A model generated the notes under the pieces. That model worked only from the letters and a program-made list of their open reading frames with translations, searched no databases and had not been told where the DNA came from. DNA of 64,000 nucleotides, taken from positions 1 through 64,000 of the forward strand of contig OZ025802.1 of assembly GCA_964019425.1 (NCBI GenBank), in the 5' to 3' direction. Each line of letters opens with the position of its first letter. Positions within the stretch are counted from its first letter, which is position 1. This stretch comes from Flectonema sp. DT1601 (lineage: Eukaryota). The position numbers and the translations under genes were made by a program. Below are positions 1-64,000 of the stretch, in pieces.

Positions 1-3000
1 TTTGCGGGTTTGCGGGTTTGCGGGTTTGCGGGTTTGCGGGTTTGCGGGTTTGCGGGTTTGCGGGTTTGCGGGTTTGCGGGTTTGCGGGTTTGCGGGTTTG
101 CGGGTTTGCGGGTTTGCGGGTTTGCGGGTTTGCGGGTTTGCGGGTTTGCGGGTTTGCGGGTTTGCGGGTTTGCGGGTTTGCGGGTTTGCGGGTTTGCGGG
201 TTTGCGGGTTTGCGGGTTTGCGGGTTTGCGGGTTTGCGGGTTTGCGGGTTTGCGGGTTTGCGGGTTTGCGGGTTTGCGGGTTTGCGGGTTTGCGGGTTTG
301 CGGGTTTGCGGGTTTGCGGGTTTGCGGGTTTGCGGGTTTGCGGGTTTGCGGGTTTGCGGGTTTGCGGGTTTGCGGGTTTGCGGGTTTGCGGGTTTGCGGG
401 TTTGCGGGTTTGCGGGTTTGCGGGTTTGCGGGTTTGCGGGTTTGCGGGTTTGCGGGTTTGCGGGTTTGCGGGTTTGCGGGTTTGCGGGTTTGCGGGTTTG
501 CGGGTTTGCGGGTTTGCGGGTTTGCGGGTTTGCGGGTTTGCGGGTTTGCGGGTTTGCGGGTTTGCGGGTGTTTGCGGGTTTGCGGGTTTGCGGGTTTGCG
601 GGTTTGCGGGTTTGCGGTTTGCGGGTTTGCGGTTTGCGGGTTTGCGGGGTTTGCGGGTTTGCGGGTTTGCGGGTTTGCGGGTTTGCGGGTTTGCGGGTTT
701 GCGGGTTTGCGGGTTTGCGGGTTTGCGGGTTTGCGGGTTTGCGGGTTTGCGGGTTTGCGGGTTTGCGGGTTTGCGGGTTTGCGGGTTTGCGGGTTTGCGG
801 GTTTGCGGGTTTGCGGGTTTGCGGGTTTGCGGGTTTGCGGGTTTGCGGGTTTGCGGGTTTGCGGGTTTGCGGGTTTGCGGGTTTGCGGGTTTGCGGGTTT
901 GCGGGTTTGCGGGTTTGCGGGTTTGCGGGTTTGCGGGTTTGCGGGTTTGCGGGTTTGCGGGTTTGCGGGTTTGCGGGTTTGCGGGTTTGCGGGTTTGCGG
1001 GTTTGCGGGGTTTGCGGGTTTGCGGGTTTGCGGGTTTGCGGGTTTGCGGGTTTGCGGGTTTGCGGGTTTGCGGGTTTGCGGGTTTGCGGGTTTGCGGGTT
1101 TGCGGGTTTGCGGGTTTGCGGGTTTGCGGGTTTGCGGGTTTGCGGGTTTGCGGGTTTGCGGGTTTGCGGGTTTGCGGGTTTGCGGGTTTGCGGGTTTGCG
1201 GGTTTGCGGGTTTGCGGGTTTGCGGGTTTGCGGGTTTGCGGGTTTGCGGGTTTGCGGGTTTGCGGGTTTGCGGGTTTGCGGGTTTGCGGGTTTGCGGGTT
1301 TGCGGGTTTGCGGGTTTGCGGGTTTGCGGGTTTGCGGGTTTGCGGGTTTGCGGGTTTGCGGGTTTGCGGGTTTGCGGGTTTGCGGGTTTGCGGGTTTGCG
1401 GGTTTGCGGGTTTGCGGGTTTGCGGGTTTGCGGGTTTGCGGGTTTGCGGGTTTGCGGGTTTGCGGGTTTGCGGGTTTGCGGGTTTGCGGGTTTGCGGGTT
1501 TGCGGGTTTGCGGGTTTGCGGGTTTGCGGGTTTGCGGGTTTGCGGGTTTGCGGGTTTGCGGGTTTGCGGGTTTGCGGGTTTGCGGGTTTGCGGGTTTGCG
1601 GGTTTGCGGGTTTGCGGGTTTGCGGGTTTGCGGGTTTGCGGGTTTGCGGGTTTGCGGGTTTGCGGGTTTGCGGGTTTGCGGGTTTGCGGGTTTGCGGGTT
1701 TGCGGGTTTGCGGGTTTGCGGGTTTGCGGGTTTGCGGGTTTGCGGGTTTGCGGGTTTGCGGGTTTGCGGGTTTGCGGGTTTGCGGGTTTGCGGGTTTGCG
1801 GGTTTGCGGGTTTGCGGGTTTGCGGGTTTGCGGGTTTGCGGGTTTGCGGGTTTGCGGGTTTGCGGGTTTGCGGGTTTGCGGGTTTGCGGGTTTGCGGGTT
1901 TGCGGGTTTGCGGGTTTGCGGGTTTGCGGGTTTGCGGGTTTGCGGGTTTGCGGGTTTGCGGGTTTGCGGGTTTGCGGGTTTGCGGGTTTGCGGGTTTGCG
2001 GGTTTGCGGGTTTGCGGGTTTGCGGGTTTGCGGGTTTGCGGGTTTGCGGGTTTGCGGGTTTGCGGGTTTGCGGGTTTGCGGGTTTGCGGGTTTGCGGGTT
2101 TGCGGGTTTGCGGGTTTGCGGGTTTGCGGGTTTGCGGGTTTGCGGGTTTGCGGGTTTGCGGGTTTGCGGGTTTGCGGGTTTGCGGGTTTGCGGGTTTGCG
2201 GGTTTGCGGGTTTGCGGGTTTGCGGGTTTGCGGGTTTGCGGGTTTGCGGGTTTGCGGGTTTGCGGGTTTGCGGGTTTGCGGGTTTGCGGGTTTGCGGGTT
2301 TGCGGGTTTGCGGGTTTGCGGGTTTGCGGGTTTGCGGGTTTGCGGGTTTGCGGGTTTGCGGGTTTGCGGGTTTGCGGGTTTGCGGGTTTGCGGGTTTGCG
2401 GGTTTGCGGGTTTGCGGGTTTGCGGGTTTGCGGGTTTGCGGGTTTGCGGGTTTGCGGGTTTGCGGGTTTGCGGGTTTGCGGGTTTGCGGGTTTGCGGGTT
2501 TGCGGGTTTGCGGGTTTGCGGGTTTGCGGGTTTGCGGGTTTGCGGGTTTGCGGGTTTGCGGGTTTGCGGGTTTGCGGGTTTGCGGGTTTGCGGGTTTGCG
2601 GGTTTGCGGGTTTGCGGGTTTGCGGGTTTGCGGGTTTGCGGGTTTGCGGGTTTGCGGGTTTGCGGGTTTGCGGGTTTGCGGGTTTGCGGGTTTGCGGGTT
2701 TGCGGGTTTGCGGGTTTGCGGGTTTGCGGGTTTGCGGGTTTGCGGGTTTGCGGGTTTGCGGGTTTGCGGGTTTGCGGGTTTGCGGGTTTGCGGGTTTGCG
2801 GGTTTGCGGGTTTGCGGGTTTGCGGGTTTGCGGGTTTGCGGGTTTGCGGGTTTGCGGGTTTGCGGGTTTGCGGGTTTGCGGGTTTGCGGGTTTGCGGGTT
2901 TGCGGGTTTGCGGGTTTGCGGGTTTGCGGGTTTGCGGGTTTGCGGGTTTGCGGGTTTGCGGGTTTGCGGGTTTGCGGGTTTGCGGGTTTGCGGGTTTGCG

Positions 3001-6000
3001 GGTTTGCGGGTTTGCGGGTTTGCGGGTTTGCGGGTTTGCGGGTTTGCGGGTTTGCGGGTTTGCGGGTTTGCGGGTTTGCGGGTTTGCGGGTTTGCGGGTT
3101 TGCGGGTTTGCGGGTTTGCGGGTTTGCGGGTTTGCGGGTTTGCGGGTTTGCGGGTTTGCGGGTTTGCGGGTTTGCGGGTTTGCGGGTTTGCGGGTTTGCG
3201 GGTTTGCGGGTTTGCGGGTTTGCGGGTTTGCGGGTTTGCGGGTTTGCGGGTTTGCGGGTTTGCGGGTTTGCGGGTTTGCGGGTTTGCGGGTTTGCGGGTT
3301 TGCGGGTTTGCGGGTTTGCGGGTTTGCGGGTTTGCGGGTTTGCGGGTTTGCGGGTTTGCGGGTTTGCGGGTTTGCGGGTTTGCGGGTTTGCGGGTTTGCG
3401 GGTTTGCGGGTTTGCGGGTTTGCGGGTTTGCGGGTTTGCGGGTTTGCGGGTTTGCGGGTTTGCGGGTTTGCGGGTTTGCGGGTTTGCGGGTTTGCGGGTT
3501 TGCGGGTTTGCGGGTTTGCGGGTTTGCGGGTTTGCGGGTTTGCGGGTTTGCGGGTTTGCGGGTTTGCGGGTTTGCGGGTTTGCGGGTTTGCGGGTTTGCG
3601 GGTTTGCGGGTTTGCGGGTTTGCGGGTTTGCGGGTTTGCGGGTTTGCGGGTTTGCGGGTTTGCGGGTTTGCGGGTTTGCGGGTTTGCGGGTTTGCGGGTT
3701 TGCGGGTTTGCGGGTTTGCGGGTTTGCGGGTTTGCGGGTTTGCGGGTTTGCGGGTTTGCGGGTTTGCGGGTTTGCGGGTTTGCGGGTTTGCGGGTTTGCG
3801 GGTTTGCGGGTTTGCGGGTTTGCGGGTTTGCGGGTTTGCGGGTTTGCGGGTTTGCGGGTTTGCGGGTTTGCGGGTTTGCGGGTTTGCGGGTTTGCGGGTT
3901 TGCGGGTTTGCGGGTTTGCGGGTTTGCGGGTTTGCGGGTTTGCGGGTTTGCGGGTTTGCGGGTTTGCGGGTTTGCGGGTTTGCGGGTTTGCGGGTTTGCG
4001 GGTTTGCGGGTTTGCGGGTTTGCGGGTTTGCGGGTTTGCGGGTTTGCGGGTTTGCGGGTTTGCGGGTTTGCGGGTTTGCGGGTTTGCGGGTTTGCGGGTT
4101 TGCGGGTTTGCGGGTTTGCGGGTTTGCGGGTTTGCGGGTTTGCGGGTTTGCGGGTTTGCGGGTTTGCGGGTTTGCGGGTTTGCGGGTTTGCGGGTTTGCG
4201 GGTTTGCGGGTTTGCGGGTTTGCGGGTTTGCGGGTTTGCGGGTTTGCGGGTTTGCGGGTTTGCGGGTTTGCGGGTTTGCGGGTTTGCGGGTTTGCGGGTT
4301 TGCGGGTTTGCGGGTTTGCGGGTTTGCGGGTTTGCGGGTTTGCGGGTTTGCGGGTTTGCGGGTTTGCGGGTTTGCGGGTTTGCGGGTTTGCGGGTTTGCG
4401 GGTTTGCGGGTTTGCGGGTTTGCGGGTTTGCGGGTTTGCGGGTTTGCGGGTTTGCGGGTTTGCGGGTTTGCGGGTTTGCGGGTTTGCGGGTTTGCGGGTT
4501 TGCGGGTTTGCGGGTTTGCGGGTTTGCGGGTTTGCGGGTTTGCGGGTTTGCGGGTTTGCGGGTTTGCGGGTTTGCGGGTTTGCGGGTTTGCGGGTTTGCG
4601 GGTTTGCGGGTTTGCGGGTTTGCGGGTTTGCGGGTTTGCGGGTTTGCGGGTTTGCGGGTTTGCGGGTTTGCGGGTTTGCGGGTTTGCGGGTTTGCGGGTT
4701 TGCGGGTTTGCGGGTTTGCGGGTTTGCGGGTTTGCGGGTTTGCGGGTTTGCGGGTTTGCGGGTTTGCGGGTTTGCGGGTTTGCGGGTTTGCGGGTTTGCG
4801 GGTTTGCGGGTTTGCGGGTTTGCGGGTTTGCGGGTTTGCGGGTTTGCGGGTTTGCGGGTTTGCGGGTTTGCGGGTTTGCGGGTTTGCGGGTTTGCGGGTT
4901 TGCGGGTTTGCGGGTTTGCGGGTTTGCGGGTTTGCGGGTTTGCGGGTTTGCGGGTTTGCGGGTTTGCGGGTTTGCGGGTTTGCGGGTTTGCGGGTTTGCG
5001 GGTTTGCGGGTTTGCGGGTTTGCGGGTTTGCGGGTTTGCGGGTTTGCGGGTTTGCGGGTTTGCGGGTTTGCGGGTTTGCGGGTTTGCGGGTTTGCGGGTT
5101 TGCGGGTTTGCGGGTTTGCGGGTTTGCGGGTTTGCGGGTTTGCGGGTTTGCGGGTTTGCGGGTTTGCGGGTTTGCGGGTTTGCGGGTTTGCGGGTTTGCG
5201 GGTTTGCGGGTTTGCGGGTTTGCGGGTTTGCGGGTTTGCGGGTTTGCGGGTTTGCGGGTTTGCGGGTTTGCGGGTTTGCGGGTTTGCGGGTTTGCGGGTT
5301 TGCGGGTTTGCGGGTTTGCGGGTTTGCGGGTTTGCGGGTTTGCGGGTTTGCGGGTTTGCGGGTTTGCGGGTTTGCGGGTTTGCGGGTTTGCGGGTTTGCG
5401 GGTTTGCGGGTTTGCGGGTTTGCGGGTTTGCGGGTTTGCGGGTTTGCGGGTTTGCGGGTTTGCGGGTTTGCGGGTTTGCGGGTTTGCGGGTTTGCGGGTT
5501 TGCGGGTTTGCGGGTTTGCGGGTTTGCGGGTTTGCGGGTTTGCGGGTTTGCGGGTTTGCGGGTTTGCGGGTTTGCGGGTTTGCGGGTTTGCGGGTTTGCG
5601 GGTTTGCGGGTTTGCGGGTTTGCGGGTTTGCGGGTTTGCGGGTTTGCGGGTTTGCGGGTTTGCGGGTTTGCGGGTTTGCGGGTTTGCGGGTTTGCGGGTT
5701 TGCGGGTTTGCGGGTTTGCGGGTTTGCGGGTTTGCGGGTTTGCGGGTTTGCGGGTTTGCGGGTTTGCGGGTTTGCGGGTTTGCGGGTTTGCGGGTTTGCG
5801 GGTTTGCGGGTTTGCGGGTTTGCGGGTTTGCGGGTTTGCGGGTTTGCGGGTTTGCGGGTTTGCGGGTTTGCGGGTTTGCGGGTTTGCGGGTTTGCGGGTT
5901 TGCGGGTTTGCGGGTTTGCGGGTTTGCGGGTTTGCGGGTTTGCGGGTTTGCGGGTTTGCGGGTTTGCGGGTTTGCGGGTTTGCGGGTTTGCGGGTTTGCG

Positions 6001-9000
6001 GGTTTGCGGGTTTGCGGGTTTGCGGGTTTGCGGGTTTGCGGGTTTGCGGGTTTGCGGGTTTGCGGGTTTGCGGGTTTGCGGGTTTGCGGGTTTGCGGGTT
6101 TGCGGGTTTGCGGGTTTGCGGGTTTGCGGGTTTGCGGGTTTGCGGGTTTGCGGGTTTGCGGGTTTGCGGGTTTGCGGGTTTGCGGGTTTGCGGGTTTGCG
6201 GGTTTGCGGGTTTGCGGGTTTGCGGGTTTGCGGGTTTGCGGGTTTGCGGGTTTGCGGGTTTGCGGGTTTGCGGGTTTGCGGGTTTGCGGGTTTGCGGGTT
6301 TGCGGGTTTGCGGGTTTGCGGGTTTGCGGGTTTGCGGGTTTGCGGGTTTGCGGGTTTGCGGGTTTGCGGGTTTGCGGGTTTGCGGGTTTGCGGGTTTGCG
6401 GGTTTGCGGGTTTGCGGGTTTGCGGGTTTGCGGGTTTGCGGGTTTGCGGGTTTGCGGGTTTGCGGGTTTGCGGGTTTGCGGGTTTGCGGGTTTGCGGGTT
6501 TGCGGGTTTGCGGGTTTGCGGGTTTGCGGGTTTGCGGGTTTGCGGGTTTGCGGGTTTGCGGGTTTGCGGGTTTGCGGGTTTGCGGGTTTGCGGGTTTGCG
6601 GGTTTGCGGGTTTGCGGGTTTGCGGGTTTGCGGGTTTGCGGGTTTGCGGGTTTGCGGGTTTGCGGGTTTGCGGGTTTGCGGGTTTGCGGGTTTGCGGGTT
6701 TGCGGGTTTGCGGGTTTGCGGGTTTGCGGGTTTGCGGGTTTGCGGGTTTGCGGGTTTGCGGGTTTGCGGGTTTGCGGGTTTGCGGGTTTGCGGGTTTGCG
6801 GGTTTGCGGGTTTGCGGGTTTGCGGGTTTGCGGGTTTGCGGGTTTGCGGGTTTGCGGGTTTGCGGGTTTGCGGGTTTGCGGGTTTGCGGGTTTGCGGGTT
6901 TGCGGGTTTGCGGGTTTGCGGGTTTGCGGGTTTGCGGGTTTGCGGGTTTGCGGGTTTGCGGGTTTGCGGGTTTGCGGGTTTGCGGGTTTGCGGGTTTGCG
7001 GGTTTGCGGGTTTGCGGGTTTGCGGGTTTGCGGGTTTGCGGGTTTGCGGGTTTGCGGGTTTGCGGGTTTGCGGGTTTGCGGGTTTGCGGGTTTGCGGGTT
7101 TGCGGGTTTGCGGGTTTGCGGGTTTGCGGGTTTGCGGGTTTGCGGGTTTGCGGGTTTGCGGGTTTGCGGGTTTGCGGGTTTGCGGGTTTGCGGGTTTGCG
7201 GGTTTGCGGGTTTGCGGGTTTGCGGGTTTGCGGGTTTGCGGGTTTGCGGGTTTGCGGGTTTGCGGGTTTGCGGGTTTGCGGGTTTGCGGGTTTGCGGGTT
7301 TGCGGGTTTGCGGGTTTGCGGGTTTGCGGGTTTGCGGGTTTGCGGGTTTGCGGGTTTGCGGGTTTGCGGGTTTGCGGGTTTGCGGGTTTGCGGGTTTGCG
7401 GGTTTGCGGGTTTGCGGGTTTGCGGGTTTGCGGGTTTGCGGGTTTGCGGGTTTGCGGGTTTGCGGGTTTGCGGGTTTGCGGGTTTGCGGGTTTGCGGGTT
7501 TGCGGGTTTGCGGGTTTGCGGGTTTGCGGGTTTGCGGGTTTGCGGGTTTGCGGGTTTGCGGGTTTGCGGGTTTGCGGGTTTGCGGGTTTGCGGGTTTGCG
7601 GGTTTGCGGGTTTGCGGGTTTGCGGGTTTGCGGGTTTGCGGGTTTGCGGGTTTGCGGGTTTGCGGGTTTGCGGGTTTGCGGGTTTGCGGGTTTGCGGGTT
7701 TGCGGGTTTGCGGGTTTGCGGGTTTGCGGGTTTGCGGGTTTGCGGGTTTGCGGGTTTGCGGGTTTGCGGGTTTGCGGGTTTGCGGGTTTGCGGGTTTGCG
7801 GGTTTGCGGGTTTGCGGGTTTGCGGGTTTGCGGGTTTGCGGGTTTGCGGGTTTGCGGGTTTGCGGGTTTGCGGGTTTGCGGGTTTGCGGGTTTGCGGGTT
7901 TGCGGGTTTGCGGGTTTGCGGGTTTGCGGGTTTGCGGGTTTGCGGGTTTGCGGGTTTGCGGGTTTGCGGGTTTGCGGGTTTGCGGGTTTGCGGGTTTGCG
8001 GGTTTGCGGGTTTGCGGGTTTGCGGGTTTGCGGGTTTGCGGGTTTGCGGGTTTGCGGGTTTGCGGGTTTGCGGGTTTGCGGGTTTGCGGGTTTGCGGGTT
8101 TGCGGGTTTGCGGGTTTGCGGGTTTGCGGGTTTGCGGGTTTGCGGGTTTGCGGGTTTGCGGGTTTGCGGGTTTGCGGGTTTGCGGGTTTGCGGGTTTGCG
8201 GGTTTGCGGGTTTGCGGGTTTGCGGGTTTGCGGGTTTGCGGGTTTGCGGGTTTGCGGGTTTGCGGGTTTGCGGGTTTGCGGGTTTGCGGGTTTGCGGGTT
8301 TGCGGGTTTGCGGGTTTGCGGGTTTGCGGGTTTGCGGGTTTGCGGGTTTGCGGGTTTGCGGGTTTGCGGGTTTGCGGGTTTGCGGGTTTGCGGGTTTGCG
8401 GGTTTGCGGGTTTGCGGGTTTGCGGGTTTGCGGGTTTGCGGGTTTGCGGGTTTGCGGGTTTGCGGGTTTGCGGGTTTGCGGGTTTGCGGGTTTGCGGGTT
8501 TGCGGGTTTGCGGGTTTGCGGGTTTGCGGGTTTGCGGGTTTGCGGGTTTGCGGGTTTGCGGGTTTGCGGGTTTGCGGGTTTGCGGGTTTGCGGGTTTGCG
8601 GGTTTGCGGGTTTGCGGGTTTGCGGGTTTGCGGGTTTGCGGGTTTGCGGGTTTGCGGGTTTGCGGGTTTGCGGGTTTGCGGGTTTGCGGGTTTGCGGGTT
8701 TGCGGGTTTGCGGGTTTGCGGGTTTGCGGGTTTGCGGGTTTGCGGGTTTGCGGGTTTGCGGGTTTGCGGGTTTGCGGGTTTGCGGGTTTGCGGGTTTGCG
8801 GGTTTGCGGGTTTGCGGGTTTGCGGGTTTGCGGGTTTGCGGGTTTGCGGGTTTGCGGGTTTGCGGGTTTGCGGGTTTGCGGGTTTGCGGGTTTGCGGGTT
8901 TGCGGGTTTGCGGGTTTGCGGGTTTGCGGGTTTGCGGGTTTGCGGGTTTGCGGGTTTGCGGGTTTGCGGGTTTGCGGGTTTGCGGGTTTGCGGGTTTGCG

Positions 9001-12000
9001 GGTTTGCGGGTTTGCGGGTTTGCGGGTTTGCGGGTTTGCGGGTTTGCGGGTTTGCGGGTTTGCGGGTTTGCGGGTTTGCGGGTTTGCGGGTTTGCGGGTT
9101 TGCGGGTTTGCGGGTTTGCGGGTTTGCGGGTTTGCGGGTTTGCGGGTTTGCGGGTTTGCGGGTTTGCGGGTTTGCGGGTTTGCGGGTTTGCGGGTTTGCG
9201 GGTTTGCGGGTTTGCGGGTTTGCGGGTTTGCGGGTTTGCGGGTTTGCGGGTTTGCGGGTTTGCGGGTTTGCGGGTTTGCGGGTTTGCGGGTTTGCGGGTT
9301 TGCGGGTTTGCGGGTTTGCGGGTTTGCGGGTTTGCGGGTTTGCGGGTTTGCGGGTTTGCGGGTTTGCGGGTTTGCGGGTTTGCGGGTTTGCGGGTTTGCG
9401 GGTTTGCGGGTTTGCGGGTTTGCGGGTTTGCGGGTTTGCGGGTTTGCGGGTTTGCGGGTTTGCGGGTTTGCGGGTTTGCGGGTTTGCGGGTTTGCGGGTT
9501 TGCGGGTTTGCGGGTTTGCGGGTTTGCGGGTTTGCGGGTTTGCGGGTTTGCGGGTTTGCGGGTTTGCGGGTTTGCGGGTTTGCGGGTTTGCGGGTTTGCG
9601 GGTTTGCGGGTTTGCGGGTTTGCGGGTTTGCGGGTTTGCGGGTTTGCGGGTTTGCGGGTTTGCGGGTTTGCGGGTTTGCGGGTTTGCGGGTTTGCGGGTT
9701 TGCGGGTTTGCGGGTTTGCGGGTTTGCGGGTTTGCGGGTTTGCGGGTTTGCGGGTTTGCGGGTTTGCGGGTTTGCGGGTTTGCGGGTTTGCGGGTTTGCG
9801 GGTTTGCGGGTTTGCGGGTTTGCGGGTTTGCGGGTTTGCGGGTTTGCGGGTTTGCGGGTTTGCGGGTTTGCGGGTTTGCGGGTTTGCGGGTTTGCGGGTT
9901 TGCGGGTTTGCGGGTTTGCGGGTTTGCGGGTTTGCGGGTTTGCGGGTTTGCGGGTTTGCGGGTTTGCGGGTTTGCGGGTTTGCGGGTTTGCGGGTTTGCG
10001 GGTTTGCGGGTTTGCGGGTTTGCGGGTTTGCGGGTTTGCGGGTTTGCGGGTTTGCGGGTTTGCGGGTTTGCGGGTTTGCGGGTTTGCGGGTTTGCGGGTT
10101 TGCGGGTTTGCGGGTTTGCGGGTTTGCGGGTTTGCGGGTTTGCGGGTTTGCGGGTTTGCGGGTTTGCGGGTTTGCGGGTTTGCGGGTTTGCGGGTTTGCG
10201 GGTTTGCGGGTTTGCGGGTTTGCGGGTTTGCGGGTTTGCGGGTTTGCGGGTTTGCGGGTTTGCGGGTTTGCGGGTTTGCGGGTTTGCGGGTTTGCGGGTT
10301 TGCGGGTTTGCGGGTTTGCGGGTTTGCGGGTTTGCGGGTTTGCGGGTTTGCGGGTTTGCGGGTTTGCGGGTTTGCGGGTTTGCGGGTTTGCGGGTTTGCG
10401 GGTTTGCGGGTTTGCGGGTTTGCGGGTTTGCGGGTTTGCGGGTTTGCGGGTTTGCGGGTTTGCGGGTTTGCGGGTTTGCGGGTTTGCGGGTTTGCGGGTT
10501 TGCGGGTTTGCGGGTTTGCGGGTTTGCGGGTTTGCGGGTTTGCGGGTTTGCGGGTTTGCGGGTTTGCGGGTTTGCGGGTTTGCGGGTTTGCGGGTTTGCG
10601 GGTTTGCGGGTTTGCGGGTTTGCGGGTTTGCGGGTTTGCGGGTTTGCGGGTTTGCGGGTTTGCGGGTTTGCGGGTTTGCGGGTTTGCGGGTTTGCGGGTT
10701 TGCGGGTTTGCGGGTTTGCGGGTTTGCGGGTTTGCGGGTTTGCGGGTTTGCGGGTTTGCGGGTTTGCGGGTTTGCGGGTTTGCGGGTTTGCGGGTTTGCG
10801 GGTTTGCGGGTTTGCGGGTTTGCGGGTTTGCGGGTTTGCGGGTTTGCGGGTTTGCGGGTTTGCGGGTTTGCGGGTTTGCGGGTTTGCGGGTTTGCGGGTT
10901 TGCGGGTTTGCGGGTTTGCGGGTTTGCGGGTTTGCGGGTTTGCGGGTTTGCGGGTTTGCGGGTTTGCGGGTTTGCGGGTTTGCGGGTTTGCGGGTTTGCG
11001 GGTTTGCGGGTTTGCGGGTTTGCGGGTTTGCGGGTTTGCGGGTTTGCGGGTTTGCGGGTTTGCGGGTTTGCGGGTTTGCGGGTTTGCGGGTTTGCGGGTT
11101 TGCGGGTTTGCGGGTTTGCGGGTTTGCGGGTTTGCGGGTTTGCGGGTTTGCGGGTTTGCGGGTTTGCGGGTTTGCGGGTTTGCGGGTTTGCGGGTTTGCG
11201 GGTTTGCGGGTTTGCGGGTTTGCGGGTTTGCGGGTTTGCGGGTTTGCGGGTTTGCGGGTTTGCGGGTTTGCGGGTTTGCGGGTTTGCGGGTTTGCGGGTT
11301 TGCGGGTTTGCGGGTTTGCGGGTTTGCGGGTTTGCGGGTTTGCGGGTTTGCGGGTTTGCGGGTTTGCGGGTTTGCGGGTTTGCGGGTTTGCGGGTTTGCG
11401 GGTTTGCGGGTTTGCGGGTTTGCGGGTTTGCGGGTTTGCGGGTTTGCGGGTTTGCGGGTTTGCGGGTTTGCGGGTTTGCGGGTTTGCGGGTTTGCGGGTT
11501 TGCGGGTTTGCGGGTTTGCGGGTTTGCGGGTTTGCGGGTTTGCGGGTTTGCGGGTTTGCGGGTTTGCGGGTTTGCGGGTTTGCGGGTTTGCGGGTTTGCG
11601 GGTTTGCGGGTTTGCGGGTTTGCGGGTTTGCGGGTTTGCGGGTTTGCGGGTTTGCGGGTTTGCGGGTTTGCGGGTTTGCGGGTTTGCGGGTTTGCGGGTT
11701 TGCGGGTTTGCGGGTTTGCGGGTTTGCGGGTTTGCGGGTTTGCGGGTTTGCGGGTTTGCGGGTTTGCGGGTTTGCGGGTTTGCGGGTTTGCGGGTTTGCG
11801 GGTTTGCGGGTTTGCGGGTTTGCGGGTTTGCGGGTTTGCGGGTTTGCGGGTTTGCGGGTTTGCGGGTTTGCGGGTTTGCGGGTTTGCGGGTTTGCGGGTT
11901 TGCGGGTTTGCGGGTTTGCGGGTTTGCGGGTTTGCGGGTTTGCGGGTTTGCGGGTTTGCGGGTTTGCGGGTTTGCGGGTTTGCGGGTTTGCGGGTTTGCG

Positions 12001-12549
12001 GGTTTGCGGGTTTGCGGGTTTGCGGGTTTGCGGGTTTGCGGGTTTGCGGGTTTGCGGGTTTGCGGGTTTGCGGGTTTGCGGGTTTGCGGGTTTGCGGGTT
12101 TGCGGGTTTGCGGGTTTGCGGGTTTGCGGGTTTGCGGGTTTGCGGGTTTGCGGGTTTGCGGGTTTGCGGGTTTGCGGGTTTGCGGGTTTGCGGGTTTGCG
12201 GGTTTGCGGGTTTGCGGGTTTGCGGGTTTGCGGGTTTGCGGGTTTGCGGGTTTGCGGGTTTGCGGGTTTGCGGGTTTGCGGGTTTGCGGGTTTGCGGGTT
12301 TGCGGGTTTGCGGGTTTGCGGGTTTGCGGGTTTGCGGGTTTGCGGGTTTGCGGGTTTGCGGGTTTGCGGGTTTGCGGGTTTGCGGGTTTGCGGGTTTGCG
12401 GGTTTGCGGGTTTGCGGGTTTGCGGGTTTGCGGGTTTGCGGGTTTGCGGGTTTGCGGGTTTGCGGGTTTGCGGGTTTGCGGGTTTGCGGGTTTGCGGGTT
12501 TGCGGGTTTGCGGGTTTGCGGGTTTGCGGGTTTGCGGGTTTGCGGGTTT
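1..12549 (+). repeat. Telomere-like tandem array (TTTGCGGG)n, ~1,570 units
   Basis: Uninterrupted 8-bp period; only about five 1-2 nt indels, all within the first ~1010 bp; abrupt end at ...GCGGGTTT|TCCGTGTTG. Confidence 0.97.
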
Positions 12550-12920
12550 TCCGTGTTGTCATTCAGTGCAGTACGGAATCGTGTTATGCAATTACGAATT
12601 AATCGTGAGCCCTGGGAAACCAAAACTAGGGTATAATGTAATACGGCAGAGTGTAGGTTTCGCCTATAGTCTCGTCAAGAAATAAACAATTTTTATAAAA
12701 AAATAAAAATGAACATTTCTTTGTAAAATTCTTTATAAAAAAAGTTGTTAGCATCAATTGCTAGTTCGTAGCACACTACTAGCAGAGCACTCACCTTAAA
12801 TAAATTAAAGTAGTAATGTCCAAAATAAGTTGGAATAACATGAGGGGGTTACATAGTTCAACATTAAATGTTGGGGCATCAACGGGTCTAGAGTGAGAGA
12901 ATTTTAATGGCAAAGTCTGA

Positions 12921-13495
12921 AGGGGGGTAACTTGATACTAATATTAAATGGAAAGCAACTTGAAACTGGCAAAAACGAGAATAAGGTTCGGCCAAACCTG
13001 GTTGCAATATAAGAAATCAACAGTTGGTATCGATAAAAAATCCCATATGTGCTGTCGAATATGGGGATTCGGGGGCCACGTACTACAGGTTGAGCGCCCC
13101 CATGCCCTGTAGCCCGTTACAGCTTAAATAGTATTCCTTCACACTTCAAAGGTAAATAAATATTAAAGGAAAATTAAAAAAAGGGAAAACTATTTTTGCA
13201 AAAAGGGGGGGTAACTTGATACTAATATTAAATGGAAAGCAACTTGAAACTGGCAAAAACGAGAATAGGGTTCGGCCAAACCTGGTTGCAATATAAGAAA
13301 TCAACAGTTGGTATCGATAAAAAATCCCATATGTGCTGTCGAATATGGGGATTCGGGGGCCACGTACTACAGGTTGAGCGCCCCCATGCCCTGTAGCCCG
13401 TTACAGCTTAAATAGTATTCCTTCACACTTCAAAGGTAAATAAATATTAAAGGAAAATTAAAAAAAGGGAAAACTATTTTTGCAAAAAGGGGGGG
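12921..13495. repeat. Two tandem ~284-bp copies of a dispersed repeat (partial third copy 29707-29894; diverged core ~31385-31450)
   Basis: GGGGTAACTTGATACTAATATTAAATGG...CTACAGGTTGAGCGCCCC recurs near-identically at 12921, 13205 and 29707. Confidence 0.9.
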
Positions 13496-14842
13496 GATAA
13501 ATAAATCAAGGGTTAACACGCAACAAATTAGACATGAATCATCATAACTGGATTCCGTCCACACAAAATCGCATGCTTCAGAAAAAAATGCTGTCAAGTC
13601 ATATTGACCGGGGACCGCGCACTACAGGTTGCCTGCAGGTCGCTACAGCTTGAAAACATTAATGCATTAATGGTAATTTGCTTTCCATGTCTGTACAGCA
13701 CCTGAATAAAGAATATAAAGTAATACGCACAAGTGGCAGAACAGATACTAAGGACATTCATGTGACCCTATCCTAAAGGTTCACTGCGTTTGAATTGAAG
13801 AGTGGAAGTGGGTGAGTGGCTGTGAACTGCAGAAGAAGTTCGATAATAACGATAAAACTAATAACAGTACCACTCACGCATCGATTCCGCATTGATAAAT
13901 CTAACTGTTAAACAATTAGGTTTATTTTTAGCATCTCCTCTTCATCAGTCAACCTGACTAAGACCTTAAAGTTGATGTTTGCTTACTGTCATTTTCATAT
14001 TCCGCTACTTTGCATTCTTTTCTTTTCTTTTATTAAGAGCGGGAAGATACCAAAGCATAGACATCAACAGCCTTAGGGCCAGTGAACATTGTTGATTTTT
14101 AGGTGACCTTCTTCTTGATGCAGAAGAGACAATGTGGAAAGGAGAGGGAGCGGGATGGTTGTGTAGCAGTATCTTACTGTCTTAGGATGGCTGACTGATA
14201 ACATCTACAACTCCCCACATACTCATTGTGTAGTATGTCTTCCTGGGCAACATGGGGAGTGCATTGCAGCCTCCAAGATGATTAACAACACCTCCTGTTT
14301 GTGAGTTAGCGCTGGGGAGTCGGCGAGCAAAGTCTCGCAATCTGTTTAATCCAACATTCTTCTTTTATTTTTTTTTAAGGTAGGAACAAGATTGGGAAAT
14401 GGGCGCAGGGCCACTTGGGGCATAAACCAAGATAAGTCGCTATGAGCGGCTGACGTTATTTCCCAACTTCACCGGGCGTCAGTTGCGACGAAGTATGTTC
14501 CCAATCGGGATTAAACAGTTTGCTTTCTTTCTTTTCTTTGCTGCCGATGCGCAGCTGTAGACAAAGAAGTCCGACTTCAATGTCATTTGTTTACTTAGGA
14601 CAAATAATAAAAACAAAACACATACGGCTACAGGATACTCACATCTGTTGGACCGATATCGATGCTTTCGTTGTCTTCCCTGGCATTGTTTTTAAAATAA
14701 CACTTGTTCTCTCCCTGTTATTCAAATACTCTGCTAAAATTACAACACAATTAAAACAGGTCTGTCATTGCTTTATTTCCGCATTCTGTTTTGCCATGGG
14801 ACGATGGAAGTACTTCGATGGAGGCTCAGCAGCGATGTGATG

Positions 14843-15793
14843 TTATCCTTGTATGTATTTTGTGTATGTTATGCTGTATTCTTGTATTAAAATATCATTC
14901 TTGTCTTGCAGGGAAAGGCCGTGGCTAAAATCTGTGGCTTCCACTTCAAAACGCTTAAGGAGATCGGGGCGAGTAGTACGTAGATCGCGCAATCGGTGAC
15001 CAAGACCCGATTGCTTCGCGAGAGAACGGTAAGAAAAAATCTTAATAAGGCGCTCCCATTCAGCAGAAGCTGAAAACTTTTTCGACCAATTGGACGATTT
15101 CTCCATAATAACATTGTAGACACCGTGCATGTCAGAGTCCTGTGAGGATCTGAGGATGTCTAATTTAATTGATTGCGCTTGTTTATATAGCGTCTCAACT
15201 CTTTTGTGTCTGAGACCAACAGTGTTCTTTGAACCAGTAAAAAGGATAACTGTGTTCGCAGAGCGGACAAATCCCCACCATTTCTTCAAAAAAGGTTTAA
15301 TAATTTTGTCCATTTTTTTGGCAAAAGGGAGAGATAAGTCATGGATCATCAAACTCCATGTTATCCTTGACAATAACAAGTGTTGGACAGACCAAGCCTT
15401 CTGAGACCCATACAGTGGCATGGCGTCGACTTTTTTTAAAAAATTCCTAGTAAAAGTGGTCAGGCGCTCTCTCAATTTCTGTTCTTTGGCGTTCGGCTCA
15501 AACCAGCGCCCGAGGTATTTGAACTCCCCAGCTTCCTGGAGATTCGTAATCGGAACATTGTTAATCTTCAGGTCCGTGTTAGCTGGTTTCCCTTGTACAA
15601 AGCTGTGGGCAATGCATTTCTGGGGTTTCGCTTTCATACGAGACCAGGAAAGAAACTGTTCAAGCGACTTGATTAGCAATTTTGCCCCCGCCTTTGATGA
15701 CGTGGTAAGTTGTAAATCATCAGCAAAAGCTGCAACTAATAATAGTTGGAGGGATTTATTGTTAAACTCGCATCGCGTGTGCGGTGGGTTTAA
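14843..15793 (-). pseudogene. Truncated reverse transcriptase fragment of an RLE-type (R2/NeSL/HERO-like) non-LTR retrotransposon
   Basis: Frame extends upstream of the listed ORF to include LVAAFADDLQL, then WSRMKAKPQKC, FKYLGRWF and QHLLLSRITWSL (RT motifs 5-7 and thumb). N-terminal RT and endonuclease are missing. Confidence 0.8.
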
Positions 15794-16532
15794 TCACTGA
15801 GGGGCCCATTCTCGTTCAGACTGTTCTGTTCTGTTCTGGTGTCTTTCCATTACTCCTCCCATCTCTGCCAGGAGACAGCCTGACAACCCATATTGATATT
15901 CCTTGAGAGGTCCTTCGCCTGAATCCCCTTCTTGCGAATTGTTGTAAGGAAGCTGCGGGAGAATGAGATGAGACGTCTGAGCACACCATTCACAATACTA
16001 TATTGTGCACACATGAACTCCATGATGTTGCCCATTTCCTCGTTACTGAGAGACATCAGGTAAGCGTATGCCCGCCTGCGACGATGAGAGTACTTGATGA
16101 GTCGCTCGTTGCGCTGCAAGAATGTGAGAACCCACCTGAGGAATGGAATACCTCGAAGCGGGCATGATAACACATAGCATGCAAATGCTAAGGTTCCGAA
16201 GCACCCATTTGTAACCTTCTCTTTAAATGGGCACGCCCTAAAAGAGATGCGGTGCTTCTTGCGAAGCCAGTAAGCAAACGACCGATTCCCACATATGTAT
16301 CTCTTGTTCTTTGGCTGGTCTGGGATGTGGGAACCATTCCTGATTCTGATGTGTTGAATCTTCACGTTTGGTCTAAGGCATCTCAGTCTGAGCGACTGGA
16401 CAATTTAACCCCGGCGCAAGTCATTAAGAGTAATTTCGATACTTAGTTTACAAGTATTAATACCTTAATAAATTTCTCTTCCCTATTCCCTTCAAAATTT
16501 CAATAACATGGATCTCGAGTGCGTGAGAATTA

Positions 16533-16650
16533 CTTTGTGGAGCTGGCAGTTTTTTAAAACTTTGTGTGTGGAGCAGGCAGTTTTTGAAACTTTGTGGAGT
16601 GGGCGTTTTTTAAAACTTTGTGTGGAGCGGGCAGTTTTTTGAAACTTTCA
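16533..16650. repeat. Short degenerate ~30-bp tandem repeat (AAACTTTGTGTGGAGCGGGCAGTTTTT) x4
   Basis: Visible periodicity. Confidence 0.8.
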
Positions 16651-16654
16651 AATT

Positions 16655-17853
16655 AATAAAAAAGAATAAAAAAAAAAAAAAAAAGAATAAACAATGTTAT
16701 CATTGTTTTTTTTTTTATCTTTGTCGACTAATTTCTATTTTCCGTTTCTTTTCTTTAAAAAATAAATAAAAAGAATTTAAAATAAAAAAAAGAATAAACA
16801 ATGTTATCATTGTTTTTTTATCGATCGACTATGTCGATTACTTTCTATTTTCCGTCCTGGTCAAGACGCTAAACTGATTGTTTTTTTTTTTCAAAATAAA
16901 AAAAATATTAAAAAAAAAAAATTTAAAAAAAAAGAATAAACAATGTTATCATTATTTTTTCTTATCGTTCGACTTTGTCGACTAATTTCTATTTTCCGTT
17001 TCTTTTCTTTAAAAAATAAATAAAAAGAATTTAAAATAAAAAAAAAGAATAAACAATGTTATCATTGTTTTTTTTTATCGATCGACTATGTCGATTACTT
17101 TCTATTTTCCGTCCTGGTCAAGACGCTAAACTGATTGTTTTTTTTTTTCAAAATAAAAAAAATATTAAAAAAAAAAAAATTAAAAAAAAAGAATAAACAA
17201 TGTTATCATTATTTTTTCTTATCGTTCGACTTTGTCGACTAATTTCTATTTTCCGTTTCTTTTCTTTAAAAAATAAATAAAAAGAATTTAAAATAAAAAA
17301 AAAGAATAAACAATGTTATCATTGTTTTTTTATCGATCGACTATGTCGATTACTTTCTATTTTCCGTCCTGGTCAAGACGCTAAACTGAAAATGAATAAA
17401 AAAGAATAAAAAAAAAAAAAAAAAAAAAAAAGAATAAACAATGTTTTCAATGTTTTTTTTTTTATCGTTCGACTTTGTCGACTAATTTCTATTTTCCGTT
17501 TCTTTTCTTTAAAAAATAAATAAAAAGAATTTAAAATAAAAAAAAAGAATAAACAATGTTATCATTGTTTTTTTATCGATCGACTATGTCGATTACTTTC
17601 TATTTTCCGTCCTGGTCAAGACGCTAAACTGAAAATGAATAAAAAAGAATAAAAAAAAAAAAAAAAAAAAAAAAGAATAAACAATGTTTTCAATGTTTTT
17701 TTTTTTATCGTTCGACTTTGTCGACTAATTTCTATTTTCCGTTTTTTCTCTTTAAAAAATAAATAAAAAGAATTTAAAATAAAAAAAAAGAATAAACAAT
17801 GTTATCATTGTTTTTTTATCGATCGACTATGTCGATTACTTTCTATTTTCCGT
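16655..17853. repeat. AT-rich satellite with alternating A/B monomers (~245-bp dimer, about 5 copies)
   Basis: AGAATAAACAATGTT(A/T)TCA heads every monomer; monomers alternately continue TTTTCCGTTTCTTTTC or TTTTCCGTCCTGGTCAAGACGCTAAACTG. Confidence 0.92.
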
Positions 17854-17923
17854 AAACCCGCAAACCCGCAAACCCGCAAACCCGCAAACCCGCAAACCCG
17901 CAAACCCGCAAACCCGCAAACCC
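17854..17923 (-). repeat. Internal tract of the telomere-like octamer, (AAACCCGC)x8.75, inverted relative to the 12.5-kb array
   Basis: Perfect reverse complement of the terminal repeat. Confidence 0.95.
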
Positions 17924-17985
17924 AGTCCCAGGCTGGACGAACTTGCAGCTCCATGCTGACTTGCGATAGAAGGGGTTCCCGCGGT

Positions 17986-19291
17986 TCACTTCGCCTGTAG
18001 ACGTGAGCCCCCCCCGGCGTTTCCCTTCGGTCTGAACTGAAAGCGGTTACCCACATTCAGTTTCTTTACAAAGGTTGGTGGGCGTGCTCTCTTCTTTTTT
18101 ACTATCAAGGCATTCGCCTTTTCTACAGGATCTTCGGATGCTATCAGTAGTTGCTCCTGAAGCCCCGACCGCTTTGTACCGTCTGTACAGAAAAAGTGTT
18201 GAAACCTTAACTGTCTCAACAAATCATCCCCCAACTTCACCAAGTGAGGAACCTGCGTCCAGCCTGTCACTCTTTCCATACCAAAAAGGAAGTTTGAGAG
18301 GTTCTCAAATTTTTCAACCAATAAGTCCCCTCCCAGACCATATTTTAGACCGGAAACATATCGGCCATCAAGCTTCATCACTAGTGTCGCCGCCCCCTTC
18401 GCTTCAAGGATTTCCTCCCATGCCTTGACCTCCTTTGCACATGACGGGTCAGTTATCAGTTCTAGGTGCTCTTCATGATCAGGTTCAGGCTGAGTATTCT
18501 GTTGTATCACCGGTGGCTGGAATGGCTGAGGTGGCATCCCCACTGGTGGCTGATGTGATAGTGGCGGTGGTGGCGGTGGCATCGGCATCTTCACTGCTTC
18601 GTGTTGCTGTGGTCGTGTCTCTTGTCTTTCTACCCGTGTTTTTAGCGAAACGAGTCCCGCCATTAGCGACTGCATTACAGTCTCGGTTTGTTGTTGCTGT
18701 TGCTGCTGTCTCATTGTAAAATCTTCGATGGTCGTCCTTATCGACCCCATCTCTTCAGCCGTGTTTTCCCTGTACCTGGCAACCGATTCAAACCTCTGAC
18801 CCACTCCAGAAAAGGTTGCCTCTGTCCGACTTTCTAACACCCTCGTTGCTTCGGCATTGTCTGAACATGTCTGCTGCGCCTGTTGACGCAGTAAGGCTGC
18901 ATCCTCCTGCAGACTGCCCATCGCATCGTTGGCGTCATCATACGACACGAGACAGGGGTTCCCCCCCCTTGACAGCCGCTCTCCAACCTTCGCGGCTTTT
19001 TCTGCTACCAATCCTCGATTTACCCTTGACAGCAGACCCAATAACACAACTGCATGTGTTATTGGGACCGTCGCCAATGATCCTTGCGGCATCCCCAAAG
19101 AGATGGCAAGTGTCCCCCTTACCATCTCCCTAAGCGATGTATCATTCCTCAGCTGATTGAGGTCCACTTCAAACGGGATATCTGCTTTTGCTGTATCCAA
19201 ATCAATCATTTCACTCTCTGTAGGTACCGGATTCCCTGTCTTTTTCTCCCATACATTCTTCAAGGCAGCAGGGAATGTAAACTCAACAAGT
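17986..19291 (-). pseudogene. Gag-like/coiled-coil ORF, distal copy lacking its ATG (interrupted by the LINE)
   Basis: Open frame with coiled-coil, poly-Q, poly-P and a basic C-terminus ending at an in-register G GGA AAC slippery site. The gag assignment is inference. Confidence 0.55.
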
Positions 19292-19740
19292 TAGTTAGTT
19301 AGTTAGTTAGCGAGTCCGACATACAATCGAGTACCGGTTAGCTAGACACAACAGGGTGGAACGGTTAACCACCTGTGAGTCCCCAATACTACGACTTTAT
19401 GTCAAACCTAATCCCTGAGAGGATCACTTTTTTAGCTCCAGCGAGGAATTCTAATGTTCGAGAGACCCGAATTCCTCAATGCTTCGGCCTTGACCGGTTC
19501 GCTAGCAAATTAACAGAGTTTGGGGAGGGGAAAGGAAGATGATAATGATAATGATAAAACGAAGAAAACAAAATAAAATAAAATAAAATAAAATAAAAAA
19601 AAAAAAATAAAATAAAATAAAATAAATCAATAAATAAACAAAATAAAGGAAAGGGATAGAGAATTCAGATCTGTTGAATAATAGTAATCCTGGATGATTT
19701 TGACTGCTACTGATGTTGATTTAAGTGAATACTGCCAAAG

Positions 19741-22700
19741 TCACATGCCAAGGGATATATCGATATAGGACCTAGTAGGAGGTCCACGGACCCTGTGGTC
19801 AAACCATTTGGGATCAATTCTTTTGTAGTCGGCGTAGTGGATCTTATTCAAAAGATCTGTGAATTGCGTTCCCACGATACCGAGGTAGCAATACAGTTCC
19901 ACTGTCCATAGATGTTCATGTATCTCCTTGATTTCGGTGCAGTCGTATGCTTGTGTGATGGCCTGCATGACTTCGGTCGTGTCATTCGGGGATAACTTTG
20001 GAAGTTTGGAGTACCTGTTGAGGTGCCACAGTAGTTTCTGTCTTGGTATGGCTACACGTAGCGGGAAACTCATTAAGTAGATGTTCAACTCCTTCAGCAT
20101 GGCGGCCAAAAATGGTTGGTTGTCGGTTTCGAAGAAGGTATGATGATGCTGGCCTACATTTTCCGTATTATCTATCGGAAGAATTGGGAAGAACTTTCGA
20201 ACTATCGGACTCACTCCCTTGCACTTAGAGAGGAGGTGGTGTGCATCTGTTTCGGTATGATCACAGAATTGGCAATCGGTTAGGCCCAAACCTGGCAGCT
20301 TAACTAATTTGTGGTGGCCAGTGCGTATTTGTGCAATACTCACTTCGTCCTCCCGAGAGATATCAGGATGAAACTTCTGTACTCTCCCAGCTGACGTAGC
20401 TAAGCAGTGTACGTGCATTGTGTCGCGGGATCTGAGCCATTCTCTTCTCACCTGGCTGATTATGGAACATTGGGCCATGCGGTAGTCGAACTCAACTTCC
20501 GTGAGCGGCAGGTCGGAAGCCGCCGCTTTGGAGGCTAGGTTGTCCGCCAATTCATTCCCTATCACACCACAGTGTGAGGGTACAAATTGAACTGATATCG
20601 GACGGTTTAGTGAGGATATCAGTTTAAATATCTTGCTGTTAGTACGCGAGGATTGGCATAGGTAGCCTTTAGCCAGGCTACTTAGCGACGACTGGCTGTC
20701 CGATATGACGTGAACGCGACCATATGGGAGCCGTGCTGAGTTCTCGCGGATGAGATCAAGGGCTGAGATTAGTGCGCGCTGTTCGGCGTTGTAAATCATG
20801 AGTGACGGATGGTAGCGTTGTTGCTTCTTGTAGCACTTGTTCCGGACGACGAGTACTGCTGCGTTGCCACAGTGGTAATTGCCATCCTTGTCCTCAAAAT
20901 ACGAAGCATCAGTGTATACTCTGGCAACTGCCGGCGGAAGAGACTCCAACGAAGCGATGGCAAATTTGAGGTTGAGTCCCGAGTCCTGTGACTTTCTGAA
21001 ATCTCTGTTAGGTATAATTGTTACGTTGGGTGGTGTTAACCACGGTGCTTGGTAATGTTGTAAATACATCTGCGATCTAAGTCGGGGTGTTGGATAGCGT
21101 CTAGATGAACGCGAGGCTGAAGCTTCCCACGGAGTCTCCTCGTTGCCTTTGAAGAGACCCCATGTCGGTAGATTATCATTGTATCGCTGGAATCGTTCAT
21201 AGCACAGTGCTAGGGACTTAGTTAGATGTTGCTGAAACGGTAGAATATCTGACTCAACTGATACTGCTGAGGTCGACGCCGATTGGGAGCAGCCCGTTAG
21301 TCTCAACATGAGTTTCCTGTGGACCGTGCTTACGTGTGTCCATGATTTCTCGCGGAGGAATGGGGCGTATGCGGCAAGGCCGTGGAATGCCCTAGCTAGT
21401 ACCAAACCATTCACCAGTTGTCTCAAAGTTTCCGTCTTGATCCTGAAGGATGAGATCATCTTTAGAAGACCAATTCCACGCTTCAGTGTGCTTTCCATTT
21501 TGTTCAATTGTGGAATAAAGGAGAGACGGTCGTCGATCAACACACCCAGATATCTCGCTTGTTCCACGCGCCTAAGAGGCTTGGCTGTTGTCATCGTTAG
21601 TGCCTTCTTACTCACTCTGCTTCGAAATTCTGAACGAGTCGACACCTTCCTTCCGTTTACAGTTAGGGGAAAGGTTGTTCCTCCATCGCGATTCAGTTGT
21701 GCTCCAGGTCCTATGTCTAAATCATCTAAAAGGTCCATCGGACTCGAAATGGACTCCAATTTTATAGTTGATGGAAGATACAGTCTAGGGAATCTACAGA
21801 GCCCCCTGCCAGGGTCAAACCGTGTGCCAATGGCTAGAAACTCCGTCTTCTCTATTGACAAACTCATTTCTGAGTCTACTAGCCAGCCCTCCACTTGCCG
21901 TATTGCCTCATTGGCTTTATCCTCCAGATCACCAACTTTCGTACTGCTAACAAATATTGATAGGTCGTCAGCATATAGAAGCTTCAGATCGGCACTCTTG
22001 ATCGACTGTGGTAGGGAGTTGACGTATAGTCTGAAGAGGAGAGGTCCAAGGATGCTACCTTGCGGGACACCTTTGTTACATTTGACCCTCTTCGAGAAGG
22101 ATTCGCCATATTGCAGACGGGCCGACCGGTGAGTTAAGAAATCGGAGATCCATCTAACGAAAGGCAACGGTAGGAGTGGTTTGAGTCTTGCGATTAACTT
22201 ATTATGATTAACATTATCAAATGCACCTGAGATGTCAAAGAACAGCAAAACCCCACATCTGTTAAAATCGCTTCTTACTTCGGATGCTGCATTTGTTAAG
22301 ACTGCAATGTTTTCTTCAGTAGTCCTGCCTGGGACGAAACCAGCTTGATTGGGGTCAAGGTTACCTTCCAAAATGTGCTCCAGCCGCCGGAGGATCAGAG
22401 ATTCAATGAATTTAGCCACAGTTGATGTCATCGAAATAGGACGGTACGACGATGGTTCCACTGGATCTTTTCCATTCCCTTTGAGAAATGGAATTACGTT
22501 TGCTTCTTTAAAACAATCTGGCAGAATGCCGCGCTGTAGTGACCAGTTGGCAATCCTGAGTAGGACCTCCTTCATCCCGGTTCCTAAGTGTAGAATCATG
22601 TTATTCGTGATTGCGTCAGGTCCCGCACTATCGGTCTTCCTGAGCGAGTGGAGAACGGCCTGGGCTTCTTCCAAAGAGAAGGGTTTACACTCAGGGATTT

Positions 22701-23787
22701 CGAGGTCTTCTGGTTTTACTGTTGGGGACTGTGATCTGCCTACATCGTTACTTGAGGGGAAAAAACGTTCCAACAGCGTCTTCAGCGGGGCTTGTGGTTT
22801 TGGAAGGGACGTTTTATCACCTCTAAGTTCTCTCAGTTTCCTGTATGTCCAAGAAAAACCCTTATCGCTGCTTCCTAGAACTACTTGATCCGGAGTGAGA
22901 GGGGTCAACTGACGTTTCGCTGCTGCACGACGAGGTTTGCACCACTTATTTGGCAACGTTGCAATCGCTGTTTTAATAATCGTTTGTGTAAAGTTCAATG
23001 AGAGTTTCTTCAATGATTTAACCTTAAGGAGACGGGCAGTGTGGATATCAAGCTTCTCAGTAAAATTCTTCCAGTGTTCGATAGAAAATCTTTTGTATAG
23101 CCATTTCCGGTGTGGAGGAGAGCCTTTCTCATTCGCAAGAGCCGAGATGTCGAAGTCCGCTAGAATAGGAGTATGGTCTGACATAAGGGTCTCTGGATCG
23201 TATTGGCAGATGCTAAGGCACTTGTGTTGTGGGGAGTGTAGAATAAGATCTGGAGTCGTACCGTGTCTGGGGATCGTGGGTCTGAGTTGAGTTATCTCCA
23301 AACCGTTGTCAGTAATCCAATTATTTACTACGTTACCAGCGTATCTTACAGTTACCTTATTTGTCCAGGACTCGTGGTGGGCATTGAAATCTCCGAAGGC
23401 CATATCGCCCAAATCGAATGTTTGCGGCAGGCTTGTAACACCTGGTGGTATGTATACATTATTAAATGTAATGGACCCCATGGCGGATGCTAAATTATAA
23501 CTAAGAATTTCTATATCTGAGGAATCAGGAGCAGTTTCCGGCAAGCGAGATATTTTCAGACCGTCTTTGAAGTAGGTGAGCAAACCACCACCACGACATT
23601 TGGAGCCAACAACTCTGTCCCTTCTTAGTGATGAGTATCCATTCATGTGAAGAAGGTCACAGCTGTTTTTATTGAGCCAGGTTTCTTGAAGATTAATAAT
23701 ATCAGGGTTAGTAGCGGATACTATTGACTCCAAAGCTGCTCGAGTGTTAGATAATGATCTAACGTTCCATGATAGTACTCTCAAAGG
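19741..23787 (-). CDS. LINE ORF2: AP endonuclease - reverse transcriptase - RNase H - CCHC finger
   Basis: SWNV, LQETWL, GDFNAHH, SDH (APE); YRPIS, QAGF, FFDISGAFD, GVPQGSILGP, YADD, YLGV (RT); YTDAS, SDSQS, VPSHCGVIGNELAD (RNase H); CQFC..H..C. No ATG before the APE motifs. Confidence 0.95.
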   Translation of the reverse strand, partial: PLRVLSWNVRSLSNTRAALESIVSATNPDIINLQETWLNKNSCDLLHMNGYSSLRRDRVVGSKCRGGGLLTYFKDGLKISRLPETAPDSSDIEILSYNLASAMGSITFNNVYIPPGVTSLPQTFDLGDMAFGDFNAHHESWTNKVTVRYAGNVVNNWITDNGLEITQLRPTIPRHGTTPDLILHSPQHKCLSICQYDPETLMSDHTPILADFDISALANEKGSPPHRKWLYKRFSIEHWKNFTEKLDIHTARLLKVKSLKKLSLNFTQTIIKTAIATLPNKWCKPRRAAAKRQLTPLTPDQVVLGSSDKGFSWTYRKLRELRGDKTSLPKPQAPLKTLLERFFPSSNDVGRSQSPTVKPEDLEIPECKPFSLEEAQAVLHSLRKTDSAGPDAITNNMILHLGTGMKEVLLRIANWSLQRGILPDCFKEANVIPFLKGNGKDPVEPSSYRPISMTSTVAKFIESLILRRLEHILEGNLDPNQAGFVPGRTTEENIAVLTNAASEVRSDFNRCGVLLFFDISGAFDNVNHNKLIARLKPLLPLPFVRWISDFLTHRSARLQYGESFSKRVKCNKGVPQGSILGPLLFRLYVNSLPQSIKSADLKLLYADDLSIFVSSTKVGDLEDKANEAIRQVEGWLVDSEMSLSIEKTEFLAIGTRFDPGRGLCRFPRLYLPSTIKLESISSPMDLLDDLDIGPGAQLNRDGGTTFPLTVNGRKVSTRSEFRSRVSKKALTMTTAKPLRRVEQARYLGVLIDDRLSFIPQLNKMESTLKRGIGLLKMISSFRIKTETLRQLVNGLVLARAFHGLAAYAPFLREKSWTHVSTVHRKLMLRLTGCSQSASTSAVSVESDILPFQQHLTKSLALCYERFQRYNDNLPTWGLFKGNEETPWEASASRSSRRYPTPRLRSQMYLQHYQAPWLTPPNVTIIPNRDFRKSQDSGLNLKFAIASLESLPPAVARVYTDASYFEDKDGNYHCGNAAVLVVRNKCYKKQQRYHPSLMIYNAEQRALISALDLIRENSARLPYGRVHVISDSQSSLSSLAKGYLCQSSRTNSKIFKLISSLNRPISVQFVPSHCGVIGNELADNLASKAAASDLPLTEVEFDYRMAQCSIISQVRREWLRSRDTMHVHCLATSAGRVQKFHPDISREDEVSIAQIRTGHHKLVKLPGLGLTDCQFCDHTETDAHHLLSKCKGVSPIVRKFFPILPIDNTENVGQHHHTFFETDNQPFLAAMLKELNIYLMSFPLRVAIPRQKLLWHLNRYSKLPKLSPNDTTEVMQAITQAYDCTEIKEIHEHLWTVELYCYLGIVGTQFTDLLNKIHYADYKRIDPKWFDHRVRGPPTRSYIDISLGM

Positions 23788-23880
23788 ACCAGGGTTTTGT
23801 TCAATACCAGACAGAATTAAGCGGCGTCTGGCAGTAGTAGAGAGATGGTACTCTTTGCTCGGTTGTTGATGTTGTAGTTG

Positions 23881-26115
23881 CTACTTCGATTTTTGGTTTC
23901 GGCAAGGCGATCTTCCTCTGGATTTGCCTGGGGTCCCAGATCTATCACCGTATGGGGAGAAGGACCCCAGTAACTGAGCTGCCATGTCCGATTCGCGGCC
24001 AATCAACGATTTTGACCTGGACCTCGACAGTATCGAGTTGCTGTTGGATTTCCTAGGAGGGGCTTTCATCTCCACAGAAGAAATTTCAATACATGGCAAC
24101 TGCTGATGTGATGTATCGGCGCTTGGAATATTCGAGTTCTGTTGCAGTGTCGCAGTTGGAACAGAAGTTGAGTTTTGATAATTTGAGTCTAATCGGGCCA
24201 TTAGCTCCGAGATTTGTTGCTGCATTTGTCCCTGACGTTCAAGTAGCTCTTCGATATGAGCGTCCTTTTCCGCTGCCTGAGATGTCGCCTTCAGCTGCGC
24301 CTTTTGATTGTCCTTAATTAACTCTGAGACTTGCTGCTGCATCCTTTCTTGTTGATCCATTAGCTTGTTGATGTGGGCATCCTTCTCAGATGTCAGCGAC
24401 TTATTAGTATTCTGTGCTGCCTGAAGGTTCTTCAGTAAATCAGTCGTCTGATTTGTCAGACCTGTGACCTCAGCTGTGAGTACGGCGTTCTGTTGTTGCA
24501 TTGTACTCTGTTGTTCAATGAGAGTTTGAATGCGGGCTTCTTTGCTCTCGTTGTGGGATGACGCCTCTAACTGGGAGGCTTTTTGATTCGCCATTAGATC
24601 CGATATCTGATCCGTCAAGGCAGTTATCTTCTCCGATAGGTGTAGGTTCTGAACCTGCATCTGTTGTTGGTAATCCTGGAGATCCTGGATTCGAGCATCC
24701 TTCTCAGTCAGTTGTTGTTGTGAAGAGTTGTTGGATGTTAAGTTTGTAGAGTTCTCTGCTACGGATGGCAAGGTGGAGGTGGTATTGTCTGTCGTAGTGT
24801 CAATCTCCATCGGTACATCTGTTGCTTCAGATTGAGAAGAAGGGAGCGGAGGGAATTCATCAGTGCTACGGGACGGCACCTCGCGTTTGGCTTCTTTATT
24901 TATTGAGAGTAGGCCATGGCCTTTGATGAAAAACGCTGTAATGTTAGGTTCCTCCAGGGACTTCACTACAAAATACCCTCTGGACCCTTTCTTTCGGAGG
25001 TGTGTTGCTTCTTCCACTGCCCAACCTTGACCAGCCAGAATCTTACACATGTCGGAAGAGCTGAGCCTATGAAGGTTCGGTCCTGTGATATAAAAACGGG
25101 AACCAGGTGTCGGAGGTGGCATTGCAAGGAGACCGATCTCTTTACGAGTGATCAATTCTCGATCGGGACTCTGTACCAAAGACAGCTTGTTTGTTCTGCG
25201 CGAGAGAATAATGGCAGCGCCGACTTTCTTCGCCGCCGAGGATGCTGTTTCGTAATCGGTGGTGTTGAGTCTGATGACTGAGGTAGTGGATAATTCTGTC
25301 TGGACTCGTTGAGGGATAGAGACGAAGTAACCTTTGTGTCTACTGGTGACATACAGTTGGAACAGATGGATGCGGGTCAATGGTACACGGATGTTGATTG
25401 TCTGAACCCTCGGGGTTCGTAGTTTGGATTCCCAAACTTGGTGGCGGTCGATTGCTGATAAGCCTGTTTGCTTTGCAAACTGGTTGTAGATGGTAATGGC
25501 TGAGTCGATTAGGTCAGTTGTATTAAGAATTTCCAAGCCGGAGTGACCTGGGTGGTGGTATAGCTGGATCACTGCTGATGGTAGCGGATTGTTTCCTGAA
25601 GGAATTAGGGACTTAGCGGGTGTTCCGGACACTGCCGTCATAAAAGCCTTGCGTACGACTGATTTGCCATCCACAAGCAGGGATACCTGGATTGGATTAC
25701 CTTTGCCAGGGTCTTCGGTGGTGATGGCCGTTAAGCGACCATTGTTGTTGCGGCGTTGGAGAAGGGGCAACTGGTCTGTTGGGAGTAGAAAGATTGCCTC
25801 CGTGATTGCTGGATTATTGATGACTGCAGAGCCATCTATAACTGGAATGTCCCAGCCCGGTTGACGAAGAGCCGCCTTACCCCACGACTTAGGTATATGT
25901 CGTTGTGGCTTGGCCGCTACTGCTGCCCACGACTTGCTCGGTTGTGGTGTATGTGTCGGCTTATTTCTTTGCGGCGGCGTTCTTTGCGGCGGAGACGTCT
26001 TAATTTTCGGTGGAGGCGGCGGAGACTGCTTGCCTCTTGTCGACGAGTTAGCAACTAGACTGATGAGGGTGTTTATTAGGGTCTTCAACTGGACCCCACT
26101 CTTCTTCTTCTTCAT
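23881..26115 (-). CDS. LINE ORF1 protein (744 aa; Pro/Lys-rich N-terminus, long Gln-rich coiled coil)
   Basis: Long ATG-initiated ORF starting 75 nt downstream of the SL, in frame with ORF2. Confidence 0.85.
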   Translation of the reverse strand: MKKKKSGVQLKTLINTLISLVANSSTRGKQSPPPPPKIKTSPPQRTPPQRNKPTHTPQPSKSWAAVAAKPQRHIPKSWGKAALRQPGWDIPVIDGSAVINNPAITEAIFLLPTDQLPLLQRRNNNGRLTAITTEDPGKGNPIQVSLLVDGKSVVRKAFMTAVSGTPAKSLIPSGNNPLPSAVIQLYHHPGHSGLEILNTTDLIDSAITIYNQFAKQTGLSAIDRHQVWESKLRTPRVQTINIRVPLTRIHLFQLYVTSRHKGYFVSIPQRVQTELSTTSVIRLNTTDYETASSAAKKVGAAIILSRRTNKLSLVQSPDRELITRKEIGLLAMPPPTPGSRFYITGPNLHRLSSSDMCKILAGQGWAVEEATHLRKKGSRGYFVVKSLEEPNITAFFIKGHGLLSINKEAKREVPSRSTDEFPPLPSSQSEATDVPMEIDTTTDNTTSTLPSVAENSTNLTSNNSSQQQLTEKDARIQDLQDYQQQMQVQNLHLSEKITALTDQISDLMANQKASQLEASSHNESKEARIQTLIEQQSTMQQQNAVLTAEVTGLTNQTTDLLKNLQAAQNTNKSLTSEKDAHINKLMDQQERMQQQVSELIKDNQKAQLKATSQAAEKDAHIEELLERQGQMQQQISELMARLDSNYQNSTSVPTATLQQNSNIPSADTSHQQLPCIEISSVEMKAPPRKSNSNSILSRSRSKSLIGRESDMAAQLLGSFSPYGDRSGTPGKSRGRSPCRNQKSK

Positions 26116-26190
26116 AGTTATTCAAAAAGGTGTTGTGACTGATGGGGGACGCACCTTACTGCTCTTTCACCGTTTTGTTTGGATCGAGAT

Positions 26191-26228
26191 CAATAAAGTA
26201 CAGAAACTGTAGCTTTAGAATCGTTGGT
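26191..26228 (-). other. Retroposed spliced-leader mini-exon (38 of 39 nt): ACCAACGATTCTAAAGCTACAGTTTCTGTACTTTATTG
   Basis: 3' half CAGTTTCTGTACTTTATTG is the conserved kinetoplastid/diplonemid SL end. 5' half resembles the Diplonema SL as I recall it. Not followed by a GT donor. Confidence 0.9.
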
Positions 26229-27033
26229 AGTATTCTGTTGTATCACCGGTGGCTGGAATGGCTGAGGTGGCATCCCCACTGGTGGCTGATGTGATAGTGG
26301 CGGTGGTGGCGGTGGCATCGGCATCTTCACTGCTTCGTGTTGCTGTGGTCGTGTCTCTTGTCTTTCTACCCGTGTTTTTAGCGAAACGAGTCCCGCCATT
26401 AGCGACTGCATTACAGTCTCGGTTTGTTGTTGCTGTTGCTGCTGTCTCATTGTAAAATCTTCGATGGTCGTCCTTATCGACCCCATCTCTTCAGCCGTGT
26501 TTTCCCTGTACCTGGCAACCGATTCAAACCTCTGACCCACTCCAGAAAAGGTTGCCTCTGTCCGACTTTCTAACACCCTCGTTGCTTCGGCATTGTCTGA
26601 ACATGTCTGCTGCGCCTGTTGACGCAGTAAGGCTGCATCCTCCTGCAGACTGCCCATCGCATCGTTGGCGTCATCATACGACACGAGACAGGGGTTCCCC
26701 CCCCCTTGACAGCCGCTCTCCAACCTTCGCGGCTTTTTCTGCTACCAATCCTCGATTTACCCTTGACAGCAGACCCAATAACACAACTGCATGTGTTATT
26801 GGGACCGTCGCCAATGATCCTTGCGGCATCCCCAAAGAGATGGCAAGTGTCCCCCTTACCATCTCCCTAAGCGATGTATCATTCCTCAGCTGATTGAGGT
26901 CCACTTCAAACGGGATATCTGCTTTTGCTGTATCCAAATCAATCATTTCACTCTCTGTAGGTACCGGATTCCCTGTCTTTTTCTCCCATACATTCTTCAA
27001 GGCAGCAGGGAATGTAAACTCAACAAGTGGCAT
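26229..27033 (-). pseudogene. Gag-like ORF, proximal copy (ATG at 27033; MPLVEFTF...QQNT), cut off by the LINE
   Basis: Matches 18493-19291 except one extra C in a poly-C run (~26697-26705) that shifts the frame. Confidence 0.7.
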
Positions 27034-27248
27034 CTTCGAAAACGTGAGTGTGAGAGAAAGAAGTGATCGAGCTGTATAAAGAATTTCTTTTTGAAAAAAT
27101 AGAAGGTTAAAGAATATATAAAAATGTGCTGTTTCGTTCATTTTTCCAACTTCGGAATCATACACTTTTCTGTCTGATTCCTTTGATTATTTCTTTCCGG
27201 TGCTAAGCTTGGTGGAAAATTACCTGAATGAATTCTAGGTATCTCTAG

Positions 27249-27270
27249 TGCGGGTTTGCGGGTTTGCGGG
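27249..27270 (+). repeat. Short internal octamer tract TGCGGGTTTGCGGGTTTGCGGG, same orientation as the terminal array
   Basis: Directly follows GGTATCTCTAG. Confidence 0.85.
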
Positions 27271-27294
27271 CGTGTTTTTTGTTTGGACATCCAA

Positions 27295-27735
27295 AAAAAG
27301 GAAAGGCCAAAAAGCCTATACAGGGAATAAAAATAGAGGTGACTTAGTTGTAAAATAAGGTTGATTCAGAAACATAAAAATGGCTAACTTGAAATAAGCT
27401 CATACCTATAACCTTGTTTGCATGGTTAGCCGTTTCATTTTTGCATACTTAAGAAAAGGAAAAACAAGTTTAATTCAGAAAAACAAAAAATAAATAACTT
27501 TGCAATACCCGCTGAAGGCAGTTTTTTGTTTGGGGAAAGATAAAAGGCTAAAAAGCCTGATACAAGGAATAAAAACAGAGGTGACTTGGTTGAAAAATAA
27601 GGTTGTTCAGAAAGATAAAAATGGTTAACTTGAAGCCCCATACCCACTTTAACCTAGCCATCGTTTTCATTTTTGCTAGCTTAGGCAAAGGAAAAACAAG
27701 TTTAATTCATAAAAACAAAAAATAAATAACTTTGC
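27295..27735. repeat. Diverged ~230-bp tandem duplication
   Basis: AAAGGC(C/T)AAAAAGCCT...AAAATAAATAACTTTGC occurs twice. Confidence 0.8.
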
Positions 27736-28169
27736 GTGAGCGAAGCGAGCCTGAACGGGTATCTCTAGTGCAGGTTTGCGGTCAAATTTTAAAAACAGGA
27801 GAAGGTTCGTACTGGGTAGATACTTGGTTTGCTAAAGAACGACGTTCCATAATCCATTGAGACACAACAATGACCAAAACATACTACACATATTTCCATC
27901 TCAAAATGTTACAACAGAAACGTTCAGAGCCACATAAGAGACTTCGACAACTACAGCTCAACTTCTTTGGTGGAATGAATAAAATGGTTTCTGTTAGTCG
28001 CAGTAAACCTGAAAAGCTTTTCTTTTGGTCATTCACCTTTTTTATTATTTCGAACACGCAGTTTCTGCTTCTTTTTTAAGTAATCATTCATCGCAATCTT
28101 ACTGTTTTCAATCTCAAATGTCACTACTACTATTACTGTTTATTCTGTTCAAATCTATTTACACTTGGT

Positions 28170-29633
28170 TCAGTACCCCTTGTAAACGCAGTCACTCCTA
28201 TTGGGATTATCCAAGTCAGGAATTGTGAAACTTCTTTTCTTGTAGGGGAGAACATATATCACAATACAGCTCTTTATGGAGAATTTAGCTTTTACATCTT
28301 TCAGAAGGTTTTTAATGTCCGGATGATTGAGGTTTAGGGAATTGTGTCCATTGTCGGATACAGTTGTCTGCAGCATGAATAGATTATATTTTTCAGGTGT
28401 TTCTGCTTTCTTAATGCAGAAGAAGTCCAGCCCGTGAAAGTATGCTTTTGTTGGTCTGTACAGGATATCACTATCAAGCAGATTATCAGAGGTGTAACTA
28501 GAATCTGTCAAGATCGTGAGTTCTTTTACCTGATTGCCAACTTCATACTTAATTACCATCCCAGATTCTTCTTTAAAATCACGGTAGAACATTGCCTTAA
28601 AGAAGCATCTCTTAGCCCCCTCAGAGAGACCCTTGATATAGGTTGCCACTGTTAGACGTTGCTGGTTTGCAACATATTGCACGCATTTGTCAAAGACACA
28701 TTCGCTAATGAACCCTTTGACTTTATAATCATATTTTCCATCAAGTGCAACCAGTCGATGAATAGATATGTTACTCCCTTGCGGGGGTGTGCCAGTTAAC
28801 ACATTCTGAATGAAGTCAATTGTCACGTTCTCCAGAGCTTCAGTCACTAATCCTTCAGCCTCCTTAAATGGTTTCACTAGAAATTGGAGTACTCCGCCAA
28901 ACTGCTTAAACTTGTAGTTTAACTCTTTCCGTTTCTCAGTTTCATCGGTTGCCTCCAGTGAAAAGTTTTGAATAGGTAGGCAGTTTATTTCGTCCCATGT
29001 CCAAAGAGGTAAGCAAACAGAACCAAGTTTTGTATTATCCTTCAAGATTTCGCACCCCTGCTTGAATCGTGAGGGTGAACCAGTAAGAATGAGTACTTCC
29101 ATCCCAAAAAGTTGTTTGTCAGCAATGGGCAACTCCTTTGGCATTTCAAGCACACCGAATCTGCTTCTTGATTTTCCCTCGAACACATACTGATCGTAAT
29201 CAGCACAACTGACACTGAATGAGTCATCTTTTCTTGTGATGGTGTAGACTTGTTTATCACCATTAGAAAAGAGAATGGTTGAAAATCCCATCAAGAATTT
29301 ATTACTATTCTGCACCCACAGCAACAGTATCCAGAAACGGAAAGTTGTTTTGCCGATGCCTGGAGTTCCGGTGATTGTGTGCACTGGTTCAGTATTTTTA
29401 TCACGGTTTAGAAATTTATCTGCAATCGTATCCAAAGCAGTAATGTAACATTTACGTTCCAGTATAAGTTTTGCTTCCTTCCACATGTCGAAATCATCGT
29501 CGAACTTTAGTCTCGTTAATCCAGCTTCTGTTGATGAGTCTTTCATTGCATTCAAGAGGTTTTGCATTTTGTCAACTTGTTGAAGCTTCGGTCTTTTAGT
29601 ACCATCCTCGCGTTCGTTTTCGTTGTGTGTTTT
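28170..29633 (-). CDS. Crinkler/RHS-type protein: P-loop NTPase plus PD-(D/E)xK nuclease-like domain (probably a 3' exon)
   Basis: TGTPGIGKTT Walker A, LPLWTWDEI, FGGV, HRLV, then YRPTKAYFHGLDFF...LQTTVS..H. Phase-0 CAG acceptor immediately before 29633. Confidence 0.8.
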   Translation of the reverse strand, partial: KTHNENEREDGTKRPKLQQVDKMQNLLNAMKDSSTEAGLTRLKFDDDFDMWKEAKLILERKCYITALDTIADKFLNRDKNTEPVHTITGTPGIGKTTFRFWILLLWVQNSNKFLMGFSTILFSNGDKQVYTITRKDDSFSVSCADYDQYVFEGKSRSRFGVLEMPKELPIADKQLFGMEVLILTGSPSRFKQGCEILKDNTKLGSVCLPLWTWDEINCLPIQNFSLEATDETEKRKELNYKFKQFGGVLQFLVKPFKEAEGLVTEALENVTIDFIQNVLTGTPPQGSNISIHRLVALDGKYDYKVKGFISECVFDKCVQYVANQQRLTVATYIKGLSEGAKRCFFKAMFYRDFKEESGMVIKYEVGNQVKELTILTDSSYTSDNLLDSDILYRPTKAYFHGLDFFCIKKAETPEKYNLFMLQTTVSDNGHNSLNLNHPDIKNLLKDVKAKFSIKSCIVIYVLPYKKRSFTIPDLDNPNRSDCVYKGY

Positions 29634-30317
29634 CTGTGGTGTATTGGTTTTGAACAATCAATTTTGTCATACAGGTTTCTACAGTCTCATAGAGGATTTC
29701 TTCTAAAGGGGAGGTAACTTGATACTAATATTAAATGGAAAGCAACTTGAAACTGGCAAAAACGAGAATAGGGTTCGGCCAAACCTGGTTGCAATACAAG
29801 AAATCAACAGTTGGTATCGATAAAAAATCCCATATGTGCTGTCGAATATGGGGATTCGGGGGCCACGTACTACAGGTTGAGCGCCCCATGCCCATAAAGG
29901 GGAGGGAAAGAACGTGTGTAGTCGTTGTGATAAGGTGGGCCACAATAAGACTACGTGCAAAAACCCCCTAAACGAGAAGTCGACCCCGAAGAAGTCAGCA
30001 AAGAGGTCGGCCCCCAAGAAGGCTGTCGATACATCGACTAGGAGAAACCGGATATCCGGAAAGAGAAAGAAGTGTGATTCAAGTTCATCATCAGTTTCGT
30101 CGTAGGTTGGTACCTGCAGCTGTTCTAAAAACACTAACAGGTAGTTCCAGGTTACGGTTGACATTTTCAAGTGTAGCGGCATAGAGAGGTCCTCCTCTTC
30201 GGAAGAGGTATTTCTGTAGGGTCCTTTTCTTGGAGTACCTTGAAGACCAGTGCGCAAAGCTGTTTTACTCTTAGGTTTAGTCACATGTTTCTTTTTCAAG
30301 TTGACTTTATCTTCGTT

Positions 30318-30650
30318 GGGTTTATTGGTGACATTCTTTGAAATATTCGAATTATCCATCGTAACCTTTTTATTCCCATTCTTGAAAAATGTATCCTTCC
30401 ATGAAATACTCGGGTTAACTTGAGCTTTCTTAAAGGGGTCCTTGTTCTTTTTTGGATCAATCTGATAATGTTTGATCTTTTGAGAGGCGTTAAAGCATGC
30501 CTTGTTTCCATTGGTCTTGTGCTCAAAGTCTATGGTTTTTTCCATGATTTTGGAGCCATCTTTAATAAAACACCTTTTCGGTATCTTATTAATGTTGTTA
30601 GAGTCATACACCTGACACATAAAACCTAACTCGGATAGATCAAAGGACCA
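30318..30650. repeat. ~333-bp dispersed repeat, second copy at 37967-38300
   Basis: Near-identical GGGTTTATTGGTGACATTC...CAAAGGACCA; both copies lie upstream of NTPase-nuclease exons. Confidence 0.9.
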
Positions 30651-31161
30651 AGGAGATTTTATTGATCCAGTCTTCAATATCTTGGATTTTCTGTGTATTT
30701 GGGATATCAAGCGACCGTAAGCGGCGGCATCGTGCCAGGTGAGAGTGTAAAGCACATCTGTGAGGACGTGACGTAAGTTCAACAAGATTTCCATGACGGG
30801 TGGGTCCACCGCCAATTACTTTCCATTCAGCATCTCTACAATGCAAAAAGCCCATCTCATTTCGATCAAATCGTTTATGACAAGTGTCTTCAGCTGAGTC
30901 ACGTGTCCCACACAGTATCAGAAAGTTGGAAAAGGTGTCATCAACCCACCGCACATTAGCTTCGTCACAAAAGTCTGGATTTCTGAAGATATGTGCAACT
31001 GTACCGCCATTTCTGCCACACACCATACATTTTTTACCAAGGGTTAAACTCACAGCTAACTTCAGGTCTGATGGCTTTCCCCCTGATGAACTGAGCTTTT
31101 TTGTTGATCCGTATCGTGTAAACTCTGGATCGAAGAAGTTCTCAAATGGTGCGGCTGCCGC
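30640..31161 (-). CDS. HNH endonuclease (HNH_2/CR-effector-like) exon
   Basis: CMVC..AHI..N.LILC..CHKRFD..PHRCALHSH pattern; frame is open back to a CAG acceptor before 31161; no initiating ATG. Confidence 0.72.
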   Translation of the reverse strand, partial: AAAAPFENFFDPEFTRYGSTKKLSSSGGKPSDLKLAVSLTLGKKCMVCGRNGGTVAHIFRNPDFCDEANVRWVDDTFSNFLILCGTRDSAEDTCHKRFDRNEMGFLHCRDAEWKVIGGGPTRHGNLVELTSRPHRCALHSHLARCRRLRSLDIPNTQKIQDIEDWINKISLVL

Positions 31162-31211
31162 CTGTTCGTGTTTAAATGAGTTGCTTTTCAGGTTGTTGTG
31201 TTACAGGGCCC

Positions 31212-31365
31212 CCCGTGAAACTTTGACAATGTAAAAACAGTAACAACTTTAGGTATTAAAAACAAATTAGTATCAAGTACTTGACTGGTAAATATTTGTA
31301 GTTGTTAATCAAAGAAAATTACGTTTAGAAAAAAGAAAACATAAAAAGAGAAAACTATATTTTAT
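31212..31365. repeat. Dispersed AT-rich repeat, diverged copy at ~57503-57675
   Basis: GTGAAACT(T/A)TGACAATGTAAAA...ATTTGTAGTTGTTAAT is shared. Confidence 0.75.
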
Positions 31366-31879
31366 GTCTTACTGACCAGAAGACGTTGTCGAATCTGGTA
31401 ATTCGGGGGCCACGTTCTAACAGGTTGAGCGTCCTATGCCCTGTAGTCCGTAGACGTTTCGATTCACTTCTTGTTGAAGCTGGGTCTTGGTATACCACAT
31501 CTGAGGTTGCTTCATTTTCATCCACCTTCGGAATAGTTCTCCTTAGTCTTCGTTGTTAAGGCTTATGGAGTTTTGGTGGTGGAAGTGTAGTTGAATTGCC
31601 TCTAGTTGGACTCTGACTATCTCTGAGTGATTTCATAATCTCATCAGTTTGTCGTATATTCCAACCTTTGATTGCAGTTGGTGGTGGCAGTACAGGTTCC
31701 AGAGTAGGAGTCGGAATCTTGTAATCTGTATTCATGGTGTTGATGGCAACTGACTTAGCTCTGGAGGTGCACCTTGAGTTTTAAGAATACTCTTCGGATT
31801 TTCAAATGTTTTCGTCACCTATTTTTCTGGTGTACGAGGCGCTAGGTGTTTGATCCTCGGTGACTCCATGGGTTGCGGT

Positions 31880-33200
31880 TCATCTGTCTTTTGCATCTTC
31901 GTTATTTGAAAATGCGAAACCGTTCCCTGGAGTGTTGAGTTCGTTTCGGGTTAGGGTCTCATCATTGGACATGTACTGATTCAGGATAGTACTAATTTCC
32001 TCAAGTATTTCCTTGTGCGGTAAATTAGTGTACATGTCACTAAAGTCAAAGGACTTAACATTTCTATAGCTGAGACAAGTGTAGTTAGCTTTAATATACT
32101 TCGCTACCTCATCAACATTGTCAACTATGAAATATTTCTGTATTCCGGTTTTCCTTTCTTCTTCTTTTTCTATCGTTTTAATTCTAAACAATAGCGTTTT
32201 TAAGATGCCTGACAGTTCTTTTGACATCTCTGTGGTTGCAGTGAGAGGTTTGCCTCTAAACAAACAGTTGTCACCTTCCTTTTGAATATCGAAGTTTGTT
32301 TTTGAGGAAGAACCAGCTATGAAACGAAACTTCATCGGTTTCTTGTGAAACTTCGGACTACCATAAAGATATGGTAAGTTGTTTGTGTGTCTGAAGCCGT
32401 GTTTTTTGTTAAGTTTTTCTAACCTAATCATTTCCTCCTTGGTCTCTTCAATGTTGTATTCTTTGTAGACATTACAACCGTTGATTTGGTTGTTGAGGGT
32501 TTGTTGGTACAAATGTCTACAACACAGAGCTAGGTCGTGTGTTGTCTTGTCAATCTGGAGAAAACCCATGTGTTCTTTGATTTTAGTAATCTCTTTTTGT
32601 ACCGTTTGCAGTTCATTATTGTTTTGTAATGGTGGCATATTACTGATGTAACCTCTCAGGGTTGTTTTTAGAAACATCGCAAGATTAGTAAACTTGCTGT
32701 GATCATAATGCAATGAGATGAAATCATCAACTGCTGATTCTACTTCTTTGAGGATCTCATCGCTGTTATCATGTAGGCGATAACGGCCACCTTTAGAGAA
32801 GTAGGTTTTTGAATCTCTTTGTTGTCAGCAGCTTTGAAGCGTGAATTAGAACGTGAGAGTCTGTTCGTTTATTCTTGTCAACAAAGTTTTAGCAAGGGCA
32901 TTCTTTAGCCGATTTCAAATCTGTTTTTGGAAGAAACCTACTCTCCGTCGCATGATCACAAAGGATGTCTCTGAGAGTTGTATTGAGTCTACGAGACATC
33001 AAAAGGTTTTCGACTACTTACCGAAAGCTTCGATGTTCAACATGGTTACCCTTCAAAAGAAATACGGAAAGGATACTGAAGAGCTCGTTATCTTTGGTGG
33101 TGTTTTCTTTTATTCTGTTCACCCTTTGGGTGGTGAAGGTGTGTATTTTTAACGGGCAGGCAATGGCGGTTCACTTTGTCCAATCACCTTTCCGATCCCC
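31880..33200 (-). pseudogene. Penelope-like element (PLE) reverse transcriptase fragment
   Basis: CPC..HV, KGGRYR, IDK..CCRHLY, LPYLYGSPKFHKKPMKFRFIAGSS and SFDFSDMYTNLPH. Stops/frameshifts upstream; truncated after RT motif A. Upstream part is repeated at ~38610-38825. Confidence 0.8.
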
Positions 33201-33325
33201 CCCCCGTTGGCTCTTTTTTTAAAAGAAGTCCGAAGGGCTGTACTGTGACCAATACAAAAAAAGGTTGGACCCGTTCAGACAGGTTTCCCCCGAAATGCGT
33301 TACAAATAAAAAGTAAAAGGTATAC

Positions 33326-33583
33326 CTCAGTAGAACTCTTCAACAAATCAAAAAGTTTGTTCTTCTCTACCTTCAGTTCTTCTAAGTACTTGCTGAGGCC
33401 ACCATTCAAGTCTACCACAACTTTAATACGTTTTTGTGTTGGGTTGAGGTCTTTCTGTTCACTTTCTACTATCGCAATCCCTTCGATTGCTTCAATCTTC
33501 GCTTCGATTGCTTCAATCTTTGCTGACACTTTTCGTACTTCTTGCTGTTCGAAACTTAACTCTGGCTCTGACGAAGATGCCAT
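33326..33583 (-). CDS. Putative first exon (86-codon coiled-coil header) of a CR/RHS-type gene
   Basis: MASSSEPE...KLFDLLKSSTE ends at GAG|GTATAC; the paralog at 38881-39120 ends at GAG|GTATAA at the homologous position. Confidence 0.65.
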
Positions 33584-35876
33584 GGTTTTTTTTTTTGTTT
33601 TTTTGGGGTGGTGTTGCCTGTGGGAAACGTGTGTGAAAATATACATTGTCTGGTATGGGTTGATTCCATAGCTTTTTTTTGCTGGGGCTATCTGTGGGGA
33701 AATGAAATGACAACAAGCATGGGAATGTTCATTTAATATTTGACTCTCACATCACGTCGTTTGAATCAATCGAAGTGTAGTCTTTCTCTTGCTCCTCCAG
33801 TTTCGTTGCTTGTATCAGTTCCATAGTTTGTGTGAACTGCAGGGTCAAGGTGGGTTCAACATAGAGTCATGTACATGCTAGTAATCAGAACACTTGGGTC
33901 TGCTGAACATTTCGCATCCATTCATTCAGTCAGGCACTGCTCCTCTTTGGGAAAAGTCTAGACAAGCATCTATTATTTGCATAGCGATACAGAAAAGGAC
34001 CCCCGCCGAAAGACGTTTTCGGTTAATGAGTTAGAACGGGGAACAAACAGAGAACATGCGAAAGCCGGTCTTAAGAAGAAGAACCATAAAGCTGATATCC
34101 AGCTAACATCAAAAAATGAGAGGAAGAAGTGAGTCTAAAAGAAAAATAAAAAGGATCGATTAGTTCATCTCGAGATAGAGACTATCCAAGAACAACCGCG
34201 TGGAGGTGGATCATAGTTCTCGGGGGTGGGGGGTGGGGGGGGATGGGATGGGAGGGATGGGAGGGATGGGAGGGGAGGAACCAAACAATTCTAGGATCAG
34301 TTTTTTTCAGATTCTGGACTTGCAATGGCCTTTAATAAAAAGAACCGGCACTGCCCACAGACAGTTCCAGGAAGGCAATTAAGGCTTGCACAATCATTAG
34401 CTGCTGCCATCTTTGCAACACATTCTGGGTAAACACCGCAACATCTTACAGACGTATCCAGTACCGCACTTCAATGTTCCGCAATCAGCAGTAGGCTGAC
34501 TCTGAACTATGGAAGCTACCAAGCAGAATATCAACCCTTCCACTTCGTCAGATGTTTTTACCGACATCTGGATTTTAGTCACAGCGCCTGTCAATCGTTC
34601 CTTCTTTTGATTATATTTTTTAGTCTGGTGAAATCTCCCAACACACAACACACTTGCAAAGTAATAACATAAGACTGTATAAAAAATGAAGCTAGTTGGT
34701 GAGAGATCTGAGCAGCCATCTACCAAAAAATGAGCAACTAAGAAAAAGCTGAAAACCATGTTTGTCTATCTCATCCTCTCACAAAAAAACATCTTCTCTG
34801 ACTTTATTAATGAGTTGTAAGGAAACAATGTCACTTCTGAGTGGGCAGTTTTTGAGTATCAAAATTTTGAATCAAATTTTTTTATATTTTCTGCAACCTG
34901 TTATTGACAACTAATATAAAAAAAAGACATCTGAAATATACCAAATCACCAAATTAATAATATCCATTCCCTGTTAAAGAGTTGACAATTAAAACGACTT
35001 GATTACCAAAATAATAATCTTTTTTTTTTTTTTTTTTTTACTTAATCATACATTCAAAGTGAACATAAGAGAAAAGCAAGACTGCCAAACTAAGGAGGAA
35101 AAACCTACATCACACAAATAATAAAAGCTTTGTGAAGAATTTTTGCAAAAGGAGAACGAGACCGCATGACACGGACTCGAATAATCTCATTTAAGTTTTG
35201 CAAATAAGAAAATAAAAAAGATAAAAACAACAAAACTAACACATAAAAACCAAAATAAGTTTGGAATAACATGAGGGTTGTTAGCAACAATTACATAGTT
35301 CAACATTAAATGTTGGGCAAAGTCCAGAGTGGGGAGGTTTTACCGAAATAATACCATCTCCTGTGTCCTTCTAAGTTCTGTGCGAGAACTACAAGAGATC
35401 TTACAGAATTGTCCTTCATGGGAATAGGGGGGACCTCAATATGCTTATCACCTGTAACTTCTGTACTAACAGTCGGTCTTGTATGTTACAGATAGATGCT
35501 TGGTTTTGCTAAAGAACGACGTTCTATAAAACCCATCCATTGAGACACAACAATGACCAAAAACATACTACACATACTTCCATCTCAAAATGTTATCACT
35601 ATTTGTGGGTGTGGACGTTCAAATCCGACACCAGGTTCAGTTCATCCATTGTGAACGAAGTCATAAGATTTGCAGGGGCAGACCAACCTATATACAGGTT
35701 GGCACCAGCGTGATTTATTTCAAAAAAAAGGAACATAGAGCGAAGGAATTCTATTTGTGTTGGCACATCGTTGACATACATAACGATACCAAAACAAATT
35801 ATGATTCCACATATTCAAATGGTTGAAAAGAAAGGATGGAAGAACGGGAATAACAAAAGAGGTTAGAAGAGGCAGA

Positions 35877-38800
35877 TTAGAACATTCTCAAAAGAACTCG
35901 CGGGATCCGAGAAGGTAGCTTAGCAGGTGACACCCATGGGCGATGTCTCAGCATTGCCCCAGAAAGGGGGAATTCCAGTCTTTCCTTCTCAAGGTGCAAC
36001 CGCAGTGTCCCTAACGGAGCAGTGAACTTGTCCAGGGCGTCTTTCGGAAAATGAATACAGTCGGTCTTGTATGTCTGGGGAATAGAGGAATGGCTAACGT
36101 AGTACACAGCAAACCAGGGGATCTTCTTCTTGTTGAGTGCTTTCACCCCAGGTGATGTCTTGAGCTTCCCTTGCCAATTGGGCCAATCAGCCGACTGTGT
36201 ATATTTGATCTGGCACACTTCTGCTGTGAGGACTGACTTTCCATTGATCAGGCGAAAGTGGGGTGTGATGTATTCAATTCCTTTTTCGTTGGAGAGATCG
36301 GAGTAGAGAGTGCTCCCATCGCTGAATTCATCCCAATCACTGTCAGTAAGCCCCGTAAACTTCGAAACATGACTGACTAAGTTTGTAGAATTCTTACTAA
36401 ATTCGATCAGGAACCTATTTTTAGCCGCAAGCAGTTTGCATTTACGATCGGTAGCTTTTGTTGCAGGACTGACAGTTGAGTGCTTGAAGAATTCACCGAT
36501 CTGTGGCTCAATCTGCAGATGATGGTATGCCACCTTTCGAACTATCTCATAGTGCATTAACAGATGCTCGACCCGCTTCTCTTGTCCCGTCATTACCTGA
36601 TCGCTGTCATAGCAGCCTGCAATGTGGTGCGACATGAGAGAACCCAACTGCTTTCTTTTTGACCACTCAGCAAGCATCAGCGGGAAAAATATCTCATTGG
36701 AATCCTTACCCTGAACAGGTTGGAGGAATCCTGCACCACGCATGGTATCCCTCCATTCTTCAGTGGGTTCTTGAACCGCGAACCAAGTAGAAACAATGTC
36801 CATCAGAGAGTGTGACCCTGAATTGTACTTATTATCTTGCACTCTTTAAGAATTGTCGATCGGGCTTTGGCAATATCGCTATCATACACCTCTTGGTCTC
36901 CCTTTACAAGGTAGTCTCTTGAGTTCATGACACCTTCAAACAAAGCCCGTGGATTCCCACCACATTGGTTAATCAGCTTTTGAATCCGTCCATCTTTCTT
37001 TGCAGCACTTCTGATGTCAGCAGGGAGGAGATCGAACGCTTTAGCCTGTGGCAAGTTATGGAGGCGGATGTTTGTCAGGATAGGGCGACCTGAAGCAGTT
37101 TGCACTTTCGAAGCGAAAGATTCAGCTAATGCGGACATGACAAAAATGACAGGACCTCCGTATTCATCGGGATACCTAATGGAAAAATCCTGCTGCTGCA
37201 TAAGACTGCTCACCACTTTGGCAGCTTCTCCCTCAATCATTGCGAGTTCATCAATACCAATGACCAGGGTACCTGGGATTGTTTGCCCAAGCTTTTTCCG
37301 CAGGAGGAACACAGCAGTTTTGAAGCTTCCAATCCTTTGAACATCCTCTTCACGCATTCCGTTGTACCTTAAGATGTGCCTACTGAATGCAATGTCTGTC
37401 TGATGTAAACCTAGTTTCTCGCAATCATTTCCGAATTCGCTAACGCTGCCACCACATTCATTGAAGGAAGACGTGACGGCCCTTGCATTTGGGTCAGCTG
37501 CCTGAACCCACCCTGGCTTCTCATCGAATCCGACCATTGCTCGCATGACCGCTGTTTTGCCTGTACCTTTCACTCCATACGAAGTCAGCAACTTTGATTT
37601 ATTGTCGTGAGTCCAATATTTCTCGTCCTTCCGCACCACCTTCGTAGCGTAGTCAAGGATTATTTCTTTTGCACTTTCGCGACAAATCAACTCTTGTTTA
37701 TAAGGATCGAACTTTAGGTGTTCCCATCTCTTCAAGATCGCATTTCCTTCTTCATTATCACACTCTAACAAATATTCCACTTTGTGACCACCCTGTTTTA
37801 GTGTTGGGAAGGTTAACTAAACGGTAAGTAAAACAGCTTTTCAATAAAACTCATGGTAAAGTAGAAAACAAGTCACAACTTAAGTTACTAGGATGCAGTT
37901 ACTTTGTTATCATGCATGTATATAAAAAAAACATTCCTCATGCTGTTTCTAGTTCGTAACCTGGCTGGGTTTATTGGTGACATTCTTTGAAATATTCGAA
38001 TTATCCATCGTAACCTTTTTATTCCCATTCTTGAAAAATTTATCCTTCCATGAAATACTCGGGTTAACTTGAGCTTTCTTAAAGGGGTCCTTGTTCTTTT
38101 TTGAATCAATCTGATAATGTTTGATCTTTTGAGAGGCGTTAAAGCATGCCTTGTTTCCATTGGTCTTGTGCTCAAAGTCTATGGTTTTTTTCCATGATTT
38201 TGGAGCCATCTTTAATGAAATGCCTTTTCGGCATCTTATTAATGTTGTTAGAGTCATACACCTGACACATAAAACCTAACTCGGATAGATCAAAGGACCA
38301 GTGCCAGCCTGGCTTAGGTTTTTTCGACCACGGAAAATTACTGAAGTTATGAAGAGGCATATCGGTGGCTGACGAATAAGTGACAAAGGGGACAGATCGC
38401 CCCTTGTCCGGTAATCAGTAATTGGGTTAGGTTCACTCGACTGCAAGAGAACAAATCAATCTGAAGGGCTGTCAGTGACCAATACAAAAAAAGGACGGGA
38501 CCCGTTCAGACAGGTTGCCCCGAAGTTGGTGAATGCTTTTTCCGTAATTTTCAGTAGGTGATGGATAGCATGAAGGCAAGGGCGAACAGAAACCTTCGAA
38601 TTAAACGATGGCATCAAAAGTTTTTCGACTACTTTACCCTTCAAAAGAAATACGGAAAGGATACTGAAGAGCTCGTTATCTTTGGTGGTGTTTTCTTTTA
38701 TTCTGTTCACCCTTTGGGTGGTGAAGGTGCGTATTTTTAACGGGCAATGGCGGTTCACTTTGTCCAATCACCTTTCCGATCCCCCCACCCCTCTTCCCCG

Positions 38801-39120
38801 TTGGCTCTTTTTTCAAAAGAAGTCAGAAAAACCGGTTGTTCCCCCCCCGTAATGGGTTAAAGAAAATGTAAAAGTTATACCTCAGAAGCCTTCAACAACT
38901 CGTATAGTTTTTCCTTCTCTTTATCCAGTTGAGTCTGATAGGCGTCGAGACCGCCTTTCTTATCCTCTACCCAAGCTTTAAAAGCTGTTTATTTTTTGTT
39001 GAGAGCTTCCCCCTCAATTTCTGCCAGCTGAATGGCTTCAATCGCTGACAATTTCGCATCGATGACAAGTAATCGTTTGTTGTGTCTCTCGCCACCCTGC
39101 ACATCACTTGGTGTACTCAT
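35877..39120 (-). pseudogene. Two-exon CR/RHS-type NTPase-nuclease gene (exons 39120-38881 and 37792-35877) with nonsense codon and frameshift
   Basis: YGVKGTGKT, IGIDEL, GGNPRAL and a QIK nuclease-like motif; GT-AG intron 38880-37793 joins in phase 0; in-frame TAA at ~38990 and frameshift at ~36840. Confidence 0.72.
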
Positions 39121-39349
39121 GGTTTTTGTTGTTGTTTTCTTCGGGAATTCAAATCTGGGTGGGTAAGAAAATTTTAGGCATCTGTTACTAGCGATACAGA
39201 AAGCAAACCTTTGTCTTAAGAGATACCACAATAAAATGAAACATAATAGAAAAAGTATTAGGAGGAGGGATAGAGTAGAAGAAATATTCATAAACTCCTG
39301 TTAAGAAAGAGAGGAACAACAATTCACCTGTTGACACCACATAATTCGC

Positions 39350-39570
39350 AACACATTCATAAAAAGAACCGGTACTGCTGCATCAACTCACAGACAGTTC
39401 CAGGAAGGCAATTAAGGCTTGCACAATCATTAGCTGGCGGCATCTTTGCAACACATTCATAGAAAGAACCAGTACTGCCCTGCATCAACTTACAGACAGT
39501 TCCAGGAAGGCAATTAAGGCTTGCACAATCTTAAGCTGGTGCCATCTTTGCGACACATTCATAAAAAGAA
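39350..39570. repeat. ~100-bp repeat x2, with a further copy at ~34338-34427
   Basis: CAGACAGTTCCAGGAAGGCAATTAAGGCTTGCACAATC occurs upstream of both header exons. Confidence 0.85.
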
Positions 39571-39779
39571 ATGCCACACACAAAAAACGACGTCCCGGGC
39601 CGGATCACCTGACCTTCTGCTATGTTGTCCTTTTTTTTTTTTTAAAGGTTAGGCTACCGGAAAATAAAACGGGGGTAAAAGAATACACAGCAACAACAAT
39701 ACGTCAGCACTCTAGTTACACACAAGGTGCATCCAGGTAACACCACGAGGAGGCGCGCTGTCCGAGTTTCGTTACCCAA

Positions 39780-40405
39780 GTTCACAGGCATACAAGAAAT
39801 GATCACCAATAGTGGTGACACTACCAAGACCTGAAAATTCAAGAAAAGTGATTTGATTACAGGCGCACATGAAATTATTCCCAATACCGATGACACTATT
39901 AAGACCTGAAAAGTCAAGAGAAGTGATTTGTTTACAGCAAGACAAGAACTCATCACCAACAGTGGTAACTAGTGAGATGTCTGTGTTGTTGCAATTTGAA
40001 TTGAAGAAAGCAACCTGTTTGGCATCTGAAGGAAGCAGGTTACCGTCAACAATGAGGCAACCATCCTCTGTAAATGGGGGTGTCTAGACATAAATTTTCT
40101 GTAATGTGGTCTCTGATCCAAAGAAGCAGCTTTTCCCTTTTTCTAACATCAACAAACCAGCATTTACTGAATATCCTAAACTGCTTCTTCGCCATTTCCA
40201 ACTCGCTGTTTGCAACCACTCCATGATCTGCCAGCCGATCAGTTTCGCGAAGGGCATCACCAGCAAACGAGAGTTCAACTTCCTCCGGATCGACATCCCA
40301 CTCCCCAGCCGCCGCCGTCAACACGTCGCTCACAACCGAATCAGCACCAGTCGTCACTGTCACTGCGGGGAGTCCCCAATCCGGACACGTCACAAAAATT
40401 TGCAT
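39780..40405 (-). pseudogene. Ubiquitin-like domain plus BspA-type leucine-rich repeat protein, frameshifted and truncated
   Basis: MQIFV...ELSFAGDALRETDRLADHGV (Ubl). After a frameshift at ~40075: VTTVGDEFLSCCKQITSLDFSGLNSVIGIGNNFMCACNQITFLEFSGLGSVTTIGDHFL. Confidence 0.7.
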
Positions 40406-43400
40406 TGTTACTTTTTTTTTGAGTTACGGGCTGTCAATATATGACTGCTGTATAAAGAATGTGTGGATGTTGTGTTCCAAACGCCAGACGCGACAACAAC
40501 TATAAATACGATCAGCGGTATCTAAGATTCTAATTTAACTTCAAAAAACCAATCACTCAACCCAACTTGCGTCCCTGGCATCCCAAAGATATAAATGACA
40601 TCTGTTGTGAATGTTTTATAAAATATTTCAAAACTCGACCCACTATTGATAGGGCAGATAATCTTGCGGGCTTGCACCACCTCAAGGGTGTGCGCTATCG
40701 CTCGGTTGACCTGTTTCATCCACTCACCGCTGCTCGTGAAAGCGTTGGTTCCTGTTTCGGTCAACTAACCATCGTTTTCAAAGCATTTTAATCTCATCAA
40801 GCAAACTCATGATTGTCTTACCCGGTTGGGGGACTTGGATAAATAAATCAAGGCCGGGGGAACTTTGATACGATACGAAAAGGGAGAGGGGAACGTGAAA
40901 GTTATGTTTTAGATTTTCTTCTCCTCAATCAGATTCCAAAAGGGGAGGTAAGCACATCATAGTTCGCAATATTTGCAAACTCGTTGATGTTTTTTTCTTT
41001 TTGTTCACATCATTCTCATTCAGGGGAGGATTGTTTAGGTAACTTTCAAATTGAAAGTTTTTATGGAAGAAGAGAAATTTGCAATTCAGAAGAAGCCATA
41101 ATTTCTCCGACAATCTTGACTGTCAGCGGCAGCGTAGTAAATGACTGCAGGCCGTGTAAGGAAGGAACGAAGGAGGGAAACAGCAGACACAACAGACTAA
41201 ATTCAATCATTTTTGTCCACTGCAATTCTCCCCAATTCAGCCTGACATACTGCCCAGCAGGTTTGCACCGAGGCGCAGCAGGTACTTCAGGGCAGTGGAG
41301 GGAAGCTTCGATAACCTGCGGGTTACCAGGTTTAGCTGCGAGTGAAGCGAGCCTGAACGGATATCTCTAGCGGGTTTTCGGTAGAAAATATTGATGCACC
41401 TTTTATTAACATTCATAGAATTTGTCACAAAATTCCTTGTAATGGTTGATATGTGATGCTTTTTAAATTTTCTGGTAATCATCCGATATATTATCCATTC
41501 AAACACTATAAAGGTTGTTACAAATCATGCTGGCTATACATTGAAGTTAAAAGACAGTTTTTATTACAGCTAGTTCGTAGCACACTACTAGCGGCGCACA
41601 CTTTTGTTATAAAAACAAAAAGTATAACGTTTTGAGGATAATTTAAAGTTCATTAATGAGGAAGGTACATTGTGCAATTCAACTTCACTTTGCGAGCGAA
41701 GCGAACCTACGGGTATCTTTGGTGGGTTTGAAAACGGTGTATCGCAGGGCAATGCAACAACTACAATGAATCAGATGATGAACTTGAATCACACTTTTTT
41801 CTCTTTACGGATATTCGGTTTCTCCTAGTCGATCGACAGCCTTCTTGGGTGTCACTTTTTAATCTTCTCCAAACTGCTGCTCCGCATGGGCCATGCTTGC
41901 TAACTGCTTCGTTTATGTTTTTATAGGCTAGGCTTCAGTTTGGGGAAGGAAGTAAACAAATTTGATAGTTCTTGTGAATCCGCTGTTTGTGACCCGAATA
42001 TGATCTGACCTGTTAGAGAAAGTTAAACTTAGCAGCTACACATTATTTATAATATTTTATGAAGTCAGGGAAGGCAAAGTGAGAGTCGCTACTGAAAAAG
42101 GAAGACAGGATTTCTTTTTTTTCCTCTCGTGTTTTTTTAATAAGAAAACTTCAGCTGGTACTGCCACCAACAAGCTTTTGCATTCAACAGCTTTTGCCAA
42201 CACATCAGTTTAGTTTTATGTTATTAAACAGCGAAGTACTCGAGGAAAAAAAGAATGGATTCAGAAGAAGAAAACATCACCTGAGAGAAGACAAGCCTCA
42301 CATCAAGTGGATGGTACAGCAATTAGAATAAAACAAGAGAGAGAAATGCCGAATAACGATAATCTGTCAGACCGGCAGAGAATAAATTAAAGAAAGCGGA
42401 TTTTGTCAGAAAGCTGACGCTGTTATCCAACCAGAGAACTCCTGAACGGGGAGAGTGAGTCAGCCAGTTCTCGGTTGCAGTTGAAATACTTTTTCTGACA
42501 AAAATAAAAAACACAACTTAGATAAACAGATAAAGAAGTCCATTACTGTTGTGCATCGCTGATATGGAGGTTAGTTTCCGTAGAGCTACGAAGCAACAGT
42601 AACGTATGTAGACCCAATCTTGTTATGATTGTTGGAAAAGTTAGCAAATTAATTGGTCAACAGACCACCGAATATCTGTTAGGGAGACGCTCAAATAGAA
42701 CCTGGTAGCTCTTCGAGGGTCCCCAAACTGCGGTAGAAGGTTGAAACTAATCCCGAGAGGATTATATTATTAAAAAATGAAAAGCTTGACTTGGTTGCAC
42801 AGGATGCAAAATTGCAGGTGGCCAGAATAAGTTTTTTTCGTTGTTGATTGTCATAGAAGCTCAGCCTCATAAATCCAAACAGGCTGAGTGTGGGTACTAA
42901 ATATAAGCCGCCGCAACAGGGCAGGAACATGCTCAGCGCAGTATTACTAATGGCGGTTGCTGCTTATCAATAAGCACAATGGGGAATACATGGGCAAATT
43001 CAAATTCAGAACCTTGATTTTTTCTTCATAAATCTTCTTCCCTTCACTGAAGATATCAAAGAGAATATTGAGAGGGGGTTTTTGCTAATAGACAATACCT
43101 TAATACCAAAGTACTCCAGTATTTAATATGGAAGTAATGATGTGAAAATATAAAAAAATAAAATACCAACCTTTTGTGGTGTTAAAATACATTACCACAA
43201 AGATGCTCAATTCAGGACGGAAAACAAAACAGAAAAAGAACATCGAGTTCCGTTGTTTTTCTTCACCATTTGTTCTGAGTTCTCAGTCACAAGTTCTTTC
43301 ATTATAAATTTATGAATTAAAAGAAACATTTTATTAGGCAAGAGAAAGTGTTTTCCTTAAACAATGTAGATAAAATGTGTGGTAATTTTTTACTGCACTT

Positions 43401-44810
43401 TAATGGAGGGGAAAGCAGAATTAAAATTACAATTGCATCACCGAAAGAAATCCATCAGTCAACAGCTGCAGAATCCCGACGAGAAATCGAAAATCGGAAG
43501 CAGTCTCGGCAACTAATAAAACTGTGAACTCATTTATCAGGAACATGCAACGAAAGAGGGGCGGGAAATATCTCTTCTGTGGACAGAACACCCTCAATTC
43601 CGAAAAGACTACAACAACAACGACGACCACCAGATGTAGAAAATACGGAAAATTAGATAAGCGGAGAAAATAAAATCCCAAAACAGCACAGCACTTTGAA
43701 CTACACTCAGGAAAAGAAGCCTCCGCTACACACTCAGTCAGATGGTAAGCTGACTAAAGTGCTTGCAGGAGAATACTTTTTTCACACGTGCATAGACACA
43801 CTGTAAGATCAACGACTTGATCAACCAAAACAACGAATTTGGGAAAAGGAAAACCAGCCCAAGGGAGGGAGGGAAGCTCAATAAATATAATTTATGAACG
43901 AAAAAAGTGCAACAAAAGCACAAAAAGAAAAACAATCAACAGCGAGATTAAAATATCTCGTTCAAAAAGAAAACCGTTACGAACAGCACACTCGATAGGC
44001 GCAAAAGAAATAATTAAAAACATCGAACCTATAACTAGACTTCGCTAAACACTTACTTCACAGATTTGATCAACCGAACTTAATTCAAAAATCTGGATCT
44101 GTCCTTCAAAAGAGACTACGAGATCTGGTGGATAGTAAGTAAATTAGTCGATAATTATACAAAAGAACATAATCGACTAAAAAAATAATTTCTTAAACAA
44201 AACAAGTACGTATGTTTTCTTATTGTACTTTATTTTATTTCAGAGAGGGAAGAAAAGGAAGGGTCACATCCGAGATGAAAGAATAAAAGACGAACAACAC
44301 AAAAATACATTGGTTGAGCCCAGCGAGCATTCACTCACCAACCTTTGGTTGCAAGGAACATTTAGACTTTCCAAGGCAAAAGGGTCAATCAAACAGGAGA
44401 CTTAACACACATAGAAGTAAAACAATTGTCCGTGTAGGAAAACAGAAGTGAGAATCAAAAAAAAAAAAACCAAAAGGAAGACAGCGTACAATCGACAAAA
44501 AACTGGAGCAGGAAATAGACAGATCCAAAAAGGATGACTCGGTTTCTGAAATAGACATCACAAAAAAAATGTAAATTATCAACAAGTCTAACGATAGTAA
44601 CAATTGATTCCCAACACCAAGACAGGACAGATTAGGTATTAAAGATGCATAGAAGTTTATTATAATAAAAAAGAAAAGTTATAAAAACACATTGCTATAG
44701 ATAGATAAGGATTATATGATTCAAAAAAGGAAATAAGAAAAACGAAAACATTAAATAAATTGTTTTCGCGCTGATCCCATAACGCTAGAAAAAAAGTTGT
44801 TTTTAGTCAA

Positions 44811-44849
<39 letters not shown>

Positions 44850-45597
44850 GAACTAAAATAAAACAATCACATCGTCATACTTTTAGTAAATTGCGACAGC
44901 AGGACAGTAATTGAAAGGAAGACAGCTGGACGGCTTCATAATCGGATTGAAATTATAAAAATAAAAAAAAAACCAGTTCAAAAAAAGATCAAATACACAA
45001 CAACAGAAGAGATCATCCAACTGAGTATCACAATACTCCGGGAAGATAGCGACAACACTAACTGGAGATTCTTCTCTGATTAGAGGGCACCCCAATTCAC
45101 GTTGAGAGAAAAGATTACAAGTTCTGTGATATTCTTACCAGTTAAATGTTTACATCGGACACACATGTGAGGGACTCAAGTTGGATGTCATTTTTTCTAA
45201 AAGATTTCTTTGATCGTCGAATTTTGAGAAAAGGAATGTAAAAATAAACGTAAAACACGACACAAATAATTGAGAATTGAAAAAAAAAAAAAAGAAAAAA
45301 AAAAAAAAAAACCAAAAAAACGCCTCGCGAGACAGGGGTCTGCAAGCAAGTAAAGAAAGAGCTCTCTGCTTTAAATATATTCACATCTAAACAAAAAGCA
45401 TAATAATGAAAAAAAAAAAGTTTTTTTTTTTTTTTTTGCACTTTCAGCCAGTCAGCTGAGAGTGAATTTTTTTTTTTTTTTTTTGAAATTCAGAGGAAGA
45501 TATGGGAATTAACTTTGGGATATTCGTTTCCTTTACCCTCAGTCACCCTTGGAAAAAATAAAAAGAAAGAAAGACGTATGCATTTTATTACATTTTA

Positions 45598-48500
45598 TTA
45601 CATTAAGAATGTTTCAGAGTGCACAACTAAAGCGCCTCCGTATCCGCAGTTATCAATTGCTTGTAAAACAGATTCTTCCATCGCTTCTGGACCACACGTG
45701 TACACACCAACATCACTGGCGGGGGAATCAGTGTTAGTTTCTTGAAACAGAGAACCACCCGGTGTGAATACTTTACTGTAATCAGGTCTTCCTCCTTCAG
45801 TGACAGTAACATTAGTTGGCATCTTGATATGGGAAATCTCCCCCCCACCAGTGTAGTACAGAAAGGTGTGTACCGATTCCGTTTCCAACTCGTTGAGGTA
45901 CGGTGCAACTAATTCGAGTAAAGCCGCGTCACGGCAACTCCAGTGGAGGTGAATCTTTGCCGACTCTGAGTTTCCAGGAGTGCTTTGCATTTCAGCTTCA
46001 TCATCAGTTCTTGAGGCACCATATAAATTCATAATACCAACGAGTGGAGTCACACCAACACCACCAGCGCAGAGAATGACTCTTTCGTAGTGTTGTGGCA
46101 TCACAGTTGGGACTCCAAACGGACCTTCTAAACGAACAGTGTCACCCTCTTCGATACTTTTAATGATGTGGTCTGTTGAGGTTCCAGAACCCATGTTTTT
46201 AATAATGAAATCAACAGTCGACCCATCCTTCACTACAGAAAATGGATGCGTCTGGAACATGTCTCCCTTTACCCCCACGTTGTAGTAGCTTCCGTAGGTG
46301 CATGGTTTCTGATTTTTAATACTTATCTTTATCTTAGTGTACTGACCGTCTTCGCTTGCGACCTTCTCTCTCACCACAGCAGCAGGTTGGACGAATTTAT
46401 AAATAGCAAGCAAAACAATGATCCCCGACACCACTGCAACTGGTATCAGAATCGTACTGGAGTGCAGGGATGAGAAGACAAGAACTAAGATTGCTGAGAT
46501 CCAGTGACTGTAAAGAAAGATGTGATACCATCTTCTTCTAATAAAGGAAAGCGAGAACATTAAGAAGGTGAACCCGAGACATAAGACTCCATAAAGGGGA
46601 GCGACTCCCTTGTAGTCGTCAGTTTTCCACATCAGGTCTAAGATGTCTTTGTTAGAACTGTCGATTAGATAACCAATTCCATGGATTGATGAAAACAATA
46701 AGAAGGATACTCCCAACCATCTGTGATATGTTATTAATCTCTCTCTTGAGATCTTTACTAACTGTCCGACAATTCCACTCGACAGTAACAGAGTTGCTAA
46801 GAGAGTAATTCTGGCTGGGTTAGCAGTCCCAAACCACCATTCTACTGTACTGTAAGAAGCGAAGTACGACACCGTACACGCAATTGCAACAACAATCATC
46901 GCAATGATTGTACCCACGTGAGAGTTGAACAACTTCTTGCTGATGAAGTCTGGTCCATTCTTACTGTAGCGGTAGTACATCAAATCAGATACCAGACCTA
47001 TGCCGGCGATTAGAACAATTCCGATTATGGAATACCAAATCCGGAGGGTTCTCTCATCCCCAACACTTCTAATTCCTCCAACAGCAAGGAATTGCCCTCC
47101 TCGTTGACTGTCTCCGTGTTTGTTTAGATTGCCATTCGTAACTGGTCCAACACCCCACAATATCGGAGCTCCAGATACAAACCCGCTGCCCACTTCATCA
47201 AATGTTGCAGTGAGTGTGAAGAACCCACTTTCGACTGAGTACTCCGTTACGGCGACTTTTTGAACTGCTTCCGGTTGGGGACCTGAAAGCACAAGATTGC
47301 TGTTCTGACAAAGACCGGGTTCTCTGCAAGTTATCGAACGTCCAGCTTCCATAGAGCCGAGAGCAATACCGCACCATGATCCTACCTGACATCTCATCAC
47401 CATTTGGAATTTATTTTCATCAAAGTTGAGTGATGCTAATGAAAACTGTTGAGAGAAGACCTGCGCTGATGATCCGATTCTGATACCTGAGGACACGCTG
47501 TGACCGGATGTGTAGTCAGCAGTTCTTCCCATGGCAGTCATCATATCAACATTGGAAGCAGTTGTGTCGAATGTGAATGACTCACCTTGTCCCGCCATAG
47601 TTCTATTGAAGACGACCACTCTCATTCCCCCGACGATGGTATCCGATACAATCTTGTCTCCCTGAATGCTGGCAATCAACGTCCCCGCACTTCGATCCGT
47701 TAGAGTTCGTTCTTCAACAGTTGTTGGACTGCCGCTGGTTATAATGAAAGCAGTAGCCGTTGGCGTCATTCTTATTTGTCCGAATGCTACTCCAAACCAA
47801 ACTCCCTGCGGACCTCTTACTGTGATCATTGCTTCAGTTGATGAGAATCGAACATCTGTTGAGACTCCCGTCAGCTGATCAGATGCAATAATTCCATCAG
47901 ATGAGATTGTTGAAATACTTGGAGGAGTTGCAGTGGCTGGAGCAGTAGTTGGAACAGCAGTTGGCGGAGCATCAGATATAGGAGCCGGTGTCATTGGAGC
48001 ACCCGTTGAAATGAAAGAGATGAATATTAAATTGCCATCACCTCTCGCAGTCATGTGGTATCCATACGCAGCTGTTCCACTCGCCCAAGTTACATCGATG
48101 CTTCCAGCAGCCGTTGGGAAAGAGTACGTTCCGGAACCTCCAGCAATAGCTCTGGTTACAACTACTACTCTGTTTGTTCCACTAACAGTGTCCGATACTA
48201 CCCTCAACACTGCCGGAGGGTCAGTTCCAGGGCTTCGGGATCCCAACACTTTCTCATAAGGAGCAACTCCGTTCTCCACAACAATCGCAGAGGCGGTAGT
48301 AGCCATGTCATCCCCACCAAACCCAACAGCGTACCATCCCACATTAGGTCCGGTCATTGTTATTCTCACTGCAGTCCCAATTGTTGTAACGGATGACGTG
48401 ATTCCAGAACCCGTCCAAATTCCAGTAACTGACGTTGCTGTTGGTACTTCAGTTGGCACGGCAGTTGGCGGTGCAGGAGTTGGTACAACAACTTGCGGTG

Positions 48501-49830
48501 CAGGAGTTGGCACTGCAAAAGTCATCGAATCGTCACCTCTCGCAGTCATGTGGTATCCATACGCAGCTGTTCCACTCGCCCAAGTTATCTCAATGCTTCC
48601 AGCAGCCGTTGGGAAAGAGTACGTTCCGGAACCTCCAGCAATAGCTCTGGTCACAACTACTACTCTGTTTGTTCCACTAACAGTGTCCGATACTACCGTC
48701 AACGCTGCCGGAGGGTCAGTTCCAGGGCTTCGGGATCCCAACACTTTCTCATAAGGAGCGGCTCCATTCTCCACAACAATCGCAGAGGCGGTGGTAGCCA
48801 TGTCATCCCCACCAAACCCAACAGCGTACCATCCCACATTAGGTCCGGTCATTGTTATTCTCACCTCAGTTCCAACTTCGACAACTGAGGTGATTCCAGA
48901 ACCAGACCAAGTTGCTTGAACAGGTGTCACTACGGGAGCGGCAAAGGCCATCGAATCGTCACCTCTCGCAGTCATGTGGTATCCATACGCAGCTGTTCCA
49001 CTCGCCCAAGTTATCTCAATGCTTCCAGCAGCCGTTGGGAAAGAGTACGTTCCGGCACCTCCAGCAATAGCTCTGGTCACAACTACTACTCTGTTTGTTC
49101 CACTGACAGTGTCCGATACTACCGTCAACGCTGCCGGAGGGTCAGTTCCAGGGCTTCGGGATCCCAACACTTTCTCATAAGGAGCGGCTCCATTCTCCAC
49201 AACAATCGCAGAGGCGGTGGTAGCCATGTCATCCCCACCAAACCCAACAGCGTACCATCCCACATTAGGTCCGGTCATTGTTATCCTCACCTCAGTCCCA
49301 ACTTCGACAACTGAGGTGATTCCAGAACCAGACCAAGTTGCTTGAACAGGTGTCACTACGGGAGCGGCAAAGGCCATCGAATCGTCACCTCTCGCAGTCA
49401 TGTGGTATCCATACGCAGCTGTTCCACTCGCCCAAGTTATCTCAATGCTTCCAGCAGCCGTTGGGAAAGAGTACGTTTCGGAACCTCCAGCAATAGCTCT
49501 GGTTACAACTACTACTCTGTTTGTTCCACTAACAGTGTCCGATACTACCGTCAACACTGCCGGAGGGTCAGTTCCAGGGCTTCGGGATCCCAACACTTTC
49601 TCATAAGGAGCAACTCCGTTCTCCACAACAATCGCAGAGGCGGTAGTAGCCATGTCATCCCCACCAAACCCAACAGCGTACCATCCCACATTAGGTCCGG
49701 TCATTGTTATTCTCACTTCAGTCGCAGTTTCGACCACTAAATTGATTCCAGAACCTGACCAACTTCCTATCACATCTGCACTTGAAGACGTGACGCACAC
49801 TAACAGCAGTAATGCTATCCGCGATATCAT
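45598..49830 (-). CDS. Ferric reductase/NOX-family flavocytochrome with signal peptide and 5-6 extracellular DOMON domains
   Basis: GWYAVGFG..M..H DOMON repeats; TM histidine pairs (YHRWLG..IHG, SHW..LHS); HPFS, GPFG, AGGVGVTP, HWSCR, CGP and ETF motifs. Confidence 0.9.
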   Translation of the reverse strand: MISRIALLLLVCVTSSSADVIGSWSGSGINLVVETATEVRITMTGPNVGWYAVGFGGDDMATTASAIVVENGVAPYEKVLGSRSPGTDPPAVLTVVSDTVSGTNRVVVVTRAIAGGSETYSFPTAAGSIEITWASGTAAYGYHMTARGDDSMAFAAPVVTPVQATWSGSGITSVVEVGTEVRITMTGPNVGWYAVGFGGDDMATTASAIVVENGAAPYEKVLGSRSPGTDPPAALTVVSDTVSGTNRVVVVTRAIAGGAGTYSFPTAAGSIEITWASGTAAYGYHMTARGDDSMAFAAPVVTPVQATWSGSGITSVVEVGTEVRITMTGPNVGWYAVGFGGDDMATTASAIVVENGAAPYEKVLGSRSPGTDPPAALTVVSDTVSGTNRVVVVTRAIAGGSGTYSFPTAAGSIEITWASGTAAYGYHMTARGDDSMTFAVPTPAPQVVVPTPAPPTAVPTEVPTATSVTGIWTGSGITSSVTTIGTAVRITMTGPNVGWYAVGFGGDDMATTASAIVVENGVAPYEKVLGSRSPGTDPPAVLRVVSDTVSGTNRVVVVTRAIAGGSGTYSFPTAAGSIDVTWASGTAAYGYHMTARGDGNLIFISFISTGAPMTPAPISDAPPTAVPTTAPATATPPSISTISSDGIIASDQLTGVSTDVRFSSTEAMITVRGPQGVWFGVAFGQIRMTPTATAFIITSGSPTTVEERTLTDRSAGTLIASIQGDKIVSDTIVGGMRVVVFNRTMAGQGESFTFDTTASNVDMMTAMGRTADYTSGHSVSSGIRIGSSAQVFSQQFSLASLNFDENKFQMVMRCQVGSWCGIALGSMEAGRSITCREPGLCQNSNLVLSGPQPEAVQKVAVTEYSVESGFFTLTATFDEVGSGFVSGAPILWGVGPVTNGNLNKHGDSQRGGQFLAVGGIRSVGDERTLRIWYSIIGIVLIAGIGLVSDLMYYRYSKNGPDFISKKLFNSHVGTIIAMIVVAIACTVSYFASYSTVEWWFGTANPARITLLATLLLSSGIVGQLVKISRERLITYHRWLGVSFLLFSSIHGIGYLIDSSNKDILDLMWKTDDYKGVAPLYGVLCLGFTFLMFSLSFIRRRWYHIFLYSHWISAILVLVFSSLHSSTILIPVAVVSGIIVLLAIYKFVQPAAVVREKVASEDGQYTKIKISIKNQKPCTYGSYYNVGVKGDMFQTHPFSVVKDGSTVDFIIKNMGSGTSTDHIIKSIEEGDTVRLEGPFGVPTVMPQHYERVILCAGGVGVTPLVGIMNLYGASRTDDEAEMQSTPGNSESAKIHLHWSCRDAALLELVAPYLNELETESVHTFLYYTGGGEISHIKMPTNVTVTEGGRPDYSKVFTPGGSLFQETNTDSPASDVGVYTCGPEAMEESVLQAIDNCGYGGALVVHSETFLM
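48040..49770 (-). repeat. Intragenic 426-bp near-identical repeats (three tandem plus one offset) encoding DOMON domains
   Basis: CCTCTCGCAGTCATGTGG recurs at ~48041, 48536, 48962 and 49388. Confidence 0.92.
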
Positions 49831-51471
49831 TTTTAAGGTGACGATCCCTTTTACAATATTACTTGTTTAATCTGATTGTTAAATAAGTTTATAATTTGAT
49901 GTTAAATACTCAAAAAGTCATCGTCCTGTCTCATTACTAATGTCAAACAGAACACAAGTTGTCTAAAAGGAGTTAAAAGATCTTCGAAAAAAGATGGTGT
50001 CAGTTGCCAAGAGTAGGACTACCGAGAATTATAAAGCTGCATTGCTACTTCCGCGAAGTATTTGTAAGTTTGTGGAACACGTATATCACAGTTCAATTAT
50101 TTTGTTGCATGCAATGAGGGAATCAGCTGGTGCGCCCCTGCGCTTCGCAACCACTTCGGTCAGCAGAATCTCTCAGAACATTGGTAGTTCTGTAGGAACA
50201 TGAAAGTGTGAATAGAGGTGGTTACTGAAAGAAACTTGGATCCAAGAAGTGTTGGGCATGTCATGTGCTTGTTATGAACATCAACACCACTTGCTTCAAG
50301 TTCCCAATTAACATATGTGTCTGACAGAAGGTAAATAGGATAAGTATTCGTATCTTATAAACAAACATAGAGCTCATTCATGTGGTTTGGATGATAACAA
50401 AGATCTGTAAAGAGTGCTTAGCAACAAAAAGAGACCGAACAGACGCGTAAGCGAAATAGCGGCCACCAACATCATTGCATGCTTGAATGCCTGACTGGGG
50501 CAGGAATTCTAAGAATTCGTTTAGTTGAGTTCAGATATTCCTTTCTGCTCCATTTGTCAAGGCATCCATCTCAGAATTATCCCAATTAGTTCGAAAAAGT
50601 TTAAAGAAAGATGTGGATGATGTAATTGGTGTGAATGCAGTCAAACCTGAACGAAACGGAAAAAGACAACAATGGCGGAAAAGGATATTTAGATTTAATC
50701 ACCGAATACCTACCCATCCTGCTGCTTAATAGACACCGTCACTGTCCAGCAACAGTTCCCAGAGTTCCTTGCAAGCAGCCGTACAATTGTTTGATGTAAC
50801 AGGTTCCTCTCCAGCACAAAACATGAGGAGGGAGGTTGCACTAAATAGAAAGAGAGAAGGTAGCTGACATTATTTGTCAGACAAAGAGAGGAATAAAACA
50901 CAGGATCTTTCCCGAAGTGCTCTCTGAGTGCTTTGTAAGCAAACATAAGATCATTGCTCGTCTGTTTTAAGAACTTGTGCGGAATCGTGGATGCAATTTT
51001 TACTCATCACCACCGTCATCCTCATTACCGAATGTGAAAGTATTCAGCTTAGAATAACTATCAGTTAAAGTCTGTTTTATTTGATAAAAATAAATCAACT
51101 GAGTTCCTCATTACTATTCATACCTGATTTGGTACTTCACCCCGTCTCATGTGTCGTTTGCTGAGGGTAATGCTACTGAGCTCATCAGCATCGACATCGC
51201 CCCGCATCTTAGCGAGTGTTTCCCGGTGCTGTACCATCAAATTGCAAGATGCGGATGTGGCAGTCATTTTGTTTCTCGTCCACTGTAGAAAAATACAAAT
51301 GCGTGCCACAGAAGTAGTTGTTTGCTCACTCTTATTTCTGAAACTGTAAAAAGTAACATTCGAACATCCATCCTTTTGGTCACAAATCTAATATAATTTC
51401 AACAATTCTACGGCTCATGGAAAAGAACAATTGTCAGTTTGAGAAACTCACCCAGAAAAGGGACAGCTAAT

Positions 51472-52863
51472 TCAAACACCTGATTCCTCACGCATTTGAT
51501 GAAATACGTGCGTTGCTGCTTCGACATATTTAGCAGCAGCAGCAGGAGGCGCCGACTCTTCCTGAACTTCAAGTGATTCCCCAGATGGCAGCAGAATTTC
51601 CATCGTTTGGGTTCCTAAAATGTGTGTTACGATGCAGCGGTCCGCGAAGCGAATTGAAACGCGTTTGCCAATTCGAGAGATTTCTCCGACAGATGGGCTG
51701 TTAAATCGACGGATTTGGTTCGACAAACCCCGAACTCCTCCTTCAGAGTGATCGACTTCTTCCATGACGTCTTTAACGTTAGTTAATTTAAATACCGAAA
51801 GTGGGTAAGACAAGTAATTCATCAGCTCCTTTAAATGATATTGTCCAACTCCATTAAAAGGAGAGGGATCTCGAAGTCTCACTAAACGATCTCCTGCATA
51901 TACTTCACGGACACCCGTCGGTAGGTTATGGACAGCATAATTACTTCTAGCACACAATACTGACATGTCATGAAGAATAAGAGCATTCTGCTCAAAGAAT
52001 ATTGAAGCAAGTCGAGATTCATAAACTCTCACAGCTGTTGCCGGGGTAGAGTTTGGCGTAGCAACACAACTGTCATCAGTGAGACGAAATAAATTATTTG
52101 ACACAAGAGTTGCCTGTGTCAATATAGGTTTCGGATAACCTACAACGCTATTCCCAAGTAAGGGCTGAGTCTCAGGAAGTACAGTTTCCTTATAGTCAGC
52201 TTCTATTTCACTACTGTCGCTGTAGTATGCTTTTCTTAAAGGTGTGACCCAAGGATTATCTGACTCTAACTTCAATCCGTTTAGTGTCACGAGATGTGTC
52301 TGAGTCGTCATTATAAACTCTGCAGGTGATTTCAGAATATCGCTGCAACTTTGGTACAACACATCGGGAGTTGTGTATTTCAAAGTATTCCTATCACTCT
52401 CTGGAGAATTCACTCTGGCTGGAAACGTCACGGTGTAGACGCACCTGCTGGGATAAAGATAAAGTGTTGACATATTAGTCATATCAGTTACGGTAATTCC
52501 ATTGCTGGAATCGGTTTCTATTGTACAGCCAATCCAATTAACGACAAGATGTGAATTACTTCCAGCTTCCCGAAACCTCAAAATATTTGTATTCTCCGGC
52601 AAAAGCTGCTTGCAAAGGTACGGTCTTGGACTGAATTCGTTAGCCGCAGCTAATGCCACAGCCATTCTGATTATGTCTTCTTTTTTTGTTGACAGCGCTG
52701 TTACGATTCGACTTTCTTCCTGACCAGCTGTTCTTATGGTGCAGCTACTTCTATCAGTCGACATTGAAATACTGCTTCCGTCATTTAGAATAGCTTCGAA
52801 CTTACCTGAGCTCCACCAGATAGCTTTCTCGATTTTATGATTTAATAACCCAACGTGCCACAT
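51472..52863 (-). CDS. Conserved hypothetical protein, C5orf34-like (DUF4524/DUF4520)
   Basis: 463-aa ORF; N-terminal DGS..LS..ALxxxNxFSxRPYL and C-terminal VG..SIRFADR resemble this family from memory. Confidence 0.6.
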   Translation of the reverse strand: MWHVGLLNHKIEKAIWWSSGKFEAILNDGSSISMSTDRSSCTIRTAGQEESRIVTALSTKKEDIIRMAVALAAANEFSPRPYLCKQLLPENTNILRFREAGSNSHLVVNWIGCTIETDSSNGITVTDMTNMSTLYLYPSRCVYTVTFPARVNSPESDRNTLKYTTPDVLYQSCSDILKSPAEFIMTTQTHLVTLNGLKLESDNPWVTPLRKAYYSDSSEIEADYKETVLPETQPLLGNSVVGYPKPILTQATLVSNNLFRLTDDSCVATPNSTPATAVRVYESRLASIFFEQNALILHDMSVLCARSNYAVHNLPTGVREVYAGDRLVRLRDPSPFNGVGQYHLKELMNYLSYPLSVFKLTNVKDVMEEVDHSEGGVRGLSNQIRRFNSPSVGEISRIGKRVSIRFADRCIVTHILGTQTMEILLPSGESLEVQEESAPPAAAAKYVEAATHVFHQMREESGV

Positions 52864-53628
52864 TTCAATAATCTCCTTACTAAGAACACAAGAAACTTAA
52901 TTACCTTTTTTACATATCTTGCTGTGCTTATGAAATATTAAATAATTATTAAATCAAAATGAGATCTGAACATATCACCAAAACAATCACATTATCTTTA
53001 TGCTCCGTTACTTACAAAAAAGTACAGACGGACGTTGCTATCTATAGAGCAGCCGACGTCAATTTTTAAAATAAAATAAAAATATATTATTTGTTTCTTG
53101 AGATCCGCGTCTTGTTAAACAGCACAACAGGGATGTCAATACAAATAATGTTCTCACCTTTCTGACTTCTGTTCTTTTAGTATAATTCGAAGATTAAAAT
53201 GAACGAGATAATAATAATATTACAACACAGCTTAAAATCTTTATTTTTTTTTTAACTGCTAATTATGATCAGCTGATATTTGTACCAACCGCCTCACCAG
53301 AGGAGTTAAAACTTTATTGTTTCCACTTCAAGTCGATTTTCTTTTGAGAAAACAGACTTTTTCAAAAACTCAGGCACAGTGACATAAGCGCCACCTAACA
53401 ATCTAAACAAAAAGAATTTATTGCACAAATAACCACTTTTGATCACAACTTTTACCTAACTCAAGTGTAGTTTGCGAGGCCACGCAGTAAGGGGAGAAGG
53501 GTCATCTTTATCGGATCGTATAAAATACGATGCGTGGGAAATGAAAAAACATTCTACAGTCAGTACTCTGTTCTATTGCAACAGGACTGATAAGGTGAAT
53601 AGAATAAAAAGAAGTTGGAAAACTTGCT

Positions 53629-55827
53629 TCATGCGACATTTTCATCAAATCGAATTGTGTCTACCTCTGACTTGAAGGTTTTTGGTTCGTCAAACCTAAC
53701 GGTGTCTACCTCTGACTTGAAGGTTTTCGGTTCGTCAAACCTGACGGTGTCTACCTCTGACTTGAAGGTTTTTGGTTCGTCAAACCTGACGGTGTCTACC
53801 TCTGACTTGAAGGTTTTCGGTTCGTCAAACCTGACGGTGTCTACCTCTGACTTGAAGGTTTTTGGTTCGTCAAACCTGACGGTGTCTACCTCTGACTTGA
53901 AGGTTTTTGGTTCGTCAAACCTGACGGTGTCTACCTCTGACTTGAAGGTTTTTGGTTCGTCAAACCTAACGGTGTCAACCTCCGATTTGGCGCCCGAGAG
54001 ACTTCCAAAGCGAACAGTATCAACTTCTGATTTCATTGTTTGTGGCGACATAAAATTGACTGAAGCCTCTCCCTTCGTGACACCAGTTTTCGGTTCCGTG
54101 AATCGAACAGATGTTTCGCCAGTTTTTTCGAGTGAAGAGAATTTGACAGATCGTTCACCTTCACTTTTAGACGGAAAATAGGAATCTGTGTTGGTGCTAA
54201 GTGTATTTCTAGCCTTCGCTGTAGCCACACTTGATGTTGGGGAATGCACAGTATGCAAACTTAGGCTGCTCGGGTCAGTATTTGGAGCTTGTTTAATAGA
54301 CTCTCCACCAGTTTCTAATAAGACTTGAAGATTAAGATCAATATCATCAACGTCACTCGATTGTGTAGATTCATAAGTATCAGCTAACAACCAACTGTGA
54401 CACAGAAGTTGTTTACATGTCGCTCTCTCGTTAGGATCTCTTTTAAAACAAAGATTTAAGAAACTCATGCATTCAATTGATAAGTCATCAGGAATACCTT
54501 CCGGTTGACCTTCACTGTGACCAATTTTATATAACGCCCCCCACTGTGTGTCAAATATTCCCCACAATGGTTTTCCTTTATTTAATACTTCTACAGCCAA
54601 TGCTCCCAAACTCCAAACGTCAACTTTCTCGTTGTGCGCAAGCTTCCCTTCACCGAGGATCACTTCGGGTGCCATCCAGTTGGGAGTTCCACAAATTGTC
54701 TTCGCCCCCAATGTAGCTTGAGTCTTTTTAGAACTTCCAAAATCGCTGATTTTACAAACCCCAGAAGTGTGCACGAGTACATTATCACCTTTAATATCTC
54801 GATGAATGACTCCCATATCGTGAAGGTAAGCGAGCCCTGATAGAACTTGACTTACATAAATTGCCCCTTGGGGTTCTGAAAGGCGCTCGTCCATGGAGCG
54901 GACGAGACGTCCTAAGGAACCACCAGGGACGTATTCCATAAAAATATAAATTTCTTGTGTATCCGGTGTGAAAGATGCATAGAAGTACGTAACAACATTA
55001 GGGCAGCTCACGTTTCGCATTGTTTGAATTTCTTGGAGGTCGTTTTTAATTTGCTGAGGAGTGCTACCGCCTGCCGGAAGTACCTTCGCAGCAAGTGATA
55101 ACCCGTTTGATAACAACACTAAATAAACAGCTCCAAACTGACCTCTTCCTAATAGTGACCCTCTCGTGAATTGCTTAGTTTGAAGCAGTTCAATTACTTC
55201 CGCTTTTGAAACGCTGTCGTCAGGTCTGTCTACTTCTTCAAAGTCGGGAGAGTTGTCAGCCTCCTTTGTTTCTTTCTGATTTCGTTCTTCGTCTTTGCGT
55301 GCTTCTCGTTGCCTTTTAAACCAACAATATATTAAAATTATAATTATCACCACTCCTCCTACTCCACCGACAACAGCTCCCACAATAAGTGGAACATCAA
55401 TTTCTGACTTTTTTCTTGGTGGTGGTGGAGGAGGTGGAGGAGCAACAGTTTCACAAGCGTCGGGTAGTGAGAGAGCCGATCCTGTTAATTCGGTTTCGTA
55501 TGATTGCGATAATCCAACGTAAAAAGACATCAGACGACCAATCATTTCACCTGGTCCTGGTCCGCAATTACATCTACAATTCCACCTGTTATTGGCATCA
55601 CAATTACAATTCGCCATTTGAAGTACGGGAAATGCGCATTGAGCGAAACCGCAAAACGAGTCAGCATTTACATGCGGCCTCAAGTTGGCAAATAATTGAC
55701 CCGCGTCAGTAATCTCTCCCGTTGTCATCTCCCTGTTAAAGCAAGCACACGGTAGTGTTGGGCAATTGCACTGCATACCACAGGTCTCAAATGCCCGACA
55801 TGGTCCTCCCATCATCATCATGTGCAA
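53629..55827 (-). CDS. Single-pass receptor-like Ser/Thr kinase (STE11/MAP3K-like) with Cys-rich ectodomain and repeat tail
   Basis: TM helix; GRGQFG, AAK, MEYVPGGSL, HRDIKGDN, DFG, GTPNWMAPE. True start uncertain. Confidence 0.9.
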   Translation of the reverse strand: MHMMMMGGPCRAFETCGMQCNCPTLPCACFNREMTTGEITDAGQLFANLRPHVNADSFCGFAQCAFPVLQMANCNCDANNRWNCRCNCGPGPGEMIGRLMSFYVGLSQSYETELTGSALSLPDACETVAPPPPPPPPRKKSEIDVPLIVGAVVGGVGGVVIIIILIYCWFKRQREARKDEERNQKETKEADNSPDFEEVDRPDDSVSKAEVIELLQTKQFTRGSLLGRGQFGAVYLVLLSNGLSLAAKVLPAGGSTPQQIKNDLQEIQTMRNVSCPNVVTYFYASFTPDTQEIYIFMEYVPGGSLGRLVRSMDERLSEPQGAIYVSQVLSGLAYLHDMGVIHRDIKGDNVLVHTSGVCKISDFGSSKKTQATLGAKTICGTPNWMAPEVILGEGKLAHNEKVDVWSLGALAVEVLNKGKPLWGIFDTQWGALYKIGHSEGQPEGIPDDLSIECMSFLNLCFKRDPNERATCKQLLCHSWLLADTYESTQSSDVDDIDLNLQVLLETGGESIKQAPNTDPSSLSLHTVHSPTSSVATAKARNTLSTNTDSYFPSKSEGERSVKFSSLEKTGETSVRFTEPKTGVTKGEASVNFMSPQTMKSEVDTVRFGSLSGAKSEVDTVRFDEPKTFKSEVDTVRFDEPKTFKSEVDTVRFDEPKTFKSEVDTVRFDEPKTFKSEVDTVRFDEPKTFKSEVDTVRFDEPKTFKSEVDTVRFDEPKTFKSEVDTIRFDENVA
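53640..53985 (-). repeat. 45-bp coding minisatellite (KSEVDTVRFDEPKTF) x~7.5
   Basis: Visible in both DNA and protein. Confidence 0.95.
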
Positions 55828-57949
55828 TACGTCGCTAAATTACCTCACAATTTGTGACTTTGCGTTACTGAAAGATATTAATAATTTCACATCACAAATG
55901 TTTTAATAAATGAAACGTAACTCCCAAAGCAACTATCAGCTATCTGAAGGAAAGAAATAAAATGAAGTCGAGAATTAATTAAAATGTTATTTTCACATTA
56001 CAACGCAGAAGCGAAAGGAGAACTCATCTTTTTGTGAAACGGAATTCGAATTAGTTCGATGATTCCTCCCTCTGAATATTCATCAGCTACTTCTTATTTC
56101 TTACTGACGGAATTACAAGAAAAGACGAAACTATTATTATTCGTCTTGTTTATAACAACACGTCACGGTTGGATTCCAAAAAACTAACACAAAAGAGTGA
56201 AAAGAACATCTTCATGTAGTTTTCGTTATAATCACGTGAGGGATAACTCTGCTTTGGTGGGGGGTTGGGGTGGATATGTTAATCCCGTGAAAAAAAGAGA
56301 GCAAATAAATAAAGTAAGTAAGCTAGCGGATCCAAGCAACCACCAAGTACAAGAGGATGCTCAAGAACAATACTGGTAGTGTTTCAACACGCTGGGTCAT
56401 ACTAAAGTAGGAGAACCACTTTTGATCAGAAAACTAAACAGGAAAAAAAGAAAATAAACTAAAATACCAAATAAATAAAATTTTAAACCAAAAAAAAAGG
56501 ATGAGAACGTATTTTCTATAAGAAAAAAAGCAGCCAGAGAAATCGAAAAGATTACAGTTTATTCCAACTAGAAGTAAAGTGTAGCCTTGGTGAACATCAT
56601 ATCGTACCTACAAAAAAAAAATAACTCTTCAACGAAACCATTCATGGACCCAATCACCGTAGTTCACTAAAAAAGATATCAAAAGTCCTTAGGGACTCAA
56701 GAGCATGCATCACGCTTTTTTACAACAAGGGATTGCCCTGAAGGGAAAACGTGATGAGTAAGATACGCAATGGGAAAGAAACACTTTTATTAATTTATAC
56801 CCGAAATCAAAACAATTTGTTTAATTTCCTTGCGATTTACTACGTGATAACCCCTTCTGGGTTGACACACTACCATCACCTCGGAGGTAGTTCCCTCCTC
56901 TATATCAGCACTCCTAATTGACATGAAGAAGTAGCCTTTAGAATCCCAAACTGTGGCGGCAATCGATCGGAAGACCCATTTCTGGGGGGTTCTGGCGGGG
57001 GGTTCTACCTTTATCTCAGTAAGTTTTCTGAGATAAAATTTAAAAAAAAAATCGAAAAAAAAAAATGGCCAAGGCCAAGGTTATTAATAATTATACCCCA
57101 AAAGACCCCCCTCCTCCTTCCCCTGCTAATACTAACTTGCTTAAATTATTAAAAAGTGAGCGTGAGTGGAAATTCAGATATATTCTTGTGGCTCTTATTG
57201 ACTTGCCTTTAATTAGGATAATTGTGTTTGGTAGTCTTTCAGAAAAGAGGTAAAAGATTCTGCAAATAAGGAACTGCTGTTAACTTACTAATTATTAAAA
57301 TAAAAAGAAACTAAAAATATAACATAGTAGGGCCTCATAAGGTCTCAATTTATAATGCGTCGTGGACTAAGATGACGAAGATGGGATTGCAAAAAAAAAA
57401 GAAAAAAGAAGATCATTCAGATTAGCCTTTAGCTTTATATTTCGTTGACCGCTTTCGTTTAACGCAGACAGAATCCTGTCGCACGGGGGGGGTAACTCGA
57501 TAGGGGGTGAAACTATGACAATGTAAAACAGAACAACTTTAGATATTAAAACATAAAAATTAATACCAAAAGTAGCTGCCTGAAAAACATTTGTAGTTGT
57601 TAATTAAAGAAAAGGTCCGTTAAGAAAAAGAAAAAGAAAACATATGAGGGAAATATATGAGGGAAATATATTTAGTTGTTTTGGTTTCCCATAGTAGTGT
57701 CGTGGCGGATTTTACTGCAATCTACCTTCGACTCTTTATGTCGTGGTGATACGGATCGCCTGCAATATCTTCCTTACCATCATCGGTCGCACGGTGATCG
57801 TGAGACCACAAGAAGTATCAATCTAAATAGTTTCTTCTCCGACTACGTCGGTACAAAAAAAAAAAAATAATAAAAAATTTAAAAAAAGCTGCATTATAGG
57901 AAATAACAAAATACTCTTCAACACAAGTGAAGGATACTTAATCACACGA

Positions 57950-58119
57950 ATACAGGAGTGGTGCCACATTCCAGGTACCGTGAGCTTACTCAGGCCTTGG
58001 TTCTGCAGACGCACAAACCCGTGTAGGATACGCCCACGAATTACTGCAGTGCTACCCCCGCAGTTCACGCACCAGACGTAGCGATCTTGCACTACCCGTC
58101 TTGAAACACGGACCAAGGA
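57950..58119 (+). pseudogene. Short LSU (28S-type) rRNA-derived fragment
   Basis: ACCCGTCTTGAAACACGGACCAAGGA (58094-58119) is the conserved motif at the end of the D2 region. The preceding GC-richer ~140 bp is presumed D2; left boundary approximate. Confidence 0.75.
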
Positions 58120-58326
58120 ACTACTGTCGGATGCATTATCCTGACGACCATTTCAAAAGGAGAGGATCAAGAGGAGCCCATTCAGACATCAGCACTTCAT
58201 CAAGTGCCACACTTTTAATGAATACATCTCCACACATAGCCTGCCTTCAACTGCTTTCGGCATCAGGATCTACCTCCTTGCGGAGTTGCTGTATTGCAGA
58301 CAACACTGCTTAACTTCTCATCAGTT

Positions 58327-60522
58327 TTACTTAGTGTGATACGTATCGAATCGAACGGTGTCAACATCCGATCCCATGGTCGGGTTGGCGTTGAATGTCG
58401 GAACTTCCGATCCCATAGTCGGGTTGGCGTTGTGAAGACGAGTGTCAAATCGAACGGTGTCAACCTCCGATCCCATGGTTGGGTTGGCGTTGAATGTTGG
58501 AACTTCCGATCCCATGGTTGGGACGGCGTTGTGAAGACGAGTGTCAAATCGAACGGTGTCAACCTCTGATCTTATGGTAGGGGTGGCACCGAAAGTTGGA
58601 ACAGATGAGAAAGTCGGAGAATGTGAAGCGGTAGCAGTTTGCTGAGTTTGATGTGGTGCTGACACTGGTACCGAGCCGTGTTGAAGGGATCCAGTGGGTG
58701 TATATTGCTCTTGGGTTGAGCTTTGAGTTTTAAGAGATAGCGGCATACTATTAGAAGTGTCCATAGTAGTAAGCTTAGACTTCTCAGAGGAATTAACTGT
58801 GTACATTGAACCTTCAACAGGATTAGTAGGTGAAGTTAAAATAGATTCACCCCCAGTCACAATAAGAGCTTCAATGTGATTATCGATATCTGACAACTCT
58901 GAAGAGCGTGTGAGTGCTGGGTACATTTTAAACCACGGATGTAAACGCAGGGCTTCGCATGTTGGCCGTTGGTCAACATCTCTTGTGAAACATTGGCTTA
59001 GAAAGTCCATACAATTCTCTGAAAGCCCATCAGGAATACCGTCCGGCATCCCTGTGCTCTTTCCGATTTTATATAACGCCCCCCACTGTGTGTCAAATAT
59101 TCCCCACAATGGTTTTCCTTTATTTAATACTTCTACAGCCAATGCCCCCAAACTCCAAACGTCAACTTTCTCGTTGTGTGAAAGCTTCCCTTCGCCGAGG
59201 ATCACTTCGGGTGCCATCCAGTTGGGAGTTCCACAAATTGTCTTCGCACCCATCGTTGTTTGAACTTCCTTGGAGCTGCCGAAGTCGCTTATTTTGCAAA
59301 CCCCAGAAGTGTGAACAAGAACATTCTCTCCTTTAATGTCCCGGTGGATTATTCCATTTGAGTGTAAGTAAGCAAGTCCTGCCAATACCTGAGCGACGTA
59401 AGCAATTCCTTGATTCTCTCTAAGGCGACTATTCATACTGCGAACTAATGCTCCCAAAGAACCTCCCGGAACGTACTCCATAAAAAGACTGATTTCTTGA
59501 CTCTCTGGAGAGAACGATGCGTAGTAATAAGTAACCACATTAGGGTGAGATAATATTCTCATTGTTTGTACTTCCTGAATGTCTTGTTTAATTTCTTCCC
59601 TTGAGCGGCTTGCAGCAGAAAGCACCTTCGCCGCGAGAGAAGTTCCATTTGAAAGGAGAATCAGATACACAGTACCAAACTGACCACGACCAAGAGAAGA
59701 TCCTCTTGTGAATTCTTTGCTCTTTATGAGTTCTACAATTTCAGCCTTACCAGGTGTCGTATGTAAGTCAACAGAGTCGACTGAAATCCCGTCTTCAGAG
59801 TCGGGGGCATTCTTAGTAGTTATCACTACCTGGTCTGCTTCTGGAGTTTGTTTTTCATTTGGAAATGAATCGATATTTCTTTGGTCATCTTGTTTCCGCT
59901 TCCAGCAACAGTAACCAATTATTGTCGCGACTATTAAGACCACAGCAGACGCGACTACGGGGATAATTATTTTGAGATTGTCGTCTGAGTTGGAGGCGGC
60001 GGGGGTGGCGCTGGCGCTGGTGTCAGTAGTTGGAAAGTTCGGGTTCACAGGAAGAGGTCTGCCACCCGGGCATTGTGCAGGAATAATTGGCAACACACCA
60101 GGTGGGAATGAGACGGGCGCCATCGCATTTCTAAACGCCTCCATCAAGTGCTGAGTATCAATGTCTGTTACGCAACCAGAACAATCACAAACCCACGGAC
60201 CTTCACAAGTACAACTGTTATCAATAAGAGTTCGAGCACACGCATTGTACTCACAGAAAGCATCGACAGATACTATTTTAACTTCGAAACCTTCATCTTC
60301 AATTCTCTGTCTCGTATTATCAGGTACCGCATCAAAGCAAATACAGTCAACGCAGTCGCAGTGTGTTTCTGTGCAAGTATAAAAATCATCGGCACACTGC
60401 TGTCCCAAAGAAGTACCAATCACCACCGCGAACACAATAAATGAAAACGCTATCATCTTGTGTGTCGACTCTGACCAGGAAAATAATAACGAAGAAAATG
60501 AACACAACACATTCGACAACAA
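58327..60522 (-). CDS. Paralogous receptor-like STE11/MAP3K-type kinase with signal peptide
   Basis: Hydrophobic leader (likely start MIAFSF), Cys-rich ectodomain, TM, full kinase motifs, C-terminal SEVDTVRFD repeats (~96-bp period, ~58340-58570). Confidence 0.9.
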   Translation of the reverse strand: MLSNVLCSFSSLLFSWSESTHKMIAFSFIVFAVVIGTSLGQQCADDFYTCTETHCDCVDCICFDAVPDNTRQRIEDEGFEVKIVSVDAFCEYNACARTLIDNSCTCEGPWVCDCSGCVTDIDTQHLMEAFRNAMAPVSFPPGVLPIIPAQCPGGRPLPVNPNFPTTDTSASATPAASNSDDNLKIIIPVVASAVVLIVATIIGYCCWKRKQDDQRNIDSFPNEKQTPEADQVVITTKNAPDSEDGISVDSVDLHTTPGKAEIVELIKSKEFTRGSSLGRGQFGTVYLILLSNGTSLAAKVLSAASRSREEIKQDIQEVQTMRILSHPNVVTYYYASFSPESQEISLFMEYVPGGSLGALVRSMNSRLRENQGIAYVAQVLAGLAYLHSNGIIHRDIKGENVLVHTSGVCKISDFGSSKEVQTTMGAKTICGTPNWMAPEVILGEGKLSHNEKVDVWSLGALAVEVLNKGKPLWGIFDTQWGALYKIGKSTGMPDGIPDGLSENCMDFLSQCFTRDVDQRPTCEALRLHPWFKMYPALTRSSELSDIDNHIEALIVTGGESILTSPTNPVEGSMYTVNSSEKSKLTTMDTSNSMPLSLKTQSSTQEQYTPTGSLQHGSVPVSAPHQTQQTATASHSPTFSSVPTFGATPTIRSEVDTVRFDTRLHNAVPTMGSEVPTFNANPTMGSEVDTVRFDTRLHNANPTMGSEVPTFNANPTMGSDVDTVRFDTYHTK

Positions 60523-60618
60523 CGAAAGTAATTAAAAGAAGTTATTGATTACAATAAATGAATAAAATGTGTAAATGATATTATTCTACGACAATGTAAT
60601 GTAAAGTGAGACAATAAT

Positions 60619-62337
60619 TTAGTCGTCGATTCCCAAGAAAGTCGGTTTCCTGATGCGGGTGTTGGCAACACCAACAGTGGAATGGGAATCACTGTTTTCG
60701 TTGGGTATCTCCGGATCAGAATTTCCGAATGCCTGCGTTTCTGAAATTGTACTGCGAGAATCGTTTAGTTTGTCCTTGAGTGCTGTTGGCGACAACTGAA
60801 TCTGTGCTGCTTCCATCTCTTCAATAATGTCACAGACTGTGAGATGTTTAGTTGTCCTTTTCGTGTTCTCATCATTTCGATTACAAATCTGACGTCTGAA
60901 ATCATCATCATCGAGAGATCGAAGTGACCGCAGTAATGTGTCTGTAGTTTCTTGTTTATGAAGAGAGTCGAATTGTATTTTTATCGAAGAGTAGTTTATA
61001 GCATCTGCTGATATCAAATTATCGAAGTGAGTCGCGTTGTGCATCGATCTCTGCGTTTGTTCGTCAAGTCCATTTAAAGCTTTCTGTTGACGTTTAGCGA
61101 TGGCTTGCATTTCTTCTTCCCATCTATCTTCATTCACGCGAGTCATTTGTCTGCGGGTATCAGTTACTTCCTTCTCAAGGTGTCTGCTGTTGGCTCGTCG
61201 CACTTCCTCTTGTCTCCTAATTCGGGTAAACTCTTCACGTTGGCGAAGTAACCGGAGTTGGTTCTCTCTTCGAATAGTTTCAATGTTGACTGACAGCGGA
61301 GAGTTGTCTTCTTTCTGTTCTATTTGTTGGGTACTCGCACCTGATAAGTTACTCTCGTCTTCGGCTGAGGGCGCATCTTGTTCGGTAACTGACTTAACTT
61401 CTTGATTAAGATTTGATGTGATGGAATGCTGCGGAGTTACATTGCACTCTGTCAGCAGTTGAGTTGGAGTTGGAGAGCAGATATTGTGACTCTGATAATC
61501 TCTGGAACCTTCTTCAAGTTGCTTATCAATTACTGTTTGAGGTACATCATATAATTGCTTTAGACTTGAAAAGTGTTTTTCATTGTTTTGAGCGATCGTT
61601 CTCATCTCCAACTGAAACGCTTCCTCAGCAGCGCGCTCATAACGAAGACGCGATTGAGTTATGTCGAAGTTAGAAGAATTGTCGTATTCTGATTGCCTTC
61701 GCAATCGCATTACGTTGGTATGAATATTGTGTTGCTTGTGCAGGAGTGATTTACGCAAGGAATGTGAAAGCTGATTCAGTCGAAAAGTGTCTTTTGTTAT
61801 TTCATTATTCGCATTCCTAATCGATTTCTGTTTGAAATCATTCAGTTGCTGATCGTTGAGGTGTTGAAGTCTTTTGTTGAGTAGCTGTCGCTGTTCTTCT
61901 CGTTGAGATGTTTTTGTTTGAATCCACTGGTCGTGTGACTTGCGGTTTGCTTTCCTCTCTTGTATTTGGTGAAGCTCTTCATCGACGAGTCTTGCCTGAG
62001 AGATTGACATTTGGAGGTCATTGTCAAGTCGGATTTGTTCAACGTTGAGTTTGTGTCGTTCTTCTCTGATTGCTTCTCGTTCCCGTGCGATGTTTGTTCG
62101 TACCGCCCGCTGGTTGGCTAAACACTGTTCGTAATCAGATTGTTTTTTTCGAGTTTTTTCTGACTCAACAATTGAATCAAACGCATCGAACTGCCGTCGG
62201 TGCATTGCCTGCTCTGCTTCTATCAAATCCCCTTCACTTCCTTCATATTCAAATCTATTCTTTACTTTCTTTATCCATTCCTTTCTCACACCAACACTCG
62301 AACTCAAACCAAGAGCACCAATTGCCTGAATAGCCAT
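60619..62337 (-). CDS. Hypothetical coiled-coil protein (572 aa)
   Basis: Long ATG-initiated ORF rich in E/Q/R, co-oriented with its neighbours. Confidence 0.75.
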   Translation of the reverse strand: MAIQAIGALGLSSSVGVRKEWIKKVKNRFEYEGSEGDLIEAEQAMHRRQFDAFDSIVESEKTRKKQSDYEQCLANQRAVRTNIAREREAIREERHKLNVEQIRLDNDLQMSISQARLVDEELHQIQERKANRKSHDQWIQTKTSQREEQRQLLNKRLQHLNDQQLNDFKQKSIRNANNEITKDTFRLNQLSHSLRKSLLHKQHNIHTNVMRLRRQSEYDNSSNFDITQSRLRYERAAEEAFQLEMRTIAQNNEKHFSSLKQLYDVPQTVIDKQLEEGSRDYQSHNICSPTPTQLLTECNVTPQHSITSNLNQEVKSVTEQDAPSAEDESNLSGASTQQIEQKEDNSPLSVNIETIRRENQLRLLRQREEFTRIRRQEEVRRANSRHLEKEVTDTRRQMTRVNEDRWEEEMQAIAKRQQKALNGLDEQTQRSMHNATHFDNLISADAINYSSIKIQFDSLHKQETTDTLLRSLRSLDDDDFRRQICNRNDENTKRTTKHLTVCDIIEEMEAAQIQLSPTALKDKLNDSRSTISETQAFGNSDPEIPNENSDSHSTVGVANTRIRKPTFLGIDD

Positions 62338-62692
62338 CTTTTTGGAATCCTGCTGCTAAGTAGTCAATCCCTTGAAAGAAAAGATCACAACATATCGGTA
62401 ATAGAAACTTAAAGGCCTTTCTCAAAAAGAAGGGATATAAAAAGGATAAAATCGGCGCAAACAGGAACCAGCGGATCGCAACAAGCACCGAACGCTCACC
62501 GAGCAGTATCTCTTTTCTAAAGGACGATCGAAGGGGTTCACTCTTAACATTTCACACATCAGCAACTCGCGAAAAGTCGCACGGAGGGGGCATACACCTC
62601 GAATCGATGTCTCCCAAGATATGTATTTCGAGATCATCTGCTTCCCAAGACTTCGTCTGTTTTTAATTTTATGTTTTTGTTCTTTAATTTAA

Positions 62693-64000
62693 TTAGTTTT
62701 TGAACTTGACGTCGACACTAACAAAACATACGAAGGGTTTCGACTCATTGCTGGTTTTAAAACGAATTTTGTAAACAATGCCGTCTGTTGATTCTTCCTT
62801 CACGACACCCATCGTGTGGGCGTCGAGCATTAGTTTGTCTCCGATTTTCCACTCCTTTGTAATACGTACTATTTGACCTACAGGAAGGAACTTTCCAGTC
62901 GCGCTGGTAAATTGCGGTTGCGAATGCATCGCTGTCGGAAGTGGCGTCAGAAGTGTTGGTTTTGGTGTTGCAGGAGTTGGTGCTGGAGTTGGCCTTTGTG
63001 TTGGTACCGGAGTTGGCTTTGGTGTTGGCGGTGGAGTTGGCTTTTGTGTTGGTACCGGAGTTGGCTTTGGTGTTGGCGGTGGAGTTGGCTTTGGTGTTGG
63101 TGTCGGAGTTGGCTTTGGTGTTGGCGGTGGAGTTGGCTTTGGTGTTGGCATCGGAGTAGGTTTGGCAGTCAACACATTCGATCCTCTCCCTCTACCCCGA
63201 CTCCCCCCACCTCCTCTAGCTGCTCCAGGTATTAGTGGAGGCGGAATTGGTGTTTCTTTCGTAGGCACTGGCGTTGGAACAGTTTTTTTAAGTTGTTCCT
63301 CTGCCTGGTCCTTAATTGTATCAGAAACTAATTCCAATTCCATGTCTTTGTACCAAAAGGTACCACCATGTGGTCCTCTCACTAAATACGAATCACTACG
63401 AGATGTGTCAATATCGATAATTGTTCCAACCTCTCCAACATCGAGGACTCCCTCCACTCGAGCATACTTCCGAAGTCGAATAGAATCTCCAGCACCCATA
63501 ACTGGTGGTGGTGTTCGAGGTGCTGAAGGAGGAACTGCTGTGTGGTTACTTTCAACATGGCTGACTTCTGACCTGCTGTTCTCTGGAACAACTAATAACG
63601 GAATTGCATACGGATCGACTACTAAAGAAATCGGCCACACATACGATTTGTTATTCGCGTACATCAACTGCACTACTTCCGTAGCGAGTGAAAAAGCTTC
63701 TTTCACAGGAATAACAACACCAGATTCTCCGCAGTGAGAAACTTGAGCTTCAACGAAGTAAGTAGAGAGTCGTGTTTCGAGAAACTGTTGAGTGCAGTCA
63801 GTCCGTGAGACTGCAGCAATGATTCCGATGTCAGGTTTGTGTTTTATGTGTTTGCGAAGAGAAGAAACCGGAATCCATCTTCCATGAGTTCCGTGTGCGT
63901 CACTAGACTCATCAATTGAGACCATTGATGTTGATTTGTTAGCTGTACGAACAGTTACAATATTCCAACTACCTGCTACTGCAACGTTTTGTTGTGGATG
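62693..64000 (-). CDS. Hypothetical protein, 5'-partial; SH3-like segment and Pro/Thr repeat (24-bp period, ~62960-63165)
   Basis: Frame stays open to the window edge; [23 protein letters not shown] and (PTPKPTPP)n. Confidence 0.75.

Follow-up and report, generated by a model that had tools for sequence, protein, structure and literature searches.

A candidate readthrough-StopGo cassette at the ORF1-ORF2 junction of a LINE from Flectonema sp. DT1601

How ORF2 of LINEs is translated and what role LINE 2A peptides play are stated open questions, and the 2A has been seen as a substitute for ORF1 (PMC3894237). In the trypanosome L1Tc/Ingi elements (PMC3708506, PMC3894237), a 2A-like peptide lies immediately before the APE domain of an APE-RT-RNase H frame, as in the element described here, whose host is presumably euglenozoan like theirs. 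Ingi-clade elements reportedly have no ORF1 and start at their own AUG, whereas the present element carries an ORF1 of 744 aa and no ORF2 start codon; the 2A core of Ingi/L1Tc has D where this one has G, and the present element has a spliced-leader (SL) exon at its 5' end. L1Tc transcripts are unspliced according to the available text of PMC1874656. In the Group 3 non-LTR elements of Paramecium, as the available text of PMC5405496 describes them, an in-frame stop alone separates ORF1 and ORF2, as here, readthrough was proposed from sequence, and the APE of RT21873 starts approximately 37 codons past the stop. Those elements belong to a ciliate clade and that text does not name an RNase H, in which they differ from the present one; nor does it mention the type I readthrough context for them, and the string NPGP is absent from three text supplements of that paper.

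Here we analyse a LINE in a 64,000-nucleotide window (assembly GCA_964019425.1, contig OZ025802.1, positions 1 to 64,000). We propose, as a reading that we hold to be reasonably probable on the sequence evidence, that its ORF2 is made by readthrough of TAG-CAA-CTA at the end of ORF1, followed by StopGo release at a Gly-Pro junction.

The element and its proteins

The LINE is intact, 6.9 kb long and of APE-RT-RNase H organization, with both ORFs in one frame (Table 1). It has an AACT simple-repeat tail, no LTRs and an unusually long target-site duplication of 799 bp, whose two copies are identical at 799/799 aligned bases with one G gap; because of this identity the copy is young, and two intact ORFs between such flanks argue for a recently active template. 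The SL-like exon, the sole copy in the window, matches Euglenozoa SL 14 in PMC3795323 at 36 of 38 nt. The SL exon forms the 5' end of the element. With regard to the Pr77-type 5' signature or ribozyme of the Ingi clade, Rfam gave no match up to E 1 in 17800-28000.

Table 1. Features of the element and its flanks
Feature	Position	Strand	Basis or remark
Upstream copy of 800-bp flanking duplication	26229..27028	minus	
Spliced-leader-like exon, 38 nt, first base missing, 5' end of element	26191..26228	minus	SL comparison
5' UTR	26116..26190	minus	no upstream ATG
ORF1, 744 aa, TAG end; predicted RRM-like domains (~180-410) and coiled coil (465-648)	23881..26115	minus	fold prediction
Type I (TMV-like) readthrough context TAG CAA CTA	23875..23883	minus	sequence; motif as defined in the available text of PMC13517186
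24-codon linker, upstream part of 2A-like peptide	23809..23880	minus	no ATG; first near-cognate start is codon 22
2A/StopGo core GIEQNPG/P	23785..23808	minus	fits (D/G/C/N)(V/I)ExNPGP of PMC12846837
ORF2 from Pro, 1348 aa: APE, reverse transcriptase, RNase H, C-terminal CxxC knuckle	19741..23787	minus	
3' tail of short AACT repeats, element end	19292..19309	minus	
Downstream copy of duplication, 799 bp	18493..19291	minus	

The ORF1 protein had no Pfam match above the cut-off and no Foldseek match at E 0.001. Its predicted RRM-like units reached a best Z of 8.2 on a low-confidence model, the matches of the third unit being middling (Z near 8, with an rmsd of 2.3-2.7 across some 70 residues), and Atlas matches to ORF1 and to the target ORF were all below 0.9. 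The ORF2 frame (23880-19741, minus strand) is open for 1379 codons with Pfam matches to APE, RT and RNase H, and the succession of APE and non-LTR RT in one frame marks an APE-type LINE; its best PDB sequence matches are to LINE-1 ORF2p (E 5.8e-41). The single-sequence fold of the APE region (pLDDT 30) gave no usable model, and the ORF2 of the window, under the three starts tried, is absent from the protein collection. With the TAG opened, ORF1 and ORF2 form one frame of 2126 codons.

The ORF1 stop codon and the missing ORF2 start

An earlier note on this DNA had claimed that ORF1 ends in AAG TAG CAA CTA, and this sequence is present on the minus strand with the TAG at 23883-23881. The UAG CAR YYA motif at the ORF1 stop is in frame with the downstream ORF. 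The type I motif is reported to function in plants, yeast and mammals with no need of a structure downstream (available text of PMC13517186), and predicted RNA structure 3' of the ORF1 stop was not significant (z -1.3). CARYYA follows 5 of the 987 TAG triplets of the window outside the satellite, the ORF1 stop being counted among the five; the region is Gln-rich, with in-frame CARYYA dicodons at 3/745 in ORF1 and 2/1378 in ORF2. The base preceding the TAG is G, unlike the CAA of TMV. Readthrough is inferred from the CARYYA context in the DNA of one copy, the relatives being known as proteins; no DNA loci of the ORF1 alignment were found in metagenome contigs or prokaryote genomes, and none of the ORF2 alignment in viral contigs.

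The position of the stop is conserved. Five of the six ORF1 relatives from outside the window (52-82% identical) stop no more than one codon away from the TAG, 10 residues past SRGR versus 9 in the window ORF1, the sixth being a 255-aa fragment. A copy-specific nonsense mutation, which the earlier note had named as a refutation, is rejected because the stop position is common to these five. Relatives on other contigs that stop at the same place also speak against TAG being translated as sense in this organism and against a sequencing error for CAG, either of which would make the element one ORF. The nine other long ORFs of the window end in TAA or TGA and never in TAG, as that explanation would have it; however, with TAG opened, any other long frame gains at most 21 codons, and the 318 Gln codons among 7341 are all CAA or CAG. 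In the window, TAG does not generally serve as a sense codon, and we regard this explanation as having next to no chance of being correct.

ORF2 might instead be carried by its own trans-spliced mRNA, with, for example, the AG in the TAG serving as the acceptor. The TAG fits a YAG acceptor, and SL trans-splicing in the host is suggested by the SL exon. The splice-acceptor signature sought before ORF2, whose presence would have contradicted the proposal, was nevertheless not found: there is no pyrimidine tract before the TAG, where the T fraction of 0.20 compares with 0.23 for coding DNA and with 0.32-0.42 ahead of six other starts. Moreover, the first ATG after the TAG is out of frame, and the inserted copy derives from one RNA with SL, ORF1 and ORF2 together. 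A separate ORF2 mRNA is thus very improbable.

The first in-frame Met of ORF2 is codon 79, past SWNV (from codon 37) and LQETW (codon 64), as had been claimed; an ATG does occur before it, once, but out of frame. Of the 15 members listed for the closest ORF2 family (70% identical), five include an N-terminal part, and all five are called from the Met corresponding to codon 79, although gene-caller starts do not prove the absence of an upstream ATG; three members lie on contigs that equal those of ORF1 relatives in length. In a sister family, 54% identical, a Met stands at linker codon 2-3, so that relatives can manage when there is no readthrough, and a mere loss of the ATG is conceivable. Were the ATG lost and no ORF2p made, another family would have had to copy the element in trans; the Met of the related family and the single copy seen at the DNA level can be cited for this. 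Against this stand the 1379 open codons of ORF2, the multi-copy closest family with no upstream start in those five N-terminal calls among the members listed, and a lineage that diverged by 30% with the frame intact; we consider copying in trans quite improbable.

The linker peptide and its 2A core

After CAA CTA, the open frame 23880-23785 (minus strand) reads QLQHQQPSKEYHLSTTARRRLILSGIEQNPGP and runs directly into LRVLSWNV, which bears out the claimed 32-codon continuation from the ORF1 stop into the endonuclease. Windows of 32 codons in the two non-coding frames are open in 12-16% of cases, which is the chance baseline. In a 40-codon stretch of matching composition, about 3e-7 occurrences of the expanded 2A octamer would be expected. 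The fit of GIEQNPGP to the expanded active motif supports the 2A-like reading of the peptide before APE, and the caution that the core has G where D is canonical proved unnecessary, G at the first core position being a documented active variant (PMC12846837). The predicted skip site lies between Gly (23790-23788) and Pro (23787-23785) on the minus strand, and this Pro is at the N-terminal edge of the APE fold (residue 34 aligns to exonuclease III residue 2, a weak match at E 0.025).

The linker peptide, from codon 7 onward, is identical at 9 of 22 residues to the Met-initiated leader of the 54%-identical sister family, a level reached by 0 of 20000 shuffles. Because of this conservation, the peptide is likely translated despite having no ATG here. 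One way to translate it, and the main alternative to our proposal, would be termination at the TAG and AUG-independent reinitiation at an arbitrary linker codon, as proposed for human L1, with the 2A trimming a ragged N-terminus and CARYYA incidental. L1 tolerates AUG loss. Unconventional reinitiation is a proposal in the case of LINE-1 and a demonstrated mechanism in that of SART1 (available text of PMC5972666), and the Met of the sister family at linker codon 2-3 can be counted on the same side. This explanation, however, requires the 0.5% context match to be chance, and neither an AUG nor a near-cognate codon stands ahead of codon 22, so that a start would come too late for the conserved upstream peptide; we judge it unlikely, though worth keeping in mind.

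Readthrough might also be real and the 2A weak or dead, giving mainly an ORF1-ORF2 fusion like retroviral Gag-Pol. A 2A core motif alone does not guarantee skipping: of five lancelet CR1 2As assayed, three showed no detectable activity, a phenotype was seen for 821 among the 3271 non-viral 2A-like peptides tested, and positions -19 to -10 of the tract here hold two leucines only. On the other hand, NPGP and the upstream peptide are kept across the 54%-identity divergence, and the core and the SG junction fit described active classes, the RRRLILS-G upstream tract resembling the class with (A/G/S)G at p12 as the available text describes that class. The cores of relatives are GVHPNPGP, whose H at p14 is a variant also found active (PMC12846837), or DVERNPGP, the latter in nine among the members listed. 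We hold the fusion to be distinctly unlikely.

In the readthrough-StopGo reading that we prefer, the rates of the two events and the ORF1:ORF2 ratio may be pictured as follows. The majority of ribosomes would halt at the TAG and yield plain ORF1p, 744 aa and predicted to bind RNA, while in a few per cent a residue would be incorporated at the TAG and translation would continue into a 31-residue 2A tail. There the Gly-Pro bond would be skipped, releasing ORF1p-plus-tail (776 aa) and free ORF2p (1348 aa), which would begin at Pro, at the first strand of the endonuclease.

Relation to described elements

The Ingi-clade traits of a 2A-like peptide directly before APE and an RNase H after RT are both present, and the trait of a single ORF with no ORF1 (PMC3708506) is not, given the 744-aa ORF1 and its relatives. 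A quick RT tree, which held no named Ingi or L1Tc sequence, puts the element into a 41-row set (SH-aLRT 98) together with RNase H-bearing elements; in D. papillatum, a 76-member orthogroup is annotated as Tbingi protein. It is an evenly balanced question, in our judgement, whether this lineage has dispensed with ORF2 initiation, an Ingi-like single-ORF element having gained ORF1 and lost the ORF2 start, with dosage set by TMV-type readthrough, the enzyme freed by the ancestral 2A, and one SL-capped mRNA carrying a 33-codon readthrough-StopGo cassette.

The element has both ORF1 and 2A, and the 2A would receive a clear task, that of reversing the fusion that readthrough would create. If the proposal is true, programmed readthrough and a G-core 2A would occur together in a free-living euglenozoan, in a cassette of about 100 nt in all. 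Gene callers truncate such ORF2 proteins, as seen in the relatives called from a Met beyond the catalytic motifs.

Viral and metagenome contig collections, mostly prokaryotic, were scanned for TAG-CARYYA, 54-84 nt and a 2A-like core. The viral contigs gave 17 matches (2 in frame, 0 open) and the metagenome contigs 48 (7 in frame, 2 open). The two open ones form a near-identical pair flanked by no long ORF. We attribute all matches to chance; neither scan recovered the pairing. No fused ORF1-ORF2 protein was found among 7980 longer candidates, which is weak evidence. The claim that the combination had no prior description in a LINE holds for the pairing, which was not found in print and is new as far as the literature was searched; its halves are known separately, from the in-frame stops of Paramecium and the 2A of Ingi/L1Tc.

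CR1-26_BF, CR1-53_BF and CR1-1_LG combine, like the present element, an ORF1 with a 2A-like peptide close to the N-terminus of ORF2 (PMC3708506); they belong to the CR1 clade, readthrough has no match in the available text of that paper, and the 2A of CR1-53_BF had no detectable activity. Cardiovirus StopGo and frameshift (available text of PMC5009743) are likewise two recoding events that follow one another at close range, but in an RNA virus and in the order StopGo first, frameshift second. The type I readthrough of TMV, and that of MuLV and some Copia gag-pol, uses UAG CAR YYA and leaves structural protein in excess over polymerase, as proposed here; whereas those systems give a fusion protein that is kept or cut by a protease, in the present element a co-translational skip would free the enzyme.

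Anatomy of the ORF1-ORF2 junction

An ORF1 stop, an unbroken frame of 32 codons leading into the endonuclease and a first Met beyond the SWNV and QET motifs had been described in the earlier note, and this anatomy was confirmed on the minus strand. The TAG is followed directly by CAA CTA, and codons 1-32 after it encode QLQHQQPSKEYHLSTTARRRLILSGIEQNPGP, then LRVLSWNV. The first in-frame Met of ORF2 is codon 79, downstream of SWNV (codon 37) and LQETW (codon 64), motifs that carry Asn and Glu residues with a catalytic role in APE enzymes. The single ATG upstream of codon 79 is out of frame, and the earliest near-cognate starts in the ORF2 frame are codons 22, 23, 26 and 33.

Features of the LINE, its flanks and the rest of the window
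Feature	Position	Strand	Remarks
Whole LINE	26228-19292	minus	6937 bp
Spliced leader (SL) exon	26191-26228		inserted copy lacks its first base
ORF1	ATG 26115 to TAG 23883-23881	minus	744 aa
ORF2 open frame	23880 to TGA at 19741	minus	1379 codons
APE endonuclease	residues 36-236 of ORF2 frame	minus	Pfam
RT	residues 476-683 of ORF2 frame	minus	Pfam
RNase H	residues 987-1120 of ORF2 frame	minus	Pfam
Flanking direct repeats	26229-27028 and 18493-19291		800 bp and 799 bp
Interrupted ORF	17986-19291 with 26229-27033		~437 codons, middle Gln/Pro-rich
Satellite TTTGCGGG	1-12549		telomere-like; 1568 near-perfect copies
Short TTTGCGGG array	17850-17923		nine copies, opposite orientation, 5.3 kb from the 1-12549 array
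Broken RT-like frame of another element	14843-16404	minus	weak RVT_1 match (E 4e-6)
Broken frame of another element	31880-32824	minus	presumably RT-like; no Pfam match
Ferric-reductase-like membrane protein	45598-49866		1410 aa; about four repeated 142-aa units at N-terminus
Receptor-like kinase, single-pass	53629-55839		paralogous to the next; tail a 15-aa tandem repeat
Receptor-like kinase, single-pass	58327-60531		paralogous to the preceding

The type I (TMV-like) context CARYYA follows 5 of 987 TAG triplets in the window (satellite left out, ORF1 stop included), and in-frame CARYYA dicodons number 3/745 in ORF1 and 2/1378 in ORF2; the context is therefore about a 1-in-200 match, a figure qualified by the post hoc choice of type I from among several readthrough contexts already known. 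For the 2A octamer, the chance expectation is ~3e-7 occurrences in 40 codons. The junction in this young LINE is real and not a chance arrangement.

The G in the core GIEQNPGP, entered earlier as a caveat for replacing the canonical D, needs no such reservation, since it falls within the motif as widened to (D/G/C/N)(V/I)ExNPGP in the available text of PMC12846837, where G is as frequent as D and H at p14 gives ~90% activity. The core of the sister family (54% identical ORF2) has this H variant. GxExNPGP is among the functional non-canonical cores in the portion of PMC13405545 available, which gives a phenotype for just 821 of 3271 non-viral peptides tested, and several CR1 2As are inactive (PMC3708506, in part). 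Readthrough ending in an ORF1-ORF2 fusion product is improbable. Skipping would make Pro32 the first residue of ORF2p, two residues ahead of the position at which the alignment reaches exonuclease III residue 2 (E 0.025), and the predicted skip site would thus lie at the edge of the endonuclease domain.

Stop codon and linker among relatives

When the TAG was opened in silico, ORF1 and ORF2 alone merged (2126 codons), other long frames in the window gaining at most 21 codons, and Gln in the window ORFs is CAA or CAG (318 of 7341 codons). TAG is therefore not a general sense codon in the window, and its reading as sense at the junction is extremely improbable. The ORF1 protein search gave three matches among 7993 candidates, namely the window's own and the relatives P0201 (81-82%) and P0202 (45-52%), whose clusters contain six non-window proteins. 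At the protein level, five of the six stop 10 residues past a common SRGR, within one residue of the window ORF1 (9), the sixth being a 255-aa fragment; the stop is thus not a nonsense mutation specific to this copy, as the earlier note had considered.

Three contig sizes (1013941, 285601 and 25824) are common to the P0202 cluster and to full-length proteins in the closest ORF2 cluster (70% identical), and the two are therefore likely one family; size 285601 recurs in two further clusters. Among the 15 of 18 members listed for the closest ORF2 cluster, all five that include the N-terminus have a called start at the Met corresponding to codon 79, which is only suggestive of the lack of an earlier start because gene callers may skip the first one. 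A protein search found no fused, longer form, which is weak evidence.

The sister family starts M(M)PPPPKKQYHETVTAR-x-NLLRSGVHPNPGP-LRVLSWN in 4 of 10 members. In a gapless alignment anchored at NPGP, 8-9 of the 22-23 residues 5' of the core are identical to those of the window (0-1 of 20000 shuffles as high). Residues common to both families begin at codon 7, well 5' of any near-cognate start, and the linker is therefore, or recently was, constrained at the protein level; synthesis of ORF2 by AUG-independent reinitiation after termination is rather unlikely. The sister family has its Met at the position of window codon 2-3 and needs no readthrough, which counts against readthrough combined with StopGo. 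In ~30% identical clusters, DVERNPGP with an upstream Met occurs in 9 listed members (15/37 and 15/101 listed). The core is GFPRHPGP in one member of a 40-45% identical family; P0167 and P0158 represent a related family with this degenerate core followed directly by Met, as if a start codon past the skip site were replacing the 2A. For the P0003 family, the called start is a Met directly past SWN.

In a rapidly built RT tree with 118 rows (P0158 in place of P0004, 3 rows left out for length), the window ORF2 grouped with P0001 (support 99), then with P0002, P0003 and P0158 (100), within a 41-row set (98) rich in elements with RNase H; the rows included no named Ingi sequence, and the grouping gives no Ingi assignment.

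Ends and flanks of the element

The element begins with a 38-nt exon, identical at 36 of 38 bases to a euglenozoan spliced leader in PMC3795323, the passage of which leaves the species unnamed. No AG lies immediately upstream of the 5' UTR, and therefore a daughter copy would have to gain a new acceptor or do without splicing. We take the leader match to be a diplonemid link. A short AACT repeat closes the element at its 3' end.

The direct repeats flank the LINE exactly, are identical at 799/799 aligned bases with one gap inside a G run, and form part of an unnamed ORF broken by the LINE. LINE target-site duplications are usually far shorter than 800 bp; the repeats may come from assembly or tandem duplication, and we infer a very long target-site duplication and a recent insertion, the template probably being an SL-capped RNA with both ORFs. 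That the element is dead or trans-mobilised is quite improbable. The interrupted ORF had no Pfam match and no Atlas match above 0.78, and a short 8-nt satellite array follows it. The ORF1 structure was predicted with low confidence (overall pLDDT 50.6), with three alpha/beta units at ~180-410 and a long coiled coil; the third unit resembles many RRM domains (Z ~8, graded middling by the tool).

Proposed expression of ORF2 and known systems

Most ribosomes would terminate at the ORF1 stop, and a small share would read through TAG and add a 31-residue tail, after which skipping would leave ORF1 in a 776-aa form and set ORF2p (1348 aa) free. From the sequence, such a readthrough-StopGo mechanism is likely at the junction, and the two steps acting jointly are, on balance, probable. 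The TMV sequence gave 6-10% readthrough when tested in stable plant lines and 32% when assayed transiently (PMC2754532, in part). No significant RNA structure was found 3' of the stop (z -1.3), and type I contexts need none downstream according to the available text of PMC13517186. A separate mRNA with its own SL acceptor, the other source of ORF2 that the earlier note had allowed for, is very unlikely; the 200 nt 5' of TAG contain 20% T, a level similar to that of coding DNA (mean 23%, sd 3.5), versus 32-42% upstream of six other starts in the window.

For the Group 3 LINEs of Paramecium, readthrough from ORF1 into ORF2 has been put forward on sequence grounds (PMC5405496, in part); NPGP is absent from the three text supplements of that paper. 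Ingi/L1Tc elements, reported without ORF1, are established to have a 2A ahead of APE (available parts of PMC3708506 and PMC3894237), and three CR1 elements have ORF1 and 2A together (PMC3708506). LINE and Tbingi-like proteins appear in the D. papillatum genome paper, the available text of which does not mention recoding. The pairing of readthrough with 2A in a LINE was not found in the literature searched, with most subscription journals and Repbase reports outside it, nor is it described in the available parts of PMC5972666, PMC5009743, PMC3441728, PMC12338488 and bioRxiv 2026.09.24.754024; supplements of 2A surveys (thousands of peptides, outside the search) may contain relatives. Within that literature, readthrough and 2A are each known in LINEs separately, and their pairing is the new part. 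L1Tc RNA is unspliced (PMC1874656, in part), whereas the window element carries an SL exon at its 5' end.

Follow-up and report, generated by a model that had tools for sequence, protein, structure and literature searches.

The window, by which we mean the whole 64-kb stretch of DNA that was analysed, contains an intact LINE of 6,937 bp (26228-19292, minus strand), in which a spliced leader (SL) sequence, a 75-nt untranslated region (UTR), ORF1, ORF2, a 3' UTR and a tail follow one another in this order. The coordinates of its parts and of the interrupted target are collected in Table 1. The element combines an APE-type endonuclease and a reverse transcriptase (RT) in one ORF, carries a tail of simple repeats, is flanked by a target duplication and has no LTRs, all of which mark it as a LINE.

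Table 1. Features of the LINE and of its target site; coordinates are those of the window.
Feature	Position	Strand	Remarks
Target duplication, upstream copy, 800 bp	26229..27028	-	begins in codon 2 of the target gene
Head of the element: SL exon nt 2-39 (Diplonema type)	26191..26228	-	38/38 against the published consensus and SL RNA genes
5' UTR, 75 nt	26116..26190	-	five AG dinucleotides, none behind a strong pyrimidine tract
ORF1, 744 aa	23881..26115	-	predicted to contain a long coiled coil and alpha/beta domains with weak RRM likeness
ORF1 stop in UAG CAA CUA context, type I readthrough motif	23875..23883	-	in frame with ORF2
2A-like motif IEQNPGP	23785..23805	-	ends a 31-codon linker and abuts the endonuclease domain; canonical D missing
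ORF2, 1348 aa from the proline after the 2A-like site	19741..23787	-	APE endonuclease, reverse transcriptase, RNase H, one CCHC
3' UTR with long T-rich tract	19310..19740	-	
(TAAC)n tail, 4.5 units	19292..19309	-	repeat continues in the first 3 target bases (ACT)
Target duplication, downstream copy, 799 bp	18493..19291	-	identical to the upstream copy bar one homopolymer base
Interrupted gag-like ORF (ATG 27033)	17986..27033	-	cut short, closed by 8 copies of GGGTTTGC at 17860-17923

The coding part of the element is complete. ORF1 has relatives at 81% and at 45-52% identity that share both its start and its end, and the start is conserved in three subfamilies. Its predicted fold has a mean pLDDT of 50.6 and gave no PDB match at E <= 0.001, with RRM domains among the weak matches; Atlas matches for ORF1 and for the target gene stayed under 0.9. 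ORF2 is recognized by Pfam as PF14529, PF00078 and PF00075, with all catalytic motifs intact and with RNase H, at residues 909-1042 of the ATG-started ORF2, on the C-terminal side of RT. A single CCHC motif was found in each of four subfamilies by a scripted search for CCHC. ORF1 and ORF2 occupy one frame with a single internal stop at codon 745, and a readthrough-type context of this kind is found at 5 of the 987 TAG sites of the window. The type I readthrough motif is described as UAG followed by CAR YYA in tobamoviruses, and UAG CAA CUA itself is listed for Providence virus (PMC3542737). The first ATG of ORF2 lies 47 codons into the endonuclease, and the sister family P0002 likewise has no methionine before the middle of this domain. 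The relative P0003 carries VHPNPGP before the endonuclease, at the position equivalent to the 2A-like motif of the LINE. Most L1Tc elements are described as having DIEQNPGP at this place, and many 2A-like motifs as inactive (PMC3708506). Judged from the reading frame, ORF1 and ORF2 would thus be coupled through a putative virus-type leaky stop and a candidate 2A-like site, an arrangement that appears to be new here; the literature searched, which included few subscription journals, yielded no report of readthrough combined with 2A in a LINE.

The first bases of the element are those of a spliced leader. The 38-mer at 26228-26191 (minus strand) fits nt 2-39 of the Diplonema SL consensus in the supplement of PMC3795323 at all 38 positions, and is identical at 36 of 38 positions to a single SL variant in the main table of the same paper. 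The window has no other SL match; 0.02 matches are expected by chance with a 19-base SL core and up to three mismatches. Two SL RNA genes, one on a 636-base contig from run X1 and the second in locus L005, carry the same 38 bases with an A (nt 1) before them and a GT donor after them. In the window, the 38-mer stands between a T, with which the duplicated target ends, and an A, which leaves it without SL nt 1 and without the SL intron. The head of the LINE is therefore not an SL RNA gene or orphon, having an A and a UTR in place of the GT donor and the intron. The junction is clean to the base, 26229 being the last position of the 800-bp duplication and 26228 the first of the SL, with zero bases in common, and at the far end of the UTR the ORF1 ATG follows directly. 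The initial annotation, made from the letters of the window, had placed the 5' boundary at SL nt 2-39, joined to a 75-nt UTR without SL intron, and had regarded a different SL in the host as fatal to its reading. The boundary and the missing intron hold against the published consensus and both SL RNA genes, which have GT where the LINE has A, and the SL genes from run X1 and L005 agree with the 38 bases throughout. Judged by this leader, the host is likely a marine diplonemid. Of the five AGs in the UTR, the strongest candidate follows 20 bases with 11 pyrimidines; the last 16 bases of the SL hold 12 pyrimidines, ahead of its terminal TG.

No ribozyme is visible at this end, as the initial annotation had also stated. 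A search of Rfam at E values up to 10 returned a single chance match outside the LINE; a simple purpose-made HDV-type descriptor, run without a positive control, had 0 matches in the first 120 nt of the LINE and matched 1 of 30 shuffles; and the predicted folding of the 116-nt 5' end is on a par with that of its shuffles (z -0.03). At the start of the UTR, comparison with the SL gave matches at only 4 of 22 and 4 of 16 positions, so no stacked leader stands behind the SL. A match of 13 of 22 further into the UTR (reached in 91 of 5000 shuffles) was rejected as a relict SL in view of the controls, 783 of 5000 for the full SL and 58 of 683 genomic windows. A possible second copy of the junction, P0215, whose last residues derive from the SL, was rejected: its contig and the one with ORF1 of the window are equal in length, and it is counted as the same locus. 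The interrupted target ORF (26190-26657, minus strand) reads through the SL and is closed by a TGA made of the last two SL bases and the first UTR base. This stop lies 74 bases 5' of the ORF1 ATG, and reinitiation on ORF1 would in principle be possible in a transcript that reads through from the target.

The LINE interrupts a gag-like gene that is itself repeated. The target gene has 44 relatives, some of them on other contigs (at least three); one relative, P0247, continues into text that, read by eye, is recombinase-like and then RT-like, and none of nine target-gene relatives matched Pfam. The target is likely, on the strength of these readings, a tyrosine-recombinase retrotransposon of the VIPER/TATE type. 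The repeat flanking the LINE is a target duplication and not an LTR, because the duplicated gag-like gene continues beyond both copies. The upstream copy has one extra homopolymer base relative to 18493-19291, and run X1 agrees with the downstream copy there. Since the two copies are nearly identical and the catalytic motifs are intact, the insertion is young. Target duplications of 100-200 bp are known for R9 and RTE, and kilobase-long ones for L1 in cultured cells. The duplication of 800 bp is exceptional in length; that of L1Tc is given as 9 bp (PMC5814959). In run X1 (share 0.08; low-depth assembly) the SL gene and the target gene are covered and the LINE body is not, a gap that is uninformative. 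Its target contigs differ from the target gene of the window at 2 and 8 positions over about 580 and 700 bases, and share only 14 bases at the insertion point, an overlap too short to bridge an empty site; that a contig of X1 ends exactly at 26229/18493 is taken as chance in a low-depth assembly.

Beyond position 12,550, in the non-repeat part of the window, 15 of the 16 ORFs of at least 200 aa lie on the strand of the LINE, and the sixteenth is antisense within ORF2. The orientation relative to transcription units, a check proposed in the initial annotation, thus came out parallel, a single case with even prior odds. In D. papillatum, essentially all mRNAs are described as SL-capped and the genes as arranged in unidirectional clusters (PMC10161547).

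The rest of the window is rich in repeats. A 12.5-kb array of GGGTTTGC fills positions 1-12543 on the plus strand; two copies lie upstream of the target at 27252-27267, and the eight copies at 17860-17923 that close the truncated target element run opposite to the array. The repeat could be an unusual telomere repeat; the direction of the long array is wrong for a left chromosome end. A very AT-rich tandem repeat block at 16600-17850 separates a LINE-fragment region from the short GGGTTTGC run. Retroelement-like fragments were seen by eye at 14843-15637 and 31880-32677 (both minus strand), with no Pfam match and no SL nearby; the second has what we take to be Penelope-type RT motifs. Further proteins recognized by eye on the minus strand are a 1410-aa protein (45598-49830), which contains four internal repeats and ends in a membrane/reductase-like region, and a pair of membrane kinases (53629-55821 and 58327-60456) that are paralogues and carry C-terminal tandem peptide repeats. 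Comparison of two unrelated ORFs of the window yielded nothing.

Searches with the SL outside the window gave 4 matches in viral contigs, 1 in genome contigs (L005) and 12 in metagenome contigs; the SL patterns began at nt 3, and the metagenome pattern excluded matches followed by G and required 21 bases upstream. Within L005, positions 1-2578 form a compact euglenozoan cluster of SL RNA, 5S rRNA (twice), U5, U6, SRP RNA and 10 tRNA genes, which stands as a contig of a bacterial genome record and is contamination; no relatives of the LINE were found in the record. The other 16 matches are in giant-virus-like loci: L001-L004 lie on one 237,777-bp IMG/VR contig, L002 encoding an A32-type packaging ATPase, and L006-L017 lie on metagenome contigs (two of the 12 being 99.9% alike), their viral nature being judged from composition and gene density. 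All 16 hold the complete 39-nt SL including nt 1-2, with T before it and AAAAWTGA 18-19 bases upstream, which we take to be an early promoter; an ATG follows 8-68 bases after the SL, and GC is higher after the SL than before it. No relative of ORF1, ORF2 or the target is encoded at any of the 16. These loci, in which a complete diplonemid-type SL stands behind a promoter motif, are new here. They point to diplonemid-type hosts, and to viral messages made host-like or to captured host mRNAs; we found no report of SL cassettes in giant viruses in the literature searched, which covered few subscription journals.

We conclude that this copy of the LINE was most likely reverse-transcribed from a trans-spliced RNA, because the element is joined to the SL at the last base of the exon and ends in a tail within a target duplication. 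The initial annotation had proposed retrotransposition of a trans-spliced RNA for the family; for this copy alone, the exon-exact junction, the tail, the duplication and the sense orientation uphold it. That annotation says nothing of the 800-bp duplication, the putatively leaky stop or the 2A-like motif. Its history may be pictured as follows. The parent copy would have been transcribed by read-through within a host polycistronic unit, and the host would have trans-spliced the SL onto an acceptor just 5' of the 75-nt UTR and so produced a capped RNA fit for translation. ORF1 would be translated from this RNA, while a few ribosomes may pass the UAG CAA CUA and the 2A-like site would, if active, release an ORF2 protein beginning at its endonuclease. 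This endonuclease may then have nicked the gag-like gene of another repeat, where the tail could prime on three matching bases; RT would have run to SL nt 2, likely blocked by a modified cap-adjacent base, and a second nick 800 bp away would have produced the long duplication.

An RT stop at the cap-proximal base is a plausible explanation for the lost SL nt 1, at a single junction. This base is absent in the LINE, whereas all 16 promoter-driven viral copies and both SL genes have it. The first modified cap nucleotide of kinetoplastids is not known to pair normally. Kinetoplastid caps are described as having four modified nucleotides (PMC3388326), and the accessible part of the literature searched holds nothing on the structure of the diplonemid cap. 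Points against the reading as a whole are the single copy, an acceptor-bearing parent not seen, the unspliced RNA of ingi and L1Tc, the nearest studied relatives in layout, the length of the 800-bp duplication, the single case of orientation, and a 2A-like motif that lacks the canonical D.

Whether trans-splicing is the regular 5'-end route of the whole LINE family is, in our estimate, evenly balanced. Three sister ORF2 clusters have 18, 10 and 15 members at 70, 54 and 52% identity, and two sister ORF1 clusters have 1 and 5 members (those listed for P0161 being spread over about seven contigs); since these lie on long, partly shared contigs, the clade looks active in one genome. No ORF2 relatives were found in viral contigs (0 of 109 candidate stretches), and no ORF1 relatives in metagenome contigs (0 of 230 candidates). 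The main competitor of a regular route, tenable although we hold it for the lesser chance, is an occasional event, in which the family normally carries a longer leader with a promoter or ribozyme and the transcript behind this copy was trans-spliced inside that leader, giving a shortened and probably dead-end daughter. Such an own start is what the ingi and L1Tc elements have, their transcripts being described as unspliced RNA from +1 under a Pr77 promoter and an HDV-like ribozyme (PMC1874656, PMC4035085), and this LINE shares with them RNase H and the placing of a 2A-like site before the endonuclease. No longer 5' end has been seen either, and the ORF1 start is the same in the three subfamilies. 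This LINE also differs from ingi in a large ORF1 that would be needed in quantity, and unspliced RNA of the L1Tc type is reported to be poorly translated (PMC1874656). The exact ORF1 of the window is on one contig, in a one-member cluster, as expected of an isolated event; because the gene calls are incomplete, ORF2 of the window itself being missing from the collection, this says little about a parent. The lack of a relict behind the leader fits an own start as well, since a parent headed by an SL and re-spliced at one of its internal AGs (SL nt 16-17 or 22-23) would have left one.

It is very unlikely that the LINE carries the SL permanently in its DNA, passing it on with each copy and using it in cis in the manner of the giant-virus-like loci. 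Those 16 loci, with the identical SL in DNA ahead of a short UTR and an ATG, do make a cis-encoded SL viable in mobile DNA of this host group. They keep nt 1-2 behind AAAAWTGA without exception, however, and the LINE, having neither the motif nor nt 1, departs from them in a way that argues against use of the SL in cis. Upstream of its SL is the coding sequence of the target, and a terminal base would be lost again at each round of copying.

Joining by a template switch of RT or by RNA ligation, through which a 5'-shortened LINE cDNA would have met an SL RNA, deserves very little credence. U6-L1 chimeras are a precedent for such joins. In Perkinsela, moreover, SL RNA gene fragments are described as adjoining ingi-type elements on either side and either strand; these fragments, however, are 113-431 bases long and not bare exons (PMC5601477). 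Copying of the intron would be expected from such a switch, but the join observed here is at the last base of the exon, with zero intron bases, and ORF1 and its UTR are whole. Equally improbable is an assembly chimera, or a recombination between two insertions in a repeated target: the target is indeed repeated, its relatives being spread over three other contigs or more, and its duplication copies differ solely in a homopolymer as in typical long-read error, but both junctions are base-exact and retrotransposition-like, no second near-identical element is on record for recombination or mis-joining, and such an event could account for the length of the duplication, not for an exon-exact SL ahead of the UTR.

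With retrotransposition of a trans-spliced RNA as the preferred origin of this copy, the fate of its daughters becomes the next question. The initial annotation had listed three outcomes for copies that lose the acceptor, namely re-use of an AG inside the SL, use of a flanking acceptor, or a dead end; the list omitted the five AGs of the UTR and the terminal TG of the SL. With a UTR AG as acceptor, the UTR would become shorter; with the TG that closes the SL, the 5' end would be restored to the base. In Perkinsela, TG is reported as acceptor 26% of the time, with diplonemids named as another exception to the AG rule (PMC5601477), and a TG acceptor has been proposed for relict leaders of dinoflagellates (PMC12014239). 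A promoter-less, self-renewing LINE family can be imagined on this basis, landing in the sense direction in polycistronic units, each daughter being re-spliced by the host at the SL-terminal TG, which would exchange its old leader for a new capped one, and ORF2 being dosed by the leaky stop and the 2A skip; we consider it unlikely. If it were true, every generation would be identical in form to this copy, with neither a relict leader nor a master copy.

The copy bears on a general problem of LINEs, whose full 5' end has to be rebuilt at each round of copying. The accepted answer in Euglenozoa, the internal promoter and ribozyme of ingi and L1Tc, avoids trans-splicing because splicing would strip the start of the element; those who described ingi and L1Tc indeed held that unspliced RNA was needed to keep copies autonomous (PMC1874656). 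The present copy shows that the opposite route can yield an intact, apparently autonomous euglenozoan insertion. If sister copies agree, host trans-splicing would be a further means of defining the 5' end of a LINE. The junction may also record in DNA the stop of RT on a diplonemid cap. A leaky stop followed by a 2A-like site would further be a model for the expression of ORF2 that departs from the described link between 2A and the loss of ORF1 (PMC3894237, PMC3708506).

Among known systems, the LINE is closest in layout to ingi and L1Tc, with which it shares the euglenozoan host group and the joining of APE, RT and RNase H in one protein. Like most L1Tc elements it has IEQNPGP right before the endonuclease, although the D of the canonical GD[V/I]ExNPGP is missing; the VHPNPGP of P0003 is the motif of a Perkinsela ingi protein. 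It departs from the ingi clade in several respects. Members of that clade have a single ORF and, with few exceptions, no ORF1 (PMC3708506), whereas this LINE has a 744-aa ORF1 and a putatively leaky UAG. Where they have a 77-nt promoter and HDV ribozyme at the 5' end, the LINE has the SL and 75 nt, and Rfam, the HDV-type descriptor and folding revealed no such module. The internal promoter and ribozyme with which the initial annotation had contrasted this family are indeed in print, as cited above, for L1Tc and ingi. The clade has a poly(A) tail and a short duplication, in contrast to the (TAAC)n tail and 800-bp duplication found here. It is also described with two C-terminal C2H2 fingers; the scripted search of this LINE, for CCHC, gave one CCHC motif. 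No named ingi or L1Tc protein is among the matches listed. We regard the LINE as ingi-like in layout and, since it fails several of these features, do not file it in the ingi clade. The predicted join of ORF1 and ORF2 has the UAG CAR YYA of tobamovirus and Providence virus readthrough (PMC3542737), here in a LINE and with a 2A-like site downstream.

Elements of the CRE/SLACS/CZAR type are likewise non-LTR elements beside SL sequence in euglenozoan genomes, but they insert between exon nt 11 and 12 within SL genes (PMC5814959), whereas here the exon is unsplit and the endonuclease is of the APE type. The LINE has gag-like flanks, with no SL intron or SL gene repeat beside it and no other SL match in the window; theirs is a different arrangement, as the initial annotation had held. 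The D. papillatum genome paper lists LINE, SLACS and TATE ORFs, its available text giving no analysis of their ends (PMC10161547), and the available text of PMC4558846 and PMC13393146 contains nothing bearing on SL-headed LINEs. An intact SL-headed LINE in a euglenozoan was not found in the literature searched, which included few subscription journals and on which the Perkinsela Supplementary Note may bear. For Schistosoma mansoni, six loci are on record where an SL exon is fused to a transposable element, and the authors allow for either retro-transcription of a trans-spliced element or an assembly chimera; in the available text these cases are a remark and a table of coordinates, with no element anatomy, junction or duplication given (PMC5832876).

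The closest parallel in mechanism lies in the SL-tagged retrogenes of dinoflagellates, reportedly described by Slamovits and Keeling in 2008. They too are DNA copies headed by the host SL through reverse transcription of trans-spliced RNA (PMC12014239, PMC3229502). The dinoflagellate retrogenes, however, derive from host genes that were copied in trans, and relict leaders are often stacked in them, whereas here the RNA is the retrotransposon's own, the setting is euglenozoan, and one near-complete leader is present with no relict behind it. This LINE copy works like an SL-tagged retrocopy of the retrotransposon itself.
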